This document shows, piece after piece, positions 1 through 64,000 of a stretch of DNA of 64,000 nt (within the stretch, counting starts at the first letter, position 1; every line of letters begins with the position of its first letter). The notes beneath the pieces are model-generated. The model was given only the letters and a program-made list of their open reading frames with translations. It had not been told where the DNA came from and ran no database searches. The position numbers were made by a program, and so were the translations under genes. This DNA is from Candidatus Magasanikiibacteriota bacterium. GTDB taxonomy: Bacteria > Patescibacteriota > Patescibacteriia > Magasanikbacterales > GWA2-37-8. The stretch spans positions 93,144 through 157,143 of the forward strand of contig JAUSEN010000009.1 of NCBI GenBank assembly GCA_030650025.1, written 5' to 3'.

Positions 1-9354: not shown

Positions 9355-9722
9355 TGCCGCGAATGTCTCTGCCGATAGGCTCGCAAATCTGCCGCGCTGG
9401 GTCGGCGGTAGAGCGCGGCAGTTTCTCGTCGATCTTCCTCCGACTCATCTTCGCGCTTTTTTGCTAATTCCTCTTCACTTAAAGCTGGTAGCGGCAGTTT
9501 TTCGCTACCTCTAAACGGCAGATTCAGGGTTCTGGTGTCGTGTAAAATTTTTCTCATGTAGATAAATTAAGTATATTAATATCCCAACCATTATATATAT
9601 TAGCAAAAAATTACAAAAACAAAAACCCCTCTAATTTTTAGAGAAGCTTTTGGTTGGCCACGTCCGTGCTATTGATTCGGACGGGATTAGGCTGCCGTTA
9701 GGTTAGGTGCGTGTCACACACA

Positions 9723-9743
9723 TAGCTCCTGGGGTAGGAATTG
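9723..9743. repeat. 21-bp direct duplication of the tRNA-Asn 3' end (att-like remnant)
   Basis: tagctcctggggtaggaattg is repeated at 9793..9813 inside the tRNA. The intervening 50 nt form hairpins but not a tRNA. Confidence 0.7.
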
Positions 9744-9795
9744 CCATGAACCACAAAGGGTTCATGGTCCGCCTTTGGCGGAAACCTATCCGTAG

Positions 9796-9867
9796 CTCCT
9801 GGGGTAGGAATTGAACCTACAGTAACTGCATTAACAGTGCAGCGTTTTACCATTAAACTACCCAGGA
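9796..9867 (-). tRNA. tRNA-Asn (anticodon GTT)
   Basis: It folds as TCCTGGG/CCCAGGA acceptor, D-arm GTTT-AATGGTA-AAAC, anticodon arm CTGCA-CTGTTAA-TGCAG and T-arm GTAGG-TTCAATT-CCTAC. The CCA end is not encoded. Confidence 0.85.
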
Positions 9868-9871
9868 ATAA

Positions 9872-9898
9872 AAACAGTCCGCCCGAGGCGGACTGTTT
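9872..9898. terminator. 12-bp perfect hairpin aaacagtccgcc-cgag-ggcggactgttt (bidirectional terminator)
   Basis: Perfect inverted repeat immediately 5' of tRNA-Asn. Confidence 0.6.
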
Positions 9899-10045
9899 AG
9901 AAGCGTGCCTAAGTTTTAGGCAACAACAAACTCATCCGCCGAAGAGGTATTATTATTGCGACGATTATTGTGGCGAATGAATAACTGCATAGTGTAAATA
10001 TAGAATATCAGATAGCGTCCAGTTTTGTCAAGGGTCGATTTCATT

Positions 10046-10429
10046 TTATGCCTCTTTTCTCCTTACTAGCCACCAGTGGTAGCCAAACAACGGCAAGCCG
10101 ACAATAATCATAGACAAATCGCGCACCAGGTCGCGTTGGCGTTGTCCGGCGCGATTTTCGGTTTCCTGTTTTTCCCGGCTTGCTTTATCCAGGCAGGGCG
10201 GGCCGCCAAATTCTTTGCCGCGCGGCGTGCCGGTGGCGGCGGCGAGATCGCACGTCGGTTCCGGATAGCCATAAATATTTTTATCGGCCAGAGTAAAAAC
10301 ATAAGTGCGCAGAACAATGTTAATTACGTCGCCCAGCGAAAACACCATCATCATTAGGGCGACAAACGAGACGAGGTAGAGGTAGAGGTTTTTGAGGAAA
10401 GAAACTTTTGACGAAGCTGGAGAGTCCAT
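10046..10429 (-). CDS. small membrane protein, hypothetical
   Basis: A 127 aa ORF with two hydrophobic segments. Confidence 0.4.
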   Translation of the reverse strand: MDSPASSKVSFLKNLYLYLVSFVALMMMVFSLGDVINIVLRTYVFTLADKNIYGYPEPTCDLAAATGTPRGKEFGGPPCLDKASREKQETENRAGQRQRDLVRDLSMIIVGLPLFGYHWWLVRRKEA

Positions 10430-10457
10430 ATTTTTGAATTAGGAATTAAGTTACCAT

Positions 10458-10718
10458 TTATGCTTCGAGGGCGGCAATCAGGCTTTTGGCAGTTTTATGA
10501 GTAGTGTAATTCCCCAAGGCATAATCGAGCCGCGCTTCATTGATAATTTCGTCGAGCGTTTCGGCGCGGTTTACTCGTTTTAGGTCTTTGATTCCAATCT
10601 CTACCACAATTTTTTTCTCCAGCGGATAAGTGGAAAGATAACGAAAAGCCGACAAAGGTATATTAACCATCGCCTCGCCTGTTCTTTTTGAATTTTTGGT
10701 TAGAATTTTGGTTTCCAT
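10458..10718 (-). CDS. hypothetical small protein, possible AbrB/MazE-like DNA-binding fold
   Basis: An 86 aa ORF with a weak resemblance (NIPLSAFRYL ... KKIVVEIGIKD) to swapped-hairpin antitoxins. Confidence 0.3.
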   Translation of the reverse strand: METKILTKNSKRTGEAMVNIPLSAFRYLSTYPLEKKIVVEIGIKDLKRVNRAETLDEIINEARLDYALGNYTTHKTAKSLIAALEA

Positions 10719-10896
10719 AGTGTTTGGTTATTTAACCCGACTATGATAACACGAAATAAAAATCCAAGCAAATTTGGGTGCGCGCCGAGCCGAGGCGCGC
10801 ACCATAGGGGGCTGACGGGGATATAATTAGTTAGGCGCTAGTAATAAAAAGCCGATTCGTTCAATAATGATTTTGGCGATTTATCTTTAATGTCTT

Positions 10897-11115
10897 CTAT
10901 TCCTTGTATCCATCTTTGCTTAGGTTTGCTTGATGCCGAGGGGTGCCGTAATCATTATAAAATTTTATAATGGAAACGTCGGCTTGTAACATGCCATCCG
11001 TTTTAAGTTGGTCATAGAGCATTCCAAATGTCCATCCATGAATATCTGGAAGCATTTTAGCTCTAACGTCCTGTTCTCCTAATTCGGCAAACGATTGTGG
11101 AAGTCTATCAGACAT
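10897..11115 (-). CDS. hypothetical small protein
   Basis: A 72 aa ORF downstream of fic. Confidence 0.3.
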   Translation of the reverse strand: MSDRLPQSFAELGEQDVRAKMLPDIHGWTFGMLYDQLKTDGMLQADVSIIKFYNDYGTPRHQANLSKDGYKE

Positions 11116-11177
11116 ATAAAATTTATAAAAAGTTATTAACAGTTATACTCGACCACCCAATAAATTGCTAAAATAAT

Positions 11178-12131
11178 TTATTTCGCAATTTTTCTCTGCC
11201 TCGTTCTGTTTTTCAGGTACCGCTCAACTGCTTCTTTCGTCGTTAGCCAATCCCTACCCTCTTTATGCGCCTCTAACTTCCCTTGCCTAGCCAGCAAGTT
11301 TAAATATTTTGCAGTAAAAGGTGCAGTTTTAGATATTTCAGTTAGTGATACAAACTTTTCCTGTTTCATAGTCGCGGGAGTCAAAGTCTTAAGATAAATA
11401 TCAAGCGAGCGCTCTATCGATTGAGCGACAAATTTAATTAGAGGCTCATATTTGCCACTATCCGCTTTATCCAAAACGTCATAATATTTCTTTCGGTCAG
11501 TTTTCATAATGACTACCAGCGGATATCCGGCCTGCATTAAAAATAAATTCATCGTTAGGCGAGCGGTTCGGCCGTTGCCGTCAAAAAATGGGTGAATGTG
11601 GACTAATTTATGGTGTAACAGGGCGGTCAATTCAATTACATTCAGCTTGTTTTTTTGTGAAGCAAGCCACGTAATTAAATCCCGCATTTTTTGTGGTACT
11701 TGTAGCGCGTCGGGTGGCGTATGTTTGGCACCGCCAATAATGACGTTGGCGTTTCGGTAGCGGCCAGCCCACTCTTTATCGGTTTCTTGTAAAATAATTT
11801 GGTGCAAATTTTTTATGAGCATTTCGGAGACAGTGTGTTTTTTGTCTTTGTCTACCAAGTCGTACAAATATTCCAGCGCGGCATGGTGGTCTTTGGCCTC
11901 CAAATGGTCTTTTAAAGGTTTGCCTTTTACCGTAATACCTTCGTTAATAACCAAAAAAGTCTCTTTTAAGGTCAAAGAGTTGCCTTCAATGGCATTTGAG
12001 TTGTAGGTCATTTCAATCTGAAATTTTTCTCGAAGTTTTTGGACAGCAGATTTTGGTAGGGGACGGAGCTTATTGAGTTTAGCCAGCTTTTCTTCCAGGC
12101 GGGTTTTTATCATTGGTGAAAGGTAGGGCAT
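11178..12131 (-). CDS. fic: Fic family protein (class II, AMPylation-type motif)
   Basis: It carries the canonical HPFFDGNGRTARL motif. The N-terminal SNAIEGN matches the intramolecular inhibitory (S/T)xxxE(G/N) motif. Confidence 0.85.
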   Translation of the reverse strand: MPYLSPMIKTRLEEKLAKLNKLRPLPKSAVQKLREKFQIEMTYNSNAIEGNSLTLKETFLVINEGITVKGKPLKDHLEAKDHHAALEYLYDLVDKDKKHTVSEMLIKNLHQIILQETDKEWAGRYRNANVIIGGAKHTPPDALQVPQKMRDLITWLASQKNKLNVIELTALLHHKLVHIHPFFDGNGRTARLTMNLFLMQAGYPLVVIMKTDRKKYYDVLDKADSGKYEPLIKFVAQSIERSLDIYLKTLTPATMKQEKFVSLTEISKTAPFTAKYLNLLARQGKLEAHKEGRDWLTTKEAVERYLKNRTRQRKIAK

Positions 12132-12293
12132 AGAGGAAAATGCTTAATATGGTTTAGGTGAATATTTACAGTATACCATATTAAGGAATTATGGTCAATA
12201 TATAGATAAAAAAAGCCCAATCAAAATGAATGACCTCGAGGCTCTGCCCAGGGATCATTCATTTAATTAGCTAGAAAAAGAATAATAATTCGG

Positions 12294-12728
12294 TTAACGA
12301 GATTCGCCGGTATCCCTATTTCGGGCGACACGCAACAACGCTTCTGCAACGGAAATTGTTCGCAATTCTTCATAGGAACCTTTGCGGTAGCCGACTGTTC
12401 CGCCGTGTTTTGAAATATCGTCCATCTTTTCTTTTAACAGTCTTAGCGCTTTTCGGTTTATGTCATCACGTTGTTGGTCGGAAAAAGTAATGCCCTTCCT
12501 GATTTCAAATTCTCTAATTTGTTTATCATTGCTAGTCCCACTATCTTTTTCTGCGTACGTCGTATCGTTTTGTTCTGCCGAATGCTTTAATTTGTCCGCG
12601 ATCCCCATTCCCGCGGCGAACATCCCCGCCGCTATTGCCGCGCTCCGCAAAGCTCTTTCGCCGACTCCTCTTTTCCTCGGCGCTGTTTGTTCCTCAGCGG
12701 CGTGTGGTCTAGTCAACCCTTCTTTCAT
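12294..12728 (-). CDS. hypothetical protein
   Basis: A 144 aa ORF with no motif recognised. Confidence 0.35.
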   Translation of the reverse strand: MKEGLTRPHAAEEQTAPRKRGVGERALRSAAIAAGMFAAGMGIADKLKHSAEQNDTTYAEKDSGTSNDKQIREFEIRKGITFSDQQRDDINRKALRLLKEKMDDISKHGGTVGYRKGSYEELRTISVAEALLRVARNRDTGESR

Positions 12729-12855
12729 ATTGTATGGGTTAAATAAAATTGCTAAAATTATTTGATTTCACTATTTTGGATTTTTTATTATTTCGCCTAA
12801 TGGCCGGCAACTCCGCATACGCCGGGTTGGGGTAACGTTTTTTTTGCCTCCGTCA

Positions 12856-13839
12856 TTATCGTAAGCCAACAAGTTTCCGTACGTCTGCCATGGTTTTTTT
12901 AGCCACCCCGCGCGCGCGCTCGGCGCCATCTTCTAAAATCGCGTCGAGTTTTTTAGGGTTAGCCAAAAGTTCGGCGCGGCGCGCTCTAAATCCCGCGAAA
13001 TAATTGCCAATCGCGCTCGCCAGTTCGGCTTTTAAATCGCCATATCTAATACTCCCGTTTTTTTCGGCGGCCGTAAATTCCGTGTACATTTTTTTATCAC
13101 CAAATTGTTTGAGAAGGGCAAGCAAATTGGCCGCGCCCGGGGCTTGACCGCCGCCCGCCGTGGCGGTTACAGCTTTTTTGAGTTTGGCGGCAATAATTTT
13201 TGGTTCATCCGCCATGCCAATATAGTGGCTTTCGCCCGCGCTCTTGCTCATTTTTTTCGTAGGTTCCAGCAAGCTCATTATTTTGGGGAATTGCGTGAGG
13301 AGCGGCTTGGTTTCCGGAAAATAATGGCCATAACGATTGTTAAACCAGCGCGCGCAGTCGCGCGTCATTTCCAAATGTTGCACTTGGTCCTGGCCGACTG
13401 GGACAAGAGCGCCGTGGTATAAGAGCACGTCCGCTGCCTGGAGAGCGGGGTATGTGAGCAAGCCAGCGTTAATATTTTTCGCGTTATGCTCGGATTTATC
13501 TTTAAATTGTATCATCCGAAAAAGTTCGGTCACTGGTGTTACCGTGCTAAAAATCCAAGTGAGCTCCGTGTGCTCCGGGATGTGCGACTGGACAAAAAGC
13601 GTTACTTTTTTTGGGTCAAGGCCGGAGGCAATATATTCCGCGGCCAAAAGGCGGATATTTTTGCGACGCGTTTCCGGCTTCATATCAATAGTTAGGGAGT
13701 GCAAATCCGCCACAAAGAAAAATAATTCATACTGGCCGGAGTTTTGCAGTTCCACCCAATTTTTTAAGGCGCCCAAATAGTTGCCAATATGGAGGCTCCC
13801 CGTGGGCTGCATGCCCGAAAGAATAATTGGTTTAGACAT
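12856..13839 (-). CDS. trpS: tryptophanyl-tRNA synthetase
   Basis: It carries the class I HIGH motif (TGSLHIGNYLG) and the KMSKS motif. Confidence 0.9.
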   Translation of the reverse strand: MSKPIILSGMQPTGSLHIGNYLGALKNWVELQNSGQYELFFFVADLHSLTIDMKPETRRKNIRLLAAEYIASGLDPKKVTLFVQSHIPEHTELTWIFSTVTPVTELFRMIQFKDKSEHNAKNINAGLLTYPALQAADVLLYHGALVPVGQDQVQHLEMTRDCARWFNNRYGHYFPETKPLLTQFPKIMSLLEPTKKMSKSAGESHYIGMADEPKIIAAKLKKAVTATAGGGQAPGAANLLALLKQFGDKKMYTEFTAAEKNGSIRYGDLKAELASAIGNYFAGFRARRAELLANPKKLDAILEDGAERARGVAKKTMADVRKLVGLR

Positions 13840-13848
13840 ATTTATTAT

Positions 13849-14130
13849 TTAAGACTTCGCGGGAATTTTAATGGATGGATTAGTTGGTTCCGGGTCTTCG
13901 ATTTCCGCGAGCATTTTGCCGCAGGCCAGAATTTTTTCTTTGGCCGGATGCTCAGCGAATTCTTCAAAACTAATTAGTTCCAAGTAGATATTATAGACCA
14001 AGCGCCACAGCCGCGGATCAGCGGCCAGGACGTCCCTTTCTTTAAGAATTTTGCCGCTTACTACCAGCCCGGTTAAGCGCGCCAGCTCGGTCGCGGCCGC
14101 TTCAGAACGGCCGCGATTTTCGTCTATCAT
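13849..14130 (-). CDS. hypothetical protein
   Basis: A 93 aa ORF between trpS and rlmH on the same strand. Confidence 0.35.
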   Translation of the reverse strand: MIDENRGRSEAAATELARLTGLVVSGKILKERDVLAADPRLWRLVYNIYLELISFEEFAEHPAKEKILACGKMLAEIEDPEPTNPSIKIPAKS

Positions 14131-14142
14131 AGAGGACGGTAG

Positions 14143-14622
14143 CTAATAATGATATGATCGGTTATTTTGAATCATCATAGCACGGTACAGTTGCTCGAGC
14201 AAGGTAACGCGCGCCATTTGGTGAGTGATGGTAATGGCGCCGAGCGAGAGCACCAGCTCTGCTTTTTTTCTCACGTCTTCAGAGAGCCCCAAAGGCCCCC
14301 CGATTATAAATACAACCCGGCTTCCATATTGCATGGTAATTTGAGAGATTTTTAGAGAGAGCGCTTCCGAAGAAAATTGCTTCCCAGTGGCATCGAGCGC
14401 TATTACATAGGCAGGCGGTATTTTTTTAAGCGTTGCTAAAATTTTTTCGCCCTCAAGTTTTTTAATTGCCTCTTGGCTACTTTTCTCGTCAAAGCTCTCT
14501 TCTTTTAATTCAACAATTTCTACCCGGGCATAGGGCGTAAGCCGCTTAATATATTCCGCGGCTGCCTCGCGCCAGTAAGATTCTTTGAGTTTGCCAATTG
14601 TTATGATATTTATCTTCAGCAT
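14143..14622 (-). CDS. rlmH: 23S rRNA (pseudouridine1915-N3)-methyltransferase RlmH
   Basis: A 159 aa SPOUT-family protein with the typical RlmH N-terminus MKINIITIGKLKESYWREA. Confidence 0.8.
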   Translation of the reverse strand: MLKINIITIGKLKESYWREAAAEYIKRLTPYARVEIVELKEESFDEKSSQEAIKKLEGEKILATLKKIPPAYVIALDATGKQFSSEALSLKISQITMQYGSRVVFIIGGPLGLSEDVRKKAELVLSLGAITITHQMARVTLLEQLYRAMMIQNNRSYHY

Positions 14623-14727
14623 ATCAGCCTAGCATAGAATACTGCCCAAAAAAATTCAAGTATTGACAATTTTTGTCGCTTTGCTACGATTACTCTATTA
14701 ACCCACTTATAACTCACTTAAACGCCT

Positions 14728-15087
14728 TTGATTATGGGCCAAATTACTCATCATGCCGAACCTGCCGCCATCGGCACGCCCGGCAGAGAAAAAGACCCCC
14801 AGCGCCTTGAAGACAGGATGATTGCTCACTTGGATACTAGGAGAGCGCATGTTGATAGGGAAAAGGCTAGAGAGAGAAATGCCGCTGCTCACCGCCCAGC
14901 ATCTAGGCCGAGCCTGGAAGCTAAACCCGCTGCTAGGTTTGAAGTAACCGTTACCCAGAAGAAGAAAGGCGAAACCCGCCGCCCCGGAAGCGCCACGTTT
15001 GGTGATTTGCTTCGGCTAAAAGCTCAAGAAGATCCCGATGCCAACGTTACTTTGCATCGCATAGAACGAGGCAGAAAAGGCGAATAA
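14728..15087 (+). CDS. hypothetical basic protein
   Basis: A 119 aa ORF whose probable start is the ATG at 14734. It is preceded by a TTGACA-16-TACGAT promoter near 14660-14690. Confidence 0.35.
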   Translation: MIMGQITHHAEPAAIGTPGREKDPQRLEDRMIAHLDTRRAHVDREKARERNAAAHRPASRPSLEAKPAARFEVTVTQKKKGETRRPGSATFGDLLRLKAQEDPDANVTLHRIERGRKGE

Positions 15088-15125
15088 ATTACTTTTTAAT
15101 TATTTAATATTTTAATTAAAAAAAT

Positions 15126-15611
15126 ATGGCTGGTAGATCTCATTTTGATAGCGTCCATGTGCCAAGCGACGAGCTTATTACAGATGCTCAAGGGCACTGG
15201 ACAGGCACCAGTGCTTATCCACGCACTACCGAGCCAGGCACAGGCATGCCCGAAGCGCCCAGCTTTGCTTCTGACCCCGAACAACAGGCCACGTTTAATG
15301 AATTAGTAGAGAAGATGCAAGCCACTAGCGACCGAGTTGCTTGGTATAAATTAGCGGATGATCTTAAAGACTTGCTTAGAGAAACAGGCAACGATGCTTC
15401 GGAAGAAGCCGTCGAAGATATTGTTGGGTTACCTCCCCACAGGGAGACTGCCCAAGACGTAGCGAACGCTCAAAGAGTCGCGGCAGAAGTAGCTGTGGGA
15501 AAAAGGCAGAGGAGAAAAAAAGAACCCCGCGTCAATGTAGTGGGTGGCACATTTCACAGCCACGCGGAAGTTGCCCAAATGCCCCGGCCTGCCAAAGAGA
15601 AAGCGGCTTAA
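15126..15611 (+). CDS. hypothetical acidic protein
   Basis: A 161 aa ORF with no motif. Confidence 0.35.
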   Translation: MAGRSHFDSVHVPSDELITDAQGHWTGTSAYPRTTEPGTGMPEAPSFASDPEQQATFNELVEKMQATSDRVAWYKLADDLKDLLRETGNDASEEAVEDIVGLPPHRETAQDVANAQRVAAEVAVGKRQRRKKEPRVNVVGGTFHSHAEVAQMPRPAKEKAA

Positions 15612-16918
15612 AAGCCGTCGCTGGATTTTGATATCCAATTTTTTATAAAATCCGCAAATTTATCCTGCATAATCGCTTCCCGCGCTCGGCGCATTAAATT
15701 GAGCATAAAATGCAAGTTGTGAATACTAGCGAGGCGCAAAGCCGTGATTTCTTCGGCCGCGAAGAGATGGTGAAGGTACTGGCGTGAATAATTTTTACAC
15801 GTAGAGCACTCACAACTCTCGTCCACCGGACGGGAGTCTTTTTTATATTCAGAATTTTTTATATTCAAGCGATTTTTGCTAGGAGGGTCAAAAGTAAAAA
15901 GCATACCGTGGCGCGCTAGGCGCGTAGGCGCCACGCAGTCAAACATGTCGGCTCCGTGCTCCACCGCGATCAACAAGTCGGCTGGGTTTAGCCCCACGCC
16001 CATGGCGTAATGCGGTTTGTTTTCCGGGATGAGTGGATACACCCAATCTAAAATCTCCGCCGTCGCTGGCATATTATATCCGATACTTTCGCCGCCAATC
16101 GCTATGCCGTCAAAATCTAAACTGGAAATAAAGCGCGCCGATTCTTCGCGCAAGCTTTTATGCTGTCCGCCCTGGATAATGCCAAAGATAAAGCGTTGAT
16201 GTGGCCAGTCCTCCCCCTCGCCCCCTCCTTTGCAAAGGAGGGGGGACGACGATTCCCCTCCCCTTCGCAAAGGGGAGGGCGGCCCGCCCGAATCGCTACG
16301 CGAAGCGTTGCGGGCGGGGGGTGGGGTGTCGCTCAAGCGTAGGTGCTCAGCCAAACTTCTTTTTGCCCACGCATGCGTGCGTTCCATGGCGGCGCGGGCG
16401 TATTCTGGCGCGGCGTCGTCTGGCGTGCACTCGTCAAAGGCCATAATAATATCAGCGCCCAGTTTGTGTTGGATTTCAATAGAAGTTTCGGGAGTAAAGC
16501 GGTGCGTAGAGCCATCAATATGGCTCGTGAACGTAACGCCGTCATCATCGATTTTTACGAGGCGTGCTTGCGACACCACCCCCTTTTTCTTCTGCAACCC
16601 CAAACTAAAAACCTGGAACCCTCCCGAATCAGTCAAAATCGGGTGCGGCCAGTTCATGAATTTATGTAGCCCACCTGCGGCATAAACCAAATCTTCACCT
16701 GGCCGCAAATGCAAATGATACGTGTTGCCGAGAATTACGGGCGCTTGTAAATTTTCTAAATCTTGGCTGTCAAGCGTCTTGACTGCTCCCTGCGTTCCGA
16801 CTGGCATAAACGCCGGAGTTAAAATATCGCCATGGTCCGTATGCATAACGCCGGCGCGCGCCTGCCTGCCGGCAGGCAGGCCTGCGCCGCTGGTTTTTTG
16901 GAGTTCAAAAAATGGCAT
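15608..16918 (-). CDS. tgt: queuine tRNA-ribosyltransferase carrying two in-frame palindromic-element insertions
   Basis: The Tgt core motifs are present (PAFMPVGT, zinc site CxCxxC...H). An extra segment of about 40 aa and an 8-aa PAGRQ segment are both encoded by GC-rich palindromic repeats. Confidence 0.9.
   Translation of the reverse strand: MPFFELQKTSGAGLPAGRQARAGVMHTDHGDILTPAFMPVGTQGAVKTLDSQDLENLQAPVILGNTYHLHLRPGEDLVYAAGGLHKFMNWPHPILTDSGGFQVFSLGLQKKKGVVSQARLVKIDDDGVTFTSHIDGSTHRFTPETSIEIQHKLGADIIMAFDECTPDDAAPEYARAAMERTHAWAKRSLAEHLRLSDTPPPARNASRSDSGGPPSPLRRGGESSSPLLCKGGGEGEDWPHQRFIFGIIQGGQHKSLREESARFISSLDFDGIAIGGESIGYNMPATAEILDWVYPLIPENKPHYAMGVGLNPADLLIAVEHGADMFDCVAPTRLARHGMLFTFDPPSKNRLNIKNSEYKKDSRPVDESCECSTCKNYSRQYLHHLFAAEEITALRLASIHNLHFMLNLMRRAREAIMQDKFADFIKNWISKSSDGF
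16211..16332. repeat. GC-rich tri-hairpin element copy C1, inserted in frame within tgt
   Basis: About 92% identical over roughly 115 nt to the copy at 20764..20882 in uvrD. It contains the palindromes cccctcctttgcaaaggagggg and cccgccc...gggcggg. Confidence 0.85.
16861..16880. repeat. 20-nt perfect palindrome cctgcctgccggcaggcagg inside the tgt N-terminal codons
   Basis: The same 16-nt core, cctgccggcaggcagg, recurs at 30931..30946 in the rpsJ leader. Confidence 0.7.
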
Positions 16919-16990
16919 AGAATAGCGTCATTATACTGTTTTTGAATTTTTAATCAAGTTAGTGTAAGATGTAGATGTAACAAATTTATT

Positions 16991-17704
16991 TTGATTATAA
17001 ATCATATGGGAGAATCAGAGAACAGTGGCGAGGGGTTAGCGCCGAGGACAACGCCTGGCCGGGTAGTTGCCGAAAGTCACGATGAATTTATGGCTAGGGT
17101 GGGCGTGGCTGGCCAAGTGCCCGGCCCGGAGATTGCGCGCGAATTGCCAGCGCCATCTGTTTTAGTTTTTGATCAAGATGGATCTGTCCAAATCGATGGT
17201 AAAACTTTGCGCCCCTGGGGAGATGTTTTTGCCGGTGGCGAATTAAATCAGTATAATGGCGATCTTCAGGAGGGCTTGGTAGCCACTCCGCCTTTAGTTG
17301 AATATGATCCCGCCACCAAAATATTAAAACTAACCGCCGCCGGCCTTACTATGGTAAGAGCCAAAAATAGCGCGCCGCGCGTGGCCAAAAAAATAAAAAT
17401 AAAATCAGCTAGAGAAAAAGAAATTGAAGACGAACCAGATGCCCGGACCAGAATACTAAGCGCCCTCGGCGCTACTGCCGAAGCTATTAAAAAAGCGGGG
17501 CTACAAATTAGAATCACAGTGCTTAAAGAAACTAAACGCACGGCCACCCACCAAGTCGCGCTCGTTCAGCCCAATCGCTGGAAAAATGGCAAAGTCAGAG
17601 TGGAGCATAGCACAGACAGTCTTTTTTACCTTGATTTGAGCGACGAGAAAAATTTTCGGCGTGGGATTAAAGCCATTTCTGATTATATTGGCACCAAGTT
17701 TTAA
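16991..17704 (+). CDS. hypothetical protein
   Basis: A 237 aa ORF with no motif. Confidence 0.4.
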   Translation: MIINHMGESENSGEGLAPRTTPGRVVAESHDEFMARVGVAGQVPGPEIARELPAPSVLVFDQDGSVQIDGKTLRPWGDVFAGGELNQYNGDLQEGLVATPPLVEYDPATKILKLTAAGLTMVRAKNSAPRVAKKIKIKSAREKEIEDEPDARTRILSALGATAEAIKKAGLQIRITVLKETKRTATHQVALVQPNRWKNGKVRVEHSTDSLFYLDLSDEKNFRRGIKAISDYIGTKF

Positions 17705-17717
17705 ACTAATATTTTAT

Positions 17718-18920
17718 ATGGCGAAAGTAGAAGGACAGAGGGGCAAAAGAGGAGGAAGTAACCAAGGGCCCACCAGAAGCATGCTGGAACGAGGGCTCCG
17801 CTTCACCGGCGTTTTAGTTGCTGGTGGAATTATTTTTTCTGGGGATGATAATTTGCCTGCTCATACTGCGGATACAAATATTTCGGCTTTAACTTCTAGA
17901 GCCAGTGGCAATCCAGAAAAACGCGAGCCCGAATCAGAGCCGCTAACAATAGATCTGCAGGAAAAAGGTGGCCTGGTGCCACAAGAAGCTAAAGATAAGC
18001 TCATGGGAGTGCTTCGCCCCCAAATCGAGCGCCAAATAACTAGGATGTTGGCGATCGAGAAAGCTCGCTCCGGCTCCGCGCCTATTAAAACCGAAGTTCA
18101 AATAATTATTGAAACTGGTTTAATCGAAGTCGGAGCCGTGGCTCCGGAAGAGCGCTCCCAGATAATAGAAGTCGTGGATCCGGCAATTAAAGACGCGACA
18201 GAATTTTTTAATCACTCCAGTTTAGTCGCCCCCAAAATAACCCACGATTTTCCTCCTCATGACGGACAAGTTAAGCTTGCCAAGCTTCCCGCCTATAGAC
18301 AAGATACCAGCTTGCCCCTCATGTATGTAAAACACCCCAAAAATGTTTATAATTTTTCTTTTACGGTTAAGGTAGGTGAGAGCAGTTTTTCCGATCATGC
18401 TCAAATGGTTTACCATAATCGTGCGGCTGGCACCATTAACCGGGAAATGAATTTTGAGTACGATGATGGTCACCGCTTAATTGGCGCGACATTTTCTCGT
18501 GACCCTGTTTTAATTATGACCGACCAGGCTCGCTCTAGAGAAGACCTGGCCGCGTTTGCAACGGCTGAGATGTTACACGCCGTACTTTCTACTGTGAGTG
18601 ATAGTAGGATGCTTTCTGGCCTCATGAGCAGTGACCTTACCTCTGGCGCACAACTGGGTGCATTTTTTGCTCCTTACCATAAAACAGAAGAAGCAGTTGT
18701 GCATGCCGCTAGCCGCATTTGGATGGAGTCGTATATTGCCAAAACTGGCATAAAGTTTTCCGGAACAATGCTAGATTCTTCAACCAAAATGTACCCAGGC
18801 CTGGCTAAATTATTAGATAAAGTTCCTCATACCCAAGCTGGTGCCAACCAGCTTATTGATTGGTATATCAACAGCCCAGAAAAAATTCAAAGAATTATTG
18901 GAACTGAAATCTCCCGATAA
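17718..18920 (+). CDS. hypothetical membrane-anchored protein
   Basis: An N-terminal TM segment (GVLVAGGIIF) is followed by a large soluble domain. The stop overlaps the uvrD start (ATAATGA). Confidence 0.45.
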   Translation: MAKVEGQRGKRGGSNQGPTRSMLERGLRFTGVLVAGGIIFSGDDNLPAHTADTNISALTSRASGNPEKREPESEPLTIDLQEKGGLVPQEAKDKLMGVLRPQIERQITRMLAIEKARSGSAPIKTEVQIIIETGLIEVGAVAPEERSQIIEVVDPAIKDATEFFNHSSLVAPKITHDFPPHDGQVKLAKLPAYRQDTSLPLMYVKHPKNVYNFSFTVKVGESSFSDHAQMVYHNRAAGTINREMNFEYDDGHRLIGATFSRDPVLIMTDQARSREDLAAFATAEMLHAVLSTVSDSRMLSGLMSSDLTSGAQLGAFFAPYHKTEEAVVHAASRIWMESYIAKTGIKFSGTMLDSSTKMYPGLAKLLDKVPHTQAGANQLIDWYINSPEKIQRIIGTEISR

Positions 18921-21298
18921 TGATCAATTTCTCTCAAGAACTTAACCCCGAACAACTTCGGGTCGTTACCGAGGGCGACGGCCCTTGTTTAGTTTTGGCC
19001 GGGGCCGGCTCGGGCAAAACCCGTACCATCACCTATCGCGTCGCGCATCTTCTAGAACAGGGAATAAAACCTGAAGAAATTCTCCTCGTTACCTTTACCA
19101 ACAAAGCCGCGGCCGAAATGAAACGGCGGGTAGAGCAAATTACAGCGTTGTCATCCCGAGCGGAGCCGAGGGATCCCTCCGCTCGCTCGCTACACTCGCT
19201 CGGTCGGGATGACAGTGTGGTTTTACCCTGGTCCGGCACGTTCCATTCGATCGGTTATCGGCTACTACGAATGTATGGTGGATTATTAGGTTATAAAAAT
19301 AATAATGCCCTGAACCGGAGCGGAGCGACTGGTTCGGGGTTTACGGTTTTAGACAGCGACGATTCAGAGTCGCTTATTAAACTTTGTATTAAAGACGTGA
19401 AAAGCGACGAAGCTGGGAAACGTTTTCCGTCCGCGGCGGTGGTAGCCGCGGTTATTAGTTTTAGCCGCAACGCCGAAATTTCTATTCAAGAAATTTTGGC
19501 CAAACGGTTTGAACAATGGCAAGCTTTCGAAAGTGAGATTTTAACAATTAGCAATTTATATATTGGCAAGAAAATGGCCGCGAATGCCCTGGACTTTGAC
19601 GATTTGCTCACTAAGACTCTCGCCCTTGTAAAAATGCCTCAAATCAAGCAAAAATATTCCGAGCAATTTAAGTATATTTTAGTGGACGAATACCAAGATA
19701 CTAATAGAATTCAGGCCGCGCTTATCAAAGAATTATCCGGCGTTCATAATAATGTGCTAGTGGTGGGGGACGATGCCCAGAGTATTTATAGCTTTCGCGC
19801 CGCGGATATCGAGAATATTTTAGGGTTTGAAAAAGAATACCCGGGAGCCAAAATTTTTAAACTTGAAACTAATTATCGCTCCACTAAACCAATTTTAGAC
19901 GTGGCGAATTCTGTTATCGAGAATAACGTTGACCAGTATCAGAAAAATTTACGAGTAGTCATAGACCCCCTCCTAAAAAGGAGGGGGCAGGGGGAGGTGT
20001 CGCCCTTACCAGTTCTTCAACCCGCTGTTGATTCCTCTGGCGAAGCCATGTTTATCGCCAATAAAATCGAGGATCTATTAAACAAAAAAACTGCGGCGCC
20101 CGAAATCGCGGTTTTATTCCGCGCCGCGTTTCACTCGCAGGCCTTAGAAGTTGAACTGGTGAGTAGAGGCATAGATTATGACTATCGTGGCGGCGTGCGC
20201 TTTTTTGAGCGCGCCCACGTGAAAGATATTTTGTGTTATCTCCGGATTTTTAATAATTTAGCGGACACGGCCGCGTGGCTACGCGTTCTGACGCACGAAG
20301 AAGGCATCGGCCCCGCGGCGGCGGAAAAAATTATTGAAGCGGTGCGCCCGCTGTCTGTCATCCCCGCGGAAGCGGGGATCCAAAACGTTGACACGGCAGA
20401 TTCCCGCTTACGCGGGAATGACAACGTTGATCAAGTCGAATCAATCGGCCGTTCCGTTCTCACCGGCCGCGCTCTTGGGGGTTTTGAAAATTTTTTACAA
20501 ATTTGGAATGTAATGTTGGGTTGTAGGGGCGCGGTTTCCGCGCCCCAGGGCGGGGCAACCCCGCCCCTACGCCCGCGACCAAATGAACTCGTGCTTGCGA
20601 TTTTAAAATCTCCATACCAAGAATATTTAGAATCCGAATACGTAGACAGCAAAGATCGTCAGCAAGATTTGCTCCAGCTCGCCGAGTTTGCCAAGCGCTT
20701 TGACAATTTAGAAGAATTTTTAGCTTCGGCCACGCTCCAAGAATCGTTTCGGACGATCGACACCTCCCCCAGCCCCTCCTTTGCTAAGGAGGGGGGCCGC
20801 GATTCCTCTCCCCTTAGCAAAGGGGAGGGCGACCCGCCCGAATCGCTACGCGAAGCGTTGCGGGCGGGGGGTGGGGTTTCGCATCGATCTAGAATCATTC
20901 TCTCCACCATCCACCAAGCCAAGGGCCTAGAGTGGGAGGCGGTGTTTGTGATGAATCTATCCGCCGGCGCTTTCCCCAACGACCGCGCCAGCCGCGAAGA
21001 TAAAGGGTTAGAAGAAGAGCGCCGGCTTTTTTACGTGGCAGTAACGCGCGCGAAAAAATATTTGTATTTAACCTACCCCATGGCGGGCGGCAGTTTTGGC
21101 GACTTTCTCTCTGGGCCAAGTATTTTTATTAACGAAATCAAGCCCGGCCTAGTTGAGGACCATTCGCTGTTGTTAAAAGGCTCTTCGGTTTTTAATTCTG
21201 GTGAATTAACATATGTCAGCGAAGAGGATGAGCCCTTTTCTAGTAAACCAATTAAAATTAAGCCCGGTAGTTTGCTTAGAAACATCGAAGATCTTTAA
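18920..21298 (+). CDS. uvrD: UvrD/PcrA-family ATP-dependent DNA helicase with five in-frame palindromic-element insertions
   Basis: A 792 aa ORF with Walker A AGAGSGKTRTIT, motif Ia WSGTFHSIGYRLL, motif II DEYQDTN and C-terminal VAVTRAKKYLYL. The insertion positions are listed as separate repeats. Confidence 0.9.
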   Translation: MINFSQELNPEQLRVVTEGDGPCLVLAGAGSGKTRTITYRVAHLLEQGIKPEEILLVTFTNKAAAEMKRRVEQITALSSRAEPRDPSARSLHSLGRDDSVVLPWSGTFHSIGYRLLRMYGGLLGYKNNNALNRSGATGSGFTVLDSDDSESLIKLCIKDVKSDEAGKRFPSAAVVAAVISFSRNAEISIQEILAKRFEQWQAFESEILTISNLYIGKKMAANALDFDDLLTKTLALVKMPQIKQKYSEQFKYILVDEYQDTNRIQAALIKELSGVHNNVLVVGDDAQSIYSFRAADIENILGFEKEYPGAKIFKLETNYRSTKPILDVANSVIENNVDQYQKNLRVVIDPLLKRRGQGEVSPLPVLQPAVDSSGEAMFIANKIEDLLNKKTAAPEIAVLFRAAFHSQALEVELVSRGIDYDYRGGVRFFERAHVKDILCYLRIFNNLADTAAWLRVLTHEEGIGPAAAEKIIEAVRPLSVIPAEAGIQNVDTADSRLRGNDNVDQVESIGRSVLTGRALGGFENFLQIWNVMLGCRGAVSAPQGGATPPLRPRPNELVLAILKSPYQEYLESEYVDSKDRQQDLLQLAEFAKRFDNLEEFLASATLQESFRTIDTSPSPSFAKEGGRDSSPLSKGEGDPPESLREALRAGGGVSHRSRIILSTIHQAKGLEWEAVFVMNLSAGAFPNDRASREDKGLEEERRLFYVAVTRAKKYLYLTYPMAGGSFGDFLSGPSIFINEIKPGLVEDHSLLLKGSSVFNSGELTYVSEEDEPFSSKPIKIKPGSLLRNIEDL
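19149..19214. repeat. TGTCAT...ATGACA element (66 nt) in frame within uvrD between motifs I and Ia
   Basis: tgtcatcccgagcg ... cgctcggtcgggatgaca forms terminal inverted repeats. It encodes about 22 extra residues (SSRAEPRDPSARSLHSLGRDDS) relative to UvrD homologues. Confidence 0.75.
19966..20005. repeat. mini GC-rich hairpin element (ccccctcctaaaaaggaggggg plus tail) in frame within uvrD
   Basis: It resembles the first hairpin and the 3' tail of the 115-nt tri-hairpin element. Confidence 0.6.
20356..20423. repeat. TGTCAT...ATGACA element, CCCGCG subtype (copy B3), in frame within uvrD
   Basis: tgtcatccccgcggaagcggggatc ... gattcccgcttacgcgggaatgaca has the same architecture as the intergenic copies at 6925 and 42756. 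Confidence 0.8.
20523..20570. repeat. GTAGGG...CCCTAC composite palindrome in frame within uvrD
   Basis: gtaggggcgcggtttccgcgcccc-agggcggggcaaccccgcccctac shows nested hairpins. Its ends match the intergenic palindromes at 8123 and 30770. Confidence 0.7.
20764..20882. repeat. GC-rich tri-hairpin element copy C2, in frame within uvrD
   Basis: Near-identical to the copy at 16211..16332 in tgt and in the same plus-strand orientation. It is therefore translated in the forward frame here and in the reverse-complement frame in tgt. Confidence 0.85.
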
Positions 21299-21465
21299 AT
21301 TACTTATTTTAGAAACCCTAAAATAGGCAGCACGGAAGTTAAATATATTTATAAAATTTTTTTAGTTTATATACCACCTGTATCCGGGTGGTTTTTTTGT
21401 TAACGACCCCCGCCAAAGGCGGAGTGTCAGTTAACAAACCGCCTCTAGCGGATCTCTCCACTCTC

Positions 21466-21495
21466 TTGACGTTTCTGTCTATATTATGATATTAT
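21466..21495 (+). promoter_or_regulatory. promoter TTGACG-18-TATTAT upstream of GC-rich island 1
   Basis: An AT-rich native-style promoter followed by a GC-rich leader and an SD-bearing ORF. Confidence 0.45.
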
Positions 21496-21593
21496 ACTTT
21501 GTTTTTCGTGGGGCATCTTGCCTCTCGGAAGCCCGGGCGCGACCCCGGTAAAAATCGCGTAACCGCCAACGACGTCTTTTTTCGGAGGAATTC

Positions 21594-22019
21594 ATGAGCC
21601 CCATCACCCGCACCACCCTGGTGTTCGTCATCGGGCTCCTCGCGGGCCTGCCGCTCGGCCACCTCCGCCAGGAGGTTGCGGATCTCCGCCAGGTGGCGGA
21701 GCTCGAGCGCTTCGTCGCGGCCCATCACAATTTCGTCGTGGCCCATCACAATACGGTCGACACGCTTCTCGACTCGGCCATGCACTGCACGGAGAACTTA
21801 CTCGTGCTGGGGTACTCCACGGTGCATGTCTCCGACTCCTGCCAACGAGAGATCGCCGCGCAGATCCCACGGGCAACGTGGCTGGTCAGCGCGGTGGACA
21901 GCTGCGCTTCGGAGGAGGATGGCGAGGACTCGTCCTTCGACCCGCAGGTCGTCCCGAACGACGAACTGCGCCGGAACTCCACCCGCATCATCCCCATCCC
22001 GAGCCGCTGGCCGCGCTGA
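21594..22019 (+). CDS. hypothetical membrane-anchored protein (high-GC island 1)
   Basis: A 141 aa ORF with about 68% GC, a strong SD (GGAGGAATTCATG) and an N-terminal TM helix. Confidence 0.5.
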   Translation: MSPITRTTLVFVIGLLAGLPLGHLRQEVADLRQVAELERFVAAHHNFVVAHHNTVDTLLDSAMHCTENLLVLGYSTVHVSDSCQREIAAQIPRATWLVSAVDSCASEEDGEDSSFDPQVVPNDELRRNSTRIIPIPSRWPR

Positions 22020-22032
22020 GGAGGCGCACAAG

Positions 22033-22182
22033 ATGGAACTTGTTTTCGCGCTCGTCGTGCTCTACCTGCTGGGGAGGTTCGGTGCCACGATCTTCATCGG
22101 GGGGATGAAGATCGTGTTCTACATCTTCCTCGGCCTCGTGGCCCTGACCATCCTCGGCGCCATCGCCGCCCTGCCGCGCTAG
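22033..22182 (+). CDS. small hydrophobic protein, 49 aa (high-GC island 1)
   Basis: SD GAGGAGG is 7 nt upstream of the ATG. The product has two predicted TM helices. Confidence 0.45.
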   Translation: MELVFALVVLYLLGRFGATIFIGGMKIVFYIFLGLVALTILGAIAALPR

Positions 22183-22240
22183 ACTCGGAATCTAGCGCGC
22201 AAGTCGTACGGATATGCTCTGGCGGTGTTCTCAAAAACCA

Positions 22241-22297
22241 CCCGATCATGTCCCAGTCAACGCAAGTATTTGTGTTGAGTGGGATCGGGTGGTTTTT
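22241..22297 (+). terminator. hairpin plus T-tract terminator (ccacccgatc...gatcgggtgg ttttt)
   Basis: A long inverted repeat followed by TTTTT. Confidence 0.55.
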
Positions 22298-22323
22298 AAA
22301 CCCGGTTATTTAGGAGGAGAGAA

Positions 22324-22662
22324 ATGATCCGCGCGAAGTTTTTGGTCGTAGACGACGACCCGGATAACAGGGAGGTCGTCGCCAGTGTCCTTAGGGACAA
22401 GGGCTTCGAAGTAGATGAGGCGTTGTGCGCGCAGGACGCGCTCACCCTGCTCGGGCAGGTGGAGTATGACGTCCTGATCACGGACGTCGACATGCCGGGC
22501 ATGAGCGGCCTCGAGTTGGTGCGCCTGGTGCGCGCCAAGCCGGAAAGCCCCTACGCGGTTGTGATGTCCGGCCGGGCCATGGCTCAGTTGGCCGCAGCTG
22601 CCGGAGCCGAGGAGTTCTTCGAGAAGCCGTTCGACCTCGAAGAGTTTCTCGCCGTGTTCTAA
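22324..22662 (+). CDS. stand-alone response-regulator receiver domain (CheY-like), high GC
   Basis: A 112 aa ORF with the acidic pocket VVDDD, the phospho-acceptor Asp in LITDVDMPGMSG and a conserved Lys in EKPFD. SD AGGAGGAGAGAAATG. Confidence 0.8.
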   Translation: MIRAKFLVVDDDPDNREVVASVLRDKGFEVDEALCAQDALTLLGQVEYDVLITDVDMPGMSGLELVRLVRAKPESPYAVVMSGRAMAQLAAAAGAEEFFEKPFDLEEFLAVF

Positions 22663-22832
22663 CAGCCGCGTTCAGTTAGCCTCTGCCTACACACCGCGCC
22701 ACCGTGTCCCGCCAGGCGGGATCCTTCCAAAGACGCTCCTGGCGTCAACTCCGGGCCAGGAGTTATTTCTGGAAGAATTCGCGTCGGTAGCAGGTGGCCT
22801 ACCCGGCCGACGCATTTTTCCTCTAGTCACGA

Positions 22833-22900
22833 AAACCACCCCGTCGCTATCTCAATGGCAATAAGTTATTTACTGCTAGCGAGATGGGGTGGTTTTTTGT
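22833..22900 (+). terminator. terminator hairpin aaaccaccccgtcgc...gcgagatggggtggtttttt at the end of island 1
   Basis: An imperfect long stem plus a T-tract. The GGGTGGTTTTT tail motif is shared with the hairpins at 21369 and 22241. Confidence 0.6.
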
Positions 22901-22905
22901 TTCTC

Positions 22906-22934
22906 TTGACAATTTCTCCGCTTTCTAATATAAT
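22906..22934 (+). promoter_or_regulatory. perfect consensus promoter TTGACA-17-TATAAT of the str operon
   Basis: Exact hexamers 70 nt upstream of the rpsL ATG. Confidence 0.75.
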
Positions 22935-23006
22935 CTTCGCAGAACGTGAAACAGAACCAATCTCGTGGCTGAGACAATTCGTTTCAGTTTTATTTTTTTA
23001 AAAACT

Positions 23007-23441
23007 ATGCCCACAATTAGTCAGCTTATCAAACGACCCCGCAAAGCTAAACAGCGCAAAACCAAAACTCCGGCTTTACAATTTACCATCGACAACCTCC
23101 ACCGCCGCGTTACGCCTTTTAGGAAAGGGGCGGCTTTTAAGCGTGGTGTTTGTACCAAGGTGTATACCACCACTCCCAAAAAACCAAACTCCGCGCTCCG
23201 TAAAGTGGCCAAGGTCCGCCTAAGTAACGGCACCGAAGTTATCGCCTATATTCCGGGCGAAGGCCACAACCTCCAAGAGCACTCCATTGTGCTTATTCGC
23301 GGCGGCCGGGTGAAGGATTTACCAGGGGTGCGCTACCACATTGTGCGGGGCGTTTACGACGCCCAAGGAGTCGCGAATCGTCGCCGCGGCCGTAGCCTTT
23401 ACGGCAACAAGCGCCCGAAAGAGGCGAAAGCTAAGAAATAA
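23007..23441 (+). CDS. rpsL: 30S ribosomal protein S12
   Basis: [13 protein letters not shown] is the canonical S12 start. The track ORF begins 42 nt earlier. Confidence 0.95.
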
Positions 23442-23474
23442 TGCGCCTCTTCGGCGCATCCGCCGACGAGGCGG
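23441..23474. repeat. double-hairpin repeat atgcgcctcttcggcgcatccgccgacgaggcgg (copy G1)
   Basis: The sequence is 33/34 identical to the sequence after the rpsJ stop (31281..31314). Confidence 0.8.
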
Positions 23475-23508
23475 ATTTATTCTAAGCATTTGTTTGAAAA
23501 TTTATCAT

Positions 23509-23988
23509 ATGCGTGGAAAATCTCCCAAAAAACGTGTTATCTTGCCTGATCCTAAATTTGGCAGTACAAACTTGGCCAAGTTTATTAACTATGTCATGGA
23601 ACGCGGTAAAAAAACTGTGGCCCAGTCGATTGTTTACAAAGCGCTCGATATTATTAAAATTCAAAACAAAGTCGCTGATGCGGTTAAAACTTTTGATGAA
23701 GCCCTGCGCAATGTTATGCCTCAAGTAGAAGTGCGCTCGCGGCGCGTGGGCGGCGCTAATTATCAAGTGCCTTTGCCGGTGCGCGGCGAACGCCAATTTT
23801 CGCTGGCTTCGCGCTGGATTATCGGCGCGGCGCGCGCTAAAAAAGGCCTGCCCATGCACAAAAAGCTTGCCACTGTGTTATTTGAAGCCAGCCAAAACCT
23901 CGGCGATGCCATCAAAAAACGCGACGAGGTGCACCGCATGGCCGAAGCTAACAAAGCCTTCGCGCATTTTGCCCGCTTTGCTAAGTAA
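23509..23988 (+). CDS. rpsG: 30S ribosomal protein S7
   Basis: MRGKSPKKRVILPDPKF is the canonical S7 start. Confidence 0.95.
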   Translation: MRGKSPKKRVILPDPKFGSTNLAKFINYVMERGKKTVAQSIVYKALDIIKIQNKVADAVKTFDEALRNVMPQVEVRSRRVGGANYQVPLPVRGERQFSLASRWIIGAARAKKGLPMHKKLATVLFEASQNLGDAIKKRDEVHRMAEANKAFAHFARFAK

Positions 23989-24019
23989 AACACAAAATAA
24001 ATCTGTTTAAATCTTTGTT

Positions 24020-26125
24020 ATGCCTCGAGAATATTCCCTAGAAAAAACTCGTAACATCGGCATCGCGGCGCACATTGACGCCGGCAAAACCACCACCACC
24101 GAGCGTATTTTATTTTACACCGGCAAGAAGCATAAAATCGGCGAGGTGCACGAAGGCGAAGCCACCATGGACTGGATGGAACAAGAAAAAGAACGTGGCA
24201 TCACTATAACTTCCGCCGCGACCACCTGTTTTTGGAAGGGCCACCGCATTAACATTATTGACACCCCGGGCCACGTGGATTTTACCGTGGAAGTAGAAAG
24301 ATCTCTGCGCGTCCTTGATGGTGCCGTGGCTGTATTCGATGGCTCTCAAGGCGTGGAGCCCCAAAGCGAAACTGTTTGGCACCAGGCCGACAAGTATAAT
24401 GTCCCGCGCGTTTGTTTTATTAACAAGATGGACAAGCTCGGCGCGGATTTTTTTATGTCGCTTAATTCTATTTTAGAACGCTTGTCGGTAAACGCGCGCG
24501 CGGTCCAGCTCCCGATTGGCGCGGACAGTACTTTTTCTGGTCTAGTAGATTTGATTGAGAAAAAAGCCATGAAGTTTGAGGGCGACAAGGGTCAAAATAT
24601 TATTGATATCCCGATTCCTGAAGATATGTTGGCCCAAGTTGAAGAATATCGCGCTAAGCTGGTTGAGAAAGTCTCTGAAGCTAACGACGAACTGATGGGC
24701 AAATTTTTAGAAGGCAAAGAATTAACCGTGGCCGAAATTAAAGCCGGCATCCGCCAGATGGTTATTAAAGGCGAACTCTACCCAGTCTTGTGTGGGTCAG
24801 CTCTCGGTAACATTGGCGTCCAGCCCATGCTCGATTCAGTCGTAGATTTTTTGCCCGCTCCCACCGATGTCCCCGAGCTCAAAGGCATTAACCCAGATAC
24901 GGATGAACCTGCCGTGCGCCACCCCAGTGACTCCGAACCATTTTCGGCGCTCGCTTTCAAAATCGCGACCGACCCGTTTGTGGGCAAACTTATTTTCTTC
25001 CGCGTTTACTCGGGCGTAGTTTCGGCCGGTACTTATGTTTATAACGCGAGCAATGGCAAGAAAGAACGCCTCGGACGCATTGTCCGCATGCACGCCAATA
25101 ACCGCGAAGATGTCACCGAAGTTTACGCCGGGGAGATTGCCGCCGCGATTGGCCTTAAAGAGGTAAAAACCGGGGACACTTTGTGCGACGAAAACAGCCC
25201 GATTATTCTAGAGCGTCCCACTTTTGCCGAGCCGGTTATCTCGATGGCGATTGAGCCTAAGACCAAGCAAGATCAAGAAAAAATCGGCCTGGCCATGCAA
25301 AAATTGGCCGAAGAAGACCCCACCTTCCGCGTCTCGACCGACTCCGAAACTCTGCAGACCATTATTTCGGGCATGGGGGAGTTGCATTTAGATATCATCG
25401 TGGATCGCATGAAGCGCGAATTTAAAGTAGAAGCCAATGTGGGCGCGCCGCAAGTCGCTTACAAAGAAACTATCAAGAGTAGCGCCGAAGCCGAAGGCAA
25501 GTATGTCAAACAGTCGGGCGGTAAAGGCCAGTATGGCCACTGTTGGCTACGCGTGGAACCGGCCGATATGGTTGATGAGGACGTCAAGAAAGAAGTTGCC
25601 AAAAACGGCTTCCAATTTGTGGACGAAATTAAAGGTGGTGTGATTCCGCGCGAATTTATTCCCGCTATTCAAAAAGGTGTCAAAGAAAGCGTCTCGCGCG
25701 GTATTCAAGCTGGCTACCCGGTCGTGGATGTTAAAGTCACGGTCTACGACGGTTCTTACCACGAAGTTGACTCCAGCGAAATTGCTTTCAAAATGGCCAG
25801 CTCGTTTGCGTTTCAAGATGGTTGCAAAAAAGCTAAGCCCGTAATACTCGAGCCCATCATGAAGATCGAAGTTGTCACCCCGGAAAACTTTATGGGCGAT
25901 GTGATTGGTGACTTAAATAGTAAGCGCGGCCAAATTTTAGAAATGACTGATCGCGGCCAAATGAAAGTTGTAAAAGCCATGGTGCCGCTCGCCAGCATGT
26001 TTGGCTACGTTACTTCGCTCCGTTCTATGTCCCAAGGCCGGGCCTCTTCCAGCATGGAATTCGACCACTACGCCGATGTGCCGAACAACGTGGCGCAAAC
26101 AATAATTGAAGGGAAGAAGAAATAG
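24020..26125 (+). CDS. fusA: elongation factor G
   Basis: A 701 aa ORF with [20 protein letters not shown] and NKMD motifs. Confidence 0.95.
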
Positions 26126-26391
26126 AGTTGTGGATAAGAGTTTGACAGGTAACAAATTTTGTTTTACCCTATAATTTAGGTATCAAGTCGCGTTCTGTAT
26201 TGGCATAATTTATTCTCCGCCACTAAAATAATTCTCTTTAAAAAAGAGGATTATTTTTTTATTGCGCTGGCACTGCGAAGCTTTAGCGAAGCAGTGTGTA
26301 TAGCTTTTTATACAACCTTGCTTTTTTTTTGCAACTTGATAGACTTATTTGAGAGCGGCCCAGTAAGCCGCACAATGAAAGGAGGTTGCCC

Positions 26392-26529
26392 ATGCGGACC
26401 TCACCGACCACGTCCCGCAGCACCGGCTCCCCGCCCGTCACCGCCACCACCGAGCCGAAGACCGAGAAGAAGGCCCCCCCGAAGCGCGCGACGAAGACCA
26501 CCACCGGCGGCATCACCAAGGCGAACTAG
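26392..26529 (+). CDS. small Thr/Lys/Pro-rich ORF (45 aa) with strong SD, high-GC island 2
   Basis: GAAAGGAGG lies 7 nt upstream of the ATG and terminator hairpins follow. It falls below the ORF-track cutoff. Confidence 0.35.
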   Translation: MRTSPTTSRSTGSPPVTATTEPKTEKKAPPKRATKTTTGGITKAN

Positions 26530-26555
26530 CTCCCGCACGGGAGCATCACCCCACA

Positions 26556-26582
26556 CCCCCGACCGCCCAGCGCGGTCGGGGG
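26556..26582 (+). terminator. GC hairpin cccccgaccgc-ccag-cgcggtcggggg
   Basis: An 11-bp stem. Confidence 0.5.
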
Positions 26583-26676
26583 TCGTGGCTAAAATTCAAA
26601 ACCCTCAATCTCCTGTTAGCCACAAATTCTTGCGGCCAGCAGGAGGGTTTTGAAAAGAATTCTCTATAAAAACAAT

Positions 26677-26710
26677 CCCCCGAGCATAGTCGAGGGGGGT
26701 TGTTTTTTTG
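26677..26710 (+). terminator. hairpin cccccgagcatagtcgagggggg plus TTGTTTTTTTG
   Basis: A G/C-clamped stem followed by a T-run. Confidence 0.55.
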
Positions 26711-26720
26711 TTTTAAATGC

Positions 26721-26749
26721 TTGACTGTTTAATATCTGCACGTTACGAT
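26721..26749 (+). promoter_or_regulatory. promoter TTGACT-17-TACGAT upstream of the desaturase
   Basis: Correct spacing, with SD AAGGAGAG 25 nt downstream. Confidence 0.5.
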
Positions 26750-26780
26750 TAAGATGGATAAAACAACCAAGGAGAGTGCC

Positions 26781-27659
26781 ATGCCCACGACCAACGCTGG
26801 TTCCAACCCGCCCCGCCCCGCCCGTCTGCCCCGCCAGCCCGATGAGAACCTCCGTGTCGTTGGCGCCTTGCCGTTCTTCACCATCCACCTCGCCGTTATC
26901 TTCGGCGTCTTCCTGGTGGACTTCTCGTGGAAGGCGGCGATCTTGTGCGCCGTGGCGTACTACGTGCGCATGTGGGGAATCGCCGCCGGATTCCACCGAT
27001 ATTTGGCGCACCGTAGCTTCAAAACGTCTAGAGCCTTCCAGTTCTTCTTGGCCTTGCTCGGAACCATGGCCGCGCAGCGCGGCCCGCTCTGGTGGCTTGG
27101 GAAGCACCGCGAGCATCACCGCAACACGGATACGCCGCTCGATGTGCACTCGCCTTCGGTCCAGGGGTTTTGGTGGGCGCACATGTTGTGGTTCTTGTGC
27201 GCCAAGCACGACGGTACGGCGGACAAGATCAAGGCCGAATTTCAGGCTTACCCGGAAATCGGGTGGCTCGACCGGAACTATCTCATTCCGCCGCTCGCCC
27301 TCGCCCTCGCTCTCCTCGCCGTGTGGGGCCTCCCCGGCCTCTTCTGGGGGTTCTTCGCCTCCACCGTGCTCTTGTGGCACGGAACCTTTACGGTGAACTC
27401 CGTGATGCACCTCGAGAGCGTTGGCCAGCGGCGCTACCCGACACCGGATACCAGTCGCAACGTCTGGTGGCTCTGGCTCGTCACCCTCGGCGAGAATTGG
27501 CACAACAACCACCACCACTACCAGGGTGCCGAGAGCCAGGGCTTTTTCTGGTGGGAGGTGGATCTCGCCCACTACGGCCTCAAGGTCTTGTCGTGGTTCG
27601 GCTTGGTGTGGGATATCAAGAAGCCCACGCCCGCGGCCCTCGCCCCGCCGACTGCGTAG
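26781..27659 (+). CDS. membrane acyl-CoA/acyl-lipid fatty-acid desaturase (delta-9, DesA3/stearoyl-CoA desaturase family)
   Basis: Three histidine boxes are present: HRYLAHRS, HREHHR and HNNHHHY, with TM segments between them. The region is about 66% GC. An alternative start is at 26754. Confidence 0.85.
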   Translation: MPTTNAGSNPPRPARLPRQPDENLRVVGALPFFTIHLAVIFGVFLVDFSWKAAILCAVAYYVRMWGIAAGFHRYLAHRSFKTSRAFQFFLALLGTMAAQRGPLWWLGKHREHHRNTDTPLDVHSPSVQGFWWAHMLWFLCAKHDGTADKIKAEFQAYPEIGWLDRNYLIPPLALALALLAVWGLPGLFWGFFASTVLLWHGTFTVNSVMHLESVGQRRYPTPDTSRNVWWLWLVTLGENWHNNHHHYQGAESQGFFWWEVDLAHYGLKVLSWFGLVWDIKKPTPAALAPPTA

Positions 27660-27960
27660 CGGCCACCAGCGCTAATCATTATGCCCCTACCCTTGGCTTC
27701 AGCGGGCAGGAGGCTTCACAAGGTCTCCTCGCTCGTTATAACGGAAAAAATTTTTCGCTATAACGAGGGAGATCTTGGAGAAAATAAATAAGATAAATCG
27801 CCCCGACGTTATGCCGGAGCGGTTTTGTTTTTATATCGGATTTTATATCGATATCTTGACTTTTAGCAATTTTTATGATATTATCTTTTTCAACCACGTG
27901 GCAGTTTGGCTCCGGATCTACCGGCGCTAACCCGCCCCTCAACCCTCTTGAGAGGGAAAC

Positions 27961-28158
27961 ATGACGCGTTCCGATCGCCATCGCATCGAGGAGGCCCGCA
28001 CGGGCCGCGACCAGCCGCGCGCCGCGGCCACCACCCTGGGCAGTTCGCCTGACGCCGAACCGGGCGGCTCCACACCCCGTGGCACGAAGCCCGGCTTCAA
28101 GCTCGTGAAGCGCGGCACCCGCCGCACCGACCGGCGCCCGGGGGGAGGCTGCTTCTAG
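27961..28158 (+). CDS. small basic Arg-rich ORF (65 aa), high-GC island 2
   Basis: The product MTRSDRHRIEEARTGRDQPR is preceded by the hairpin ccctcttgagaggg. Coding status is uncertain. Confidence 0.3.
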   Translation: MTRSDRHRIEEARTGRDQPRAAATTLGSSPDAEPGGSTPRGTKPGFKLVKRGTRRTDRRPGGGCF

Positions 28159-28415
28159 CGGCCACCCCTGCCGCCCCTCCGCGAAGGAACCACCGGGGCG
28201 CCCAGTCATTCGACTGGGCGCCCCAAAACTAAAAATTAATTCCCTGCTTGTCTTAATTAAGATGAGCGGGGATTTTTTATTCGGGGATTACTTAGCCTGT
28301 TATTTAGTCCTTGCGTTTTTTTATAATTTGTATTAGTATGGTTCTCATTGTCGTGCCATCTTGCCCGCACTTTCGCGGGCCGATTGGCCGATTCGCCTCT
28401 GAAAGGAGGCTTCCC

Positions 28416-28736
28416 TTGAGCAAAATCATCAGGCACACCCGCGTCAGAGGGCACGTCACCAACGGCGACGTCGCCGCGGAGCTCGACCCCGCCGCGGTCG
28501 CCCGCTCCCAGCGGGCGTTCCGGGAGGAGTGCGGCGGGCCCCGTCGCCCGCGGCTCGCCCCCTCGCCCGCGCCCCAGGCGCAGGAACCGCGGCCGTCCAC
28601 CGATGCGGCCATCGCCGAGCTCGAGCGCAAGCTGGCGGCGCGCGGGATCATCACCCCCCGCGCCACCTCCGCGCCGCAGCCGGGCACGGCTCCGGGCGAG
28701 CCCCGCCCGGCCGGTTCCACGCCCGAGGCCTTTTAG
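28416..28736 (+). CDS. hypothetical Pro/Ala-rich protein with TTG start, high-GC island 2
   Basis: GAAAGGAGG lies 7 nt upstream of the TTG, the same SD context as the ORF at 26392. Confidence 0.35.
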   Translation: MSKIIRHTRVRGHVTNGDVAAELDPAAVARSQRAFREECGGPRRPRLAPSPAPQAQEPRPSTDAAIAELERKLAARGIITPRATSAPQPGTAPGEPRPAGSTPEAF

Positions 28737-28777
28737 GCCAGAGGGCGCCCCCCAGTAGGGGGGCAAGCAACATAACG

Positions 28778-28812
28778 GGGCGGCGTCTCTCGATGCACTT
28801 GAGACGCCGCCC
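28778..28812 (+). terminator. 12-bp perfect hairpin gggcggcgtctc-N11-gagacgccgccc
   Basis: It shares the GAGACGCC core with the hairpin at 29344..29372. Confidence 0.55.
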
Positions 28813-28818
28813 TAGCTT

Positions 28819-28848
28819 CACCTCTTTAGCAGTAGAGGTTTTTTATTT
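28819..28848 (+). terminator. hairpin cctctttagcagtagagg plus TTTTTTATTTTTTT
   Basis: A classic intrinsic terminator marking the end of GC island 2. Confidence 0.65.
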
Positions 28849-28853
28849 TTTTA

Positions 28854-28881
28854 TTGACACAATTTTCTTTCTTGTTATAAT
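28854..28881 (+). promoter_or_regulatory. consensus promoter TTGACA-16-TATAAT followed by hairpin gacaggaggggaactctgtc plus T7 (leader attenuator?)
   Basis: Exact hexamers. A terminator-like hairpin (28889..28921) lies between the promoter and the ATG at 28936. Confidence 0.6.
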
Positions 28882-28935
28882 AACTAATAGACAGGAGGGG
28901 AACTCTGTCTTTTTTTATAATTTCAAACTTTGCTT

Positions 28936-29340
28936 ATGAACAATTCCCATTTACAAAAAGTTCTGCGTTTAATAAGGAAGACTCGCGACCGAGTGGTGGT
29001 TTTAGACCAAGAGAGTGATGATGTTCTCGTAATACTTCGTCTTGAAGATTACGAAGATTTAGTAGATGCTACTAAGACAGTAAGTAATACCGGCAGTAAT
29101 GCCGAGAGTAATAATAATCAAGAATCAATTTTGCCTTCTCCGGCTGACGAAGAGCAATTTACCTCGCCGCCAGGCGGGGCGCCTCTCCCTTCACAAAATA
29201 TTCACAGCTTCCCTAATGCTAAACAAAAATTAGATTTTAGCAGTGACTGGCAGGAGCAAAATGCCTCGCATTTCGAGCCTCTGGACAGCCTCCCAGAGGA
29301 CGAGGTTGAAGAAAAATTTTACCCCGAACCGGTGGAATAA
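28936..29340 (+). CDS. hypothetical protein with Phd/YefM-like N-terminal domain and acidic disordered tail
   Basis: RVVVLDQESDDVLVILRLEDYEDLVDAT resembles the YefM antitoxin fold. No toxin partner is adjacent. The track ORF starts at the TTG at 28930. Confidence 0.4.
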   Translation: MNNSHLQKVLRLIRKTRDRVVVLDQESDDVLVILRLEDYEDLVDATKTVSNTGSNAESNNNQESILPSPADEEQFTSPPGGAPLPSQNIHSFPNAKQKLDFSSDWQEQNASHFEPLDSLPEDEVEEKFYPEPVE

Positions 29341-29343
29341 TTG

Positions 29344-29372
29344 GTAGAGACGCCCCGCCGGGGCGTCTCTAC
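29344..29372 (+). terminator. 13-bp perfect hairpin gtagagacgcccc-gcc-ggggcgtctctac
   Basis: It lies immediately after the stop of the preceding ORF. Confidence 0.55.
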
Positions 29373-29407
29373 ATGGTTTGTTCAGGTTTTGTCCACACTT
29401 TGCCCTC

Positions 29408-29436
29408 TTGCCAAAATTTGGCTAACCTGTTACAAT
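29408..29436 (+). promoter_or_regulatory. promoter TTGCCA-17-TACAAT for tuf
   Basis: Good hexamers 130 nt upstream of the tuf ATG. Confidence 0.6.
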
Positions 29437-29567
29437 GGTGGCGAATTACATTTGCCTATTTGGGCTATTAATTTTTTTATCTAATTGTAGCTATTTTGCT
29501 ACGCTTGCGGCTGGACAATAAATCTGCGTGGGATCCTCCCCGCCAGTGCCGCGTAACGTTTTTACAT

Positions 29568-30758
29568 ATGGCAGAGTTTGTACGCTCCAAGCCACACGTA
29601 AACATTGGAACCATTGGCCACGTCGATCATGGCAAAACCACGACGACCGCCGCGATTTTAAAAGTATTGGCCGCCCACGGCCAAACTGCTGATGTCGCTT
29701 CAGCCGACAAGCTCGACAAGGCTCCCGAATCTAAGAGCCGCGGTATTACTATCGCCACCGCTCACGTGGAGTACGAAACCGCCAACCGCCACTACGCTCA
29801 TGTGGATTGCCCTGGCCACGCGGACTATGTTAAGAATATGATCACGGGCGCGGCCCAGATGGACGGCGCTATTTTGGTGGTCTCCGCCGCGGACGGCCCC
29901 ATGCCGCAAACTCGCGAGCACATCTTGCTCGCTCGTCAAGTCGGCGTGCCTTACATCGTGGTTTACCTCAACAAGGTAGATATGGTGAGCGATCCCGAAT
30001 TGATTGATTTAGTCGAAGCCGAAGTGCGCGACCTTTTAACCAAATATAAATTCCCGGGCGACAAAATTCCGGTTATTCGCGGTTCCTCTACCAAAGCTTT
30101 GGAAAACCCATCTGATGAAGCCGCCGCCAAGCCAATTTTGGACTTGATGGCCGCCTGCGATCAGTATATTCCCGAGCCCACTCGCGCGACCGACAAACCA
30201 TTCCTCATGCCAGTTGAAGACGTCTTCTCCATTGAAGGCCGCGGTACAGTCGTGACCGGCCGTATCGAACGCGGTATTGTAAAAATCAATGACGAAATTT
30301 CGATCGTTGGCCTGCGTGAAGAGCCCATGAAGACCGTCGTTACCGGAATCGAAATGTTTAACAAGAGCCTGAAAGAAGGCCAAGCGGGCGATAACGCCGG
30401 CATTCTGCTCCGTGGTACTAAAAAAGAAGAAGTGGAACGCGGCATGGTGCTTGCTAAACCCGGCTCCATTACTCCTCACACCGAGTACGAAGGCCAGGTT
30501 TACGTTTTGACCAAAGAAGAAGGCGGCCGCCACAAGCCTTTCTTCAAGGGTTACAAGCCCCAGTTCTATATTCGCACTACCGATGTTACTGGCGAAGTAG
30601 AGCTCCCGGCTGGCACGGAAATGGTTATGCCGGGCGACACCGTCAACATCAAAGTCAAGCTTATCACTCCGGTTGCCATGGAAGAAAAGATGAACTTTGC
30701 TATCCGTGAAGGTGGTCGCACGGTCGGCGCTGGTGTGGTAGTGAAAATTATAAAATAA
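29568..30758 (+). CDS. tuf: elongation factor Tu
   Basis: [25 protein letters not shown]. The track ORF is extended 72 nt upstream of the true ATG. Confidence 0.95.
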
Positions 30759-30769
30759 ATTATTTTTTT

Positions 30770-30797
30770 GTAGGGGGCGCATATATGCGCCCCCTAC
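30770..30797 (+). terminator. perfect palindrome gtagggggcgcatatatgcgccccctac (GTAGGG...CCCTAC family) after tuf
   Basis: A 12-bp G/C-rich stem followed by AAAATTTTG. Confidence 0.7.
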
Positions 30798-30822
30798 AAA
30801 ATTTTGTTCTTTTAAGACTAAC

Positions 30823-31281
30823 ATGAACGCCACTGCTCCAAAAACTACCGCGGTCAAACATCATGCGCCCAAGGCCAGTGCCGCTAAAGCCGCTGTTACC
30901 AAAGTAGCCGTACTCGCCAAAGGCGCCATGCCTGCCGGCAGGCAGGGACCCGCCTCGGGCGGGAAAAAAGAAGAAGCGGTGAGCCGTATTCGCTTAAAAA
31001 TTCGCGCTTACGACAGCCGCATTATCGACCAGGCCACCAAGACTATTGTTGATACCGCGAACCGCTATGAAGCCAAAGTAGTGGGCCCCGTGCCCTTGCC
31101 GACCGAAAAGACTAAATTTACTGTTAACCGCTCCAGTTTTATTGACAAAAATGCCCGCGAACAGTTTGAGATGCGCACCCACAAGCGATTAATCGATATA
31201 ATCAACGCCAATCCGCAGTGTGTGGACGCTCTTATGAGCCTGAACCTCCCGAGCGGCGTGGATGTAGAAATTAAGATGTAA
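30823..31281 (+). CDS. rpsJ: 30S ribosomal protein S10, with Ala/Lys-rich N-terminal extension or leader containing a palindromic insert
   Basis: The S10 core ([11 protein letters not shown]...) starts at the GTG at 30979. The in-frame upstream 52 codons (alternative ATG at 30928) carry the cctgccggcaggcagg palindrome. Confidence 0.85.
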
Positions 31282-31314
31282 TGCGCCTCTTCGGCGCATC
31301 CGCCGAAGAGGCGG
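31281..31314. repeat. double-hairpin repeat copy G2
   Basis: atgcgcctcttcggcgcatccgccgaagaggcgg, matching the copy at 23441. Confidence 0.8.
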
Positions 31315-31479
31315 GCTTGACAGCCAATAAAAAATAGTATAAACTGGTGCCAAGTATAAAAAATCAAAACCACTAAACGCCAAGTCAATAAGATCCGCCG
31401 ATGAGGCGGAAAACATTGCGGCGGCGGTTTAGAGGCAGGAGTAAAATAAGCTTGACAACTACCAACACAAAACCTTATC

Positions 31480-31569
31480 TGTCATTCTGAGGTCGCCTAA
31501 GGCGACCGAAGAATCTAAGCGTAAAAACCCTTAAAATAACTCAGATCTTTCGCTACGCTCAAGATGACA
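31480..31569. repeat. TGTCATTCTGAG...CTCAAGATGACA intergenic palindromic element (copy A1)
   Basis: A 90 nt element with an internal extra hairpin ggtcgcctaaggcgacc, lying between rpsJ and rplC. Confidence 0.8.
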
Positions 31570-31595
31570 AAAAACGCGACTGGCGTTTTGTAAGG

Positions 31596-31645
31596 CTAGA
31601 AGCGCGGGTACTAAAATTTTTTAGTATGAGCGCTTCTAGTTTTTT
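31596..31645 (+). terminator. long hairpin ctagaagcgc-N24-gcgcttctag plus TTTTTTG in the rplC leader
   Basis: A 10-bp outer stem plus an inner palindrome tactaaaa-tt-ttttagta. It may act as an attenuator before rplC. Confidence 0.5.
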
Positions 31646-31678
31646 GTTCGGGAAACAAAAAAATAAAGGGAAAAGATT

Positions 31679-32416
31679 ATGAAGTTTATTTTAGGCAAAA
31701 AAATTGGCATGACTCAAGTTTTCCGCCCCTCGGGAGAGATGGTGCCGGTTACTCGTGTATTAGCAGGTCCTTGCCAGGTTGTGCAAATTAAAGACGGCTC
31801 CAAAGAAGGTTCCAAAGATAATCAAACCGCTTTGCAAATTGGTTTTGGCGTCAAACGCGCTTTCCGGGTAAAAAAACCAGAGCAAGGCCATTTGAAAGAT
31901 TTAGAACTCTCCGCATTTTTAACAGATTTTGCCGTGGAAAAAGTTGCGGGCGTCGCGCGCGGCGATTTAATTTTGGTAGATACTTTTGCGGTTGGTGATA
32001 TTGCGAATGTGGTAGGCGTCAGCAAAGGCAAAGGTTTTGCCGGGGTGGTTAAACGCCACCATTTTAGAGGCGCTCCCAAGAGCCACGGCCACAAGCACGA
32101 TTTGCGCGCTCCGGGGAGTATTGGCGCCGGCGGCGTTCAGCGCGTTTTTAAAGGCATGCGCATGGCTGGCCGCATGGGCGGCGATCGCGTCACTGTTAAA
32201 AATCTGGAAATTGTCGAGATTCACCCCGAGACTAACGAACTTTATATTAAAGGCGCTGTTCCCGGCGGTCGCAATGCGATTTTACAAATTCTCGCCCCTG
32301 GCGAATTAAAAATTACCAAACCAAACCCAGCCAAGGGCTCGGAAGTGGCTCTGTCCGAAGAGGTGGTTATTCCCGTTATTGATAGTGTGCCTGCTCCGGC
32401 CGCGGCCACTGTTTAA
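31679..32416 (+). CDS. rplC: 50S ribosomal protein L3
   Basis: Canonical L3. Confidence 0.95.
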   Translation: MKFILGKKIGMTQVFRPSGEMVPVTRVLAGPCQVVQIKDGSKEGSKDNQTALQIGFGVKRAFRVKKPEQGHLKDLELSAFLTDFAVEKVAGVARGDLILVDTFAVGDIANVVGVSKGKGFAGVVKRHHFRGAPKSHGHKHDLRAPGSIGAGGVQRVFKGMRMAGRMGGDRVTVKNLEIVEIHPETNELYIKGAVPGGRNAILQILAPGELKITKPNPAKGSEVALSEEVVIPVIDSVPAPAAATV

Positions 32417-32424
32417 TTGAACAT

Positions 32425-33054
32425 ATGCAGTTAAAAGTTTATACCAAGCAAGGCCAAGAAGCGAGCAAGCTGGAAGTAGCGGACGCGGTTTTTGGCGTTA
32501 AAATTAAACCGGCTCTGGTCCACGAAGTTTTTGTCGCTCAAACCAACAACCAGCGTGAGCCCTGGGCCGCCACCAAAACTCGCGGTGATGTTAGGGGCGG
32601 TGGTAAAAAACCTTGGAAGCAAAAAGGCACTGGCCGCGCTCGCCACGGTTCAACGCGTTCCCCAATTTGGGTCGGTGGCGGCGTTACCATGGGCCCTAAA
32701 GCCGACCGTTCTTACAAATCCAAAATTAATAAAACCGCGCGCCGCCTGGCTACCAAAATGTGTCTGTCGGACAAAGTCAAAAACGAGGCGTTTTATGTAA
32801 TTGACCAGTTTGATTTCGCGGCGCCCAAAACCAAATTATTTGTCGCTTTAATCAAAGCTTTGCCCACGAATAAACATTCTTTCTTAATTTTAACCGACGG
32901 CAAAGACGAAAACGTCATTCGCCAAACTAAGAATTTGCCAAAAATCACCACGGTCCGCGCTGAAGATGTGAGTGTGATGGATTTAGTTAAGAAACAAGTA
33001 GTGGTGGCGAGCGTGGACGCTGTTAAGCGCCTGGAAAAATTATTTGTAAAATAA
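32425..33054 (+). CDS. rplD: 50S ribosomal protein L4
   Basis: Canonical L4. Confidence 0.95.
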
Positions 33055-33055
33055 T

Positions 33056-33505
33056 ATGGGGTTACTTGATCGCTGGAGCAAAAAAATTACCTCTGCCAAG
33101 CTTAAAAATAACGACGATAAGTCCGCTCCGGTTAAGGCTGCCCTCAAGTCTGCCACAGCTGAAACCAAAACAGAAAATAAAGGCGAAACCAAAGTAACCG
33201 CTGTTAGCAAAACCACCGCCTCTAAGCATTTTAATATTGTCATTCGCCCTTTGGTTACCGAGAAGTCAGCGCGGGCGGAATCGGTTCGTAAATATACTTT
33301 TATAGTGGCGGCCTCGGCCAACAAGACTGAAGTTAAAAATGCCGTAAAAAACATGTATGGTGTCTTGCCCGTATCGGTAAATATCGTTAATGTTCAAGGT
33401 AAAAATATTCGTTTTGGGAAGAGCCGCGGCCGCCGCTCGGATTTTAAAAAAGCGATTGTCACTTTGCCTAAAGGAGAGAAGCTGACAGTACATGAGGGTG
33501 TTTAG
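33056..33505 (+). CDS. rplW: 50S ribosomal protein L23 with Lys/Ala/Thr-rich N-terminal extension of about 55 aa
   Basis: The L23 core begins at HFNIVIRPLVTEKS. Confidence 0.9.
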   Translation: MGLLDRWSKKITSAKLKNNDDKSAPVKAALKSATAETKTENKGETKVTAVSKTTASKHFNIVIRPLVTEKSARAESVRKYTFIVAASANKTEVKNAVKNMYGVLPVSVNIVNVQGKNIRFGKSRGRRSDFKKAIVTLPKGEKLTVHEGV

Positions 33506-33528
33506 TTACTAGAGTCTAAAGTCCAATT

Positions 33529-34377
33529 ATGCCGATTAAAGTTTACAAACCAACCAGCCCGGGCCGCCGTAAATCGAGCGTTGATTCGTTTTCTGATATT
33601 ACCAAATTTAAACCCGAAAAGAGTTTAATCACGATTTTAAAGAAAAATTCCGGGCGCAATAACCAGGGCCGCATTACCGTGCGCCATCAGGGGGGCGGCG
33701 CCAAAAAAATGTACCGCTTGGTGGATTTTAAACAACAGAAATTTAATATTTCCGCCACAGTTGAAGCCATTGAATATGACCCTAACCGCGGCGCGCGCAT
33801 CGCTTTAGTTAAATATACCGATAACGCCAAGGCTTACTTGCTTGCCCCCGAAGGCATCGCGGTCGGCGCTAAAGTCATGTCTTCCGAGCAGACGATTGAA
33901 GCCAAAACCGGCAACCGTATGCCTCTCGAGTTTATTCCCGGTGGCTTGTTCATTTTCAATATCGAACTGACTCCCGGCAAGGGCGGCCAAATTGTGCGCG
34001 GCGCCGGCCTCTCGGCCCAGCTCCTTGGAGTAGAGGGAAAATATGCTAATGTAAAATTACCGAGTGGCGAAATTCGCATGATTCTTAAAGAATGCGCCGC
34101 GACTATCGGCGTCCTTTCCAATCCGGACCGCCGCCTCATTCGCTGGGGCAAAGCCGGGCGCATGCGCCACCGCGGCATTAAACCTACCGTTAAAGGTAAA
34201 AATATGAACCCGGTGGACCACCCGCACGGTGGCGGCGAAGGCCACAGCCCCATTGGCCAAAAGCGCGGCGCCATGACTGTTTATGGCAAAAAGGCGCGCG
34301 GCATTAAGACCCGTAAACCTCAAAAATGGAGCAATAAGTTTATTATTCAGCCGCGTAAAGGCAAGTTAAGCGCCTAA
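33529..34377 (+). CDS. rplB: 50S ribosomal protein L2
   Basis: Canonical L2. Confidence 0.95.
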   Translation: MPIKVYKPTSPGRRKSSVDSFSDITKFKPEKSLITILKKNSGRNNQGRITVRHQGGGAKKMYRLVDFKQQKFNISATVEAIEYDPNRGARIALVKYTDNAKAYLLAPEGIAVGAKVMSSEQTIEAKTGNRMPLEFIPGGLFIFNIELTPGKGGQIVRGAGLSAQLLGVEGKYANVKLPSGEIRMILKECAATIGVLSNPDRRLIRWGKAGRMRHRGIKPTVKGKNMNPVDHPHGGGEGHSPIGQKRGAMTVYGKKARGIKTRKPQKWSNKFIIQPRKGKLSA

Positions 34378-34387
34378 TTAATCATTT

Positions 34388-34723
34388 ATGTCTAGAAGTT
34401 TGAAAAAAGGTTTGTATGTTGATGAGCGCATCTTAAAAAAAGTTGCGGCTTTAAAAGCGCAGGGTAAACGCACGCCGATTAAAACCTGGATCCGCGCTTG
34501 TGTTATTTCTCCGGAAATGGTTGGCTACACTTTTCAAGTGCACAATGGCAAACTATTTATTGATGTTTTAGCCGAAGAAAATATGGTGGGGCATCGCTTG
34601 GGTGAATATTCGCCGACGCGCAAATTTGTCCGCCATGGCGGTAAGATGCAAAAAGAAATCGAAGCCAAAGCCTCTGGCTCGGCCGTTCCGGCCTCGGCTG
34701 CCGCTCCCGCTAAAAAAAAATAG
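34388..34723 (+). CDS. rpsS: 30S ribosomal protein S19 (Ala-rich C-terminal tail)
   Basis: Canonical S19. Confidence 0.95.
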
Positions 34724-34744
34724 TCTAAATTCGAAATTAATTAT

Positions 34745-35125
34745 ATGATCAGTGTCACTGCCAAATTACGTTACTACCGAATGGGCCCGCGCAAAATGCG
34801 CCTCTTGGCCGATGTTATTCGTGGTCGCGATGTGGCCCGTGCCGAATCCGCTCTGTCGGTTTTAAATAAAAAAGGCTCTCCGGTACTGATCAAGCTATTG
34901 CGCTCGGCAGTGGCGAATGCTAAAAATAATCATAATTTAGATACTAATCTGCTCCGCGTCGCGTCCCTGACTGTGGACGGCGGCCCCAGCCTAAAGCGCT
35001 GGCTGCCGCGCGCCCATGGCCGCGCCACTCCTATCCGCGAGCGCACTTGCCATGTCACTTTAACTTTAGCGCCTTTTGAAAAGAAAACTAAAGTTAAAGT
35101 AAAAAAAGATAACAAAATTTCATAA
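34745..35125 (+). CDS. rplV: 50S ribosomal protein L22
   Basis: Canonical L22. Confidence 0.95.
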   Translation: MISVTAKLRYYRMGPRKMRLLADVIRGRDVARAESALSVLNKKGSPVLIKLLRSAVANAKNNHNLDTNLLRVASLTVDGGPSLKRWLPRAHGRATPIRERTCHVTLTLAPFEKKTKVKVKKDNKIS

Positions 35126-35146
35126 ATAAAAAAAATTTTCCAAATC

Positions 35147-35226
35147 TGTCATTCTGAGCGAAGCGAAGAATCTAAGCGCTTACAACGCTTAATCAACTTA
35201 GATCTTTCGCTGCGCTCAAGATGACA
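35147..35226. repeat. TGTCATTCTGAGCGAAGCGAAGAATC...GATCTTTCGCTGCGCTCAAGATGACA element (copy A2)
   Basis: An 80 nt element between rplV and rpsC. Its terminal ATGACA provides the spurious track start of rpsC. Confidence 0.85.
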
Positions 35227-35244
35227 AATACGAAGCAACATTTT

Positions 35245-35997
35245 ATGGGTCACAAAGTCCATCCAAAAATTCATCGCACGCCAGCCATCTTCCCTTGGGA
35301 TTCTCGCTGGTACGCCAAAAAGGAATTATATCCCGAATTTTTAGAGCAGGAAATCGCTATCCGCGAACTGCTGGGGAAGAAGCTGAAAGACGCCGGGCTC
35401 GACGCTATTAGCGTTGAACGCAGCCCCAAAGAAATGGTGATAACTATTTTGGCGGCTAAACCCGGCGCGGTTATTGGCCGCGGCGGCTCCGGGCTCGAGG
35501 ACATTCGTAAAATAATTGAGCGTAAGATTTTAAAATTTAAAATCAAAGTTAAGTTAAATATTCAGGCTGTCGCCCAGCCCGCTCTGTCCGCCGCTATTGT
35601 GGCGCAAGCCTGCGCCGCCGAAATCGAGCGCCGCTTGCCCTTTCGCCGCGTGATGAAGCAAGCCATTGAAAAAACTATGTCCGCCGGGGCGCAGGGTGTC
35701 AAAATTAACATGTCGGGCCGCCTCAACGGCGCCGAAATCGCGCGCACCGAAAAACTAGGTTCTGGTAAAATGTCCCTTATCACCGTGCGTAGCCATGTGG
35801 ATTACGCTTTAGCCGAAGCCCAGACTTTGCAAGGTAAAATTGGCGTTAAAGTTTGGATTTATAAGGGCGAAGTTTTTGGTAAATACGATAAATTTGAAAA
35901 ACAAGCCGAGCCTACCCACCAGAACCACTCTAGTCAGCGCCCCGCGCCCCGCGCCCCCTCCCGACCGGCTACTGCCCCCGCGCGGCCGATTAAATAA
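35245..35997 (+). CDS. rpsC: 30S ribosomal protein S3
   Basis: MGHKVHPKIHR is the canonical S3 start. The track start at 35221 lies inside the repeat. Confidence 0.9.
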   Translation: MGHKVHPKIHRTPAIFPWDSRWYAKKELYPEFLEQEIAIRELLGKKLKDAGLDAISVERSPKEMVITILAAKPGAVIGRGGSGLEDIRKIIERKILKFKIKVKLNIQAVAQPALSAAIVAQACAAEIERRLPFRRVMKQAIEKTMSAGAQGVKINMSGRLNGAEIARTEKLGSGKMSLITVRSHVDYALAEAQTLQGKIGVKVWIYKGEVFGKYDKFEKQAEPTHQNHSSQRPAPRAPSRPATAPARPIK

Positions 35998-36003
35998 TAT
36001 ATT

Positions 36004-36420
36004 ATGCTGTTACCTAAAAAAGTAAAACACCGTAAATGGCATAAAGGGCGCCGCCGCAACCTGGGCGTCGCGACGCGTGCTACCAAACTTTCTTTTGGCG
36101 ACTATGGTTTGAAATCCGAGACCCACGGCTGGGTTACCAGCCGCCAAATTGAAGCCGCCCGTAAAGTTTTAACGCGCTATGTTCGCCGCGGTGGTAAAGT
36201 CTGGATCCGTATTTTTCCGGACAAGCCAGTTACTAAAAAAGGTAACGAAGTACCGATGGGCGGCGGCAAAGGCGCTCCCGATCACTATGTAGCCGTAATC
36301 AAGCCAGGCACTGTCATGTTTGAGATGGTGGGAGTGCCAGAGAGTGAAGCCAAAGAAGCTTTGGCTATGGCCGGCTACAAGTTCGGCGTTCAAACCAGAT
36401 TTGTGCAAAAATTAGTCTAA
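36004..36420 (+). CDS. rplP: 50S ribosomal protein L16
   Basis: Canonical L16. Confidence 0.95.
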
Positions 36421-36430
36421 ATATTTTGGT

Positions 36431-36622
36431 ATGGACCTAAAAGATTTAAAAGCTGTTAATACTGATGAATTGAAAAATCTGCTCCAAGAGAAGCGGCTCG
36501 CTTTACATGGCTTAAAGCAAAAGTCCAAGAGCCGCACTTTAAAACAAGTACATTTGCCCAAAACCACCCGCCGCACTGTTGCTCGTATTTTAACCATTTT
36601 AAAAGATCGCCAGCCCGTTTAA
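36431..36622 (+). CDS. rpmC: 50S ribosomal protein L29
   Basis: Canonical L29. Confidence 0.9.
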   Translation: MDLKDLKAVNTDELKNLLQEKRLALHGLKQKSKSRTLKQVHLPKTTRRTVARILTILKDRQPV

Positions 36623-36626
36623 TTAT

Positions 36627-36896
36627 ATGACTACTACGCAACCAGCCAACTCAACTAAAAATTTGCGCGCTTTTTCCGGCACGGTTATTTCTGCCGCTAT
36701 GGCCAAAACTATCGTGGTTCGGGTCGATCGTTTTAAACTCCACCCCAAATACCAAAAGCGTTATAAAGTTTCCGGCAAATACCATGTTCACGACGAGAAG
36801 AATACCGCCCAAGTAGGGGATACAGTAAAAATTGTAGCCTGCCGCCCTATGAGCAAAACCAAGCGCTGGCGTTTAGCTGCCGTTGTCCAAAAATAA
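36627..36896 (+). CDS. rpsQ: 30S ribosomal protein S17
   Basis: Canonical S17. Confidence 0.95.
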
Positions 36897-36897
36897 T

Positions 36898-37269
36898 ATG
36901 ATCCAACATCGTTCCATGATCAAAGTCGCGGATAATACCGGAGCCAAAAAGCTCCAGTGTATTCGCGTCTTAGGGGGCTACAAAAAACGCTATGCTCGCC
37001 TTGGTGACGTTATTACCTGCGTGGTTAAAGAAGCGGCGCCGCGCGGTTTAGTTAAAAAAAGCGATATCGTGCACGCGGTTTTGGTTCGTATTCATAAAGA
37101 AACCCGCCGCGTTGACGGCACCTATATTCGTTTCGATGAAAATGCCGCTGTAATTATTGACCGGGCCAGCAAAGAACCCAAGGGCACTCGTATTTTTGGT
37201 CCGATCGCGCGCGAGCTGCGCAGTATGGGTTTTCAAAAAATAATTTCTTTAGCGCCTGAAGTAGTATGA
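36898..37269 (+). CDS. rplN: 50S ribosomal protein L14
   Basis: [18 protein letters not shown]. The true start is the internal Met of the track ORF. Confidence 0.95.
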
Positions 37270-37580
37270 AATTAAAGACCAACGACAATGTAAAAATTTT
37301 AAGCGGCAAGGACCGTGGCAAAACCGGCAAGATTATTCAGGTTTTTTCCGCCGAAGGCAAAATCGTAGTGGAAGGCGTTAATAAAATCAAGCGCCATCTT
37401 AAAGCTAAAGGCCAGGGCCAAAGCCAAAAAGGCCAGGTTTTAGAACTCTCGGCCCCTATTCCAGCTTCGCGCGTAGCTTTAATCTGTCCCAAGTGTAGTC
37501 AACCAATTCGAGTTGGCTACAAAACCGAAGCGGGCGTAAAAAAGCGCGTTTGCCGTAAATGTAAAGAATATGTCGACTAA
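37266..37580 (+). CDS. rplX: 50S ribosomal protein L24
   Basis: Canonical L24. Confidence 0.95.
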
Positions 37581-37593
37581 CCCTAGGGTCAAT

Positions 37594-38148
37594 ATGGAAT
37601 CCTTATATCAAATCTATTTAAAAACAGTGGTGCCTAAACTCAAGACTGAACTGGGCTATAAAAATGTTATGCAAGTTCCGCGCGTCACTAAAGTGGTGCT
37701 CAACGCTGGTATCGGCCGTTTTATAAAAGACGCTGGTTTTATTGAAACTGTCGAAACCACCCTGTCGCGCATTACCGGCCAAAAGCCAGTGCGCACCAAA
37801 TCCAAGAAGTCAATTTCCAACTTTAAAATTCGCGAAGGCCAGGAAATTGGCGTCATGGTCACTCTGCGCGGCAAACGCATGTACCAATTTTTAGAAAAAT
37901 TAGTCCGGGTTACTTTCCCGCGGGTACGCGATTTTCGTGGTATCCCGAGCACGGCTTTTGACCGTCAAGGCAATTACACGATTGGATTTAAAGAGCATAT
38001 TGCCTTTCCCGAAGTTAAGACCGAAGAAATTGACAAGATCCACGGCCTCCAGGTTATTATCGGCACCACGGCAAAAAATCAGGAGCAAGGCCGCGCGCTC
38101 CTTAAAGCCCTGGGTTTTCCCTTTGCAAACAGTCTTAAAAAATCTTAA
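37594..38148 (+). CDS. rplE: 50S ribosomal protein L5
   Basis: The probable start is MESLYQIY. The track ORF starts 24 nt earlier. Confidence 0.9.
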   Translation: MESLYQIYLKTVVPKLKTELGYKNVMQVPRVTKVVLNAGIGRFIKDAGFIETVETTLSRITGQKPVRTKSKKSISNFKIREGQEIGVMVTLRGKRMYQFLEKLVRVTFPRVRDFRGIPSTAFDRQGNYTIGFKEHIAFPEVKTEEIDKIHGLQVIIGTTAKNQEQGRALLKALGFPFANSLKKS

Positions 38149-38165
38149 AACCACCGCAATAATCT

Positions 38166-38351
38166 ATGGCTACTTGGGCACAAATCAGTAAATCTGCTCG
38201 CAAACCAAAATTTTCTACCCGCCTCGTGCGCCGTTGTTGGCGTTGTGGTCGCGTCCGCGGGTATATGCGCCGTTTTAAATTGTGCCGCATCTGTTTCCGC
38301 GAACTGGCCAATGATGGCAAGATCCCCGGAGTCAGGAAAAGTAGCTGGTAA
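38166..38351 (+). CDS. rpsN: 30S ribosomal protein S14 type Z (zinc-binding)
   Basis: A 61 aa ORF with CWRCGR...CRICFRE. Confidence 0.9.
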
Positions 38352-38387
38352 TCCGCTTAATATAAAATATTTTCTGAAAACTAACGT

Positions 38388-38777
38388 ATGATGACAGATC
38401 CAATTGCCGACATGCTCACCCGAATCCGCAACGCGGTGGGGGTCAAGAAGAGCGCCGTCACAATTCCTTATTCTAAGCTGAAGAAGTCCATCGGCGAAAT
38501 TTTGGTGCGCGAGGGCTATGTCGCTAAAATCGAAGAAGCCAAGACCCCGAGCCATGTTTTGGTTGTGACCCTTAAGTATAACGGCCCCTCTGGCGCGGTG
38601 CAAAGTTTAAAACGTATCAGCCGCCCGGGTAGCCGCCGCTACGTTAAAAAAGATGATATCGAGAGGGTGCTCAATGGGCTGGGGCTCGCGATTCTTTCCA
38701 CGCCCCGCGGCGTCATGACTGATAGCGACGCTATCAAGGCTGGGGTTGGCGGCGAGCTCCTCTGTGAAATTTACTAA
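38388..38777 (+). CDS. rpsH: 30S ribosomal protein S8
   Basis: Canonical S8. Confidence 0.95.
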   Translation: MMTDPIADMLTRIRNAVGVKKSAVTIPYSKLKKSIGEILVREGYVAKIEEAKTPSHVLVVTLKYNGPSGAVQSLKRISRPGSRRYVKKDDIERVLNGLGLAILSTPRGVMTDSDAIKAGVGGELLCEIY

Positions 38778-38789
38778 CGAACAAACAAT

Positions 38790-39338
38790 ATGTCCCGCAT
38801 TGGTAAAAAAATTCGCAATTTCCCCGCTACCGTTTCTGCTGAAGTGAAAAACGGTGAGCTGGTGATTAAGGGCCCAAAAGGCGAACTTAAGCAACGCCTG
38901 CACCCGCATGTTTCGGTTGTTATTCAAAACAATGCTATTGAGGTTAAGGTAGCGAGCGAGGCGGCCAAACGAGACCGAGCCATTTGGGGTACTTTTTCTA
39001 GCCTTATCAACAACATGATTGTGGGCGTTACGGATGGTTTTAAAAAACAGCTCGAAATTAACGGGGTTGGCTACAAAGCTAATCTCAAAGGCGCTGCTTT
39101 AGTTTTAGAAGTGGGTTTTACGCATTCGGTTACTATAGAGCCAGCTTCCGGTATCAAATTTTCTGTTGAGAAAAATCTTATTACCGTGGAGGGTATCGAC
39201 AAACATATGGTCGGCGAAATGGCCGCGCAAATCCGCAAAGTAAAACCGCCGGAGCCTTACAAGGGAAAAGGCATTAAATATATTGACGAAATAATCCACC
39301 GCAAGGCTGGTAAAACTGCCGCCAAAGCCGCGGCCTAA
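38790..39338 (+). CDS. rplF: 50S ribosomal protein L6
   Basis: Canonical L6. Confidence 0.95.
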   Translation: MSRIGKKIRNFPATVSAEVKNGELVIKGPKGELKQRLHPHVSVVIQNNAIEVKVASEAAKRDRAIWGTFSSLINNMIVGVTDGFKKQLEINGVGYKANLKGAALVLEVGFTHSVTIEPASGIKFSVEKNLITVEGIDKHMVGEMAAQIRKVKPPEPYKGKGIKYIDEIIHRKAGKTAAKAAA

Positions 39339-39352
39339 AATAGTATTATTCT

Positions 39353-39727
39353 ATGAAACGCCTCATCATCAATAACAAAAATTCTCGCCGTCAGGTTCGG
39401 CACGCCCGCATCCGCCGGGCGCTGAAAGGCTCCGCGGCTCTGCCGCGCCTTTCCGTTTGGCGCGGGCTTCGTTCCACCACCGCCCAAATCATTGATGACT
39501 CCAGCCACCAGACTTTGGTTTATGTTTCAAGCCGCTCGGTTAAAGCTCCAGTCAGTAAAGACAAAACCATCAAAGTAGCTCTAGCTTATGCCGTCGGTGA
39601 GAAGTTAGCCGCCGCCGCGCTTGAGAAAAGCATTACTAAAGTCGTATTTGATCGGGGAGGTTACAGATATCATGGCCGCGTTCAGGCCTTGGCCGAGGGC
39701 GCTCGCGCCGGCGGTCTCAAGTTTTAA
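39353..39727 (+). CDS. rplR: 50S ribosomal protein L18
   Basis: Canonical L18. Confidence 0.95.
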   Translation: MKRLIINNKNSRRQVRHARIRRALKGSAALPRLSVWRGLRSTTAQIIDDSSHQTLVYVSSRSVKAPVSKDKTIKVALAYAVGEKLAAAALEKSITKVVFDRGGYRYHGRVQALAEGARAGGLKF

Positions 39728-39739
39728 TATTGATTTTTT

Positions 39740-40291
39740 ATGGATAAAAATTTTTCCAAACGCCGCTCGGATAAACCGCGCGAACGGCCAGAGTTTGACC
39801 AAGAGATTTTAGATCTCGCCCGCGTCACACGCGTTACTAAAGGCGGCAAACAATTAAGCTTTCGCGCTTGCGTGATTTTGGGCGATCGCCATGGTAGAGT
39901 GGGCTTAGGTTTAGCCAAAGGTAAAGATGTGCAAAAGGCGGTTGATAAATCCGTGCGCCAAGCTAAAAAGAACATGATTAAAGTGCCAATCGTTAAGGAA
40001 ACTATTCCGCACCATGTCGTAATAAAGTTTAAAGCCACCGCCATCATGTTGAAACCAGCCCCGCGCGGCTCTGGTATTATCGCGGGTGGCGCGGCGCGCG
40101 CCGTGCTCGAGCTCGCGGGCGTTCCGAATGTCTCTTCCAAAATTTTAGGTAAAACTAAAAATAAAATCGTCGTGGCTAAAGCGACCATGGCGGCGCTTGC
40201 CAGTTTTAAGCGTGGCCGCACTGTTAAACAATCGTTTCAGGCTCCGGTTGCGCCCCTAGTTTCAGAAATTAACGCCATTACCGCTGTTTAA
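39740..40291 (+). CDS. rpsE: 30S ribosomal protein S5
   Basis: Canonical S5. It is followed directly by rplO with no L30 gene. Confidence 0.95.
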   Translation: MDKNFSKRRSDKPRERPEFDQEILDLARVTRVTKGGKQLSFRACVILGDRHGRVGLGLAKGKDVQKAVDKSVRQAKKNMIKVPIVKETIPHHVVIKFKATAIMLKPAPRGSGIIAGGAARAVLELAGVPNVSSKILGKTKNKIVVAKATMAALASFKRGRTVKQSFQAPVAPLVSEINAITAV

Positions 40292-40299
40292 TTATTTAT

Positions 40300-40737
40300 A
40301 TGCTCCAAGCTCATACTTTAAAACCAAAACACGGCTCTAAACATCGCGCTAAAGTAGTTGGCCGCGGCAATGCTTCGGGCCACGGCACTATGTCCACCCG
40401 GGGTGGCAAAGGCCAAACCGCTCGTTCCGGCGGATCCGCGGGTCTGCGTACTAAAGCCTTCAAACAAATGATGCAGTCCGTGCCTAAACTGCGCGGTTTT
40501 CACACGCAATTTGTCAAACCGAGCGAAGTTTATCTTTCTGATCTAGACAAGCATTTTGCATCTGGCGATATTGTTACTCTCGCTACTCTCAAAGCCAAAA
40601 ATATTATTAACAACACTGCCAAGCAAGCCAAGGTAGTGCAAACCGGCGAATTGAAGAAAAATTTAACTATTCAAGGGCTCTTGGCCACCCCAGGCGCCGC
40701 GGCTAAGATTAAAGCCGCCGGTGGTGAACTTAAATAA
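40300..40737 (+). CDS. rplO: 50S ribosomal protein L15
   Basis: Canonical L15. Confidence 0.95.
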   Translation: MLQAHTLKPKHGSKHRAKVVGRGNASGHGTMSTRGGKGQTARSGGSAGLRTKAFKQMMQSVPKLRGFHTQFVKPSEVYLSDLDKHFASGDIVTLATLKAKNIINNTAKQAKVVQTGELKKNLTIQGLLATPGAAAKIKAAGGELK

Positions 40738-40750
40738 TTATTTTTAATGC

Positions 40751-40830
40751 TGTCATTCTGAGCGAAGCGAAGAATCTAAGCGTCTCAACGCTTATAACCA
40801 CTTAGATCTTTCGCTTCGCTCAAGATGACA
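40751..40830. repeat. TGTCATTCTGAGCGAAGCGAAGAATC...GATCTTTCGCTTCGCTCAAGATGACA element (copy A3)
   Basis: An 80 nt element between rplO and secY, about 90% identical to copy A2. Confidence 0.85.
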
Positions 40831-40837
40831 TATTCAT

Positions 40838-42112
40838 ATGTGGGAGCGTTTTGTAAGGGTTTGGAAAATTAAGGACATTCGCAATAACCTATTATTTGTC
40901 ATTGCTCTTTTGGTTATTTTTCGTTTAGTGGCGCACATTCCTATTCCGGGCGTTAATATTGGCAACCTCCGAAATTATCTCGCCGGTAATCAAATCCTCG
41001 GCCTCTTGAATGTTTTCTCCGGTGGCACTCTGCAAAATTTTTCCATTGTCATGCTCGGCGTCGGCCCTTATATTACCTCTTCCATCATCTTCCAGCTTTT
41101 AGCTATGATTGTGCCGAGTCTAGAGGAGTTGTCTAAAGAAGGCGAGAGCGGCCAGCAAAAAATCAGCCTTTATACTCGCTGGCTCGCGGTACCATTGGCT
41201 TTTTTGCAGTCCTTTGCCATGATCAAGTTACTGAATCAGTCCGGCGCCGCGATTTTGAGCAACCTCACCCCGTTTCGCACCATTGCCATCATGTTCACTA
41301 TCTCGGCTGGCACCATGTTTTTAATGTGGATTGGCGAATTAATTTCCGAAAAAAAGGTGGGTAATGGCGTTTCCCTCTTAATCTTTGCCGGTATCGTGGC
41401 GGCTTTGCCCGGGAGCGTGCGCAATCTTTTAGTTAACTATGACCCTTCGCAATTATACACGTACGTTATGTTTATTGCCGTCGCTGTTCTTACGGTTGTT
41501 GGTGTGGTTTTTATCAACGAGGGCCAGCGCAACATCCCCGTATCTTATGCCAAGCAGGTGCGCGGCAATCGCATTTACGGCGGCACGAGCACGCACTTGC
41601 CCCTACGCGTTAACATGGCTGGCGTTATTCCCATCATCTTCGCGGTTTCGCTCATCCTTTTTCCTTCCATGATCGCGCAATTTTTTGTCACGGCGCGTTC
41701 GGCTTGGATGGCGGGTTTTGCCTCCGGCACTATTAGACTTTTCCAAAATCAATATTTTTACAACACTTTGTATTTCTTGTTAGTTTGCGGTTTTACTTAC
41801 TTCTACACCGCGGTTGTTTTCCAACCTCAAAAAATGGCCGAGAATCTCCAAAAGCAGGGAGGCTTTATTCCTGGCATTCGCCCGGGCAAAGAAACCGAAG
41901 GCTACCTGGCCTCAACCATGAATCGCCTTAATTTTACCGGCGCTATGTTTCTGGGTGTAATCGCGGTTTTGCCGCTACTCGTCGGCAGTCTGACTGGCAC
42001 GCAATCTCTTCAAATTGGCGGCACTAGCATTTTAATCGTAGTCGCTGTCGCCATTGAAACCGCCAAACAAATCGAGTCCCAGCTTACCATGCACGAATAC
42101 GATTCAGTTTAG
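40838..42112 (+). CDS. secY: preprotein translocase subunit SecY
   Basis: A 424 aa polytopic protein with the SecY signature. Confidence 0.95.
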   Translation: MWERFVRVWKIKDIRNNLLFVIALLVIFRLVAHIPIPGVNIGNLRNYLAGNQILGLLNVFSGGTLQNFSIVMLGVGPYITSSIIFQLLAMIVPSLEELSKEGESGQQKISLYTRWLAVPLAFLQSFAMIKLLNQSGAAILSNLTPFRTIAIMFTISAGTMFLMWIGELISEKKVGNGVSLLIFAGIVAALPGSVRNLLVNYDPSQLYTYVMFIAVAVLTVVGVVFINEGQRNIPVSYAKQVRGNRIYGGTSTHLPLRVNMAGVIPIIFAVSLILFPSMIAQFFVTARSAWMAGFASGTIRLFQNQYFYNTLYFLLVCGFTYFYTAVVFQPQKMAENLQKQGGFIPGIRPGKETEGYLASTMNRLNFTGAMFLGVIAVLPLLVGSLTGTQSLQIGGTSILIVVAVAIETAKQIESQLTMHEYDSV

Positions 42113-42154
42113 GCTCTTGACATTGCCCTCGGTGTGTAGCTATACTTAAAGTGT

Positions 42155-42322
42155 ATGAACGAAGACTTAGTTTTAAACAAATTGTTAGAGCACGATAAAC
42201 GGTTTGAGCGTCTGGACAATAAAGTAGATGGTACGATGACCAAAGAAGATGGGCAAAGAATAATGAGCACGCTTGAGCAGGTGGTAGTAATAGTGAAAAA
42301 AATCCAACTGCAAATGGCGTAA
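42155..42322 (+). CDS. unannotated small ORF (55 aa) with consensus promoter TTGACA-18-TATACT (42117..42146) and terminator (42343..42371)
   Basis: MNEDLVLNKLLEHDKRFERLDNKVDGT... is a leaderless-type start, followed by the hairpin atggctagtttagccat plus a T-run. It falls below the ORF-track cutoff. Confidence 0.4.
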   Translation: MNEDLVLNKLLEHDKRFERLDNKVDGTMTKEDGQRIMSTLEQVVVIVKKIQLQMA

Positions 42323-42461
42323 GCAGTCAAGTACGTTTCTACAATGGCTAGTTTAGCCATTTTTTGTTATAAAAACCAAAATTATTAAACCTGTTTTTTG
42401 TTTGCCAAATTAAAAAAAATTTGCTAAGATTACACTGTTCATTATTTAATTTGCCGTAAAT

Positions 42462-42752
42462 ATGGGCTTTTTTTCCTCTGTCAAATACTCTACTGTCGAG
42501 CATTATTTAACCGAGCACGACGTTAAACGTGTAATTACGTATATCAAAATCCCAACCTTGGCTAGTCACCCGGAGCGCGACCGGTTGATTCAGGATGCTA
42601 TTTTAGGGCGTCGCCGCGGTGATGGCAAAATTTCGCTTCAGCAAATCTACGATGTTTTAACAAGTTTAAAAAATGCTAATCAGATAACTAAATACGATCG
42701 CGCTGAAGTAATGAAAGAGATGAAATTGTTTTATGAACAGAAAGATGCATAA
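42462..42752 (+). CDS. hypothetical protein
   Basis: A 96 aa ORF with a TTGCCA-17-TAAGAT promoter upstream. Confidence 0.4.
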   Translation: MGFFSSVKYSTVEHYLTEHDVKRVITYIKIPTLASHPERDRLIQDAILGRRRGDGKISLQQIYDVLTSLKNANQITKYDRAEVMKEMKLFYEQKDA

Positions 42753-42755
42753 TTT

Positions 42756-42824
42756 TGTCATTCCCGCGCCAGCGGGAATCTAGTTTTTTTAAAACGCTGG
42801 ATCCGCGCTGGCGCGGGGATGACA
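42756..42824. repeat. TGTCATTCCCGCG...GGGGATGACA element (copy B2)
   Basis: It lies between the hypothetical ORF and adk. The track start of adk (42819) lies inside the repeat. Confidence 0.8.
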
Positions 42825-42839
42825 GCAAAGCATAGGATC

Positions 42840-43499
42840 ATGAAAAAAATTATTATTTTACTGGGGCCACCGGGGAGCGGCAAAGGCACCCAGGCCAAAA
42901 TTATCGCCACCAATCATAGTTACGGTCATATTTCCACCGGTGATTTATTGCGCGCGCTTTCTACTCGCCACGACCTCGATGCCGATGAAACTAAAGCGCT
43001 ACGCGAAATGTCTTTCGGGCGCTTGGTCCCGGATTGGCTTATTTATAAACTCGCTTTTGCCGCCGCCGACCAATATTTAAATAATAATCAGGGTGTAGTT
43101 TTCGACGGCGCCATTCGCAACATTTCGCAGGCTCAAGTTTACCAAGAATATTTTTTTGGCAAAAATTTAGCAACCGAAGTTTTGGCGCTGGAGGTCTCTT
43201 TACCAGATGCCCAATCATTTTTGCGCCTTACCGAGCGGAAAATTTGCCGGAATTGCGGAGCGATTTTTGCGCTAGCCAGCGCGCCCGGCGGCCTCTGTGC
43301 TAATTGCGGCGGCGCGTTAATTAGCCGCGCTGATGATAATATCGACGTCGTTAAAAAACGCATTCAGGAACAAGGTAATGCCGCCCTTGAACCGCTCCGT
43401 GAGTTTTATAAAAATCAGAATGCCTACAGCGCAGTGGACGGCCGCGCTACAGTTGATGATGTTAGCCGCCAGATCGAAACGGTTTTGGCGGCTACCTAA
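42840..43499 (+). CDS. adk: adenylate kinase (zinc-lid type)
   Basis: MKKIIILLGPPGSGKGTQ plus a CRNCG...CANCG lid. Confidence 0.9.
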   Translation: MKKIIILLGPPGSGKGTQAKIIATNHSYGHISTGDLLRALSTRHDLDADETKALREMSFGRLVPDWLIYKLAFAAADQYLNNNQGVVFDGAIRNISQAQVYQEYFFGKNLATEVLALEVSLPDAQSFLRLTERKICRNCGAIFALASAPGGLCANCGGALISRADDNIDVVKKRIQEQGNAALEPLREFYKNQNAYSAVDGRATVDDVSRQIETVLAAT

Positions 43500-43502
43500 A
43501 TT

Positions 43503-44324
43503 ATGCTTATCAAATCACCAATCGATCTAAAAAATTTAAAAACCAGCGGCCAGTTAATGGGCAAAGTTCTGGAGCAACTCTCGGCTTTTTGTAAAATAGG
43601 CATGACTACGGCCGCTCTCGATGCTGAAGCGGAGCGTTTAATTTTGGCTTGCGGCGGGAGCCCGGCCTTTAAAGGCTATCATACCGGCGCCGCTCCGGCG
43701 CCCTTTCCCGCTTCAGTTTGTGTCTCCCTCAATGATGAATTGGTTCACGGTATTCCGAGTCGTGAGCGAATAATCAAAGTTGGCGACGTCGTGAGCCTAG
43801 ACATTGGCATGAAATGGGCTCCTAAAAAAATTATTTCCCGTAAAAAAAATATTGATTCTGGCGTATTTACCGATACCGCTGTCACGTTTATAATGGGTAA
43901 ACCAAAATCAGAAGCTGTTAAATTACTGGACGTTACCCGCCAGTCTCTGGAAGCAGGCATCAAGGCCGCGCAGCCCGGCTCTAGTGTCGCCGCCATCGGT
44001 AAAGCCGTGGAGTCTTATGTAAAATCCCAAGGCAATTATGGAATCGTCCGCGATTTAGTTGGCCACGGCGTGGGCCACGCTGTCCACGAAGAGCCGTATA
44101 TCCCGAATTATTACGATCCCAGTTTAGAAAATATTAAACTTGTCCCGGGCATGGTGATCGCGATTGAACCCATGATCGCGCTTGGCGACTGGCGGGTGGT
44201 TACCAAACCCGACGGTTGGACTATTAAGATGAAGGACAATTCACTCTGCGCGCATTTCGAACACACACTAATTATTACAAATAAAGGAAATATTGTAGTA
44301 ACACGCCGCCCAGAAGAAAAATAA
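43503..44324 (+). CDS. map: type I methionine aminopeptidase
   Basis: A pita-bread fold with metal ligands in the region VGHGVGHAVHEEP. Confidence 0.9.
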   Translation: MLIKSPIDLKNLKTSGQLMGKVLEQLSAFCKIGMTTAALDAEAERLILACGGSPAFKGYHTGAAPAPFPASVCVSLNDELVHGIPSRERIIKVGDVVSLDIGMKWAPKKIISRKKNIDSGVFTDTAVTFIMGKPKSEAVKLLDVTRQSLEAGIKAAQPGSSVAAIGKAVESYVKSQGNYGIVRDLVGHGVGHAVHEEPYIPNYYDPSLENIKLVPGMVIAIEPMIALGDWRVVTKPDGWTIKMKDNSLCAHFEHTLIITNKGNIVVTRRPEEK

Positions 44325-44336
44325 CGCCGCGCTTCT

Positions 44337-44726
44337 ATGAAAATTCTCGCCGTTGATTTTGGACAAAAACGCCTCGGCCTCGCTTTTAGCGACATTAATT
44401 TAGATATGGTATTGCCGTTTGGTTTGGTAGTCAAGCGTACTCTTACCGCCCAAGTCAGAGAATTGGCCGCGCTGATTAATAAAGAGGGGGTTAAGCAGGT
44501 GGTGGTGGGGTTTCCGGTTTCTCAAAATGGCCAGGAAAACAAAAACACCGAGCGCGTTAAACAATTCGTTTATGAACTGGGCAAATTAATAGCAGTGCCG
44601 ATTGCATATTTTGACGAACGTTTTACCTCGCAGGCCGCTGATGCCATGGGTGGTAATGTGACGCGGGACGAAAAATCCGCCATGCAAATTTTGGAAGGGT
44701 ACTTGATAAGAAATAAAAAAACATAA
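44337..44726 (+). CDS. ruvX: Holliday-junction resolvase-like RuvX/YqgF
   Basis: MKILAVDFGQKRLGLAFSD. Confidence 0.85.
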   Translation: MKILAVDFGQKRLGLAFSDINLDMVLPFGLVVKRTLTAQVRELAALINKEGVKQVVVGFPVSQNGQENKNTERVKQFVYELGKLIAVPIAYFDERFTSQAADAMGGNVTRDEKSAMQILEGYLIRNKKT

Positions 44727-44728
44727 GA

Positions 44729-44813
44729 CGTCATTGCGAGGAGCGTAGCGACGAAGCAATCTTTCACTAGTCATGAGATCGCCACGACTCGCTTTGCGGG
44801 TCTCGCGATGACA
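44729..44813. repeat. degenerate TGTCAT...ATGACA element (copy A4)
   Basis: cgtcattgcgaggagcgtagcgacgaagcaatc ... ctcgcgatgaca, lying between ruvX and recO. Confidence 0.6.
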
Positions 44814-44820
44814 AACACAT

Positions 44821-45558
44821 ATGCAAGCTATCGTACTATCTAGGCGGCCGTGGCGCGACCACGACGAAGTTATTACGCTTTTTACCGATGAACTTGGTAA
44901 GATAGAAGCGCTGGCGCGCGGCAGTAAAAAAATTATTTCTAAAAATTCTCCTTCTTTAGAGCCGCCCTCTCTTTGCCAGGTGTCCTTAATTCCTGCTAAA
45001 GAAAATTGGTTGCTAACCACTGCCGAGGCGGTTACCAGTTTTTCGAATATCCGGCAAAATTTAGAGAAGGCTTTGGTTGCCGCGCGTTCCTGTGCCGTGA
45101 TTGAAAAAATATTACCACCAGCCGAGCCCGACAGCGAATTATTTAATAATTTTAAAGATTGGCTAATTTTTTTAGAGAGCGCCACTCTCGGGCTAACGTC
45201 GCTGTATCCGGCTTTTATTCTTAAACTGGTTGGCCACTCTGGTTTTCGCCCAAATTTATACGCCTGCGCCGAGTGCGCCGAGGATAAATTGCCCAAGCTT
45301 AATTTATATTTCTCTGTTTCCTCGGGCGGGCTTTTATGTGAGGCTTGCGCTACTGGATCCGTTCTTTCCGGGCAACCTCCACAACCCATCTTTAAGATCT
45401 CGACCGATGTTGTGAAGGCGCTACGCTTATATTTAGTTGGCTCTTGGGATGTAATTAGCCGGCTTAAATTAAGTGAAGAAAATTTAAAGCAGATTACGGC
45501 TGTTATCAAGAATTTTTTTGAATTTCATTTCGCGCAAAAAATAAATATTTTTATCTAA
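44821..45558 (+). CDS. recO: DNA repair protein RecO
   Basis: A 245 aa protein with an OB fold and a CxxC...CxxC zinc motif. Confidence 0.8.
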   Translation: MQAIVLSRRPWRDHDEVITLFTDELGKIEALARGSKKIISKNSPSLEPPSLCQVSLIPAKENWLLTTAEAVTSFSNIRQNLEKALVAARSCAVIEKILPPAEPDSELFNNFKDWLIFLESATLGLTSLYPAFILKLVGHSGFRPNLYACAECAEDKLPKLNLYFSVSSGGLLCEACATGSVLSGQPPQPIFKISTDVVKALRLYLVGSWDVISRLKLSEENLKQITAVIKNFFEFHFAQKINIFI

Positions 45559-45640
45559 AAAAATTACAGTCAGTTCTTGCGGAATTTAGCTAGCTGTAGT
45601 ACAATTTAGAGCATAAGTTGCAATATAAAAACCTTGATTT

Positions 45641-46933
45641 ATGGAAGTTTTTATTCCTCAAATGGCCGAGCAAGTTGGCCAAAATGTTACTCTCCAAGGC
45701 TGGCTGAACAATAAGCGCAGTAGCGGCCCGATTAGCTTTTTAGAAATTAGGGATGGCCAGGGTTTTGTCCAAGCAGTCGCCGCTAAGAAAGATTTATCAG
45801 AAACAATCTGGGCTGAAGTCGAGAAAGCGACTCAAGAATCTTCGGTTATAATTTCTGGAGTTGTTGCTAAGCACCCCAAGCGCGAGGGCGTTTATGAACT
45901 GCAAGTGACAGATTTTAAAATTATTCAGCTCGCGCACGATTATCCAATCGCTAAAAAAGATCACGGCCCGGATTTTTTAATGGACCACCGCCACTTGTGG
46001 CTCCGCAGTCGCCGCCAGTGGGCGATACTGCGTATTCGCGACGCTATCAAAACCGCTATTCACGCTTATTTGCATCAGGAAAAATTTATCAGCGTGGATT
46101 CACCGATTTTTACTCCCAACGCCTGTGAAGGCGCTACTACCTTGTTTAAAATTCCCTACTTTGATTTAGGCGATGCCTACCTCTCGCAATCCGGCCAGCT
46201 TTATATTGAAGCCGCCATTGCTTCTGTCGGGCGGTGCTACGATTTTGGGCCGGTCTTCCGAGCCGAAAAAAGCAAAACCAAACGCCACCTCACGGAATTT
46301 TGGATGATGGACGCCGAAGGAGCGTTTATGGATCACGAAGCTAATCTCAAGAATCAAGAAGGATTGGTGCGCGCCATAATCCGCCATTGTTTAGCCAATT
46401 GCCAAGCAGAGCTGGCTATTCTAGAGCGTAATATTGACAATCTTAAAAAAGCTGACGCGCCGTTTACACGCTACACTTATACCGAGGCAATCAAAAAATT
46501 GCATGAACTGGGGAGCGATATTAAATTTGGCGAAGATTTAGGCAACGATGACGAAGGTTTGCTCACCAAAGATAGCGCCGTGCCCATATTTATCGAAAAA
46601 TGGCCAAAATCAATTAAGCCATTTTATATGAAACGAGATCCCAATAATCCGGACCTGGTTTTAAACGACGATCTCATCGCTACCGAAGGCGGTGGCGAAA
46701 TAATTGGTGGTTCCGAGCGTGAAGATGATTTTGATTTGCTTTCAGAAAAAATCGCGGCCGAAGGTTTGCTAGGAGAAGAATACCAGTGGTATCTTGATCT
46801 GCGCCGCTATGGCGCCGTGCCGCACTCTGGCTTTGGCATTGGTCTAGAGCGCGTCGTGCGCTGGATCTCCGGCACCGAGCATATTCGCGAGTGTATTCCC
46901 TTTCCGCGCACGATTGGAAGATTGCGGCCATAA
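45641..46933 (+). CDS. asnS: class IIb aminoacyl-tRNA synthetase, AsnRS-like (Asn/Asp)
   Basis: An N-terminal OB anticodon-binding domain, a motif 2 FRAE and a motif 3 GFGIGLERVV. LSQSGQL is more AsnRS-like than the AspRS QSPQ motif. gatB is also present in the window, so ND-AspRS cannot be excluded. Confidence 0.7.
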   Translation: MEVFIPQMAEQVGQNVTLQGWLNNKRSSGPISFLEIRDGQGFVQAVAAKKDLSETIWAEVEKATQESSVIISGVVAKHPKREGVYELQVTDFKIIQLAHDYPIAKKDHGPDFLMDHRHLWLRSRRQWAILRIRDAIKTAIHAYLHQEKFISVDSPIFTPNACEGATTLFKIPYFDLGDAYLSQSGQLYIEAAIASVGRCYDFGPVFRAEKSKTKRHLTEFWMMDAEGAFMDHEANLKNQEGLVRAIIRHCLANCQAELAILERNIDNLKKADAPFTRYTYTEAIKKLHELGSDIKFGEDLGNDDEGLLTKDSAVPIFIEKWPKSIKPFYMKRDPNNPDLVLNDDLIATEGGGEIIGGSEREDDFDLLSEKIAAEGLLGEEYQWYLDLRRYGAVPHSGFGIGLERVVRWISGTEHIRECIPFPRTIGRLRP

Positions 46934-46954
46934 AATTAAAAAAATTGGCTAAAA

Positions 46955-47611
46955 TTAGCCAATTTTTTTATTCCACCAAACCAGACCGGTTGCCAACAGC
47001 ATTCCCCCAAGCGCTCCCAGTATCAAATCCTTCATCGTGTCCCACACGCTGGGTTGAAAGACAGTGCCGCGCAGAGTGTCGCTCAAAAATTCGTAGCCTT
47101 CCCAAAGCACTGTCACAGCCATTACACTTACTAAAATTATTAAAATTCGGACCAGAGAATTTTTTATTTCCAATAATTTTGCTCGCTCTAGTATTTTTAT
47201 AAAAATAAACATTGCCATGGCCACGCTCGCGCCGCCAAAAAAATGTAGTGGTGTATCTAGTTGATAATACAGAGCCCACTCTGGCCACAGGCCATAAACC
47301 GTGGTGCTCAAGATATAAATAAACCAAGGCGGCAAAGTTATTAAAAATAATTCCCGCCAATAAATAAAGGGCGCAATTTTTATGAGGGGAGTAAACCGCG
47401 CCACTGTTTTGCCATTTTGCTCCACTGTTTCTAAAAATACGCTAAGCGGCCTAGTCCAGAGCGAGCCTTTAGGGAAAAATTTTTCTTCGTGTGTTTTATC
47501 TTGAAGTGATTTGTATAGCACGACGTCTTCTCCGGTCGCTTCCACTTTCCCAACCCCAATCACCTCACAGCGCCCGCCCTTAAAGTGTTGGTAAATTCCC
47601 AGTTGCATTGG
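46955..47611 (-). CDS. DUF-type N-terminal domain fused to a membrane domain, hypothetical
   Basis: MQLGIYQHFKGGRCEVIGVG... The track start at 47692 overlaps hicA, so the internal Met at 47611 is more likely. Confidence 0.45.
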   Translation of the reverse strand, partial: PMQLGIYQHFKGGRCEVIGVGKVEATGEDVVLYKSLQDKTHEEKFFPKGSLWTRPLSVFLETVEQNGKTVARFTPLIKIAPFIYWRELFLITLPPWFIYILSTTVYGLWPEWALYYQLDTPLHFFGGASVAMAMFIFIKILERAKLLEIKNSLVRILIILVSVMAVTVLWEGYEFLSDTLRGTVFQPSVWDTMKDLILGALGGMLLATGLVWWNKKIG

Positions 47612-47615
47612 TTGT

Positions 47616-47837
47616 TTATAATTTATTAAATTCTTCAATATCCAGACGCATTTCTTTGATAAGTTTGTGCAAGAGGCCAGTCGGAATATCACGTGAATGT
47701 TTGTGAGGCACTGGAATCGTGATTTGTTTTAGCGGATGAAATTAAATAGTATGTTTATTTTTGCGAATTGGAATGTAGCCAGCGCGCTGAATTTTTTTGG
47801 CGAATTCAGTATAGCGTATAGGTTTTAATTTAGGCAA
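47616..47837 (-). pseudogene. hicA: hicA toxin gene interrupted by an in-frame TAA stop at codon 32
   Basis: The N-terminal part (M)PKLKPIRYTEFAKKIQRAGYIPIRKNKHTI matches the HicA N-terminus. After the TAA at 47742-47744 the same frame continues as FHPLKQITIPVPHKHSRDIPTGLLHKLIKEMRLDIEEFNKL, matching the HicA C-terminus. The TTG start overlaps the hicB stop. Confidence 0.65.
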
Positions 47838-48084
47838 AATCCGGTATGCGCACGAAAGAAAATTTTCGAGCTATAGTAGGGGTAATGGTTTCTTGCGGCA
47901 GTGTCTGATTAAAATCTTTAATTACCTCAAGGCACTCTTTAATCGCCGCATAGATATTTTTGTGTGCTACAGTGAGGGTTTTACCATATACCGCACAACC
48001 AGGTATGGCCGGCACGGCAGCAATATAACCGCCTTTTTTATCCCATTCGTACGTTATATAATATTGGTTAGTAGAAGGCTTCAT
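47830..48084 (-). CDS. hicB: HicB-family antitoxin
   Basis: YEWDKKGGYIAAVPAIPGCAVYGKTLTVAHKNIYAAIKECLEV is a typical HicB/UPF0150 sequence. Confidence 0.8.
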   Translation of the reverse strand: MKPSTNQYYITYEWDKKGGYIAAVPAIPGCAVYGKTLTVAHKNIYAAIKECLEVIKDFNQTLPQETITPTIARKFSFVRIPDFA

Positions 48085-48092
48085 ATATCAGC

Positions 48093-48153
48093 AGTATAGA
48101 TAAAAAATATTTGCTTGTCAAATCAAAAATTTGACATGTCAAAAATTTGACAT
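48093..48153 (-). promoter_or_regulatory. hicB promoter TTGACA-17-TATACT with two copies of the operator palindrome ATGTCAAA-N2-TTTGACAT
   Basis: Exact hexamers. The direct repeat caaaaatttgacat occurs twice (48124..48137 and 48140..48153), forming overlapping inverted repeats. Confidence 0.65.
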
Positions 48154-48164
48154 TTTCCTCGTTG

Positions 48165-48248
48165 TGCCGCGGGAGAGAATCGAACTCTCATGACCTTGCG
48201 GTCGCTGGATTTTGAGTCCAGTTCGTCTACCAGTTCCGACACCGCGGC
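48165..48248 (-). tRNA. tRNA-Leu (anticodon CAA)
   Basis: It folds as GCCGCGG/CCGCGGC acceptor, a 3-bp D stem, anticodon arm CTGGA-CTCAAAA-TCCAG, a long variable arm GACCGCAAGGTC and T-arm GAGAG-TTCGATT-CTCTC. The discriminator is A. Confidence 0.85.
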
Positions 48249-48439
48249 CTAAAAACTAGTTTAAATTATAGCAAATCTTCGCTTCTTGTCAACCCTGCAC
48301 CAAGCCCTGTCACATATTTTTAATTTAAAAAAAATTTAGCCGTTAGGCAGTGTTGCTTTATTTGTTTTGTTATAAATAAAATTTAATTTAGGATTTGGTG
48401 CAGGGTCAATCCTGTGATATAATAATGACAGATACAGTT

Positions 48440-49210
48440 ATGTCTGTCATTATTTCGGTCGTCAACCAAAAAGGCGGGGTGGGTAAAACCACCACTGCCG
48501 TAAACCTGGCCGCGGCGCTTTCTGAAGCGGGCAAATTTGTGTTACTCGTTGACCTTGACCCGCAAGGCAACGCTTCTTCCGGTCTTGGCCTTAAACCCGA
48601 AGGGGTTATCAAGAGTTTGTATCACGCCATCATGGGTAGCCAACGGCTCCACGATGTAGTGCAAAATACGCCACACGCCGGCCTCCGTCTCGCGCCCGGC
48701 ACGCCGGATTTGGCTGGAGCCAACGTGGAGTTAGTAAATATGGAGGGGCGGGAGGGGAAATTAGCGGACATTTTAAGCGAAGTAAAACACGCTTACGATT
48801 ATATTATTATAGATTCTCCGCCATCGCTTGGCCTCCTCACCTTGAATGGCCTGGTCGCGGCCGACCATTTACTTATTCCCGTTCAAGCCGAGTATTACGC
48901 GCTCGAAGGCCTCGGCCAACTGCTTAAAACTATCGAACTTGTGCGCGCCAATTTAAAACCTAATTTAAAAGTTTTGGGCGCTGTCTTAACCATGTTTGAC
49001 GCTCGTACCAAACTCTCGACCGAAGTTATGCACGAGCTATATAAATATTTTCCTAATAATATTTTTCGTTCGGTTATTCCGCGCGCTGTGCGTTTGGCCG
49101 AAGCCCCGAGTTTTGGCCAGAGTATTTTTCATTACGAACCAGGCGGCAAAGGCGCCCGCGCCTACGAAAAATTGGGAAGAGAATTATTAGAGTATTTTGA
49201 AAGATCATAA
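48440..49210 (+). CDS. parA: chromosome partitioning ATPase ParA/Soj
   Basis: Deviant Walker A NQKGGVGKTTTAVN. The probable start is MSVIISV. The start lies inside the 12-bp inverted repeat aataatgacaga...tctgtcattatt (48421..48454). Confidence 0.9.
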   Translation: MSVIISVVNQKGGVGKTTTAVNLAAALSEAGKFVLLVDLDPQGNASSGLGLKPEGVIKSLYHAIMGSQRLHDVVQNTPHAGLRLAPGTPDLAGANVELVNMEGREGKLADILSEVKHAYDYIIIDSPPSLGLLTLNGLVAADHLLIPVQAEYYALEGLGQLLKTIELVRANLKPNLKVLGAVLTMFDARTKLSTEVMHELYKYFPNNIFRSVIPRAVRLAEAPSFGQSIFHYEPGGKGARAYEKLGRELLEYFERS

Positions 49211-49213
49211 TAG

Positions 49214-49312
49214 CTGGCAAAGCTAGTGTTTCCGAGCGGGTTTGACCCGCCCAGGGCGGGTCACCCCGAGGCCTCGCGGCCGAGGAAAGCGAGGAGACGC
49301 TAGCTTTGCCAG
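49214..49312. repeat. 99-nt GC-rich element with 13-bp terminal inverted repeats ctggcaaagctag...ctagctttgccag, between parA and parB
   Basis: The interior is about 70% GC with nested hairpins (gacccgcc-cag-ggcgggtc). It is unlike canonical parS. Confidence 0.65.
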
Positions 49313-49330
49313 ATTAATAAAAAAAATTTT

Positions 49331-50182
49331 ATGCCTCTAGGAAAAGGGCTTGGCGCCTTGATTGGCCCGAGTAGCCGCAAAACAACTGTGTTACAAACCG
49401 GTTCGGGCGCCGCGGGTCTGGATAAATTGTGGTTAGTGCCGCTTAGCGAAATCACCGCGAATCCAAATCAACCCCGCAAAAACTTCGCTCCCGCCGAACT
49501 CGAGGAATTAGCCGCGTCTATCAAAGAACACGGCATACTTCAGCCGCTTTTAGTTTCCGAAAAATCCGATGGCGGTTATGAGTTAATTGCCGGCGAGCGG
49601 CGTTTGCGCGCGGCTCGGCGCGCTGGCCTCACCAGTGTCCCCGTTATTGTAAAAAAATATTCAGACGAAACCAAACTCTCCATTTCTTTAATCGAGAATA
49701 TCCAGCGGGCCGATTTAAATCCAATCGAAGAAGCTTTTGCTTACAAGCGCTTGATAGAAGAATTTGGTTTGACCCAAGAAGCGGTGGCGAGTAAAGTCGG
49801 CAAAAGTCGCCCGTCGGTTGCTAACATGATCCGGTTGCTGGAACTGCCGAACGAAGTTCAGCAAGCTTTGATTGACGGCAAAATTTCCACGGGTCAGGCC
49901 CGGGCGGTTTTAAGTATTGGCGACAAAAAAGCCCAGCTCGATATTTTAGCCTCCATGCTCGGCAGTAAAATTACGGTGCGCGAGTTAGAGAGAACCGCGA
50001 CCGCCCAAAATCCCAGCCGGGCGCGCGGGCGGGATCCGAACCTTAATTATCTAGAAGAAAAACTTCGCGCCGCGCTTGGCACCAAAGTAACCATCTCACA
50101 AAAAGGCGAGCGCGGGGCTGTTGTCATCGATTATTTTTCTAAAGAAGAGCTGGCCCGCATCATTAAAAAAATTGCTCCCTAA
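49331..50182 (+). CDS. parB: chromosome partitioning protein ParB/Spo0J
   Basis: ParB box GERRLRAARRAGL plus an HTH. Confidence 0.9.
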   Translation: MPLGKGLGALIGPSSRKTTVLQTGSGAAGLDKLWLVPLSEITANPNQPRKNFAPAELEELAASIKEHGILQPLLVSEKSDGGYELIAGERRLRAARRAGLTSVPVIVKKYSDETKLSISLIENIQRADLNPIEEAFAYKRLIEEFGLTQEAVASKVGKSRPSVANMIRLLELPNEVQQALIDGKISTGQARAVLSIGDKKAQLDILASMLGSKITVRELERTATAQNPSRARGRDPNLNYLEEKLRAALGTKVTISQKGERGAVVIDYFSKEELARIIKKIAP

Positions 50183-51705
50183 ATTCGCTGTTTTCTTTTG
50201 GGCAGGACAAACTTCAGCCAGGAATCATGCTCGGCTGTCTTAAGCGCGTTCTTAATATGATTTCTGGCCAAATGGGTTTTCACAAATTTAATCCAGTCTT
50301 GGCTTGGAGTTTTGCGGTTTTTATCAATAATAATTTCAATAACGTCGCCGCTTTTGAGCGGGGTGCTTAAACTGGCCAGGGAGTCGTTAATTTTAACGCC
50401 ACTGCAACGATTGCCAATTTCGGTATGAATGTGGTAAGCAAAATCAACCGGTGTCGCGTCCTCCGGTAAATCAATCACGTCACCCTTAGGCGTAAACACA
50501 AAAATGCGATTTTTAAAAAAATCAATTTTTAACTGTTCCAGGTCGCCCACATTATTGAGCACTTCTTTTTGAATGGCGGCCAAGTCCTCGGCCCAGCGAA
50601 TATTTTTCGCCGGCTGTTTAATTCCAAATTCATCATAGTGCCAATGCGCCGCCACGCCAAACTCGGCGTCATTATGCATTTCTTGGGTGCGAATTTGAAA
50701 TTCCACAATTTTACCCTCGTCGTAAAACACCGTGGTATGGAGCGACTGATACCCGTTGGGTTTGGGTTGGGCGATGTAGTCTTTAATCCGGCCTTTCAAG
50801 GGGCGCCAGAGTTTGTGAATGATGCCAAGCGTGGCGTAGCAATCGCTCACGTCCTTTAATATAACGCGGAGGGCTATAACGTCATAAACTTTGTCCGAAT
50901 CCCAGCCTTTGCGCAGTAGTTTTTGGTAAAAACTGTAAAGTTGTTTGCGGCGGCCATGCAAGTCTATTAATTTTACTTGCGATTCCTTCAACTCTTTGCG
51001 GAGCATGGTGAGAATTTTTTCAATCAAGGTTTCGCCTTCAGTAAACATCCGGTCTTGGATTTCTTTAACTTTTTGGTATTCTTTCGGGAAGACGTATGGA
51101 AACGACAGGTCTTCGAGCAAGCCGCGAAATTCGCCCATCCCCAGGCGGTTAGCGATGGGCGCGTATATCTCCAAACTCTCTAAGGCAATTCGGTATCGTT
51201 TGTCCTCGGGCAAGGCCGAGAGAGTGGTGAGGTTGTGGACGCGATCCGCGAATTTAATAATCATGACGCGGACATCCTCGGCCATAGCCACGAACATTTT
51301 GCGCAGGTTCTCCATATAGCGCTCCATACCGCGGTATTTTAATTTACCGAGTTTAGTGATGCCGCTCACCATGCCCGCGATATCTTTACCAAAATCTTTT
51401 TCAATTTCTTCGATAGTAACATTAGTATCCTCGGGCACATCATGGAGCAAGGCCGCGGCTACCAGTTGCACATCGAGGCGCATGCCAGCCAGTATGTAAG
51501 CCGCCGCTAGGGGGTGGATAATATAGGGGGCCCCCGAAACTCGCTTTTGCTCGGCATGAGCCGCTTTGGCTGTTTCATAAGCTAACCAAATAAGGTCTAA
51601 ATCCTTATGGGTAGAGTACTTTTTGACCTTTTCAACCAGGTCATTTATGCTTAAATTGTCGGGGATTTTTAGCCTATCAGGCATATTATGCTTTAGTTTA
51701 GTCAT
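50179..51705 (-). CDS. relA: bifunctional (p)ppGpp synthetase/hydrolase Rel (HD, synthetase and TGS domains)
   Basis: HD motif HDVPEDT, synthetase region ...YQSLHTTV and TGS domain. The likely start is MTKLKHNMPD. The track start at 51732 is a TTG inside the promoter palindrome. Confidence 0.85.
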   Translation of the reverse strand: MTKLKHNMPDRLKIPDNLSINDLVEKVKKYSTHKDLDLIWLAYETAKAAHAEQKRVSGAPYIIHPLAAAYILAGMRLDVQLVAAALLHDVPEDTNVTIEEIEKDFGKDIAGMVSGITKLGKLKYRGMERYMENLRKMFVAMAEDVRVMIIKFADRVHNLTTLSALPEDKRYRIALESLEIYAPIANRLGMGEFRGLLEDLSFPYVFPKEYQKVKEIQDRMFTEGETLIEKILTMLRKELKESQVKLIDLHGRRKQLYSFYQKLLRKGWDSDKVYDVIALRVILKDVSDCYATLGIIHKLWRPLKGRIKDYIAQPKPNGYQSLHTTVFYDEGKIVEFQIRTQEMHNDAEFGVAAHWHYDEFGIKQPAKNIRWAEDLAAIQKEVLNNVGDLEQLKIDFFKNRIFVFTPKGDVIDLPEDATPVDFAYHIHTEIGNRCSGVKINDSLASLSTPLKSGDVIEIIIDKNRKTPSQDWIKFVKTHLARNHIKNALKTAEHDSWLKFVLPKRKQRI

Positions 51706-51725
51706 TATTCCAGATCCTGCCCCAC

Positions 51726-51754
51726 TTGACAAGCTGTCAATAGTATGGTATACT
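51726..51754 (+). promoter_or_regulatory. perfect consensus promoter TTGACA-17-TATACT pointing away from relA
   Basis: Exact hexamers. No ORF lies downstream on the plus strand. Confidence 0.6.
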
Positions 51755-51761
51755 CTTCTCG

Positions 51762-52043
51762 TGATTCTAAGACAAAACCTTAACGCGAACTCCCCCCACT
51801 AATCTTTTGAGCAGTGGGGGGTTGTTTTTGTAACTGGCCCGAAAATAACGAGCCCGCTTTAGCGGGCGAAGATATTTTCGTTGGCAGTTACAATCCGCCG
51901 CAGGCGGATACGCTTGCCAAAACAGTCGTTTTATATTAAACTCACCCCTGTAGGCGATGACGGGCCTTAGAATCACCATAGGCATTAAGGACACCCTCAT
52001 CCCTACATTAAGCACCCCTTGGGGCAACCCCAGAGGGGTTTTT
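51762..52043 (+). ncRNA. candidate structured small RNA of about 280 nt, family unknown, possibly 6S-like
   Basis: It is promoter-driven. The 5' segment gtgattctaag pairs perfectly with cttagaatcac about 205 nt downstream to form a closing stem. There are several internal hairpins and it ends in ccccagagggg plus TTTTT. Confidence 0.4.
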
Positions 52044-54261
52044 ATTTATCAGCTATATAACCGCATTCTTTGTCGCTACACTTAACCGTTTGTTTGGCGC
52101 CATAGACCAGAAGTTTGCCGCAATTCGGGCATTTGTCCCCGGTGGGTTTATCCCAGAGCGCGAAAGTGCATTTGGGGTAAGCGTTACAGCCATAAAATAA
52201 TTTACCGCGTTTGCTTTTGCGCGTCACCAAATCACCCTCGCCGCAATCCGGGCATTTGATGTTTAATTTATTTTCAATTCGTTTAATATTTTTGCAATCC
52301 GGGTAACCGCTGCACCCGAGGAATGGCCCAAACCGGCCCACGCGCCTCTGCATGGGTTTACCGCACTTCTCGCATAATTCGTCTGTTAGTTCGGCCGCGC
52401 TCCGTTCCTCGGCTTCTTTGCCAAATGGCTTCGTGTGTTTACAGTCCGGGTAGCCGCTACAAGCCAGAAATTTTCCAAACCGCCCGACTTTAATCACCAT
52501 GGGTTTCTCGCATTTTTCGCATTTCTCATCGGTTTTCTCTTCGGTTAGTTCTTTTTTATTTAACTCCTTGTCTTTTTTAATCAAGTTTTCTTTAAACGGC
52601 TTATAAAAATCCGCGATCACCGGCTGCCATTTTTTTAAACCCTCCGCGATCTCATCTAATTGATTCTCTAGCTCGGCCGTGAATTTGTAGTCCACTATAT
52701 GAGGGAAGTGTTCCACCAGAAGGTCATTGACAATATAGGCGATGTCGCTCGGGAAAAAGCGTTTTTTATCATCGCGTTCAACGTACAGGCGAGCCTCAAT
52801 CGTTGCGATAGTTGGAGCGTAAGTACTGGGGCGGCCAATGCCATATTCTTCAAGCGTTTTCACGAGCGTCGCGTCGCTGTAGCGCGCCGGCGGTTCGGTA
52901 AAATGCTGTTCGGGTTTTAGCTCACTGCAAACCGCCGCTTCGCCGTTCTCTAATTTTGGCAAAGCGTTCTCTTTGGCTTTTTCCGGGTAAAGTTTCAGCC
53001 AGCCGTCAAAAGTAATAACCTGGCCCGTGGCGCGGAAGGTGTAGTCATTACTGCTTTTAATGTCAACGCTCGTGGCATTAAGTTCGGCGGCGGCCATTTG
53101 GGTGGCCAGGGCGCGGTTCCAAATTAAATGGTAAAGCCGATGTTGGTTTTTATTTAAAAATGGTTTCACTTCCTCGGGGGCGCGGCTGGCTTCGGTGGGG
53201 CGCACCGCTTCGTGCGCTTCTTGCGCGGATTTATTTTTATTTTTATAAAAACGGGGAGCCTCGAGCGCGTAATTTTTCCCAAACGAAGTGGTAATAGTGG
53301 CTTTGGCGTCGTCTAAAAATTTTTGCGATAAATTAACCGCGTCCGTGCGCATGTAGGTAATTAAACCAACCTGCCCGCCGCTCCCGAGTTCCACGCCTTC
53401 GTAGAGTTGCTGGGCCAGCATCATGGTTTGTTTGGCCGAGAACCCGAGGCTGTTATTGGCATCTTGCTGTAAACTTGAAGTCGTGTAGGGCGGCGGGGGA
53501 GTGCGGCTGGTTTTCTTTTCTTCTAATTCCGCAATTTTATATTTAACACCAGCCAGGTCTTTAACGATGGCATCTACCTCCGCGGCATTTTTCAAATCCA
53601 TTTTGTCTAGCCTCTTGCCTTTAATCGCCGCGAGTTTAGCCGGGAAAATCTCTGTCTTATTTTTTAAAGTGGAAAATTGCCCCTCAATCGTCCAGTATTC
53701 TTCTTTATTAAAAGCTTTAATTTCGCGCTCGCGCTCTACCACGAGGCGCACCGCCACGCTTTGCACCCGGCCTGCCGACAAACCCCGCGCGACTTTCCGC
53801 CATAAAAACGGGGACATTTCATAACCGACTAGCCGGTCTAAAACGCGCCGCGCTTGCTGGGCGTCCACCAGTTTTAAATCCAGCGCCCGGGGGTGTTCGA
53901 GCGCTTCTGTTAAAGCAGTTTTAGTAATTTCATGAAACGTAATGCGTTTAGCATTCTCTGGTTTAATACCGAGCAGATACGCCAGATGGTAGGAAATGGC
54001 TTCGCCTTCGCGGTCTTGGTCCGACGCGAACAAAATCTCGCCCGCTTTGGCCGCGGCGTCTTTTAGTTCTTTAACGACCTTGATTTTGTCTTTGCTCACA
54101 ACGTACGTGGGCTCGAAACCGTGTTCAATATCGACGCCGATCTTGGACTTGGGCAAATCGCGCACATGCCCGAAAGACGACAAAACGCGGTAGTCTTTAC
54201 CGAGGAATTTTGTAATGGTTTTGGCTTTAGTGGGGGATTCGACGATGACCAAAGTTTTCAT
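52042..54261 (-). CDS. topA: DNA topoisomerase I with C-terminal zinc ribbons
   Basis: A TOPRIM N-terminus, the active-site Tyr region and three Cys4 repeats CEKCGKPM...CSGYPDCK. Confidence 0.95.
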   Translation of the reverse strand: MKTLVIVESPTKAKTITKFLGKDYRVLSSFGHVRDLPKSKIGVDIEHGFEPTYVVSKDKIKVVKELKDAAAKAGEILFASDQDREGEAISYHLAYLLGIKPENAKRITFHEITKTALTEALEHPRALDLKLVDAQQARRVLDRLVGYEMSPFLWRKVARGLSAGRVQSVAVRLVVEREREIKAFNKEEYWTIEGQFSTLKNKTEIFPAKLAAIKGKRLDKMDLKNAAEVDAIVKDLAGVKYKIAELEEKKTSRTPPPPYTTSSLQQDANNSLGFSAKQTMMLAQQLYEGVELGSGGQVGLITYMRTDAVNLSQKFLDDAKATITTSFGKNYALEAPRFYKNKNKSAQEAHEAVRPTEASRAPEEVKPFLNKNQHRLYHLIWNRALATQMAAAELNATSVDIKSSNDYTFRATGQVITFDGWLKLYPEKAKENALPKLENGEAAVCSELKPEQHFTEPPARYSDATLVKTLEEYGIGRPSTYAPTIATIEARLYVERDDKKRFFPSDIAYIVNDLLVEHFPHIVDYKFTAELENQLDEIAEGLKKWQPVIADFYKPFKENLIKKDKELNKKELTEEKTDEKCEKCEKPMVIKVGRFGKFLACSGYPDCKHTKPFGKEAEERSAAELTDELCEKCGKPMQRRVGRFGPFLGCSGYPDCKNIKRIENKLNIKCPDCGEGDLVTRKSKRGKLFYGCNAYPKCTFALWDKPTGDKCPNCGKLLVYGAKQTVKCSDKECGYIADK

Positions 54262-54329
54262 ATGCCCATACTAATAGAGATTGACAGTCGTGTCAACTAG
54301 CAGTACTATTAGATTATAAAATTAATTTT

Positions 54330-54860
54330 ATGCCAGAAGATAATTTTACTGATAAATTAGCTAGAGAAATACTTGGGGGTAGCGGGCAGAAAGACTTGCC
54401 CCCAACACCGGGGAGAGAACCATCGATTGATGCGTTAGCCTTGCAGGTAATGAAGAGAGGGCGTCGGCAAGGAGAGGTGGATAAGGCCGAGGCGCTGGCT
54501 TTGGTATTTGGCGGCAGTAACGAGTTCAGAGAGGTGCAGGAATTGCAAACCAGATTACCTGCAATTGGCGTCGCTGCGGAAGCCATTGCTACTTTGGAAC
54601 GTTACTGGAAAAACGACCCCGAGGTAATGGGTCAAGTTTTGGTTTGGCGGCAAGGGCTAATTAGAGGCGCCGCGGAGCTGCGACAAGCATCACAAAAGAT
54701 TGGCGATACACGAGGATTTTTACAAACATTACAAAATAGAGATTTTGGTGCCGCGGCCGAAACAGCCGCGGTGAGCGCTTTCGAGAGATTTCGTCAAATG
54801 GCTGATGCCATTGCCAAAGCCGCCGCGGGCGAACTCGCTCGTTTGCGGGCTTTGGAGTAA
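54330..54860 (+). CDS. hypothetical protein
   Basis: A 176 aa ORF with no motif. Confidence 0.4.
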   Translation: MPEDNFTDKLAREILGGSGQKDLPPTPGREPSIDALALQVMKRGRRQGEVDKAEALALVFGGSNEFREVQELQTRLPAIGVAAEAIATLERYWKNDPEVMGQVLVWRQGLIRGAAELRQASQKIGDTRGFLQTLQNRDFGAAAETAAVSAFERFRQMADAIAKAAAGELARLRALE

Positions 54861-54882
54861 ATTGGCCTAAGGTTTGGGTGGT

Positions 54883-56244
54883 TTAGCGGCGTTTAAAATA
54901 TGGCCGCAACTGCCCGCTTAAAAATATCGAACCCGTAGCTAGGAGCAACCCCCTGGTCTTTTTTTGTTCTGCCTTACTCCAGGCCAGAGCCTCGGCTGGT
55001 TCCAGAAAAGTTTTGATAAGGCCATTAAAAAAATTATTTTTTTTATTTTTATTTTTTTTCAAATTATTTTTAAATTTCTCGGCAATAAAACGCGGGTCCG
55101 CGGCTTTGCGGAAGGTATTGCTTGTAAACCGGGTCGCCGCGATCGTTTGGGGGTTGAGAGTCGCGAGCTGGCGTATCATGTTTTTAATATCTTTATTAGC
55201 CGCGAAGCCGGCCACCAAATGCAGAGACCCAATATTTTCTTGTGCTACTAATTTTTTTAAGGTCGTTACTGTCGAGCGCATTTTATCGGGGTTATGCGCG
55301 CCGTCCAAAATTATTAGCGGGTTTCTTGCTACCACCTCAAAACAAACCGGTAACACGATGTTTTGAAAAGCCTTAATTATTTCTGGTTCGGTTACGCCCG
55401 CGCTTTTAAGAGCCGCCCGCGCGATTAAGGCGTTATTTATTTGATGCTCTCCCGCTACGGGGAGAGTATATTTTTGGCCGTCAATGATAAAGCTACTACC
55501 TTGGCTATCACTGCTTAAAACTTTAACTCCCGCCTGGCTAATTCTGGTGAGCGACCTCGCTCCGGCGCGGCGAATCTCGCGCTCAAAAATTTTTACTAAT
55601 TTTTTGTCTTTTTCCGCGGTAAAAACTCGGGCTCCGCGCTTGATTATTCCCGCCTTCTCGTAAGCGATATCTTTCTTGGTGGGGCCGATAATATCCACGT
55701 GGTCGAGGCCAATGTTGGTGATAATGGCAATGTCTTTACGCGGTATTATATTAGTCGCGTCATAACGCCCGCCACAAGCCACTTCTAAAACCGCGAAGTC
55801 TACTTTATGCTTAGCAAAATACATGATGCCGAGCATGGTCATGATTTCGCTAAACGAAGGGACGTCATGCCGGCTGATTTCTAAAAATTTTTCCAAAGCC
55901 GGTTTAAGCTTGCTCACTAGAGCATTGAACTCATTTTTGGCCATGGCGCGGCCATTAATCTCCCAGCGCTCTTGCATTGTAGAAGGGTGAGGCGAAGTAA
56001 CGAGGCCAACCCTTTTCCCACTCTCTATAAGCCCCGCGGCCAGAAGGCGCGCCACCGAACCTTTGCCGCTCGTACCCGTGACATGGGCAAAGTGGGGTAT
56101 TTTTTTTTCCGGATTCCCCAAAATCTTCAAGAGCACCCGCATGCGCTCTAAATAAACACCCGAATGCCGCGGGTCGCTGATATATTCGCGCCGCGGCAAA
56201 TTGTTAAGAGACAAGATAAAATTGTATGCTTCGGCGTAAGTCAC
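54883..56244 (-). CDS. folC: folylpolyglutamate synthase/dihydrofolate synthase (Mur-ligase family)
   Basis: ATP site HVTGTSGKGSV. It contains an AT-rich low-complexity insert encoding KKNKNKKNNFFNG (about 55010..55070). Confidence 0.8.
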   Translation of the reverse strand: MTYAEAYNFILSLNNLPRREYISDPRHSGVYLERMRVLLKILGNPEKKIPHFAHVTGTSGKGSVARLLAAGLIESGKRVGLVTSPHPSTMQERWEINGRAMAKNEFNALVSKLKPALEKFLEISRHDVPSFSEIMTMLGIMYFAKHKVDFAVLEVACGGRYDATNIIPRKDIAIITNIGLDHVDIIGPTKKDIAYEKAGIIKRGARVFTAEKDKKLVKIFEREIRRAGARSLTRISQAGVKVLSSDSQGSSFIIDGQKYTLPVAGEHQINNALIARAALKSAGVTEPEIIKAFQNIVLPVCFEVVARNPLIILDGAHNPDKMRSTVTTLKKLVAQENIGSLHLVAGFAANKDIKNMIRQLATLNPQTIAATRFTSNTFRKAADPRFIAEKFKNNLKKNKNKKNNFFNGLIKTFLEPAEALAWSKAEQKKTRGLLLATGSIFLSGQLRPYFKRR

Positions 56245-56285
56245 AGGAAGAATTTTTTATACCGTTTGGTTTTTGTACTTTTGAA

Positions 56286-64000: not shown

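Follow-up and report, generated by a model that had tools for sequence, protein, structure and literature searches.

Hairpin-forming DNA repeats predicted to be read as extra protein loops in tgt and uvrD of a Candidatus Magasanikbacteria genome

Introduction

Two housekeeping genes of a Candidatus Magasanikbacteria genome (contig JAUSEN010000009.1) encode proteins that are longer than their orthologues, which raises the question of whether the extra segments are inserted DNA repeats or loops that arose within the proteins themselves. We examined the genes within a window of 64,000 nt of this contig, and all coordinates are positions in that window.

15608–16918, minus strand: tgt (queuine tRNA-ribosyltransferase), ORF of 436 aa; PF01702, E 4.6e-143; two inserts
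18920–21298, plus strand: uvrD/pcrA-type helicase, ORF of 792 aa; PF00580, PF13361 and PF13538; six inserts

Tgt orthologues are typically ~385 aa long, and UvrD orthologues have a median length of 688 aa (minimum 664 aa). Both proteins retain full-length Pfam matches despite the inserts. Sequence analysis confirmed eight in-frame hairpin-forming DNA repeats in tgt and uvrD, predicted to be read as extra protein loops.

A composite three-hairpin element in both genes

An earlier note on this DNA described a tri-hairpin element of about 115 nt, present once in each gene in the same plus-strand orientation. Both copies (family A, ~120 nt) are present.

16211–16332, plus strand: family A element in tgt, minus-strand reading ...PPPARNASRSDSGGPPSPLRRGGESSSPLLCKGGGEGE...; HP1 16221–16244, HP2 16256–16279, HP3 16283–16318, G-rich tail 16319–16332
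20764–20882, plus strand: family A element in uvrD, plus-strand reading ...SPSPSFAKEGGRDSSPLSKGEGDPPESLREALRAGGGVS...; three hairpins and two tails: left tail 20759–20770, HP1 20773–20794, HP2 20805–20828, HP3 20833–20868, right tail 20869–20882

Positions 16222–16332 and 20773–20882 are 93.7% identical over 111 nt (blastn, E 4e-41); by repeat search the copies align at 92% over 92 nt plus 85% over 34 nt. Because both lie in the plus orientation, they are read in opposite senses in uvrD (+) and tgt (−), and the peptides quoted in the note are the actual translations (...SPLSKGEGDPPESLREALRAGGGV... in uvrD and ...ARNASRSDSGGPPSPLRRGGESSSPLL... in tgt). The absence of stop codons in either orientation is true but less remarkable than it appeared, with five of six frames open in the tgt copy and three of six in the uvrD copy. 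Both copies are predicted to fold as a three-hairpin multibranch structure closed by a terminal stem of imperfect complementarity (DNA folding energies of −45.6 and −40.3 kcal/mol, z = −4.7 and −4.6; equalled by none of 200 shuffles).

The tri-hairpin is made up of three smaller modules and is therefore a composite, not a single primary element: two CCCCTCC hairpin units form an inverted pair, within which a third hairpin is nested. A search for its junctions in JGI metagenomes returned nine chance matches only, so the composite is known from these two copies alone.

Further inserts in uvrD, tgt and rpsJ

The four additional uvrD inserts listed earlier are all significant hairpins (z −3.8 to −6.4). 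A fifth, at 19304–19339, had been omitted, and palindromes in tgt and rpsJ had been missed. Regions of low confidence in the AF2 model are given with each uvrD insert.

19149–19214, plus strand: uvrD insert 1, 66 nt, TGTCAT...ATGACA inverted dimer of the TGTC-tagged REP type, read SSRAEPRDPSARSLHSLGRDD; z −3.8; residues 81–98
19304–19339, plus strand: uvrD insert 2, hairpin CCCTGAACCGG...CTGGTTCGGGG, read NALNRSGATGSG; z −2.8; residues 128–138
19966–20005, plus strand: uvrD insert 3, single E-type unit CCCCCTCC-loop-GGAGGGGG followed by tail GGGGGAGGTGTCGC; z −4.1; residues 337–364
20356–20423, plus strand: uvrD insert 4, NTS/dRS3-like inverted dimer (TGTC-tagged REP, SRM), read VIPAEAGIQNVDTADSRLRGND; z −6.4; residues 482–501
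20523–20570, plus strand: uvrD insert 5, two GC hairpins within GTAGGGG...CCCCTAC, read CRGAVSAPQGGATPPL; z −4.5; residues 538–549
16852–16889, plus strand: tgt N-terminal palindrome, core GCCTGCCGGCAGGC, read GAGLPAGRQARA ('GAGLPAGRQ')
30930–30943 (core), plus strand: rpsJ palindrome GCCTGCCGGCAGGC in an N-terminal extension (ORF 30823–31281), read MPAGRQG

Insert 3 corresponds to the HP1 and tail module of family A but runs in the opposite direction, with blastn matches to 20758–20776 and 16210–16231. The right arm of insert 4, 20396–20423(−), matches the published SRM pattern, and insert 5 is a GTAG-tagged REP-like inverted pair. The tgt palindrome adds ~5 residues relative to orthologues, and 'LPAGRQ' peptides occur at insert sites of other orthologues (P0031, P0032 and P0170).

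Relatives outside genes

6925–6991, intergenic: NTS-like inverted dimer with perfect 25-nt arms, both matching the SRM pattern; z −11.6; no containing ORF
42756–42824, intergenic: NTS-like inverted dimer, shortly before the start of a gene
31480–31569, intergenic: family C inverted dimer (TGTCATTCTGAG...), with further copies at 35147–35226 and 40751–40830
8121–8153, intergenic: TGTAGGG...CCCTACA palindrome of the GTAG-tagged type
30766–30801 (between tuf and rpsJ) and 29344–29372: palindromes similar to that at 8121–8153
57305–57335, intergenic: single E-type unit, CCCCTCC-AGTTTT-GGAGGGG followed by tail GAGGGGTTAGG

Five intergenic members had been proposed. Those at 6925 and 42756 are clearly related to uvrD insert 4 (blastn E 6e-8 to 1e-5), whereas 8121–8153 and 30766–30801 have only the TGTAGGG/CCCTACA termini and hairpin architecture in common with insert 5, and no similarity to it by blastn. 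At 57305–57335 the resemblance, to 19966–20003, is one of architecture ('CCCCTCC-loop-GGAGGGG + G-rich tail'). The SRM pattern has four matches in the window against 0.07 expected (100 dinucleotide shuffles); 929 kb of other loci yielded only six, all non-hairpin matches attributable to chance. All three family C copies contain stops in six of six frames, unlike the repeats within genes, in which the frame in use is open.

Secondary insertion into permissive loops

The inserts are absent from the closest orthologues (64–67% identity; P0002, P0003 and P0122). A syntenic relative (L001) has empty insert sites, with a UvrD of 686 aa and a Tgt of 387 aa versus 792 and 436 aa here. uvrD inserts 1, 3, 4 and 5 all coincide with gaps in the orthologue alignments, and alignment with PcrA (1PJR) leaves gaps at inserts 1–3.

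In other CPR orthologues, the same Tgt and UvrD loops are occupied by different hairpin families in different frames, which argues for repeated colonisation of permissive loops and against ancestral sequence. At one UvrD site, TGTCAT-type inserts are also present in some orthologues and are read in the same frame ('LSSRA...'); this may be an old shared insertion. All eight inserts in tgt and uvrD preserve the frame, for which simple arithmetic gives a chance probability of (1/3)^8 ~1.5e-4 if length is unconstrained.

The suggestion that the inserts are tolerated loops is supported by the AlphaFold2 (AF2) models, in which pLDDT < 50 and coil coincide exactly with the insert segments. The family A inserts, Tgt residues 201–238 (coil, between helix 171–197 and strand 243–248) and UvrD residues 608–655, have pLDDT < 50. 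The predictions support a reading of the inserts as low-confidence coil loops between conserved secondary-structure elements. The comparisons likewise support the view that the inserts are secondary, DNA-level palindromic elements, in frame and apparently translatable in either orientation.

A conserved hairpin beside GIY-YIG genes

The third hairpin nested in the composite is a 36–37-nt sequence (CCCGCCCGmATCGCTACGCGAAGCGTTGCGGGCGGG) with hardly any variation between phyla (101 copies in 118 loci). It lies in frame in Pfam-verified PheT, a class II aaRS, a ComM/YifB-like Mg-chelatase family protein and TsaD. In different hosts it is read in four frames (ARNASRSDAGG, ARIATRSVAGG, PPATLRVAMRAG and PPASLREALRAG), so that the conserved unit is the DNA and not the peptide.

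In other genomes this hairpin adjoins a small GIY-YIG nuclease gene. A GIY-YIG ORF (78–86 aa, ~81 aa; PF01541) is present in 21 of the 118 loci, and in 19 of these the hairpin is 0–300 bp from the gene. Reciprocally, 4/4 GIY-YIG proteins picked by protein homology alone have the hairpin immediately downstream. GIY-YIG enzymes are nucleases; we know of no strand-transfer or 'paste' activity among them. Both window copies of the hairpin have a stem-breaking C-to-A change in common and may be decayed relics. Neither the 64-kb window nor the 14-kb relative yielded a GIY-YIG, RAYT or other transposase gene; for transposases in the window this was a weak test, tblastn with an approximate IS200 TnpA query, whose sole match was rplR.

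Discussion

The inserts are probably non-autonomous, hairpin-forming, selfish REP-like repeats of several families that entered pre-existing genes secondarily and persist as translated loops. Five families may be distinguished: (i) inverted dimers of TGTC-tagged hairpins, of the CGTC-REP/dRS3/NTS/SRM superfamily that includes Rickettsia RPE-4 and RPE-6; (ii) GTAG-tagged hairpins; (iii) 'CCCCTCC-loop-GGAGGGG + G-rich tail' units; (iv) the near-invariant 36–37-nt hairpin; and (v) the GCCTGCCGGCAGGC palindrome. In these terms the tri-hairpin consists of two type (iii) units in inverted orientation, the right one separated from its tail by a nested type (iv) hairpin; the assembled composite would then have been copied whole from one of the two genes, tgt and uvrD, to the other. 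The hairpins may be recognised on single-stranded DNA; small single-domain GIY-YIG (Ssn-like) nucleases, putative here, may spread or maintain types (i) and (iv) in trans, and RAYT-type transposases possibly type (ii). Copies would persist only where the reading frame is kept, no stop codon is introduced and the position is a surface loop, hence their translation as disordered Pro/Gly/Ser/Arg-rich loops, and the peptide sequence would be a by-product of the DNA.

Less probably, the repeats are classical MITEs or REPINs whose movement depends on a tyrosine transposase (RAYT, IS200/IS605-like) or an IS transposase encoded elsewhere in the genome, with the GIY-YIG association incidental. Families A, B, C and D all have the inverted-dimer (REPIN-like) architecture, the structure of family A is closed by imperfect terminal complementarity, and the family D hairpins bear the GTAG tag, linked to RAYTs in the literature (PMC3733652). 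Against this, the window yielded no Y1 or IS transposase in the weak search above, target-site duplications are not visible at the repeats examined in the window, and in 19/21 loci hairpin (iv) neighbours a GIY-YIG gene rather than one for a transposase. For CGTC REPs, Di Nocera et al. identified no transposase of their own (PMC3733652), and Chenal et al. tie these repeats to SsnA, a GIY-YIG ssDNA nuclease that cleaves Neisseria NTS as ssDNA (Chenal et al., 2025; PMC11893778).

We consider it unlikely that the hairpins serve the host, as ssDNA-nuclease sites limiting recombination of incoming DNA at particular loci (the role of NTS/SsnA in Neisseria) or as mRNA structure, with functional clustering in tgt and uvrD. 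NTS/SsnA does modulate natural transformation, with NTS copies concentrated around certain genes (PMC11893778); the NTS-like arms within genes here retain the upstream GTC and post-palindrome C that SsnA requires; and REPs recur in repair genes of other phyla (PMC3733652). The 5.7-kb tgt–uvrD stretch holds 6 of the window's 18 GC-rich perfect hairpins (1.6 expected), yet this is equally explicable by the number of permissive loops in a large multidomain helicase. The empty sites in the closest relatives indicate that the genes work without inserts, whose families and positions vary between lineages. None of the inserts is terminator-like, and no nuclease gene is seen in the window.

That the segments are ordinary lineage-specific loops evolved at the protein level is very improbable. 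Loop lengths at these positions do vary across many Tgt and UvrD orthologues, and the 'LSSRA' start is common to some; this reading is contradicted by the same 111 nt in two unrelated genes in opposite senses, by intergenic copies, by the strong palindrome in every insert and by the absence of the inserts from the closest orthologues. Removal before or during translation (tiny introns or ribosomal bypass) or assembly artefact is scarcely credible: nothing direct favours it, although stable hairpins could in principle promote bypassing, and the kept frame and absence of stops would be unnecessary, a search for introns and other RNA families gave nothing above threshold, and the same hairpins recur within genes across many assemblies made independently by different projects.

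Selfish repeats of the kind favoured above are known from Rickettsia, Neisseria and other bacteria, of which the tgt and uvrD inserts are a real and unusually dense case. Within the limited literature searched we found no report of in-gene palindromic repeats for CPR, consistent with the earlier note. Its likening of the inserts to Rickettsia palindromic elements holds and can be sharpened. The CGTC/TGTC-tagged REP superfamily includes Neisseria dRS3/NTS and Rickettsia RPE-4/-6, and CGTC and GTAG REPs lie within ORFs, many in repair genes including UvrD/REP helicase (Di Nocera et al., 2013; PMC3733652). Because the TGTCAT inserts fall in this described superfamily, with intragenic repair-gene copies reported in 2013, the parallel is closer and the novelty smaller. 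The TGTCAT...ATGACA inserts of the window are inverted dimers of such REPs, and their arms match the NTS target of SsnA; the TGTAGGG... hairpins bear the GTAG tag, which marks the other REP superfamily.

Hairpin inserts in tgt, uvrD and rpsJ

The host genes tgt (15608–16918, minus strand) and uvrD (18920–21298, plus strand) lie on a contig of Candidatus Magasanikbacteria (CPR/Patescibacteria) and are both intact, with full-length Pfam matches. They hold most of the translated elements considered here; the remaining copies lie in rpsJ or between genes.

Hairpin elements in the window
16211–16332, in tgt (minus-strand gene): large three-hairpin element
20764–20882, in uvrD (plus-strand gene): second copy of the large element
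16283–16318 and 20833–20868: hairpin 3 (HP3) of the two large copies, nested between the hairpin of the right-hand unit and its tail
19966–20003 (uvrD) and 57305–57335 (intergenic): hairpin with G-rich tail, standing alone
19149–19214 and 20356–20423 (uvrD), 6925–6991 and 42756–42824 (intergenic): TGTCAT...ATGACA elements, inverted hairpin dimers
31480, 35147 and 40751 (intergenic): family C of the TGTCAT...ATGACA elements, likewise inverted dimers of TGTC-tagged hairpins
20523–20570 (uvrD), 8121, 30766 and 29344 (intergenic): GTAG-tagged TGTAGGG...CCCTACA hairpins, reading GTAGGGGCGCGG..., TGTAGGGACAGGGCA..., TGTAGGGGGCGC... and GTAGAGACGCC..., respectively
19304–19339 (uvrD): further insert
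16852–16889 (tgt N-terminus) and 30930–30943 (rpsJ N-terminal extension): the palindrome GCCTGCCGGCAGGC, common to both

An earlier note on this DNA had claimed that the large tgt element recurs in uvrD in the same plus-strand orientation, folds into three hairpins and is read in opposite senses. The two copies are 93.7% identical over 111 nt (E = 4e-41), are oriented as claimed, and fold into three hairpins closed by a terminal stem (z approximately −4.6 against shuffled sequences). Because the two genes lie on opposite strands, each reads a different strand of the element: the uvrD strand gives ...SPLSKGEGDPPESLREALRAGGGV... and the tgt complement gives ...ARNASRSDSGGPPSPLRRGGESSSPLL.... The same note stated that neither copy introduces a stop codon. 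The frames used are indeed open, but this is unsurprising, with five of six frames open in one copy and three of six in the other. The four further uvrD inserts that it named are all significant hairpins, and three inserts can be added to them, at uvrD 19304–19339, at the tgt N-terminus and in the N-terminal extension of rpsJ. The rpsJ gene (30823–31281) encodes an S10 extended at its N-terminus by about 50 residues, rich in Ala and Lys, which include the translated palindrome 'MPAGRQG'.

All eight inserts of tgt and uvrD keep the reading frame, an outcome with a chance of about (1/3)^8 were their lengths unconstrained, and the conserved helicase and TGT segments between them are intact. The intergenic family C copies are AT-richer and contain stops in all six frames. 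Open intragenic copies beside stop-filled intergenic ones are what a survivorship filter on tolerated insertions is expected to leave. From the sequence we infer that the inserts in tgt and uvrD are translated; the peptide across one insert junction would read ...SPLSKGEGDPPESLREALR....

GC-rich hairpins are over-represented in tgt-uvrD, which holds 6 of 18 within 5.7 kb. This excess is compatible with a role that benefits the host, and such a role is possible by analogy with Neisseria, for example as sites through which a nuclease modulates how incoming DNA recombines. The excess equally fits a large helicase with many permissive loops, however, and a beneficial role is not needed to explain the data.

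No known RNA family fits the inserts. An Rfam search of the whole window at gathering thresholds returned two tRNAs only, and a permissive search of 15500–21400 gave sub-threshold matches only (FtrB, 27 bits versus 66; whalefall-1, 21 versus 37; mir-188). Scans for terminators and promoters gave no hit at any insert. The FtrB model (Francisella sRNA B, RF02748) aligns over its full length to the NTS-like dimer of uvrD (20326–20444, minus strand; 27.4 bits versus 66, E = 0.26), a match that hints that the FtrB family itself is perhaps built on a TGTC-tagged REP dimer.

The inserts entered predicted loops secondarily

The window UvrD has 792 residues, versus a median of 688 and a minimum of 664 among its 120 best hits, and Tgt has 436 residues versus the usual ~385. 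The orthologue alignment that the earlier note had called for shows that the closest orthologues (64–67% identity) are without the segments. Empty sites, which it had also sought, are found in the syntenic closest relative, where UvrD has 686 residues and Tgt 387 and neither gene contains GC-rich hairpins. Many more distant CPR orthologues have inserts at the same loop positions, drawn from other hairpin families and read in other frames. The Tgt loop, for example, is occupied by VILSETKDPS...PQND, VIPAKAGIQ, SSRASRSDEGS or LPLTKGE in other orthologues, and the Tgt N-terminus by LPAGRQ. Different families and frames at the same loops fit repeated colonisation of permissive loops and not an ancestral origin. 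The reading as ancestral protein loops is rejected also on the near-identity of the large element in two unrelated genes that read it in opposite senses, on the intergenic copies and on the strong palindromes at all inserts. The exception is the UvrD site after residue 75, where an older shared event is conceivable because several orthologues have an 'LSSRA' junction in common.

The structural check proposed in the earlier note agrees with secondary insertion. In the AlphaFold2 model of UvrD, pLDDT falls below 50 and the chain is coil exactly at residues 81–98, 128–138, 337–364, 482–501, 538–549 and 608–655; Tgt behaves in the same way at residues 201–238. Each low-confidence segment of the two models sits between secondary-structure elements modelled with confidence, and an alignment of UvrD with PcrA (1PJR) has gaps at inserts 1–3. 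An assembly artefact is rejected, since the same hairpins occur within genes in independent assemblies. Introns or bypassing are dismissed because the inserts keep frame and contain no stops.

Three UvrD orthologues (P0002, P0013 and P0017) have a 10-residue insert, A(S/R/L)LRQ(G/D)(Y/F)GGQ, at the position following residue 721 of the window UvrD, which itself lacks it; this is probably another translated hairpin family. Between tgt and uvrD the window has two ORFs of 237 and 419 residues (16991–18920) with no Pfam match. The syntenic relative lacks both, with about 300 bp between its tgt and its uvrD.

The large element is a composite

The earlier note treated the three-hairpin structure as a single element, and here its reading needs refining. 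The left part consists of GACACCTCCCCC followed by CCCCTCC-loop-GGAGGGG and is an inverted copy of the hairpin with G-rich tail that also stands alone; the right part is the same kind of unit in forward orientation, interrupted by the nested HP3. Both copies agree in arrangement and spacers, and in both a C-to-A change breaks the stem of HP3, so the composite was copied as one unit between tgt and uvrD. It is known only from these two copies: a search of JGI metagenomes with the junction of HP2 and HP3, its second and third hairpins, gave nine chance matches in GC-rich DNA and no composite. The two HP3 copies of the window may be decayed.

TGTC-tagged dimers and GTAG-tagged hairpins

TGTC begins every arm of the four TGTCAT elements outside family C and of the three family C copies. 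The minus-strand arm at 6964–6991, TGTC-ATTCCCGC-GAAA-GCGGGAAT-CCAG, has the CGTC-1 layout of an 8-bp stem, a 4-nt loop and a CCA tail. The tails of other arms are CTG or CCAA, and the stems of family C and of the 19149 element are more diverged. The published degenerate pattern of the Ssn-related motif (SRM), HGTCWYN(0-2)YYVSBRHN(0-5)WNVSBRGN(0-2)RNCYNB, matches the window four times (6925 plus, 6964 minus, 20396 minus and 42797 minus) versus 0.07 expected, and the partner arms of these matches miss it narrowly. Apart from one or two positions in the flanks or loop, the four matching arms agree with the Neisseria NTS consensus CGTCATTCCCGCGMAVGCGGGAATCYRG. By sequence, the TGTCAT elements belong to the CGTC/TGTC-tagged REP superfamily (dRS3, NTS/SRM, RPE-4/-6).

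CGTC-tagged REPs often bear the tag TGTC, with a stem of 8–9 bp from AT, a loop of 4–5 nt and a CCA tail, and occur mostly as dimers; the superfamily takes in Neisseria dRS3 and Rickettsia RPE-4 and RPE-6 (PMC3733652). The survey of Di Nocera, De Gregorio & Rocco (2013) found tagged REPs in eight phyla and CGTC repeats in five, and intragenic CGTC dimers encode 20–30 residues, many of them in repair genes, including those of UvrD/REP helicases, and in tRNA-related genes (PMC3733652). The likeness to Rickettsia palindromic elements drawn in the earlier note is therefore closer than claimed, RPE-4 and RPE-6 being in the same superfamily, but by the same token the TGTC part is a new instance of a described kind (PMC3733652). 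The NTS, which contains dRS3, is bound and cut as ssDNA by the 94-residue GIY-YIG nuclease SsnA (Chenal et al. 2025, PMC11893778), and SRM-type motifs flank ssn genes in many phyla (PMC11893778).

GTAG-tagged REPs, the other REP superfamily, have been linked to RAYT transposases (PMC3733652). The GTAG-tagged hairpins of the window show no blastn similarity past the tag, which makes a weak case for one family. A tblastn search of the window for a Y1 transposase, with an approximate IS200 TnpA query, matched rplR only, by chance.

A 36-nt double hairpin, GCGCCTCTTCGGCGCATCCGCCGAMGAGGCGG, occurs in near-identical form immediately after an rpsL-like ORF (23438–23474) and immediately after rpsJ (31278–31314). 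Ribosomal protein operons may share it as a terminator or regulatory hairpin, or it may represent another repeat family. The parA-parB spacer (49231–49296) holds two adjoining GC-rich hairpins, TGACCCGCCCAGGGCGGGTCA and CCGAGGCCTCGCGGCCGAGG. The regions 21500–22700 and 26400–28750 are G+C islands (40-nt windows of at least 75% GC; 2-kb bins of 0.53–0.56 versus 48.5% for the window) that may be foreign or otherwise atypical DNA.

Hairpin 3 occurs across phyla, at some loci beside a GIY-YIG gene

We scanned GTDB species genomes with an HP3 20-mer, and at least 118 stretches matched. Among the matches listed, 101 of 121 have the hairpin CCCGCCCGCATCGCTACGCGAAGCGTTGCGGGCGGG (36–37 nt), which hardly varies across many CPR classes, Verrucomicrobiota (Akkermansia MAGs among them), Bdellovibrionales and some Gammaproteobacteria. 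Its settings are varied: it is nested in itself, placed within other hairpins, at or in tRNA-Val fragments, against the 5' end of tmRNA, and in frame within genes. In 37 of the 101 listed copies the frame stays open for 50 codons or more to either side, versus 64% of random positions. By Pfam, its hosts include PheT, a class II aminoacyl-tRNA synthetase, a ComM/YifB-like Mg-chelatase family protein and TsaD. Four reading frames are used across hosts, and thus the DNA, not a peptide, is the conserved entity.

A single-domain GIY-YIG ORF of 78–86 residues (PF01541, E = 1e-13 to 7e-17) is present at 21 of 118 among the hairpin-3 loci listed. In 19 of these 21 the hairpin lies within 0–300 bp of the gene, a distance that random placement in an 8-kb locus would give in about 10%. 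All four GIY-YIG homologues picked by protein similarity alone lie in the order smpB, GIY-YIG, hairpin 3, tmRNA, the gene coming immediately after smpB and the hairpin immediately downstream of the gene. The nearest solved structures are those of UPF0213 proteins (1zg2 and 1ywl).

Several CPR classes (loci L022, L060, L075 and L129–L138) conserve the order smpB, an 81-residue GIY-YIG gene, hairpin 3 and tmRNA, and the 3' G-run of the hairpin touches or overlaps the tmRNA 5' end; in L075, for instance, hairpin 3 occupies 4344–4380 and the tmRNA 4378–4802 (ARAGORN). L137 and L138, which encode an identical P0276, show a structural polymorphism at hairpin 3. In L138 a second GIY-YIG ORF (MFYTYVLKSKRDNNLYVGW...) begins about 20 nt past the hairpin; in L137 the tmRNA follows the hairpin directly and the second GIY-YIG gene lies past the tmRNA.

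In ten Verrucomicrobiota loci (L009, L011, L019, L021, L023, L041, L067, L070, L113 and L119) hairpin 3 lies in or beside tRNA-Val fragments (tRNA-Thr in L070), with a GIY-YIG gene and an intact copy of the tRNA alongside. The order in L113 (approximately 760–1400) is 5' tRNA fragment, hairpin 3, intact tRNA, GIY-YIG gene, 3' tRNA fragment, which resembles the outcome of an integration into a tRNA gene that partly duplicated its target. In L029 (672–905) hairpin 3 interrupts a GIY-YIG ORF in frame (...IIPARNASRSDADRY...).

By analogy with the NTS-ssnA layout, which it mirrors, the association suggests that hairpin 3 and the GIY-YIG gene are a second nuclease-hairpin pair. The pair is not described in PMC11893778, PMC3733652 or the literature searched, and searches for GIY-YIG genes with smpB and tmRNA, or for the hairpin-3 sequence or peptides, returned nothing. 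Tentatively, and with rather more doubt than confidence, we propose hairpin 3 as a candidate recognition site of a hitherto undescribed clade of Ssn-like GIY-YIG ssDNA nucleases that spans phyla. In CPR this clade would reside between smpB and tmRNA, with the hairpin on the tmRNA side of the GIY-YIG gene; in Verrucomicrobiota it would reside at tRNA-Val genes. Solo hairpins would arise from the resident locus and move, by a mechanism aimed at single-stranded or hairpin DNA, into tRNA genes, other hairpins and loops of essential genes, where four frames are used. If so, CPR genomes would be heavily colonised by several nuclease-linked hairpin families.

Proposed mechanism

The repeats are multi-copy hairpins, inserted secondarily and in frame in predicted loops. 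We propose that small GIY-YIG nucleases would recognise them as hairpins in single-stranded DNA and, acting in trans, propagate or maintain them, with RAYTs as possible movers of the GTAG type, while selection would purge every gene-breaking copy. A GIY-YIG gene was not found in the window by pattern search, jackhmmer or tblastn, and we know of no 'paste' chemistry for GIY-YIG enzymes. The elements do not fit the features of MITEs: their termini are palindromic, but none of the copies shows a target-site duplication, and the search with the approximate IS200 TnpA query found no transposase in the window.

Significance

In-frame hairpins of REP/RPE type in repair genes are already known. What appears to be new is their presence and density in CPR, the composite architecture, and the cross-phylum GIY-YIG-linked hairpin at smpB-ssrA; literature searches on CPR/Patescibacteria with MITE, palindromic or in-frame repeats found nothing relevant. 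Translated in-frame REP-type hairpins are thereby extended to the Candidate Phyla Radiation. Selfish DNA is expected to find little room in the tiny, gene-dense genomes of CPR, and one essential-type helicase nonetheless tolerates six inserts with about 100 extra residues. The inserts inflate protein lengths and give recurrent low-complexity peptides (VIPAxAGIQ, ARNASRSDAGG, SPLxKGE, LPAGRQ) that can lead the annotation, clustering and phylogeny of CPR proteins astray. A single locus joins RPE-like in-frame elements, CGTC/GTAG-tagged REPs and the Ssn/NTS nuclease system. The near-invariant 37-nt hairpin beside a gene for an ~81-residue GIY-YIG protein is a testable candidate for a second nuclease-hairpin pair, and it bears on how such hairpins spread.

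Comparison with known systems

The window elements resemble REP/REPIN-RAYT systems in the GTAG tag of the TGTAGGG... hairpins and in REPIN-like inverted dimers. They differ in that no RAYT gene was seen in the window (approximate IS200 TnpA query), that the three or four GTAG hairpins are alike in the tag alone, and that one of them lies within uvrD, whereas REPs are mostly extragenic.

The very small mobile repeats that Elhai et al. reportedly described from cyanobacteria in 2008 are said to be hairpin units that nest in one another and come and go between orthologous sites. Their sequences and hosts reportedly differ from those of the window elements.

RPEs (Ogata et al. 2000, 2002), as summarised in PMC10969869 and PMC3733652, are likewise palindromes in frame in unrelated housekeeping genes, predicted to be fold-compatible and translated. 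In those summaries the classical RPE-1 is about 150 bp long, uses one frame and encodes a conserved peptide, whereas the window elements are smaller, nested or dimerised modules read in several frames and both orientations, and a CPR bacterium takes the place of an obligate intracellular alphaproteobacterium as host. The link to RPE-4/RPE-6 is indirect, by way of the CGTC-family assignment of Di Nocera et al. (PMC3733652).

Compared with NTS/SRM-SsnA, HP3 falls outside the SRM pattern, the window has no ssn gene among the ORFs searched, and PMC11893778 is silent on CPR, on intragenic or in-frame copies and on RPEs. The two systems are alike in layout, HP3 and its ~81-residue single-domain GIY-YIG ORF showing the same placement of gene beside hairpin.

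The window elements also resemble the CGTC/TGTC REPs. The survey in PMC3733652 covered no CPR/Patescibacteria genome, and here one uvrD holds two such dimers together with four inserts of other families. The window elements share with these REPs the TGTC tag, the 8-bp stem from AT (ATTCCCGC/GCGGGAAT), the 4-nt loop, a CCA-like tail on some arms and the inverted dimers, including intragenic dimers of 20–30 residues in repair genes such as those for UvrD/REP helicases (PMC3733652).

Follow-up and report, generated by a model that had tools for sequence, protein, structure and literature searches.

Horizontal-transfer hotspots that lie between conserved core genes and are kept by homologous recombination without mobility genes are an established concept. 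For Patescibacteria, one study lists rpsL and tuf among the genes most often transferred, and describes the genomic islands of groundwater representatives as carriers of phylogenetically ambiguous, novel sequences (PMC12455944). The DNA analysed here, a stretch of 64 kb that we will call the window, comes according to NCBI from Ca. Magasanikbacteria (Patescibacteria, class ABY1), and Magasanikbacteria are an order of this class that occurs in groundwater (PMC12577380). Between uvrD and the rpsL promoter, the window holds an island of ~1.4 kb with three small genes, orf141, pep49 and REC, the last of which encodes an orphan CheY-like receiver. The original prediction had taken this island for an insertion from a high-GC donor, which in an epibiotic CPR organism living on Actinobacteria would be a transfer from host to symbiont. 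Based on the comparisons described below, the island is probably a recombination-driven accessory slot with cassettes in a foreign dialect, and REC would be a long-retained member of it.

Composition and borders of the island

The windowed GC content rises from ~0.36-0.38 (21050-21499) to 0.62-0.65 (21500-22250) and 0.59-0.64 (22250-22850), and returns to 0.42 beyond. The jump that had been predicted, from ~45% to ~68%, is therefore present, with an upper value that was slightly high, since the GC content of 21594-22662, the span of the three ORFs, is 0.623 (window overall, 0.485). Individually, the island ORFs have GC contents of 62-66% and GC3 values of 0.84-0.92, which is 5.8-7.2 sd above the mean of the native ORFs (n = 48; mean 0.50, sd 0.058, maximum 0.65). 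Their codon dialect differs from the native one as well, with 92% AAG and 97% ATC compared to 80% AAA and 61% ATT in native genes, and 0.82 of the two-fold codons end in G/C, versus 0.37 in native genes. Translation genes are not intermediate in codon usage (AAA 72%, TTT 74%), and because they retain AAA, GAA, TTT and ATT, we ruled out that the island codons represent 'hyper-optimal' native usage.

The GGAGG motif is located 5, 8 and 6 nt upstream of the ATG of orf141, pep49 and REC, respectively, and when the twin island described below is included, an SD core is found in 7 of 7 island genes against 0 of 48 native genes (Fisher p = 5e-9). A scan independent of gene calls recovered intergenic combinations of SD, start and ORF in both islands, and nearly all other instances were intragenic or shadow ORFs. 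Both the strong SD sites on the three ORFs (GGAGG in 3/3 versus 0/48), which native genes had been said to mostly lack, and the foreign composition of the island (GC3, codon dialect, and SD sites absent from native genes) thus agree with what had been proposed from the sequence. The region at 58.3-64 kb, with a GC content of 53-57%, was rejected as a third island, since it is a single giant ORF that extends past the end of the window. Of note, the GC step of the island coincides with ORF boundaries and not with fragment ends. Since the jump is confined to the ORFs, and their promoters and terminators have an AT-rich, native style, import of a whole fragment is disfavoured.

The island is a genuine chromosomal segment that has been assembled correctly. 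Logan contig SRR13727527_359122 (3333 bp) is identical to positions 20848-24180 of the window (100%), across both island borders, and the same mosaic is found at the same locus in at least five other MAGs or contigs of other samples. Abrupt GC steps within a metagenome-assembled genome could also arise from a chimera of CPR DNA and DNA of a high-GC organism; we give this explanation practically no credence in view of the independent assembly, the recurrence in other samples, and the promoters, SD sites and terminators of the cassettes, which are in register with the flanks.

The features of the island and its borders are listed in Table 1. The hairpin of T1 (21373-21392) has a folding energy of -12 kcal/mol (z -3.4), and that of T3 -30.3 kcal/mol (z -5.3), with a 5' arm and loop that are identical in relative L002. 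The hairpins that bracket the island share GGGTGGTTTTT, in line with the common tail that had been noticed; its exact form occurs four times in the window, always inside the island, and with one mismatch allowed there are 12 matches against 2.3 expected. The perfect str promoter that had been read at 22906 was found as well, and its TTGACA is kept in 7 relatives. No integrase or transposase was seen among the window proteins scanned and the called genes in the flanks of relatives. The tRNAs closest to the island lie at 9796 and 48165. Apart from the hairpin stems, no direct repeats flank the island, and an Rfam search over 21250-23050 gave nothing at or near any gathering score.

Table 1. Features of the island and its immediate borders, in window positions
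Feature	Position	Strand	Description
T1, uvrD terminator hairpin, left edge of the slot	21373..21399	+	ACCACCTG/tatc/CGGGTGGT, then T-run
Promoter-like site of unit 1	21466..21495	+	TTGACG-18-TATTAT with TG extension, 10/12 matches; putative function
Leader of orf141	21496..21593	+	98 nt, GC 0.55; mini-hairpin and GGAGG
orf141	21594..22019	+	GC 0.66, GC3 0.88
pep49	22033..22182	+	49 aa; GC 0.62, GC3 0.92; own GAGGAGG
T2, two-tier long hairpin between unit 1 and REC	22233..22297	.	AAAAACCACCCGAT...ATCGGGTGGTTTTT
REC	22324..22662	+	112 aa, single-domain response regulator; GC 0.63, GC3 0.84; AGGAGG 6 nt upstream
3' stem-loop of REC	22781..22819	+	GCGTCGG...CCGACGC, then ATTTTT
T3, long hairpin, right edge of the island	22831..22897	.	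AAAACCACCCC...GGGGTGGTTTTTT
Promoter of rpsL (str operon), native flank	22906..22934	+	TTGACA-17-TATAAT, 12/12 match

The three genes and their putative transcription units

At the place matching the promoter-like site of unit 1, relative L091 carries TTGACA. In the leader that follows this site, a mini-hairpin (21539-21558; GCGA/ccccggtaaaaa/TCGC) precedes the GGAGG at 21584-21588; its loop is identical in L091, and the stem is altered on both sides (GCGT/ACGC). The overall fold of the leader was no better than that of shuffled sequences. The product of orf141 probably spans the membrane once, through a hydrophobic helix at its N-terminus, judging by a single N-terminal segment with a hydropathy of 1.66 at residue 4, barely over the cut-off of 1.6. 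It contains a 7-aa tandem repeat (FVAAHHN/FVVAHHN; 21-nt repeat D18), and its C-terminal part is evolving fast. An AlphaFold2 model from the single sequence was helical only, with a confidence (pLDDT 60) too low for a fold search, and no homologue was found among 1.84 billion representatives. Aside from this, there is a weak N-terminal match to orf124 of L091 (44% over 32 aa, E 0.002), the two genes can be aligned in nucleotides over the TM-coding stretch, and the leader hairpin is common to both, so that the gene is probably shared with this relative.

Because pep49 begins 13 nt past orf141, the two genes are probably co-transcribed. The peptide has two strongly hydrophobic segments with hydropathy up to 2.6, it matches nothing in Pfam, NCBIfam, PADLOC or the DNA of relatives, and pep49 is the only island gene that is unique to this genome. 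The two small membrane proteins announced by the original prediction are therefore clear in the case of pep49, whereas orf141 only just passes the hydropathy cut-off. Unit 1 is followed by T2 (-41.3 kcal/mol, z -9.9; inverted repeat I19), which looks like a bidirectional intrinsic terminator. In L091 and L002, the outer stem of T2 is retained, and the inner stem differs yet pairs at the same place.

REC matches only Pfam Response_reg (PF00072; E 1e-24, 87.4 bits versus a cut-off of 30.2, residues 7-110 of 112), and this receiver domain fills the ORF, leaving no output domain. The four closest orthologues all retain D10, D11, D54, S82 and K101. Among solved structures, the best matches are the single-domain response regulator 3A0U/3A0R and next CheY, and in the alignment with 3A0U the three aspartates fall on Asp, K101 on Lys and S82 on Thr. 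We assume that these residues have the roles given by CheY numbering, with Thr as an accepted alternative to Ser. The nearest NCBIfam scores stayed far under every equivalog cut-off (52 bits against 189 for NF007901 CheY), and PADLOC gave no defence-system match apart from weak receiver-domain overlaps. The neighbours of REC are orf141, pep49 and rpsL, with no histidine kinase adjacent to it. A Pfam scan of the 20 larger window proteins, which covers only these 64 kb of the genome, found no HisKA or HATPase_c, nor any che genes. Over this range, the description of REC as a lone receiver without kinase or output domain proved correct. Most likely, REC would serve either as a switch whose protein binding depends on phosphorylation or as a phosphate sink, with a kinase encoded elsewhere.

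In this genome, there is no promoter between T2 and the ATG of REC, and REC would therefore be made only via read-through of T2. The 3' stem-loop of REC belongs to a ~170-nt 3' stretch with strong conservation in L002, and a hairpin is found at this end in 5 of 5 orthologous loci, with 2 of its 14 pairs changed on both sides. The stretch is unlikely to be coding because of frame-breaking indels relative to L002.

Age, turnover and origin of the slot

In L003, a REC orthologue of 71% identity immediately precedes rpsL, and in L091 one of 61% identity (UvrD, 55%) lies between uvrD and rpsL. The REC identities to relatives (81, 71, 66 and 61%) follow those of RpsL and RpsG. Between the window and L091, the dS of REC is 1.3 and that of the flanking genes 1.6-2.7; judged by its dN/dS of 0.16-0.36, REC is under purifying selection. 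A recent island should be absent from the locus of relatives, and this was not the case, since both L003 and L091 have REC there, and L091 also has an orf141-like gene, recognized by the leader hairpin and the TM stretch. The island is thus ancestral and not a recent insertion as had been supposed, because REC, and probably orf141, holds the same slot in relatives. Both would have been there since the common ancestor with genomes of 55% UvrD identity. In addition, the best matches of REC are CPR homologues of similar GC, a result that the original prediction had itself named as an argument against foreign origin.

Outside the lineage, the best REC hits reach at most 46% identity and are of mixed phyla. 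In 185,579 species genomes, the best among the matches listed are 38-45% identical, and come from Bdellovibrionaceae, Limnocylindria, Pirellulales, Myxococcota, Acidobacteriota and Actinomycetota alike. Viral contigs gave generic receivers only for REC (40% identity) and nothing for orf141. A REC-specific 22-mer, searched as an exact pattern in JGI metagenome contigs, hit 6 loci, none of them a REC orthologue, and these were discarded as chance matches in high-GC DNA. High-GC Magasanikbacteria were also rejected as donors, since the genes of L099 (GC3 ~0.7) have no SD, which leaves the SD sites unexplained. Among the matches listed, no close donor of any cassette was found, and a foreign origin is proposed from composition, codon usage and SD sites. 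Actinobacteria, like many other high-GC phyla, typically show the high GC3, codon dialect and strong SD sites of the island. Some of its parts could also be young, given that relatives lack a counterpart of pep49 and of the C-terminal portion of orf141. Nevertheless, a recent host-to-symbiont transfer from a high-GC actinobacterial host is very unlikely, and for REC it is already largely refuted: the slot is occupied by REC, and probably orf141, in genomes with 55% UvrD identity, and among the matches listed its Actinomycetota relatives are no closer than those in Bdellovibrionaceae or Pirellulales. Neither is the organism, a Magasanikbacterium, known to be an epibiont of Actinobacteria, and we found nothing that points to its host; the proposed actinobacterial donor is likewise not borne out by these REC matches and by orf141, which has no homologue.

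In every relative with uvrD-rpsL synteny, differing cassettes, GC-rich and led by an SD, occupy this slot and also a second one between fusA and tuf, which in the window lies between fusA and the phd-like gene that precedes tuf. The order in L091 is uvrD, orf166, orf124, a T2-like hairpin, REC and rpsL, the slot of L093 contains two unrelated ORFs with a GC3 of 0.88-0.92, and those of L095, L097 and L098 contain other SD-led GC-rich ORFs. L099, which lacks the uvrD-rpsL synteny, has no such cassettes. The small ORFs that directly follow fusA in four genomes resisted alignment and were not counted as one family. In relatives, 8 of 8 high-GC3 genes carry an SD versus 9 of 55 others. Between L097 and L098, uvrD is 84% identical, and the stretch from the next cassette through rpsL 97.8%, a jump in identity that marks a recombination breakpoint. 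The two genomes differ by one unit of SD, ORF and hairpin (~450 nt), with junctions that are not clean. The locus thus has the traits of a hotspot flanked by core genes, with the same flanks, differing cargo and evidence of recombination at the border.

In the reading that we favour, that of a recombination-driven accessory slot, the island would fill a variable lineage-wide slot between uvrD and the rpsL promoter. From genome to genome, such slots would differ in their small transcription units, all of which have a dialect of high GC3 (0.7-1.0), G/C-ending two-fold codons and a GGAGG SD, within a surrounding genome that is SD-less and has a GC3 near 0.5. Predicted sigma-70 promoters of native style and long terminator hairpins would frame the units. 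The ORFs would stem from SD-using high-GC bacteria by horizontal transfer, and turnover of the cassettes, by gain, loss and exchange, would rely on homologous recombination anchored in the highly conserved genes on either side, with no integrase involved. Here, the putative unit 1 would consist of the promoter, the 98-nt leader, orf141 and pep49 and end at T2, and unit 2 would be REC, after loss of its own promoter.

Alternatively, the genes may be long-resident, either native or anciently acquired, with a GC-rich SD-led character that is actively maintained. This could occur by selection, if GC-rich structured mRNAs that need an SD form a separately controlled translation class, or by GC-biased gene conversion at a recombination hotspot. 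The GC3 of REC orthologues is still 0.75-0.85, although the four-fold sites are nearly saturated relative to L091 (observed identity 0.48, saturation expectation 0.42), and the implied equilibrium GC3 of REC is ~0.72 versus 0.54 for the native rpsL and rpsG (p = 0.01), which suggests that something holds REC GC-rich. The GC step at ORF boundaries and the breakpoint at the slot fit such maintenance too, as does a 45-codon ORF with a GC3 of 1.00 in L094, a relative of 45% GC. However, the equilibrium was derived from a small sample of 49 polarised third-position changes (S to W 32, W to S 17), in which the net loss of GC continues. Moreover, cassette GC3 ranges across genomes from 0.61 to 1.0, with the two shared genes spanning much of this range (REC at 0.75-0.85 and orf141/orf124 at 0.88-0.90), so influx followed by slow amelioration fits equally well. 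Biased conversion would leave the SD sites unexplained, and there is no GC enrichment in rpsL and uvrD on the borders of the hotspot. We therefore regard maintenance as possible, yet rather unlikely. A specific form of it, which we consider more doubtful still, is a second-dialect class of genes with SD-dependent initiation and G/C-ending codons, selectively maintained in the recombination-prone str-operon slots of a Magasanikbacteria genome that is otherwise SD-less and favours A/T-ending two-fold codons. If true, translation of these genes would be separable from that of the bulk proteome, for example by anti-SD availability, mRNA structure or tRNA wobble modification, and GC-richness would be a maintained functional property and not a fading mark of transfer.

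Relation to known systems

Like integron arrays and integrase-less attC clusters, the slots contain small ORFs in tandem, with an imperfect hairpin after each. Since these bulged hairpins measure 65-70 nt, share outer stems within the island, and are part of the one cassette by which L097 and L098 differ, they might be attC-like sites of an integron-like or other site-specific cassette array. This is very unlikely, because most cassettes have their own promoters, the hairpins have the A-run/T-run geometry of terminators with no GTTRRRY/RYYYAAC cores recognized by eye, neither the scanned window proteins nor the genes called in the flanks of relatives showed an integrase, and the L097/L098 junctions are not clean.

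With core-gene hotspots, the favoured accessory slot has in common the same flanks, variable accessory content, a breakpoint at the slot, and no integrase or transposase. Unlike in these hotspots, the units are tiny, at 0.2-1 kb and with one gene per transcription unit, the whole cargo is written in a single non-native dialect of codons and SD, and it is the str operon itself that the slots flank. The available part of PMC12455944 has no description of SD-led GC-rich mini-cassettes around rpsL, fusA and tuf or of their persistence in a lineage. What appeared to be a one-off 'host-derived island' thus becomes a reproducible lineage feature, consisting of two mini-gene slots that flank rpsL-rpsG-fusA in Magasanikbacteria. 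These slots may help explain why rpsL and tuf are frequently reported as transferred, they are a warning for island and HGT callers on CPR genomes, and they offer a tractable case for distinguishing amelioration that runs to completion from gene-specific composition that is held.

REC itself resembles the receiver-only single-domain response regulators, such as CheY, the 116-aa protein of Thermotoga maritima (3A0U/3A0R) and the DivK/CpdR class, with which it has in common the acidic pocket, the phospho-acceptor Asp, the Ser and the Lys. Unlike for CheY, no che genes or histidine kinase were found with it in the 64-kb window. It is an orphan CheY-like regulator retained through deep divergence and one of few signalling proteins conserved in these reduced genomes, and its peculiarity is that it is a GC-rich SD-led outlier in its own genome, conserved beside rpsL.

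Composition and borders of the island

Measured in 300-nt windows, the GC content of the segment between uvrD and the rpsL promoter (island 1) rises from 0.36-0.38 just after uvrD to 0.62-0.65 over positions 21500-22250 and 0.59-0.64 over 22250-22850, and is 0.42 at the rpsL promoter, confirming the predicted jump across three ORFs. These ORFs, orf141, pep49 (a 49-aa membrane peptide) and REC (a CheY-like receiver of 112 aa), together have a GC content of 0.623, against 0.485 for the whole window. GC at third codon positions (GC3) averages 0.50 in native ORFs (sd 0.058, maximum 0.65; n = 48), which places the three 5.8-7.2 sd out. In two-fold codon boxes, native genes favour A/T (AAA 80%, TTT 80%, ATT 61%, CAA 63%), whereas the pooled genes of island 1 and its twin in the fusA-tuf slot, island 2, use AAG (92%), TTC (82%), ATC (97%) and CAG (95%). 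Native translation genes are not intermediate between the two, and the difference is one of kind, beyond degree. Native usage is itself split, with four-fold families favouring G/C (GC4 0.66) and two-fold families A/T (0.37 G/C-ending). The strong Shine-Dalgarno (SD) sites proposed for the island ORFs were also found: GGAGG lies 5-8 nt upstream of all three start codons, and the SD core is present in all 7 genes of both islands and at none of the 48 native starts (Fisher p = 5e-9). A scan independent of gene calls picked out the island ORFs, nearly all remaining matches being intragenic or shadow ORFs. The foreign composition, or 'foreign dialect', is supported by GC3, codon usage and SD sites.

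The three hairpins and the rpsL promoter (a 12/12 match) lie where they had been placed, and the exact sequence GGGTGGTTTTT is, within the window, confined to island 1. The folding energy is -41 kcal/mol (z -9.9) for T2, the hairpin between pep49 and REC, and -30 kcal/mol for T3 at the right edge. A chimeric assembly at the borders had to be considered, but a Logan contig from an independent assembly of run SRR13727527 is 100% identical to positions 20848-24180 and thus crosses both borders, and the same GC mosaic was found again in other MAGs, indicating that the island is not an artefact.

Several neighbouring features were observed. The rpsL leader (22935-23006) contains a hairpin (TCGTGGCTGA...TCAGT), followed by a T-run directly 5' of the start codon, which is conserved at the same place, with paired stem changes, in the relatives L003, L091, L093, L094, L095 and L097. 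It had no Rfam match and looks like an attenuator or ribosomal-protein binding site. CCGCC-N3-GGCGG mini-hairpins occur 6 times in the window (0.2 expected), at 9769-9781, 9879-9891, 21410-21422, 30950, 49247 and 51895; the first two bracket a tRNA (9796-9867), and the 13-mer at 21410 is the same in the rpsL leader of L095. The uvrD gene carries in-frame GC-rich palindromic repeats (20355-20425, 20523-20570 and 20765-20880), translating as IPAEAGIQ...SRLRGNDN, GAVSAPQGGATPPLRP and SFAKEGG...SPLSKGEG, and its orthologues in L091 and L093 encode proteins 70-110 aa shorter. The raised GC (53-57%) at ~58200-64000 is due to a single plus-strand ORF of at least 1923 codons that runs past the window end, has an N-terminal signal-like segment, and probably encodes a giant surface protein. 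At 11178-12131, the minus strand encodes a Fic/DOC-family protein carrying an HTH at its C-terminus; L099, a more distant Magasanikbacterium, also has a Fic gene close to rpsL.

Age of the island genes

A search of 5.8 billion proteins yielded only three close REC homologues, all metagenomic, with ~80-81, 71 and 66% identity, the next being at most 46% identical. In L003, the 71% copy immediately precedes rpsL. Longer relatives were fetched using RpsL matches as anchors. In L091 (GCA_009694865.1; identity to the window 89% for RpsL and 55% for UvrD) the order is uvrD, orf166, orf124, a T2-like hairpin, a promoter and leader, REC (61%) and rpsL. The presence of REC and a probable orf141 orthologue in the same slot of a genome with such a distant UvrD argues against a recent insertion. 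REC identities to the window (80-81, 71, 66 and 61%) follow the same ranking as RpsL (91%, 89%) and RpsG (80%, 73%). REC is clearly under purifying selection, with a dN/dS of 0.16-0.36. In the comparison of the window with L091, four-fold sites are nearly saturated in both REC (identity 0.48, 0.42 expected) and UvrD (0.36, 0.30 expected), and dS is 1.3 for REC and 1.6-2.7 for flanking genes.

All REC copies have a GC3 of 0.75-0.85, against 0.43-0.62 in neighbouring genes. Third-position changes, polarised by parsimony on four terminal branches, comprised 32 strong-to-weak and 17 weak-to-strong changes in REC, giving an equilibrium GC3 of ~0.72, compared to 59 and 49 in rpsL plus rpsG of the same genomes, with an implied equilibrium of 0.54. 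The probability of REC following the native process is 0.01 (0.024 with synonymous changes only). REC therefore appears to lose GC slowly, toward a plateau well above that of the genome, which, given the small sample, we take as suggestive.

The orf141 orthologue is probably orf124 of L091, which has the same position and orientation. Both share the motif GLP(L/I)G(H/Y)(L/V)RQ at a membrane-helix end (44% over 32 aa, E 0.002), the helix-coding stretch can be aligned at the nucleotide level, and both leaders contain a mini-hairpin whose loop is the same and whose stem is altered on both sides. The C-terminal parts could not be aligned, and scanning 1.84 billion representatives exhaustively with HMMER gave no homologue of orf141. 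The products of orf141 and pep49 resemble a small pair of membrane proteins from one transcript; speculatively, the fast divergence of the orf141 C-terminal part would fit a role at an exposed surface.

Turnover in the two slots

Within the same slots, the cargo of relatives differs from that of the window (see table). In four relatives' loci, the SD core precedes 8 of 8 high-GC3 genes versus 9 of 55 others (p = 6e-6). The most extreme case among the loci compared is the fusA-tuf ORF of L094, whose 45 codons all have G or C at the third position, the genome having 45% GC. L099, which lacks uvrD-rpsL synteny, contained no cassettes, and its GC-richer native genes likewise lack SD sites.

Features of the two slots in the window and its relatives
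Feature	Locus	Slot	Position	GC3	Remark
orf141	window	uvrD-rpsL	21594-22019	0.88	
pep49	window	uvrD-rpsL	22033-22182	0.92	
REC	window	uvrD-rpsL	22324-22662	0.84	
pep45	window	fusA-tuf	26392-26529	0.98	
acyl-CoA (delta-9-type) desaturase homologue	window	fusA-tuf	26781-27659		Pfam FA_desaturase; best plasmid matches 45-49% identical
orf65	window	fusA-tuf	27961-28158		
orf106	window	fusA-tuf	28416-28736		
two unrelated ORFs	L093	uvrD-rpsL		0.92, 0.88	
ORF	L093	fusA-tuf		0.61	SD-led
66-aa ORF	L094	uvrD-rpsL, or upstream of rpsL		0.54	SD-led; minus strand
45-codon ORF	L094	fusA-tuf	7502-7639	1.00	SD-led
131-aa ORF	L095	uvrD-rpsL		0.78	
32-aa ORF	L095	uvrD-rpsL		0.88	
52-aa ORF	L095	fusA-tuf		0.92	
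orf119	L097 only	uvrD-rpsL			
orf97	L097/L098	uvrD-rpsL			
62-aa ORF	L097	fusA-tuf		0.75	
phd-like gene	window	5' of tuf	28936-29340		
phd-like gene	L093	5' of tuf	14247-14681		
phd-like gene	L094	5' of tuf	9007-9453		
phd-like gene	L095	5' of tuf	14485-14934		
phd-like gene	L097	5' of tuf	13839-14351		

Two relatives with identical RpsL protein, L097 and L098, share 84% DNA identity over the uvrD end and 97.8% over the stretch that starts with the next cassette and includes rpsL. Right at this switch, L097 has an extra promoterless unit of ~450 nt (8540-9010; SD, orf119 and hairpin), where L098 has ~20 unrelated bases (920-946). This is a recombination breakpoint with a single-cassette polymorphism, and the switch marks a recent inter-lineage recombination event. 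This breakpoint at the slot fits a published survey in which rpsL and tuf rank with the Patescibacteria genes that are transferred most often (PMC12455944). No integrase turned up among the window proteins scanned or the genes called in the flanks of the relatives.

Island 2 (26290-28800) is flanked by fusA, whose end is at 26125, and by the phd-like gene 5' of tuf; most of its four SD-led GC-rich units (26392-28736) have a hairpin and a promoter-like site. For a CPR bacterium, an O2-dependent lipid desaturase is unusual. The phd-like gene, found immediately 5' of tuf in every relative examined, has low GC and an acidic tail, and its N-terminal region resembles a Phd/YefM antitoxin (Pfam E 1e-4, under the cut-off); in the window it has a perfect TTGACA-16-TATAAT promoter, and no toxin partner was seen adjoining it.

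Origin and possible function of the receiver

The original prediction supposed an epibiont of Actinobacteria, for which the island would be host-to-symbiont transfer. The source organism belongs to the Magasanikbacteria, which form an order within the Patescibacteria class ABY1 and are common in groundwater (PMC12577380); no evidence for such a lifestyle was found, and the premise is an assumption. Nor did an actinobacterial donor emerge, since the best outside REC relatives are at most 46% identical and from mixed phyla, Actinomycetota among them. Across 185,579 species, each represented by one genome, the top REC relatives among the matches listed were 38-45% identical and pointed to no donor; they came in no taxonomic order from Bdellovibrionaceae, Limnocylindria, Pirellulales, Myxococcota, Acidobacteriota, Actinomycetota and others. 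Nothing of use for naming a donor came from JGI metagenomes or viral contigs. The reading with the best support takes island 1 as an accessory slot next to the str operon that is long-lived and driven by recombination; its cargo is an old orphan receiver plus membrane ORFs that change faster. There is a modest signal that the GC-richness of this cargo is held up and does not simply fade.

In agreement with the predicted lone receiver, REC is a complete receiver domain with no further domain, and no kinase was present among the window proteins scanned. T2 ends 26 nt upstream of the REC start with no intervening promoter, so that REC would be expressed solely by read-through of this very stable hairpin; in L002 and L091, REC is preceded by a promoter and by a leader some 150-300 nt long. 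The acidic pocket is conserved, as are the acceptor Asp54, Ser82 and Lys101, and the best solved relatives are the single-domain regulators 3A0U/3A0R, then CheY. By analogy with such single-domain regulators, a kinase encoded elsewhere would be expected to phosphorylate REC, which would act by binding a partner or by draining phosphate.

Follow-up and report, generated by a model that had tools for sequence, protein, structure and literature searches.

In the canonical str operon (rpsL–rpsG–fusA–tuf), the genes for EF-G and EF-Tu are neighbours. This adjacency is not found in the 64,000-nucleotide stretch of Candidatus Magasanikiibacteriota DNA analysed here (the window), in which fusA (24020–26125; 701 aa, GC3 0.56) and tuf (29568–30758; 396 aa, GC3 0.59) lie 3442 bp apart and GC-rich DNA encoding a membrane desaturase is found between them. 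How did such DNA come to lie between two translation genes, and what does it specify? The answer that we consider probable is that four horizontally acquired units, one of them an SCD1-type desaturase, occupy a variable fusA–tuf gap in a CPR host that does without Shine–Dalgarno (SD) sequences. The genes, blocks and spacers of the window described below are on the plus strand.

The closest EF-G matches to the fusA product are contigs of CPR metagenome-assembled genomes (MAGs) at 74–81% identity, which identifies the host, as judged from its sequence, as a member of the CPR/Patescibacteria and bears out the expectation of a reduced-genome host from this group; a position in the Uhrbacteria/Magasanikbacteria neighbourhood is proposed, and a fermentative, anaerobic way of life is an assumption. 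The two elongation factor genes are themselves native, with EF-G being 80% identical to that of the CPR MAG loci L002 and L084 and EF-Tu 86% identical to that of L002. Native genes of the window have about 48% GC, and the GC3 of 65 background ORFs is 0.50 ± 0.058, with a maximum of 0.65. None of these 65 ORFs has AGGAG or GGAGG upstream of its start, and close relatives are likewise SD-poor. Loss of the anti-SD has been published for part of the Parcubacteria (PMC9297842).

Against this background, the region 26130–28850 had been described as an island of about 66% GC throughout. Its measured GC is 0.591, and segmentation resolves it into a mosaic of four sharp-edged blocks of 64–75% GC that alternate with AT-rich spacers (138–181 bp, 31–38% GC), amounting to eight compositional switches within 2.5 kb. 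Block A (26355–26589, 71% GC) comprises the SD sequence GAAAGGAGG (26377–26385), a Thr/Lys/Pro-rich 45-aa ORFan that fills the block exactly (26392–26529, GC3 0.98) and a pair of G/C hairpins that lack a U tract (26529–26588). It is followed by a spacer (26590–26770, 38% GC) with a host-type U-tract terminator (26676–26713) and, upstream of the desaturase gene, the promoter-like site TTGACT-N17-TACGAT (26721–26749, 9/12), so that a promoter of the desaturase's own, as previously proposed, is indeed predicted. Block B (26771–27735, 64% GC) holds the desaturase gene, whose ATG at 26781 is preceded by AAGGAG (26770–26775) and whose end is followed by a G/C-rich stem; a palindromic terminator-like stem (27728–27771) reaches from there into the next spacer (27736–27893, 31% GC), which also carries TTGACT-N17-TATTAT with an extended −10 element (27856–27884, 10/12). 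Block C (27894–28224, 73% GC) consists of a 67-nt GC-rich leader, an Arg/Gly/Pro-rich 65-aa ORFan (27961–28158, GC3 0.86) and a perfect 13-bp G/C hairpin (28194–28223). The third spacer (28225–28362, 33% GC) contains a host-type U-tract terminator (28241–28278) and a TATAAT at about 28322–28327, upstream of the Pro/Ala/Arg-rich 106-aa ORFan of block D (28363–28812, 75% GC). This ORF (28416–28736) begins with TTG, its GAAAGGAGG (28401–28409) is embedded in the hairpin GCCUCU-GAAA-GGAGGC, and two further G/C hairpins (28747–28764 and 28777–28813) come after it.

All ORFs in the gap are thus co-oriented and correctly spaced from SD sequences, promoters and terminators, and the three small ORFs of the sequence-only reading are present at 45, 65 and 106 aa. 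The G/C hairpin said to follow each ORF was found at all four. The companion claim of an SD sequence before each was correct for GAAAGGAGG at two ORFs and AAGGAG at the desaturase, and less so for the 65-aa ORF, whose GAGAGGGA is weak. A promoter–ORF–terminator layout of deviant composition is consequently apparent, with the promoter of the 45-aa unit being doubtful: a scan of its upstream sequence returned no convincing candidate.

To the right of block D, native sequence resumes (28813–29567). A U-tract terminator (28820–28846) is succeeded by a perfect TTGACA-N16-TATAAT promoter (28854–28881) and a gene for a small acidic Phd/YefM-like protein with native GC (28936–29340; 134 aa, GC3 0.39), whose match to Pfam PhdYeFM is weak (1.4e-4, under the cut-off). 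Its terminator (29344–29372) and a promoter-like site for tuf (29408–29436) complete the gap.

Is this an insertion into an otherwise universally conserved junction, as the sequence-only reading had it? A survey of CPR relatives with an EF-G identity of at least 64% contradicts this view, as their fusA–tuf gaps vary from 89 to 8523 bp (median 683 bp) and hold varied cargo. The gap measures at least 1 kb in 16 of 49 relatives, and six more have no tuf within 5.8–10 kb; the median at non-CPR loci is 122 bp. When the closest relatives were searched for a contiguous fusA–tuf, every measurable gap among the ten proved to be at least 1.9 kb. Homologues of the Phd/YefM-like gene are found directly upstream of tuf at L002, L003, L007, L016–L019, L026, L029, L034 and L086. 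Because the gaps are large and variable and this gene precedes tuf in many relatives, the split is ancestral and the gap, bordered on its left by fusA, a cargo hotspot in the clade. fusA and tuf would then be separate transcription units, and the gap between them would gather accessory genes. The ORFs at the hotspot are wholly different from relative to relative, and none of the 160 related loci has either the desaturase or the small ORFs of the window.

A further island of this type (sister island 1, 21507–22813) is located upstream of the rpsL promoter. Its three high-GC3 (0.85–0.92), SD-led ORFs encode an ORFan of 141 aa that has a TM helix at its N terminus (21594–22019), a hydrophobic protein of 49 aa (22033–22182) and a single-domain response-regulator receiver (22324–22662; Pfam Response_reg, 9.6e-25). 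Two hotspots bracket one operon here. L002 and L105 also have small high-GC3 ORFs at both sites, i.e. in the fusA–tuf gap and upstream of rpsL, and single-ORF units that are SD-led or have a high GC3 occupy these two positions in L002, L105 and L007.

The enzyme encoded by block B is an intact SCD1-type membrane desaturase. Its gene most likely extends from 26781 to 27659 (292 aa), with 26754 as the start of the longest ORF, and the product matches Pfam FA_desaturase (PF00487) at 2.6e-17 and SCD1 in the PDB (4ymk) at 1.8e-26 with every metal ligand aligned. The three histidine boxes that had been noted (FHRYLAHRS, HREHHR and HNNHHHY) are intact: HRYLAH, HREHH and HNNHH align with HRLWSH, HRAHH and HNYHH of 4ymk in agreement with the HX4H, HX2HH and HX2HH patterns, and the three box columns are invariant among 58 homologues. 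Additional ligands in TM4 are retained as well, with NSVMH aligning with NSAAH of SCD1 and N206, S207 and H210 being invariant in alignment A2; altogether, 73 of 77 highly conserved columns are kept. Two hydrophobic hairpins (residues 32–80 and 175–208) account for four TM helices, and the AF2 model (pLDDT 91.8, pTM 0.89) superimposes in Foldseek on 4ymk, 4zyo and 6wf2 with TM scores of 0.80–0.81 (E about 1e-12). Boxes, Asn/His ligands and fold therefore all uphold the earlier call of a delta-9-type membrane desaturase with three histidine boxes.

The likeness to DesA3 proposed alongside it found no support. DesA3 (Rv3229c) of Mycobacterium tuberculosis, a membrane-bound, O2-dependent delta-9 desaturase with three histidine boxes and the Pfam FA_desaturase domain, has about 427 aa and works with the adjacent NADPH oxidoreductase Rv3230c. 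By this description it is set apart from the window protein, a stand-alone enzyme of SCD1/OLE1 type (292–301 aa) whose neighbours are 45-aa and 65-aa ORFans rather than a Rv3230c-like oxidoreductase gene and which scores 64.3 bits against the NCBIfam DesA family NF049918, below the curated cut-off of 400. With SCD1 (4YMK, 4ZYO, 6WF2) and COG1398/OLE1-type enzymes it shares the three boxes, the NSxxH ligands, four TM helices and the fold, yet it is only 25–26% identical to SCD1, shorter, without a cytochrome b5 partner or fusion, and encoded in a kind of genome thought unable to make fatty acids.

Closer counterparts are bacterial acyl-CoA desaturases of about 290 aa (P0003–P0042, L082, L083, L164, L165), which come from soil and sediment metagenomes and from Myxococcota and Acidobacteriota-type genomes and resemble the window protein in length, identity (55–60%) and conserved columns. 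Their genes stand in high-GC, large-genome settings beside CMAS, Lipid_desat, kinases and cupredoxins, whereas the gene in the window is a solitary one that follows an AT-rich promoter and belongs to a genome of 48% GC. The closest homologue is P0002 (contig ERZ27297570; 78% identical), and in the NJ tree this pair is nested in a 40-member clade whose sampled contigs carry genes for Ser/Thr kinases, CMAS, P460 and cupredoxins; the one with a measured GC (L082) is at 63%. The tree thus places the enzyme among homologues from large-genome aerobes outside the CPR, as expected of foreign DNA. Compared with the other bacterial desaturases, the pair has in common a 2-aa insertion (HLES/HLAS); it also shares a 10-aa N-terminal extension that looks AT-rich. 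Because of these two features and because the neighbours of the P0002 gene have no Pfam matches, P0002 may represent another CPR copy; the acquisition would then be older than the desaturase gene's GC3 of 0.86 suggests.

The prevailing view of CPR bacteria is that they cannot synthesize fatty acids and subsist on lipids acquired from other cells. The desaturase, a four-helix, di-iron enzyme, would reside in the membrane, draw electrons from a donor resembling ferredoxin or flavodoxin and use O2 to convert saturated acyl chains scavenged from other organisms into cis-unsaturated ones, thereby tuning membrane fluidity; the double bond would probably be at delta-9. The annotated ORFs of the window include neither an electron-donor partner nor an acyl-CoA synthetase nor any O2-related gene. 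Scavenging and modification of lipids by CPR bacteria have been proposed (PMC7242380), and an intact, O2-dependent desaturase with predicted expression signals would constitute a concrete enzyme for the latter and mark the organism as living with oxygen.

The foreign origin of the island DNA is well supported by composition, SD usage and the desaturase tree. GC3 values of the island ORFs (0.85–0.98) are 6–8 standard deviations above the 65 background ORFs, and a strong SD precedes six of the seven compared with none of the native ones (Fisher p = 4.5e-8). Island codon usage is as expected of a high-GC donor, with an AAG:AAA ratio of 23:2 versus 109:267 in native genes. As for the donor, the nearest desaturase homologues outside the pair reach no more than about 60% identity, and the small ORFs have no match but themselves. 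Deviant composition, patchy phyletic distribution and a gene tree in conflict with the species tree make the locus a clear, if rather unexceptional, instance of horizontal gene transfer. Genomic islands and horizontal transfer, including lipid-related acquisitions such as a lysophospholipase, are documented in Patescibacteria (PMC12455944); like these islands, the window's is accessory DNA of deviant composition that is specific to its lineage and lies in a streamlined CPR genome, but it differs in being a very small mosaic of single-ORF units beside str genes, in having kept donor-type SD sequences in an SD-less host and in its absence of mobility genes. Each acquired unit would have brought a donor-type SD, a high-GC3 ORF and a G/C-rich hairpin lacking a U tract, while the AT-rich spacers would supply host-type sigma-70 promoters and U-tract terminators. 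As a clean natural example of imported genes with donor-type translation signals among host genes without them, the locus offers a test case for whether ribosomes of SD-less hosts still read the SD, and SD plus GC3 a simple marker of recent imports in SD-less lineages.

The three small units would encode ORFan small proteins or be co-transferred passengers. Their ORFs retrieved only their own copies from 5.8e9 and 1.84e9 proteins (for the 65-aa ORF, an exhaustive HMMER search of the 1.84e9 representatives returned the self-match alone), had no further homologue in the assembly made from this genome's own sequencing run, and matched nothing in Pfam, NCBIfam, PHROGs or PADLOC. It is codon periodicity and the placement of SD sequences that suggest they are genes. 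It is a real, if minority, possibility that the small blocks are not protein genes at all and are instead co-transferred donor fragments, either non-coding DNA or parts of genes, or GC-rich structured RNAs, with incidental ORFs. The orphan status and low-complexity composition of the ORFs favour this idea, as does the ambiguity of the coding strand: the GC1 of the 45-aa ORF (0.41) is below its GC2 (0.72), so that the antisense register looks more gene-like, and the 65-aa ORF is similarly equivocal. Moreover, the 106-aa protein is poorly folded in single-sequence AF2 (pLDDT 65, pTM 0.23; three helices, the rest disordered), and RNA fold z-scores of the blocks reach −2.1, −3.9 (block C) and −5.7 (block D). 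However, these scores include the terminator hairpins, and the blocks have no Rfam match. Strong three-base periodicity with GC3 of 0.86–0.98 in the plus frames, starts and stops confined to the respective GC-rich block and the identical GAAAGGAGG exactly 6 nt upstream of two starts (26392 and 28416), with no third copy in 64 kb, argue for genes, and the 106-aa ORF (GC1/2/3 0.74/0.65/0.93) displays the textbook pattern GC1 > GC2 << GC3 of a real high-GC gene.

A bolder and rather improbable reading is that two landing pads bracketing rpsL–rpsG–fusA repeatedly capture foreign ORFs, possibly from host or prey DNA, which keep the donor SD in a genome whose other genes are translated without one and are furnished with host-type promoters and terminators, forming a chromosomal, moron-like system for gene capture and expression with a lipid-remodelling desaturase and host-acting ORFans as cargo. 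If true, this cargo would let a lipid-auxotrophic episymbiont remodel stolen lipids.

It is also unlikely that the blocks are cargo of a site-targeting mobile element, be it a remnant prophage bearing morons, a cassette array of integron type or an insert brought in by an IS or ICE. Phage morons are independent promoter–ORF–terminator units of deviant composition, and the window units share this anatomy, each with one ORF between its own promoter and a terminator and with a composition unlike that of its neighbours. Further hints are the two hotspots around the same operon and an IS4-type DDE transposase immediately after fusA in L086. Yet the window units are chromosomal and lie between translation genes (the flanking genes are uvrD, rpsL, rpsG, fusA and tuf), outside any prophage context. 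No gene for an integrase, a transposase or a phage protein adjoins either island. Direct or inverted repeats at the flanks, att-like sites and a shared cassette-end motif were not found, and there are no PHROGs matches and no related sequences in IMG/VR, INPHARED or PLSDB. The nearest tRNAs are at 9795 and 48164. An integron cassette array was considered separately and rejected, as the hairpins after the ORFs share no motif and an integrase was not seen near either island.

It is very unlikely that the islands are native, long-resident CPR genes whose high GC and SD sequences are held by selection, for instance on expression level or mRNA structure. Codon adaptation, suggested as a check, does not separate the two sets (CAI against ribosomal genes 0.53–0.68 versus 0.64 ± 0.06 in native genes), because the ribosomal genes of the host also prefer C-ending codons, and both the small high-GC3 ORFs of L002 and L105 and the N-terminal extension common to P0002 would fit long residence. 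This is outweighed by the GC3 deviation, the restriction of SD usage to island ORFs, the placement of the desaturase within non-CPR homologues, the lack of shared ORFs between relatives at the hotspots, and a response regulator that bears no relation to the regulator of native GC found at the corresponding site of L084.

Finally, that the region is an assembly chimera or contamination, with high-GC reads joined to a CPR contig, is most improbable: the organism is known from one sample only and chimeric joins classically occur at conserved genes such as fusA and tuf, but eight compositional switches with co-oriented ORFs and correctly spaced signals, a similar mosaic in relatives from other samples and an independent assembly speak for a real insertion. 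The Logan contigs L166, L001 and L167, the product of this second assembler, tile 20848–30795 at 100% identity (L166 covering 20848–24180) and reproduce every block boundary and junction, with their own breaks falling inside fusA and after the Phd-like gene, away from the island edges.

Four foreign single-ORF units, of which one codes for an intact di-iron desaturase of the SCD type, sit in an ancestral cargo hotspot between fusA and tuf. The surrounding window has a mean GC content of 48.5% and carries genes typical of Patescibacteria (CPR), i.e. GatB, Tmk, DHFR, ThyA, dUTPase, L1, Fic, TrpRS, TGT and UvrD, and its gene order continues through rpsL-rpsG-fusA and tuf to the S10 operon. Its EF-G is 74-81% identical to that of MAG contigs labelled Uhrbacteria, Magasanikbacteria or Patescibacteria.

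Between the end of fusA (26125) and the start of tuf (29568) lies a gap of 3442 bp that contains island 2 (26130-28850). The ORFs, His boxes, Shine-Dalgarno (SD) motifs and hairpins described for this island in a sequence-only reading are all found in the window. Yet the GC content of about 66% given there was too high, as the island measures 59.1%, and two-state segmentation replaces the single high-GC island with a mosaic of four GC-rich blocks: A (26355-26589; 71% GC) with a 45-aa ORF, B (26771-27735; 64% GC) with the desaturase, C (27894-28224; 73% GC) with a 65-aa ORF and D (28363-28812; 75% GC) with a 106-aa ORF. The spacers between them, of 181, 158 and 138 bp, have only 31-38% GC. In each block, one plus-strand ORF precedes a perfect G/C hairpin without a U tract, whereas each spacer carries an AT-rich, U-tract-bearing hairpin and, after it, a TTGACA/TATAAT-like site. 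A promoter scan of 21-31 kb returned 25 sites against 7.0 ± 2.8 expected, and found no convincing promoter belonging to the 45-aa ORF itself. The promoter and terminator motifs of the spacers are of host type, whereas the SD motifs and hairpins of the blocks are of donor type. In block D, a predicted 6-bp hairpin capped by a GAAA tetraloop (GCCUCU-GAAA-GGAGGC; 28395-28410) would enclose the SD of the 106-aa ORF, and this modelled sequestration hints at translational control.

The blocks are a real and well-delimited horizontal acquisition, as is evident from both codon usage and translation signals. The island ORFs have GC3 values of 0.85-0.98, compared with 0.50 ± 0.058 (maximum 0.65) for a background of the 65 longest non-overlapping window ORFs outside the islands, and high-GC3 ORFs are confined to island 2 and a sister island at 21507-22813. 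When AGGAG or GGAGG was searched for in the -18 to -4 interval before every start candidate within the first 25 codons, none of the 65 native ORFs but six of the seven ORFs of both islands proved to be SD-led (Fisher p = 4.5e-8), four of these six with the full AGGAGG. The 64 kb contain the motif GAAAGGAGG at two places, each of them 6 nt 5′ of an island start codon; native starts lacking an SD include 23007, 23509, 24020, 29568 and 30823. The closest relatives show 0-1 SD-led ORFs per 10-23 ORFs, and the same scan of Firmicutes loci gave 16/23 and 21/24. On the strength of these scans, SD scarcity is a trait of the clade, and the anti-SD has been reported lost in part of the Parcubacteria (PMC9297842). 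None of 160 related loci encodes even one of the island ORFs. The codon adaptation index relative to ribosomal genes, suggested earlier as a check, did not separate island from native ORFs because the highly expressed genes of the host also favour C-ending codons; what sets the island ORFs apart is the near absence of A/T-ending codons. While HGT islands have been documented in Patescibacteria (PMC12455944), it is modestly novel that the imports keep their SD motifs in an SD-less host.

Could the junctions be assembly artefacts? Logan contigs from SRR13727527, produced by a second assembler, probably on the same reads, are 100% identical to the window (20848-24180, 24158-29371 and 29344-30795) and show no break at the compositional edges; they end inside fusA and after a Phd-like gene instead. 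The literature was also searched for this run, with no result. Exact look-ups of rpsL and EF-Tu for island-free strain variants matched the same run only, the Phd-like protein had no match in a metagenome scan and the relatives found by the EF-G scan were at most 81% identical. As to the vehicle, tblastn and blastn against phage and plasmid collections returned no match, nor did IMG/VR scans with the desaturase, the 106-aa ORF and, from the sister island, both the response regulator and the 141-aa ORF. A repeat search and sensitive blastn for shared cassette-end or att-like motifs recovered only the hairpins themselves, and no recombinase, repeats or att-like sites that would explain the insertion were found.

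The island had originally been seen as splitting fusA from tuf inside an otherwise universally conserved str operon. This view has to be revised: the separation of the two genes is ancestral and the gap is a hotspot, since the gaps of relatives are long, their cargo is varied and a Phd-like gene recurs before tuf. Among relatives with an EF-G of at least 64% identity, 49 have tuf downstream, with a median gap of 683 bp (range 89-8523 bp; at least 1 kb in 16/49), compared with a median of 122 bp in non-CPR loci; in six further relatives, tuf is missing within 5.8-10 kb downstream of fusA. All measurable gaps of the ten closest relatives reach at least 1.9 kb. Across the relatives, the gaps hold unrelated cargo: hypothetical proteins, pilin-like proteins, one CYTH-like protein and an IS4 transposase together with an ABC transporter. 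The recurrent gene directly upstream of tuf (28936-29340 in the window; 4052-4456 in L002, 4244-4825 in L003 and 15024-15485 in L086, among other related loci) encodes a small, acidic protein whose N-terminus is Phd/YefM-like; it is characterized by an N-terminal KKTGDRVVVLD...YE.L and a C-terminal FY.EPVE motif. The window copy has native GC and lies behind a perfect promoter. No toxin partner was observed. The 8.5-kb gap of L086 (7105-15020) carries an IS4-family DDE transposase directly 3′ of fusA and further encodes a 980-aa surface-type protein as well as a 327-aa protein that has an ATP-binding P-loop motif and lies beside two hydrophobic proteins, the latter three probably constituting an ABC transporter.

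Units comparable to those of the islands occur at the two str-flanking sites in three relatives. L002 has a 33-aa ORF with a GC3 of 0.97 and its own TTGACA promoter, and L007 an SD-led 299-aa ORF within the fusA-tuf gap. L105, closest of all at 81% EF-G identity, carries a pair of SD-led ORFs on the minus strand upstream of rpsL (1-900), one of which (473-823) has 70% GC and a GC3 of 0.92 versus 0.38 for rpsL. The L105 ORFs are unrelated to the island ORFs of the window and have no Pfam or phage match; a comparison of intergenic regions between the window and its relatives found no similarity.

The desaturase of block B is a stand-alone SCD1/OLE1-type enzyme. It matches Pfam FA_desaturase (2.6e-17), and its nearest solved structures are mouse and human SCD1 (1.8e-26 and 2.1e-25). 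This assignment follows from the alignment of the three His boxes, together with the NSxxH ligands, to SCD1, from an AlphaFold model (58 homologues; pLDDT 91.8, pTM 0.89) that superimposes on 4ymk, 4zyo and 6wf2 with TM scores of 0.80-0.81 and from the failure of the NCBIfam DesA model, which scores 64 bits, far below its cut-off of 400. The former label 'DesA3-like' finds no support in protein length or neighbourhood. Of the 77 columns with a conservation of 95% or more among 118 homologues, the protein retains 73, the four changes being conservative. Judging by the positions of the -10 element (ending at 26749) and of AAGGAG (26770), translation most likely begins with the ATG at 26781, yielding 292 aa, as it does in an independent gene call (P0001). 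A keyword search of the literature, which is no proof of absence, found no fatty-acid desaturase in CPR, and the presence of an SCD-type enzyme in a CPR genome is modestly novel.

Beyond its own copy, the desaturase has one homologue at 78% identity (P0002), all others being at most 60% identical. In a neighbour-joining tree, the two pair within a 40-member clade of ~290-aa enzymes. Four contigs fetched from this clade encode Ser/Thr kinases with TPR, cyclopropane-fatty-acid synthase, Lipid_desat, cytochrome P460, copper ATPases and cupredoxins, and the one measured has 63% GC; their sources are large-genome aerobes rather than CPR. The tree thereby bears out a foreign origin, as the window protein falls inside a clade of sampled non-CPR contigs. 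P0002 shares with it a 2-aa insertion and a 10-aa upstream extension (MDxxxxxxxM), while its neighbours are unannotatable and its neighbourhood differs from that of the window. It may belong to the donor lineage. Alternatively, it may be a second CPR copy, in which case the transfer would be older and the cassette may move along with its promoter region. As for function, the four units would be expressed, and the desaturase would use O2 and a ferredoxin- or flavodoxin-type donor on scavenged acyl chains, in keeping with a proposal by which CPR cells acquire and alter the lipids of other organisms (PMC7242380).

For the three small ORFs, a word-indexed search of 5.8e9 clusters returned only their own copies, as did an exhaustive HMMER search of 1.84e9 representatives with the 65-aa ORF, and there was no match in Pfam, NCBIfam, PHROGs, PADLOC or the phage and plasmid collections. 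The assembly of the run containing the window genome has no donor copy either, which speaks against an abundant co-resident host having passed them on very recently. It is less likely than not that at least some of the small ORFs are passengers rather than functional proteins: their low-complexity composition, the inverted GC1/GC2 pattern of the 45-aa ORF and the low-confidence, mostly disordered AF2 model of the 106-aa ORF would agree with this idea, but the ORFs show strong codon periodicity and exactly match the blocks that contain them, with the SD at the right distance from the start. RNA fold z-scores of the small-ORF units (-2.1, -3.9 and -5.7) are inflated by the terminator hairpins, and an Rfam scan of 21-30 kb gave only sub-threshold noise.

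The sister island (21507-22813, or about 21466-22900), just upstream of the rpsL promoter, likewise has high GC3. Its three ORFs, each SD-led and with GC3 values of 0.85-0.92, are a 141-aa ORFan whose N-terminus has a TM helix, a hydrophobic ORF of 49 aa with two helices and a response regulator made up of a receiver only. At the same site, the related locus L084 encodes a PAS histidine kinase and a receiver of native GC; this receiver was compared with the island regulator and is not its orthologue. Within the 141-aa ORF, a 21-nt tandem duplication (95% identity; 21711-21752) creates the heptapeptide repeat FVAAHHN/FVVAHHN.

Elsewhere in the window, the minus strand carries a compact deoxynucleotide salvage/synthesis cluster (2631-8090) of thymidylate kinase, DHFR, ThyA, dUTPase, a nucleotide kinase and dCMP deaminase, and a Fic/DOC protein with an HTH tail is encoded at 11178-12131. 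Finally, a twin-hairpin element of ~37 nt (TAATGCGCCTCTTCGGCGCATCCGCCGAnGAGGCGG), which may be a shared terminator or attenuator, is present in nearly identical copies 3′ of the rpsL and rpsJ stop codons (23441-23476 and 31281-31316).

Follow-up and report, generated by a model that had tools for sequence, protein, structure and literature searches.

Paired CGTC/TGTC-tagged hairpins within a ribosomal-protein superoperon of a Candidatus Magasanikbacteria genome are probably non-autonomous selfish elements

Several gaps in the ribosomal-protein superoperon of a Candidatus Magasanikbacteria genome are occupied by TGTCAT...ATGACA sequences with hairpin-forming potential. An earlier note on this DNA left two readings side by side, namely that such elements are RNase III or RNase E processing sites or modulators of translational coupling, and that they are selfish DNA resembling MITEs or REPs. 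The locus thus raises the question of whether the hairpins serve the operon in which they lie. The analysis described below indicates that they are probably selfish, non-autonomous HH dimers (head-to-head repeat pairs with tags outside) of CGTC/TGTC-tagged repeats, equivalent to SRM/NTS, and likely mobilised in trans by a nuclease of the Ssn family. This kind of repeat has already been described, both as CGTC-tagged HH pairs and as the target type of Ssn; the host in the present case is a bacterium of the Candidate Phyla Radiation.

Architecture and inventory of the elements

The window, i.e. the whole 64-kb stretch of the contig that was analyzed, contains eight elements of 65-90 nt each, six of them in spacers of co-directional genes and two in frame within uvrD. 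Every element consists of a pair of short, mutually inverted hairpin repeats, and each repeat (arm) has the same layout: a (C/T)GTC tag that stays unpaired, a stem beginning with AT, and a C directly after the stem. A structural arm finder (GTCAT, then a palindrome of 5 bp or more beginning at AT, then ATC) identified 15 arms in the window, compared to 2.06 in shuffled sequences (shuffle maximum 6). A further arm, at 42800-42824, has a mismatch and is not among these 15. All 16 arms begin with (C/T)GTC-AT, close with AT-C and occur in tag-outside pairs, so that the eight elements are HH dimers without exception; the tag is TGTC in seven doublets and CGTC in the doublet at 44729. The elements were also recovered independently of the arm finder by repeat finders (four repeat families, three inverted pairs). 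With respect to classical MITEs, the inverted termini are present and a target-site duplication is missing (0/8 copies), since flanking direct repeats are absent at all eight sites; no exact excision boundary is definable. The window also contains GTAG-tagged palindromes, at 8121-8153, 20523-20570 and 30766-30801.

The earlier note had placed TGTCAT...ATGACA sequences in the rpsJ-rplC, rplV-rpsC, rplO-secY, ruvX-recO and hyp-adk spacers, between dut and a kinase gene, and inside uvrD; the sequences are present there and the flanking genes are as claimed. Of the copies that had been described as near-identical, 35147..35226 occupies the rplV-rpsC spacer, its arms (35147-35172, +, and 35201-35226, -) lying 28 nt apart, and 40751..40830 occupies the rplO-secY spacer, its arms being 40751-40776 (+) and 40805-40830 (-). 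The copy at 31480..31569 in the rpsJ-rplC spacer (left arm 31480-31515, right arm 31544-31569) had been grouped with these two, but its identity to them is only 78-81%, and in its left arm the inner hairpin GTCGCCTAAGGCGAC replaces GCGAAGC. The doublet in the ruvX-recO spacer (44729..44813; arms 44729-44761, +, and 44777-44813, -) had been taken for a degenerate copy. Its CGTC tag and its stems, ATTGC/GCAAT and ATCGC/GCGAT, assign it instead to a distinct subfamily that is not decayed.

The CCCGCG subtype was confirmed at its three proposed locations. One doublet (6925..6991) lies between dut (6489-6914, -) and the kinase gene (7023-7571, -), which is a P-loop nucleotide-kinase-like ORF; both of its arms read ATTCCCGC-GAAA-GCGGGAAT, i.e. 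the dRS3/NTS sequence. Another (42756..42824) occupies the hyp-adk spacer, and the third (20356..20423) lies in frame inside uvrD (...SVIPAEAGIQNVDTADSRLRGNDN...). The same gene holds, also in frame, a previously unlisted doublet of 66 nt (19149..19214; ...LSSRAEPRDPSARSLHSLGRDDS...), in which a central GATC is common to both arms. The ATGACA end creates false ATG starts, as had been suspected: ORFs were called from 35221 (rpsC) and 42819 (adk), while the profile matches start at residue 9 and at about residues 8-12 of these called ORFs, respectively. Contigs of an independent short-read assembly from the same strain break inside two elements (40751..40830 and 42756..42824), which points to multi-copy behaviour.

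Folding, covariation and occurrence in relatives

One explanation is that selection maintains the elements as cis-acting RNA structures of the operon, serving as RNase III/E sites, mRNA stabilisers, or modulators or uncouplers of downstream-gene translation. The elements are co-transcribed with the operon, and all six intergenic copies (6/6) lie between co-directional genes. The predicted RNA stems of 25-30 bp are stable: the fold of 35147..35226 has -34 kcal/mol (z -6.05), that of 40751..40830 has -40.1 kcal/mol (z -9.35), and the CCCGCG-type doublets range from z -6.7 to -10.6, the lowest value being that of 42756..42824. In addition, the GCGAAGC arm lies on the sense strand at a ratio of ∼2:1 over the loci (62 vs 31, p = 0.0017, with crude ORF calls), which could reflect selection at the RNA level, and a Wolbachia doublet built in the same way is listed among expressed sRNAs (WsnRNA46), to which the matches in the window are sub-threshold. 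A stem of about 25 bp had been attributed to each copy; it is found in most of them, but not in 31480-31569, where the larger inner hairpin of the left arm makes the two arms fold separately.

The conserved pairing lies within the arms. The GCGAAGC-type arm has a 3-nt loop and a 2-bp GC stem, together with two G-A/A-G mismatches and five Watson-Crick pairs; a longer inner hairpin replaces the GC stem and loop in some arms. The CCCGCG arms have an 8-bp stem and a 4-nt GAAA-type loop. All three variable outer-stem positions are paired in 218 of 241 non-query arms, with at least nine complementary triplet types, whereas the two arms differ in their outer-stem triplets in more than half of the distinct doublets (89/164), which are therefore heterodimers. 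Covariation thus supports the hairpin of each individual arm, and not the long stem between arms. As single-stranded DNA, the arm of 6925..6991 folds alone (z -5.2); the stability of single GCGAAGC-type arms is not significant with nearest-neighbour DNA parameters.

The syntenic operons of relatives were compared, as the earlier note had suggested. In both 79-81% SecY relatives (L004 and L006), three of the four operon spacers lack the element, being 1-13 nt long or element-free. In the rpsJ-rplC spacer the place of the element falls between conserved blocks, the rplV-rpsC gap is an empty site of 1-3 nt, and the rplO-secY site is also empty. At ruvX-recO, L004 has an empty spacer and L006 a doublet of a different subtype. 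A third relative (L002) does have such elements, but in other spacers. The copies in uvrD are similarly variable. The doublet 20356..20423 falls where the alignment with PcrA breaks and is absent in 4/8 orthologues, and in P0244 and P0245 the same loop is filled by other subtypes; 19149..19214 aligns with a gap in PcrA and is absent in 4/8 aligned orthologues. The uvrD reading frame runs unbroken through the two doublets and four other palindromes.

These comparisons weigh against a selected role in the operon, and we consider it improbable. The operons of relatives run without the elements, so that RNase III/E processing or translational coupling as the selected function has no comparative support; one copy has no long stem, and elements of this kind are found in the uvrD reading frame as well as in numerous unrelated settings and phyla. 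Nor do the copies belong to the coding sequences of flanking genes in orthologues, or remain confined to this operon, either of which, according to the earlier note, would make them unremarkable. For selfish elements, the long RNA hairpins formed on transcription would be a consequence rather than the reason for their existence, and effects on RNA processing are possible as by-products.

Spread of the arms and association with GIY-YIG genes

The selfish reading draws support from the absence of the elements in relatives and from the copies in uvrD and outside the operon, and also from the occurrence of the arms across phyla and from their GIY-YIG neighbours. A 25-mer arm was found at at least 120 genome loci in many phyla and on 58 viral contigs, and a 30-mer arm at 112 metagenome loci. 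Over the fetched loci, arm pairs comprise 196 HH, 54 TT and 37 tandem arrangements; the median spacer measures 26 nt. At seven loci (L115, L014, L127, L180, L203, L223 and L288), ORFs of ∼93 aa encoding GIY-YIG proteins (PF01541) lie between or beside such arms, and two of these loci, L180 and L223, carry a 30-nt arm exactly as it stands in the window. Among about 290 fetched loci, just 7 have a putative ssn gene next to an arm. No gene other than GIY-YIG recurred between such arms. Tyr7, Tyr18 and Glu65 of the ∼93-aa proteins are spaced as Y6, Y17 and E64 of SsnA, a GIY-YIG single-strand nuclease that cuts NTS/SRM hairpins (Chenal et al. 2025, PMC11893778). Since a putative ssn gene is located between the same two arms in other genomes, the 65-90 nt elements look like gene-less arm-ssn-arm units. 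Neither tblastn nor a family HMM revealed an ssn gene in the window or at the relatives' syntenic loci. This absence counts against mobilisation by Ssn, as do the small share of loci with ssn, the missing target-site duplications and excision boundary, and the GCGAAGC-type arms, which escape the published SRM expression and have no significant stability as single arms.

From these observations we infer mobilisation by Ssn and movement through single-stranded DNA. The functional unit would be the single arm, a single-stranded DNA hairpin with an unpaired GTC tag at its 5' side and a C just past the stem. The enzyme that recognises and mobilises it would likely be a single-domain GIY-YIG nuclease of ∼93 aa from the Ssn family, whose gene lies elsewhere and which acts in trans. 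Copies would persist where they do little harm, i.e. in co-directional spacers, even those of the ribosomal-protein superoperon, and in surface loops of proteins, where they would be translated in frame. Binding and cleavage by Ssn require the single-stranded form of the motif, the cut falling a few nucleotides 5' of the tag. Transposition by Ssn has never been demonstrated, having been raised by Chenal et al. only as a hypothesis (PMC11893778).

A bolder version of this scenario is conceivable, though we regard it as doubtful. The GCGAAGC-type arms together with the ∼93-aa GIY-YIG gene may constitute a phylum-crossing mobile element, present also on contigs of viral class, whose gene-less doublets would be moved via single-stranded DNA by the GIY-YIG nuclease acting as a transposase, with strand-biased insertion. 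If true, this would represent a transposition chemistry not yet demonstrated, and bacteria with very small genomes would tolerate such elements even in essential genes and in the ribosomal superoperon.

Candidate Phyla Radiation bacteria commonly have DNA-uptake machinery. The elements might be no parasites, but Ssn recognition sites kept by the host, through which single-stranded DNA taken up in natural transformation is restricted or shaped. The arms are almost identical in sequence to NTS, and NTS/SsnA lowers the integration of NTS-bearing DNA in transformation of Neisseria meningitidis (PMC11893778). However, the window lacks an ssn gene, and the positions of the elements differ among close relatives, so there is no conserved site. 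Insertion into the uvrD frame and into spacers otherwise of 1-13 nt resembles tolerated damage rather than design, and on balance we judge host-kept sites to be an unlikely explanation. Movement of the doublets as REPINs or MITEs by another enzyme, be it a DDE transposase or a tyrosine transposase of the RAYT/IS200 type, is very improbable, because despite the REPIN-like architecture and the GTAG-tagged palindromes elsewhere in the window, the tag of the elements is (C/T)GTC and not GTAG, target-site duplications are absent, Di Nocera et al. found no transposase gene between CGTC repeats (PMC3733652), and GIY-YIG alone recurs as a gene between arms.

Comparison with known repeat systems

CGTC-tagged REPs forming HH dimers were described by Di Nocera, De Gregorio and Rocco in 2013, and include dRS3 of Neisseria and RPE-4/RPE-6 of Rickettsia (PMC3733652). 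They are defined by an unpaired CGTC tag (variants TGTC, CCTC) at one end of a stem-loop; the stem almost always opens with complementary A and T at the first and second positions, and in families 1-4 it measures 8-9 bp, with a loop of 4-5 nt (PMC3733652). Most are HH dimers whose partners are 1-2 bp or 20-100 bp apart, and no transposase gene flanked by the repeats was found by these authors (PMC3733652). The elements described here share the (C/T)GTC tag, the A-T then T-A start of the stem, the predominance of tags-outside dimers and the short spacers, as well as the localization mainly between co-directional genes and the in-frame copies in DNA-repair genes, including those of UvrD/Rep helicases. 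The CCCGCG arms have the stem and loop dimensions of family CGTC-1 (8 bp, 4 nt), whereas the GCGAAGC-type arm, with nine stem positions and two G-A mismatches, falls outside the four described families. The host phylum, Patescibacteria (Candidate Phyla Radiation), is not one of the five phyla covered in PMC3733652. Rickettsia palindromic elements (RPE) likewise are palindromic repeats lying in frame in genes and leaving the ORF unbroken; sequence kinship to RPE-4/-6 is by literature description alone.

The REPINs of Pseudomonas and E. coli are also inverted palindromic pairs that form a larger hairpin, are non-autonomous and are tied to a repeat-flanked single-copy gene (RAYT). They differ from the present elements in the tag, GTAG instead of (C/T)GTC, and in the partner gene, which encodes an HUH tyrosine transposase and not a GIY-YIG nuclease. 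The doublet layout of Wolbachia sRNA 46 (Rfam RF02625 WsnRNA46), UGUCAU...GGAUC...GAUUC...AUGACA, is the same as in the window. Membership in this family was rejected, the matches scoring 37.2 and 37.7 bits against a gathering score of 65.3; 42756..42824 scores 37.2 bits, and 6925..6991 is also a sub-threshold match.

Finally, the elements were compared with NTS/SRM. The SRM expression, HGTCWYN(0-2)YYVSBRHN(0-5)WNVSBRGN(0-2)RNCYNB, matches four of the six CCCGCG arms, including both arms of 6925..6991, compared to an expectation of 0.16 over the whole window, and the CCCGCG arms differ from the Neisseria NTS, CGTCATTCCCGCGMAVGCGGGAATCYRG, by 1-2 mismatches. Unlike NTS/SRM, the GCGAAGC-type arms escape the expression, which has no matches among them or among the 44729-type arms, and the window is without ssn. 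In the main text of PMC11893778 the hairpins figure as single repeats surrounding genes, and a text search of it yielded no treatment of gene-less inverted pairs. Two features critical for cleavage and binding by Ssn (PMC11893778), the GTC ahead of the stem and the C that follows it, are invariant in the arms described here, and as in NTS/SRM, identical arms flank single-domain GIY-YIG genes in other genomes.

Hairpin elements in the window and the structure of their arms

The four TGTCAT...ATGACA elements named in the earlier note, located at 31480-31569 (rpsJ-rplC spacer), 35147-35226 (rplV-rpsC), 40751-40830 (rplO-secY) and 44729-44813 (ruvX-recO), were borne out by reading the sequence at these positions, and repeat finders recovered the proposed CCCGCG subtype with them as a companion family. 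In total, a pair scan and a structural arm finder identified eight elements, the others being situated beside dut (6925-6991), inside uvrD (20356-20423 and 19149-19214, the latter new) and on the adk side (42756-42824). The structural finder detected 15 arms in the window, compared to 2.06 in shuffles. The neighbouring genes indeed encode S10, L3, L22, S3, L15, SecY, adenylate kinase and dUTPase, the kinase described beside dut is a P-loop kinase-like gene (7023-7571, - strand) next to the 6925 element, and RuvX, RecO, a UvrD-like helicase and Tgt were additionally identified. The ATGACA termini generate long ORF calls at 35221 (rpsC) and 42819 (adk), in agreement with the predicted false ATG starts. 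Together with the spurious small ORFs to which the elements give rise, such false start codons have to be considered in annotation. The elements also break short-read assemblies: in the same strain (Candidatus Magasanikbacteria bacterium, phylum Patescibacteria), one contig begins within the 40751 element and stops within the 42756 element.

All eight elements are composed of two inverted arms and a short spacer, and each arm conforms to the formula (C/T)GTC-AT-[stem-loop]-AT-C. The CCCGCG-type arm, ATTCCCGC-GAAA-GCGGGAAT, folds alone into a single-stranded DNA hairpin (z -5.2). The operon-type arm, AT-TCT-GA-GCGAAGC-GA-AGA-AT, adds three Watson-Crick pairs to the AT start, followed by two G-A mismatches and, innermost, a GC-GAA-GC mini-hairpin. 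Copy 31480 has GTCGCCTAAGGCGAC in place of this mini-hairpin; the arm hairpin is kept (z -5.1), but the long stem is not formed, because the replacement abolishes pairing between the arms. The three operon copies have ATCTT/AAGAT in their right arms, compared to ATTCT/AGAAT in the left arms. Within the arm this double change is compensatory, and it introduces a G-U pair and a mismatch into the long stem.

Distribution and covariation of the arms

The arm GTCATYCTGAGCGAAGCGAAGRATC was found in at least 120 genome loci, with Acidobacteriota, Nitrospirota, Chloroflexota, Bacteroidota, Bacillota, Cyanobacteriota, Verrucomicrobiota, Planctomycetota, Patescibacteria and other phyla among the matches listed, as well as in 58 viral contigs. 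A 30-mer comprising the arm and its TCTAAG extension was present in 112 metagenome stretches. Across the fetched loci, neighbouring arms were arranged with the tags outside in 196 cases, with the tags inside in 54 and in tandem in 37. The median spacer of the 164 distinct doublets was 26 nt, and in 89 of them the outer-stem triplets of the partner arms were unlike.

When the search query was excluded, the three variable outer-stem positions were all paired in 218 of 241 arms (∼5% expected by chance), with at least nine complementary triplet types represented (TCT/AGA, CCT/AGG, TCC/GGA, GCT/AGC, TTC/GAA, CTT/AAG, GTT/AAC, CCC/GGG and CTC/GAG). Without exception, the inner part of these arms formed a hairpin whose loop has a free base. 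This covariation within arms, combined with the constant inner hairpin, indicates that the conserved structure is the arm and not a stem formed between arms.

In loci L008-L297, crude ORF calls placed GCGAAGC arms located between co-directional ORFs on the sense strand in 62 cases vs 31 antisense (p 0.0017), and a similar bias was observed inside long ORFs (63 vs 28, also from crude ORF calls). In two ribosomal operons, the sense-strand arm was of the GCGAAGC type in all eight asymmetric copies. The ∼2:1 preference, as far as crude ORF calls allow, is compatible with either strand-specific insertion or filtering at the RNA level.

Variation among relatives and within protein-coding genes

The corresponding gene cluster was compared in two relatives, L004 and L006, whose SecY is 79-81% identical to that of the window. 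In both, the rplV-rpsC and rplO-secY spacers comprise only 1-13 nt, and the rpsJ-rplC element is absent, its place lying between conserved blocks. The ruvX-recO spacer is 1 nt long in L004 and holds a doublet of a subtype other than that of the window in L006. In a third relative, L002, at least eight other spacers of this cluster contain TGTCAT...ATGACA elements. Among the relatives compared, no element was seen to occupy a fixed position throughout a clade. The elements are insertions that vary between relatives, and the arm is their conserved unit. No target-site duplication was seen at the elements. Searches with the joined flanks of 188 doublets against all fetched loci revealed no exact empty sites at high identity; only tandem clusters were matched, which yielded no precise insertion boundaries.

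Besides selfish DNA, the earlier note had considered RNase processing or translational coupling as roles for elements within the operon. RNA folding indicated that strong hairpins must be present in the transcripts. Selection for an RNA role in the operon found no support, since the covariation keeps the arm and the sites vary between relatives. Intrinsic terminators were set aside: the number of terminator-like sites in the region is close to expectation (24 vs 23.5 expected), and a T run follows only one of the arms in the window (42760-42779). A self-cleaving ribozyme was dismissed by eye, since the arm has GUC, CUGA and GAA but no hammerhead core CUGANGA; no ribozyme or other Rfam family reached the gathering score, with only weak hairpin-like matches (E up to 1).

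Several other features of these spacers were observed. All three genomes have a long rpsJ-rplC spacer (260-400 nt; window 31282-31678, L004 867-1191, L006 907-1169), in which a promoter-like GCTTGACA...AGTAAACTG block immediately past rpsJ and a hairpin with a T run directly before rplC (window 31596-31639, CTAGAAGCGC...GCGCTTCTAGTTTTTTG) are both conserved; the L3-L4 genes may have a leader or attenuator here. In L002, nearly all spacers of the ribosomal cluster are expanded, and two further, unrelated inverted-repeat families are present: one of the ATCCGAATCTACGAAT type (∼120 nt; 1133-1257, 2110-2234, 4660-4786, 9354-9473) and one of the GCTTGGAAAGCCTGGGAAGC type (∼80-97 nt; 13050-13146, 13801-13882).

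The window UvrD comprises 792 aa, compared to 670-700 aa in most orthologues. Alignment with PcrA and eight orthologues revealed lineage-specific inserts at six sites, two of which are TGTCAT doublets. The palindromic inserts read through in uvrD (18920-21298) are located at 19149-19214, 19308-19342, 19966-20005, 20356-20423, 20523-20570 and 20766-20882. The loop holding the 20356 doublet is empty in four of the eight orthologues and contains doublets of other subtypes in two, P0245 (VILNGAERSEES...RSFANTQDD) and P0244 (...ISHSVRNDN). The same surface loops hold unlike inserts in different orthologues, and therefore resemble hot spots of insertion or sites where one element replaces another. 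A GC-rich composite palindrome is also found in frame in both tgt (16201-16332, - strand) and uvrD (20766-20882, + strand), with a 92-nt core 92% identical between the copies; as these genes are oppositely oriented, the same DNA is translated from both strands, giving PPSPLRRGGESSSPLLCKGGGEGE in Tgt and SPSPSFAKEGGRDSSPLSKGEGDPPE in UvrD. Segments of 20-40 residues added to proteins such as UvrD and Tgt are a further concern for annotation.

Perfect or near-perfect GTAG-tagged palindromes (TTGTAGGG...CCCTACAA), belonging to another REP superfamily, occur at 8121-8153, 20523-20570 and 30766-30801, the last lying between tuf and rpsJ, followed by a T run and with a terminator-like score. At 8231-8305 (- strand) there is a sub-threshold Rfam tmRNA match (22.8 bits vs 47) with a tRNA-like element match; ARAGORN predicted no tmRNA there.

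Associated GIY-YIG genes and relation to known repeats

In seven loci, an ORF of ∼93 aa encoding a GIY-YIG protein (PF01541) lies between or directly beside such arms. In L115 (Patescibacteria) the order is TGTCAT-arm, ORF, arm-ATGACA; the arms in L223 and L180 are identical to the 30-nt arm of the window; in L203 the gene is encoded on the opposite strand, with TCTAAAT and ATTTAGA arm extensions on either side; the remainder are L014, L127 and the IMG/VR contig L288. The L180 gene (3674-3955) has a TGA at the conserved Trp of the NPxWxDL motif of its relatives, and is either a pseudogene or read by a host in which TGA is a sense codon. Neither the window nor the syntenic loci contain such a GIY-YIG gene. 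At a threshold of E below 1e-8 the GIY-YIG protein has 1,607 relatives, and among the best 120 the few with a source name come mostly from Candidate Phyla Radiation groups. The only structure match was the distant UPF0213 structure 1zg2 (E 0.001), and no NCBIfam model was found. Genes of the four-helix-bundle or GxxExxY type may also be flanked by such repeats.

The CGTC-tagged REPs defined by Di Nocera et al. (2013; PMC3733652) have a CGTC or TGTC tag and AT at the stem start; Neisseria dRS3 and Rickettsia RPE-4/-6 are their equivalents. Their tags-outside (HH) dimers predominate, and the distance between partners is 20-100 bp in most families and 1-2 bp in some; in-frame copies reside in repair genes including those of UvrD/Rep helicases, and no dedicated transposase was found (PMC3733652). 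According to Chenal et al. (2025; PMC11893778), ssnA genes are flanked by extended dRS3 (NTS, CGTCATTCCCGCGMAVGCGGGAATCYRG) and related SRM hairpins, an NTS-ssnA-NTS arrangement likened to an insertion sequence. For SsnA, a GIY-YIG enzyme of 94 aa, both binding and cleavage require the hairpin to be single-stranded DNA, and the cut falls a few nucleotides 5' of the motif; cutting depends on the bases before the stem, and binding on the C after it (PMC11893778). The gene-arm association, together with this biochemistry, suggests that an Ssn-family nuclease moves the elements through single-stranded DNA. The hypothesis that such repeats are spread by Ssn nucleases, as yet unproven, thereby gains comparative support.

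Each element is a non-autonomous dimer of two CGTC/SRM hairpin repeats placed head to head. No new kind of system is revealed: the kind of repeat is already known and the host group is new, the range of the CGTC-REP/Ssn-motif family now including the Candidate Phyla Radiation. Two modest extensions are colonisation of the ribosomal superoperon and an arm variant outside the published motif. The window CCCGCG arms differ from NTS by 1-2 mismatches, and four of the six match the published SRM search expression. The Rfam WsnRNA46 consensus is a doublet of the same architecture, to which the window has sub-threshold matches only. The very widespread GCGAAGC arms, with their G-A mismatches and mini-hairpin, do not match the SRM expression, yet they share the tag, AT start and 3' C of the SRM/Ssn hairpins and flank the same kind of gene.

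What the first reader, a model, noticed from the sequence alone, without database searches (positions are those of the whole stretch)
47616..48153. hicBA module with intact antitoxin, palindromic operator pair and a toxin gene broken by a single in-frame TAA
hicB is intact and preceded by a perfect TTGACA-17-TATACT promoter overlapping two copies of the inverted repeat ATGTCAAA-N2-TTTGACAT. This is the classic arrangement for an autoregulatory operator. hicA starts at a TTG overlapping the hicB stop and reads as a full-length HicA homologue except for a TAA at codon 32. After that stop the same frame continues for 41 more HicA-like codons. This is either a recently inactivated toxin, where the antitoxin alone may be retained as a regulator or an anti-addiction module, or a stop that is suppressed or recoded at low frequency. 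The next gene's annotated start overlaps the hicA tail, which is consistent with recent decay.
Basis: seen in the sequence. Interest (0 to 1): 0.55.

Follow-up and report, generated by a model that had tools for sequence, protein, structure and literature searches.

The report
Toxin–antitoxin pair with a dead toxin gene
This is a small, already-described type of toxin–antitoxin gene pair (hicBA) in an uncultured groundwater-type bacterium whose toxin gene has recently been knocked out by a single stop codon, which is the usual way such modules decay and not a case of recoding or a special regulatory design.

Summary
The module is real and lies on the minus strand. An intact 84-aa hicB (48084..47830) overlaps by 8 nt a 73-codon hicA (47837..47616) that carries TAA at codon 32 (47744..47742).

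- **Toxin.** Every other copy in which codon 32 is preserved, from 42 distinct modules in Patescibacteria (60 loci), has Tyr (TAT/TAC) there and an ATG start. The window has TAA and TTG. The rest of the ORF shows no excess divergence, so this is a recent toxin pseudogene.
- **Recoding.** TAA ends 50 of 61 long ORFs in the window, is followed by T here, and is shared by no relative, so recoding is unsupported.
- **Promoter.** TTGACA-17-TATACT is present, and the position of its −10 hexamer just before the hicB ATG recurs across the family.
- **Operator.** The "operator pair" is one perfect 8-N2-8 palindrome plus a variant with N5 spacing. Together they form a perfect 1.9-copy tandem repeat of a 16-bp unit. 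HicB has only the β-β-β-α-β toxin-binding fold and no DNA-binding domain (Gerdes 2024 "Class 2" hicBA). None of 35 related upstream regions has this motif, so the autoregulatory-operator reading is unsupported.
- **Next gene.** It starts at ATG 47608 and does not overlap hicA.

Side observation: this hicBA family recurrently sits next to tRNA-Leu genes.

The parts
48164..48248 (-). tRNA-Leu(CAA), immediately upstream of the module. It has its own 12/12 promoter at 48292..48265.
   Evidence: ARAGORN, Rfam tRNA 55.3 bits, promoter scan.
48116..48153 (.). Array of four TGTCAAA/TTTGACA half-sites. It comprises a perfect palindrome ATGTCAAA-N2-TTTGACAT (48136-48153) and TGTCAAAT-N5-ATTTGACA (48116-48136), and is equally a 16-bp tandem repeat of 1.9 copies (48123-48153). 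Function not established.
   Evidence: Absent from 35 related hicB upstream regions. Weak hairpins as RNA or DNA, z -2.1 and -2.8.
48093..48121 (-). hicB promoter: -35 TTGACA (48121..48116), 17-nt spacer, -10 TATACT (48098..48093). The -10 ends 8 nt before the hicB ATG and there is no Shine-Dalgarno motif, so the mRNA is probably leaderless or nearly so.
   Evidence: In 19 of 35 related upstream regions the best -10 ends exactly 6 nt before the ATG, and only 1 has an SD-like motif.
47830..48084 (-). hicB, an intact 84-aa antitoxin with the toxin-binding domain only (beta-beta-beta-alpha-beta) and no DNA-binding domain.
   Evidence: Pfam PF15919 27.4 bits, profile positions 1-59 of 123. NCBI MDO8626250.1 is named a HicB family antitoxin. 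All 20 invariant family residues are kept. AF2 model pLDDT 75. Foldseek to HicB N-terminal domains 6HPB, 6G26 and 6G1C, TMq 0.70-0.76.
47616..47837 (-). hicA pseudogene of 73 sense-equivalent codons. It has a derived TTG start (47837..47835), premature TAA at codon 32 (47744..47742) replacing a Tyr found in all related copies, and the original stop at 47618..47616.
46955..47608 (-). Downstream gene (DUF1653 plus a membrane domain, 217 aa). It starts 7 nt after the hicA stop with no terminator or strong promoter between them, so it is probably co-transcribed from the hicB promoter (inference).
   Evidence: Pfam DUF1653 60.3 bits. Exact match to MDO8626249.1. Promoter/terminator scan.
46937..46970 (.). 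A 34-bp palindrome between the convergent asnS and DUF1653 genes. It is the likely bidirectional terminator that ends the hicB-hicA'-DUF1653 transcription unit (inference).
   Evidence: Palindrome scan and ORF map.

Best explanation
This is a chromosomal 'Class 2' hicBA type II toxin-antitoxin cassette in a Candidatus Magasanikbacteria (Patescibacteria) genome. The gene order is hicB then hicA, the genes overlap by 8 nt, and the small HicB lacks a DNA-binding domain. The cassette sits between tRNA-Leu(CAA) and a DUF1653 gene.

The toxin gene has been inactivated recently by one third-position transversion, Tyr32 TAT/TAC to TAA. This truncates HicA after 31 residues, leaving roughly helix 1 and the first strand, and removes the PHKH motif and everything after it. 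A second change turns the start codon found in the relatives (ATG) into the weaker TTG; the same base change makes HicB Tyr82 into Phe.

hicB, its promoter and the probably leaderless transcript architecture are intact. The locus therefore now expresses antitoxin only. This is the first step of the usual two-step decay of chromosomal TA modules, in which the toxin is lost first and the antitoxin later.

The promoter may be kept in service because it probably also transcribes the downstream DUF1653 gene (inference). The palindromic array upstream of and over the -35 is a locus-specific 16-bp tandem duplication of a near-palindromic, -35-like unit. It is not a conserved HicB operator.

Inferred: loss of toxicity, recency, co-transcription, and the origin of the repeat by duplication.
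For: - Translation shows a single in-frame TAA, with the frame open on both sides.
- The repaired product scores 31.8 bits on PF07927. The family profile hits the HicA-fold structure 1WHZ at E = 3.6e-7 across residues 10-73, spanning the stop.
- There are 26 intact 73-aa homologues at 68-77% identity, all with Tyr32. Across 60 further loci (42 distinct modules including the window), codon 32 is TAT or TAC in every copy that preserves it. The start codon is ATG in every copy aligned from codon 1 except the L040/L041 pair, which has ACG.
- Apart from the stop, the window's HicA deviates at 1 of 33 conserved columns (L16I). Intact members deviate at 0-3. Its mean identity to the family is 72.5%, against 69.4% among the others.
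- TAA terminates 50 of 61 long ORFs in the window, 17 of them as TAAT.
- An independent Logan assembly of run SRR13727527 is identical over 3,363 bp, including the TAA and the TTG.
- The NCBI protein accessions for DUF1653 and HicB are consecutive (MDO8626249 and MDO8626250), so no HicA protein was called.
- HicB is the N-terminal fold only. This matches Class 2 of Gerdes 2024, PMC10865869.
- Other decayed copies exist in the family. L034 has a nonsense codon at position 23 with hicB intact. L040/41 have lost the ATG. L063 has both genes frameshifted. L016 is a C-terminal remnant.
- Toxin-first decay is the common pattern in the literature (PMC13617665: toxin only 185, both 186, antitoxin only 8. 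See also PMC7167474).
Against: - No reads were available, so a consensus error or a minor allele cannot be excluded. The Logan contig may come from the same sample as the MAG.
- No close relative exists in the searched collections. The nearest HicB is 69% identical and the nearest DUF1653 protein is 44-60% identical. 'Recent' therefore rests only on the lack of further decay.
- Toxicity of this family has never been tested; Class 2 is uncharacterised.
- The palindromic array is statistically unusual and partly overlaps the -35, and its function remains unexplained.
Confidence: 0.82

Rival explanations
1. The TAA is not fixed in the organism. It is an assembly or sequencing error, or a minor allele that reached the MAG consensus, and the population carries an intact, functional hicA.
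For: The difference from a sense codon is a single base. The sequence is a metagenome-assembled genome. Only one other contig carries this exact locus, and it may derive from the same sample.
Against: A different assembler (Logan) gives the identical sequence over 3.4 kb. A second, independent attenuating change (start ATG->TTG) sits in the same gene, which fits real selection against the toxin. Substitution errors are rare in consensus from short-read assemblies (general knowledge).
Confidence: 0.1
2. The TAA is a programmed leaky or recoded stop that yields a low, tunable level of full-length toxin.
For: The frame stays open and HicA-like for 41 codons after the stop, and the conserved residues downstream are kept.
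Against: No other copy of the family has a stop at this codon; all that preserve it have Tyr. TAA is the dominant genuine stop in the window, at 50 of 61 ORFs. The tetranucleotide TAA-T is the strongest termination context known in E. coli (established knowledge; Poole et al. 1995, recalled, not re-read). No suppressor tRNA lies in the window. The downstream conservation is equally explained by recency.
Confidence: 0.03
3. The palindromic array 48116-48153 is a working operator through which HicB (alone or with HicA), or another repressor, controls the hicB promoter.
For: Four identical 7-nt half-sites lie within 38 bp and one overlaps the -35. The chance expectation is about 0. Classical HicB proteins do repress through palindromes at their promoters (PMC10865869).
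Against: This HicB has no HTH or RHH domain; it has the 84-aa beta-beta-beta-alpha-beta fold only. None of 35 distinct related hicB upstream regions has this or any shared palindrome, although the promoter position is conserved. The array is a perfect 16-bp tandem duplication, a simple mutational origin. The two inverted repeats have different spacings (N2 and N5). No other copy of the motif occurs in 64 kb.
Confidence: 0.1
4. The two AU-rich hairpins formed by the array serve as the 3' processing or termination signal of the upstream tRNA-Leu transcript.
For: The array starts 11 nt after the tRNA 3' end. It folds into two adjacent hairpins with MFE -14.4 kcal/mol against -9.3 +/- 2.5 for shuffles, and a U-rich stretch follows.
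Against: The stems have only 2 G-C pairs each, and the terminator scan did not call them. The z-score is only -2.1. Other tRNA-Leu-hicB junctions in the family lack such hairpins.
Confidence: 0.1

Closest known systems
Class 2 hicBA operons (Gerdes 2024, mBio 15:e03293-23; PMC10865869)
   Same: Gene order is hicB then hicA and the genes overlap (8 nt). HicB is within 60-90 aa (here 84) with the beta-beta-beta-alpha-beta partial RNase H fold and no DNA-binding domain. HicA is within 60-85 aa (here 73 codons).
   Different: The toxin gene here is broken by a nonsense codon and has a TTG start. The family is a Patescibacteria-specific branch, only distantly similar to characterised HicA and HicB (about 20-25% identity to PDB HicB chains).
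Classical HicAB/HicBA systems with solved structures (E. coli HicAB 6HPB, B. pseudomallei 6G26, Y. pestis HicA3B3 4P78, S. pneumoniae HicBA 5YRZ)
   Same: The HicB N-terminal fold matches (Foldseek TMq 0.70-0.76 for the three proteobacterial systems and 0.67 for 5YRZ). The HicA profile matches the founding HicA-fold structure 1WHZ, and the invariant His29 aligns with the His of its GGH motif.
   Different: Those HicB proteins carry a C-terminal HTH or RHH domain and repress their own promoters through palindromic operators. This one has no such domain.
Toxin-first decay of chromosomal TA modules (ccdO157 in E. coli, Mine et al. 2009; Photorhabdus TA erosion, Belot et al. 2026, PMC13617665)
   Same: The toxin is inactivated by a point or nonsense mutation while the antitoxin stays intact. 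The module sits in an islet between core genes with no mobile-element genes nearby.
   Different: A different TA family and phylum. Here there are no sister genomes with which to date the event.

Membership tests
HicA toxin (Pfam PF07927) | Sequence match above the Pfam gathering score | tested here: met
   The conceptual read-through product scores 31.8 bits against a cut-off of 27, over residues 11-63. The N half alone gives no hit and the C half 19.3 bits. The family profile against PDB 1WHZ gives E = 3.6e-7.
HicA toxin (Pfam PF07927) | Conserved histidine at the 'G-S-H' position of strand 1 | tested here: met
   His29 is invariant in the 27-sequence alignment and aligns with the His of GGH in 1WHZ. 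The catalytic role is taken from knowledge of other HicA proteins and was not tested.
HicA toxin (Pfam PF07927) | Uninterrupted ORF giving the whole alpha-beta-beta-beta-alpha domain | tested here: not met
   TAA at codon 32, so the gene is a pseudogene of the family and not a functional member.
HicA toxin (Pfam PF07927) | RNase activity and growth inhibition neutralised by HicB | not testable with these tools
   Needs kill/rescue assays. Class 2 members have never been tested.
HicB antitoxin (Pfam PF15919) | Sequence match above the gathering score | tested here: met
   27.4 bits against a cut-off of 27 (marginal), profile positions 1-59 of 123. The family profile against B. pseudomallei HicB 6G1C gives E = 5e-4. 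NCBI names it a HicB family antitoxin.
HicB antitoxin (Pfam PF15919) | Partial RNase H fold, beta-beta-beta-alpha-beta | tested here: met
   The AF2 model has strands 7-15, 19-23 and 31-34, helix 37-57 and strand 77-79 (the last at low confidence), with pLDDT 75. The top Foldseek hits are all HicB chains.
Classical (Class 3/4) autoregulated HicAB | C-terminal HTH or RHH DNA-binding domain on HicB | tested here: not met
   The protein ends at residue 84 after strand 4. TMt is 0.46 against full-length HicB but 0.69 against the isolated N-terminal domain 6G1C.
Classical (Class 3/4) autoregulated HicAB | Palindromic operator at the promoter, conserved among relatives | tested here: not met
   Palindromes are present here but absent from 35 distinct related upstream regions.
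Class 2 hicBA (Gerdes 2024) | hicB-hicA order, closely linked or overlapping genes, HicB of 60-90 aa without a DNA-binding domain, HicA of 60-85 aa | tested here: met
   The definition was read.
Programmed stop-codon readthrough or recoding | Stop conserved at the same site in relatives, or the codon reassigned genome-wide | tested here: not met
   Codon 32 is TAT or TAC in every related copy that preserves it. TAA ends 50 of 61 long ORFs in the window.

The most novel reading that the evidence does not exclude
The Patescibacteria branch of DBD-less Class 2 hicBA to which this locus belongs may be a self-contained cassette that homes to the flanks of tRNA-Leu (and tmRNA) genes. It carries its own promoter placed so that the mRNA is leaderless. 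Ten of 42 distinct modules lie within 600 bp of a same-strand tRNA-Leu, with five different anticodons, on either side of the tRNA, and with no integrase seen nearby. In this locus the duplicated palindromes at the tRNA-hicB junction could be part of that targeting, or a binding site for a regulator that is not HicB. That would give a first handle on how DBD-less hicAB modules are placed and controlled.
Probability: 0.15. Interest if true: 0.5.

Novelty: new member of a known kind. Interest (0 to 1): 0.15.

Why it matters
In itself it matters little. It is one more example of toxin-first erosion of a chromosomal toxin–antitoxin module, here in a reduced-genome Patescibacteria lineage. The public annotation already names the antitoxin and calls no HicA protein.

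It is useful as a clean negative. An in-frame TAA with good homology on both sides should not be read as recoding when the codon replaces a residue conserved in all relatives and TAA is the genome's main stop. Palindromes at a TA promoter should not be called an autoregulatory operator when the antitoxin has no DNA-binding domain.

The family-level by-products could be worth a dedicated survey. These are the recurrent tRNA-Leu/tmRNA adjacency and a −10 hexamer fixed 6 nt before the hicB start. The regulation and chromosomal placement of Class 1/2 hicAB modules are acknowledged open questions (PMC10865869).

Tried and rejected
- **Orthologous loci in close relatives.** None exist in the collections. 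The nearest HicB is 69% identical. The nearest DUF1653 neighbour is 44–60% identical. The exact-protein look-up found only one Logan contig, identical to the window.
- **parS hypothesis.** The adjacent parAB suggested the palindromes might be ParB sites. They do not resemble canonical parS, and they occur only once. The window has no canonical parS at ≤3 mismatches, so the idea is neither supported nor strictly excluded. I rate it unlikely.
- **Integration scar.** The last 21 nt of tRNA-Leu are not repeated anywhere in 64 kb. By eye, no integrase-like ORF appears in the flanks of ten related tRNA-Leu-linked loci (not Pfam-tested).
- **Intrinsic terminator for tRNA-Leu.** The hairpins are weak and AU-rich and were not called by the scan.
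- **Known RNA families** in 44–52 kb: only the tRNA.
- **Phage origin.** One distant hit (41% identity) in IMG/VR.
- **NCBIfam and PADLOC.** No meaningful hits for either protein.
- **Reinitiation after the stop.** The only in-frame start is a GTG at codon 43, with no SD. It would give a 31-aa tail fragment, which I judge not meaningful.

Full report
**What is in the sequence**

The feature lies on the minus strand. In the 5′→3′ direction of that strand, the parts are:

| Part | Coordinates | Notes |
|---|---|---|
| tRNA-Leu(CAA) | 48248..48164 | Own perfect promoter at 48292..48265 |
| AT-rich array of TGTCAAA/TTTGACA half-sites | 48153..48116 | See "The palindromes" below |
| Promoter | −35 48121..48116; −10 48098..48093 | TTGACA, 17-nt spacer, TATACT |
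| hicB | 48084..47830 | 84 aa |
| hicA | TTG 47837 to stop 47618..47616 | Overlaps the hicB stop by 8 nt; 74 codons including the stop |
| DUF1653/membrane gene | ATG 47608 to 46955 | Starts 7 nt after the hicA stop |
| 34-bp palindrome | 46937–46970 | Shared with the convergent asnS gene |

Translating 47837..47616 gives MPKLKPIRYTEFAKKIQRAGYIPIRKNKHTI\*FHPLKQITIPVPHKHSRDIPTGLLHKLIKEMRLDIEEFNKL\*.

**Family assignment**

- **HicB.** It reaches the Pfam HicB_lk_antitox threshold only just (27.4 bits against 27), and only over profile positions 1–59 of 123.
- **HicA.** With the stop bridged, it passes HicA_toxin (31.8 bits against 27). The N half alone gives nothing and the C half 19.3 bits.
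- **HicA against solved structures.** A profile of 26 homologues plus the window matches the founding HicA-fold structure 1WHZ at E = 3.6e-7 over residues 10–73, across the stop.
- **HicB against solved structures.** The HicB profile matches B. pseudomallei HicB (6G1C, 6G1N) over the N-terminal domain only.
- **HicB model.** An AlphaFold2 model (pLDDT 75) has strands 7–15, 19–23 and 31–34, helix 37–57 and a low-confidence strand 77–79.
- **Fold comparison.** The best Foldseek matches are all HicB chains (6U0I, 6HPB, 6G26, 6G1C, 4P78). TM-score normalised to the target is about 0.46 for full-length HicB and 0.69 for the isolated N-terminal domain.

The protein is therefore the toxin-binding domain alone, with no HTH or RHH domain. 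This matches the "Class 2" hicBA of Gerdes 2024: hicB-hicA order, overlapping genes, HicB of 60–90 aa without a DNA-binding domain, and HicA of 60–85 aa. That paper says this class has never been tested experimentally and that its regulation is an open question.

**Source organism**

HicB, the DUF1653 protein, AsnRS and ParB are exact matches to consecutive NCBI proteins MDO8626248–MDO8626252. They come from a 184,627-bp contig of a Candidatus Magasanikbacteria MAG. The DUF1653 protein and HicB have adjacent accession numbers, so no HicA protein was called there.

**The stop codon**

- A search with the bridged HicA found 26 intact 73-aa homologues at 68–77% identity, all with Tyr at position 32.
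- Scans of genome and metagenome contigs added 58 loci. Five further loci of related modules came from exact-protein look-ups. All named ones are Patescibacteria, apart from a distant 31%-identity hit in a Bacteroidota MAG (L017) that I excluded.
- By tblastn on the DNA, which does not depend on gene calling, codon 32 is TAT in 55 rows and TAC in 5. The only other values come from rows that are not aligned at that codon.
- The start codon is ATG in every copy aligned from codon 1, except the pair L040/L041, which has ACG.
- One of the two metagenome scan patterns required Tyr32. The other metagenome pattern and both genome-scan patterns did not, so the result is not circular.

TAA therefore replaces a Tyr codon that is constant across the family, by one third-position transversion. 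The TTG start is a second derived change. The same A→T substitution turns the near-C-terminal Tyr of HicB (PEYA) into Phe (PDFA).

Apart from the stop, the window's HicA keeps all 12 invariant residues of the alignment. It deviates at 1 of 33 columns that are at least 90% conserved (L16I), while intact members deviate at 0–3. It is on average 72.5% identical to the others, which are 69.4% identical among themselves. There is no sign of relaxed constraint, so the inactivation is recent or the base call is wrong.

**Is the stop real, and is it read as a stop?**

- A Logan assembly of run SRR13727527 carries the locus on a 3,457-bp contig. It is identical to the window over 3,363 bp, including both lesions. 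That excludes an assembler-specific artefact. It does not exclude a same-sample consensus issue, and reads could not be inspected.
- Among 61 non-overlapping long ORFs of the window, 50 end in TAA (17 of them as TAAT), 8 in TAG and 3 in TGA. TAA is thus this genome's normal stop.
- Here TAA is followed by T. That is the most efficient termination context in E. coli (from my own knowledge).
- The window's only tRNAs are Asn(GTT) and Leu(CAA).
- No relative has a stop at this codon.

I therefore reject recoding or programmed leakiness as anything more than a formal possibility.

**Decay elsewhere in the family**

| Locus | State |
|---|---|
| L034 | In-frame stop at hicA codon 23; hicB intact |
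| L040/L041 | hicA has lost its ATG; hicB intact |
| L063 | Frameshifts in both genes |
| L016 | Only the last ~36 codons of hicA remain; no hicB |

Including the window, about 5 of 42 distinct modules are damaged. The toxin is always affected, and the antitoxin only in the more advanced cases. This is the two-step, toxin-first erosion described for chromosomal TA systems. In Photorhabdus the counts were 185 toxin only, 186 both and 8 antitoxin only (PMC13617665). PMC7167474 reviews TA decay by deletion and nonsense mutation and cites Mine et al. 2009 on ccdO157.

**Promoter**

TTGACA-17-TATACT matches 11 of 12 positions. Its −10 ends 8 nt before the hicB ATG, and there is no Shine-Dalgarno motif.

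I examined 35 distinct hicB upstream regions (the window plus 34 relatives). In 19 of them the best −10 hexamer ends exactly 6 nt before the ATG. Only one has an SD-like motif. The promoter is therefore a conserved part of the cassette, and the transcript is probably leaderless (inference; no transcript data).

**The palindromes**

- There is one perfect ATGTCAAA-N2-TTTGACAT, at 48136–48153. It lies upstream of the −35.
- The other inverted repeat is TGTCAAAT-N5-ATTTGACA, at 48116–48136. One of its arms contains the −35.
- Tandem Repeats Finder describes the same bases as a 16-bp unit repeated 1.9 times with 100% matches (48123–48153). On the minus strand this reads ATGTCAAATTTTTGAC | ATGTCAAATTTTTGAT | TTGACA.
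- The arrangement is far from chance: 2 matches to TGTCAAA-N0-10-TTTGACA against 0.00 expected. Four of the window's 15 TGTCAAA heptamers sit here.

Four points argue against the operator reading:

- The antitoxin has no DNA-binding domain.
- None of the 35 related upstream regions (see "Promoter") contains this motif or any shared palindrome.
- The two repeats differ in spacing.
- A perfect tandem duplication is a simple mutational origin.

As RNA or DNA, the array folds into two weak AU-rich hairpins, with z-scores of −2.1 and −2.8. The terminator scan did not call them. I could not assign a function. I rate "HicB operator" at about 0.1.

**The downstream gene**

The mechanical ORF starts at GTG 47692, inside hicA. 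The Pfam DUF1653 match begins at the Met encoded at 47608, and the protein on record has exactly that start. There is no overlap, so that argument for decay falls.

No terminator or strong promoter separates hicA from this gene. It is therefore probably transcribed from the hicB promoter, which would give a reason to keep the promoter active (inference).

**Comparison with what is known, and verdict**

The locus works like, and is a decayed member of, the Class 2 hicBA group. It meets every structural criterion of that class. It fails only the requirement that hicA be an uninterrupted ORF.

It is not a classical autoregulated HicAB, because both the DNA-binding domain and a conserved operator were tested and not met.

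Nothing here is surprising to a TA specialist. I score interest at 0.15 and novelty as a new member of a known kind.

**By-product: adjacency to tRNA-Leu**

- Of 42 distinct modules, 10 have a tRNA-Leu gene on the same strand within 600 bp, and 8 within 150 bp. No other tRNA type is that close.
- The anticodons are CAA, TAA, CAG, TAG and GAG.
- The tRNA lies upstream of hicB in the window, L010, L029, L032, L040 and L051/52. It lies 5–12 nt after the hicA stop in L033, L036 and L054.
- In L039 hicB starts 8 nt after a tmRNA gene.
- By eye, flanking ORFs look like housekeeping genes (IF-2, ribosomal protein L19, a cupin-type sugar isomerase, an RNase J-like protein) and not integrases (not Pfam-tested).
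- The isomerase/tRNA-Leu(CAG) neighbourhood carries the cassette on different sides of the tRNA in L029 and in L036/L054.

This looks like a real preference for tRNA-Leu flanks. I did not establish its mechanism.

Noticed in passing
Window 48164-48248 and loci L010, L026, L028/L029, L032, L033, L036, L040/L041, L050-L052, L054 (also L014 and L016 at about 1.1 kb): Modules of this hicBA family sit next to same-strand tRNA-Leu genes far more often than chance would give. Ten of 42 distinct modules are within 600 bp and 8 within 150 bp. Five different anticodons are involved, the tRNA is either just upstream of hicB or 5-12 nt after the hicA stop, and no other tRNA type is that close. No integrase-like ORF was seen by eye in the flanks.
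   Followed up: partly
L039:881-1245: In this relative a complete tmRNA gene (Rfam, 110.6 bits) ends 8 nt before the hicB ATG, with no promoter in between. hicBA would then be transcribed with, or right after, the tmRNA.
   Followed up: partly
Window 48084-48098 and 35 related hicB upstream regions: The -10 hexamer ends exactly 6 nt before the hicB ATG in 19 of 35 distinct upstream regions (8 nt in the window), and only one has an SD-like motif. The family's mRNAs therefore look leaderless.
   Followed up: partly
Window 47835-47837: The hicA start is TTG here but ATG in every relative aligned from codon 1 except L040/L041. The same A->T change converts the HicB C-terminal PEYA motif to PDFA.
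   Followed up: yes
L034 (hicA codon 23), L040/L041 (hicA start), L063 (both genes), L016:206-313: Other copies of the family are decayed in different ways. L034 has a nonsense codon with hicB intact. L040/L041 have lost the ATG. L063 has frameshifts in both genes. L016 is a lone 3' remnant of hicA without hicB in a Tagabacteria MAG.
   Followed up: yes
Window 9723-9813 (minus strand), downstream of tRNA-Asn(GTT) 9795-9867: The last 21 nt around the tRNA-Asn 3' end (CAATTCCTACCCCAGGAGCTA, 9813..9793) are repeated exactly 70 nt further on (9743..9723), with two small hairpins in the 49 nt between. This looks like an att-type duplication left by an integrative element.
   Followed up: no
Window 48440-50182 (parA, parB) and the whole window: parA and parB are present, but no canonical parS (TGTTNCACGTGAAACA, up to 3 mismatches) occurs anywhere in the 64 kb; 1.3 matches were expected by chance.
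   Followed up: no
Window 30766-30801, 8121-8153, 29344-29372: These are very long perfect GC-rich palindromes (36, 33 and 29 bp). Two of them share outer arms TTGTAGGG...CCCTACAA, which suggests a repeated hairpin element or terminator family. The palindrome scan lists 56 entries with perfect arms of 8 nt or more (some nested), against 3-8 in shuffles.
   Followed up: no
L020, L026, L034, L044, L019 (about 40-70 nt upstream of the hicB promoter): Several relatives share an element resembling GGTTCGGACTAATTCAAGAATACTGCACCAC, preceded by a GC-rich hairpin. It sits at the position where other relatives have the tRNA-Leu 3' end (...GCACCAC followed by the same promoter). It may be a degenerate tRNA 3' fragment. 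ARAGORN and Rfam did not call it.
   Followed up: partly
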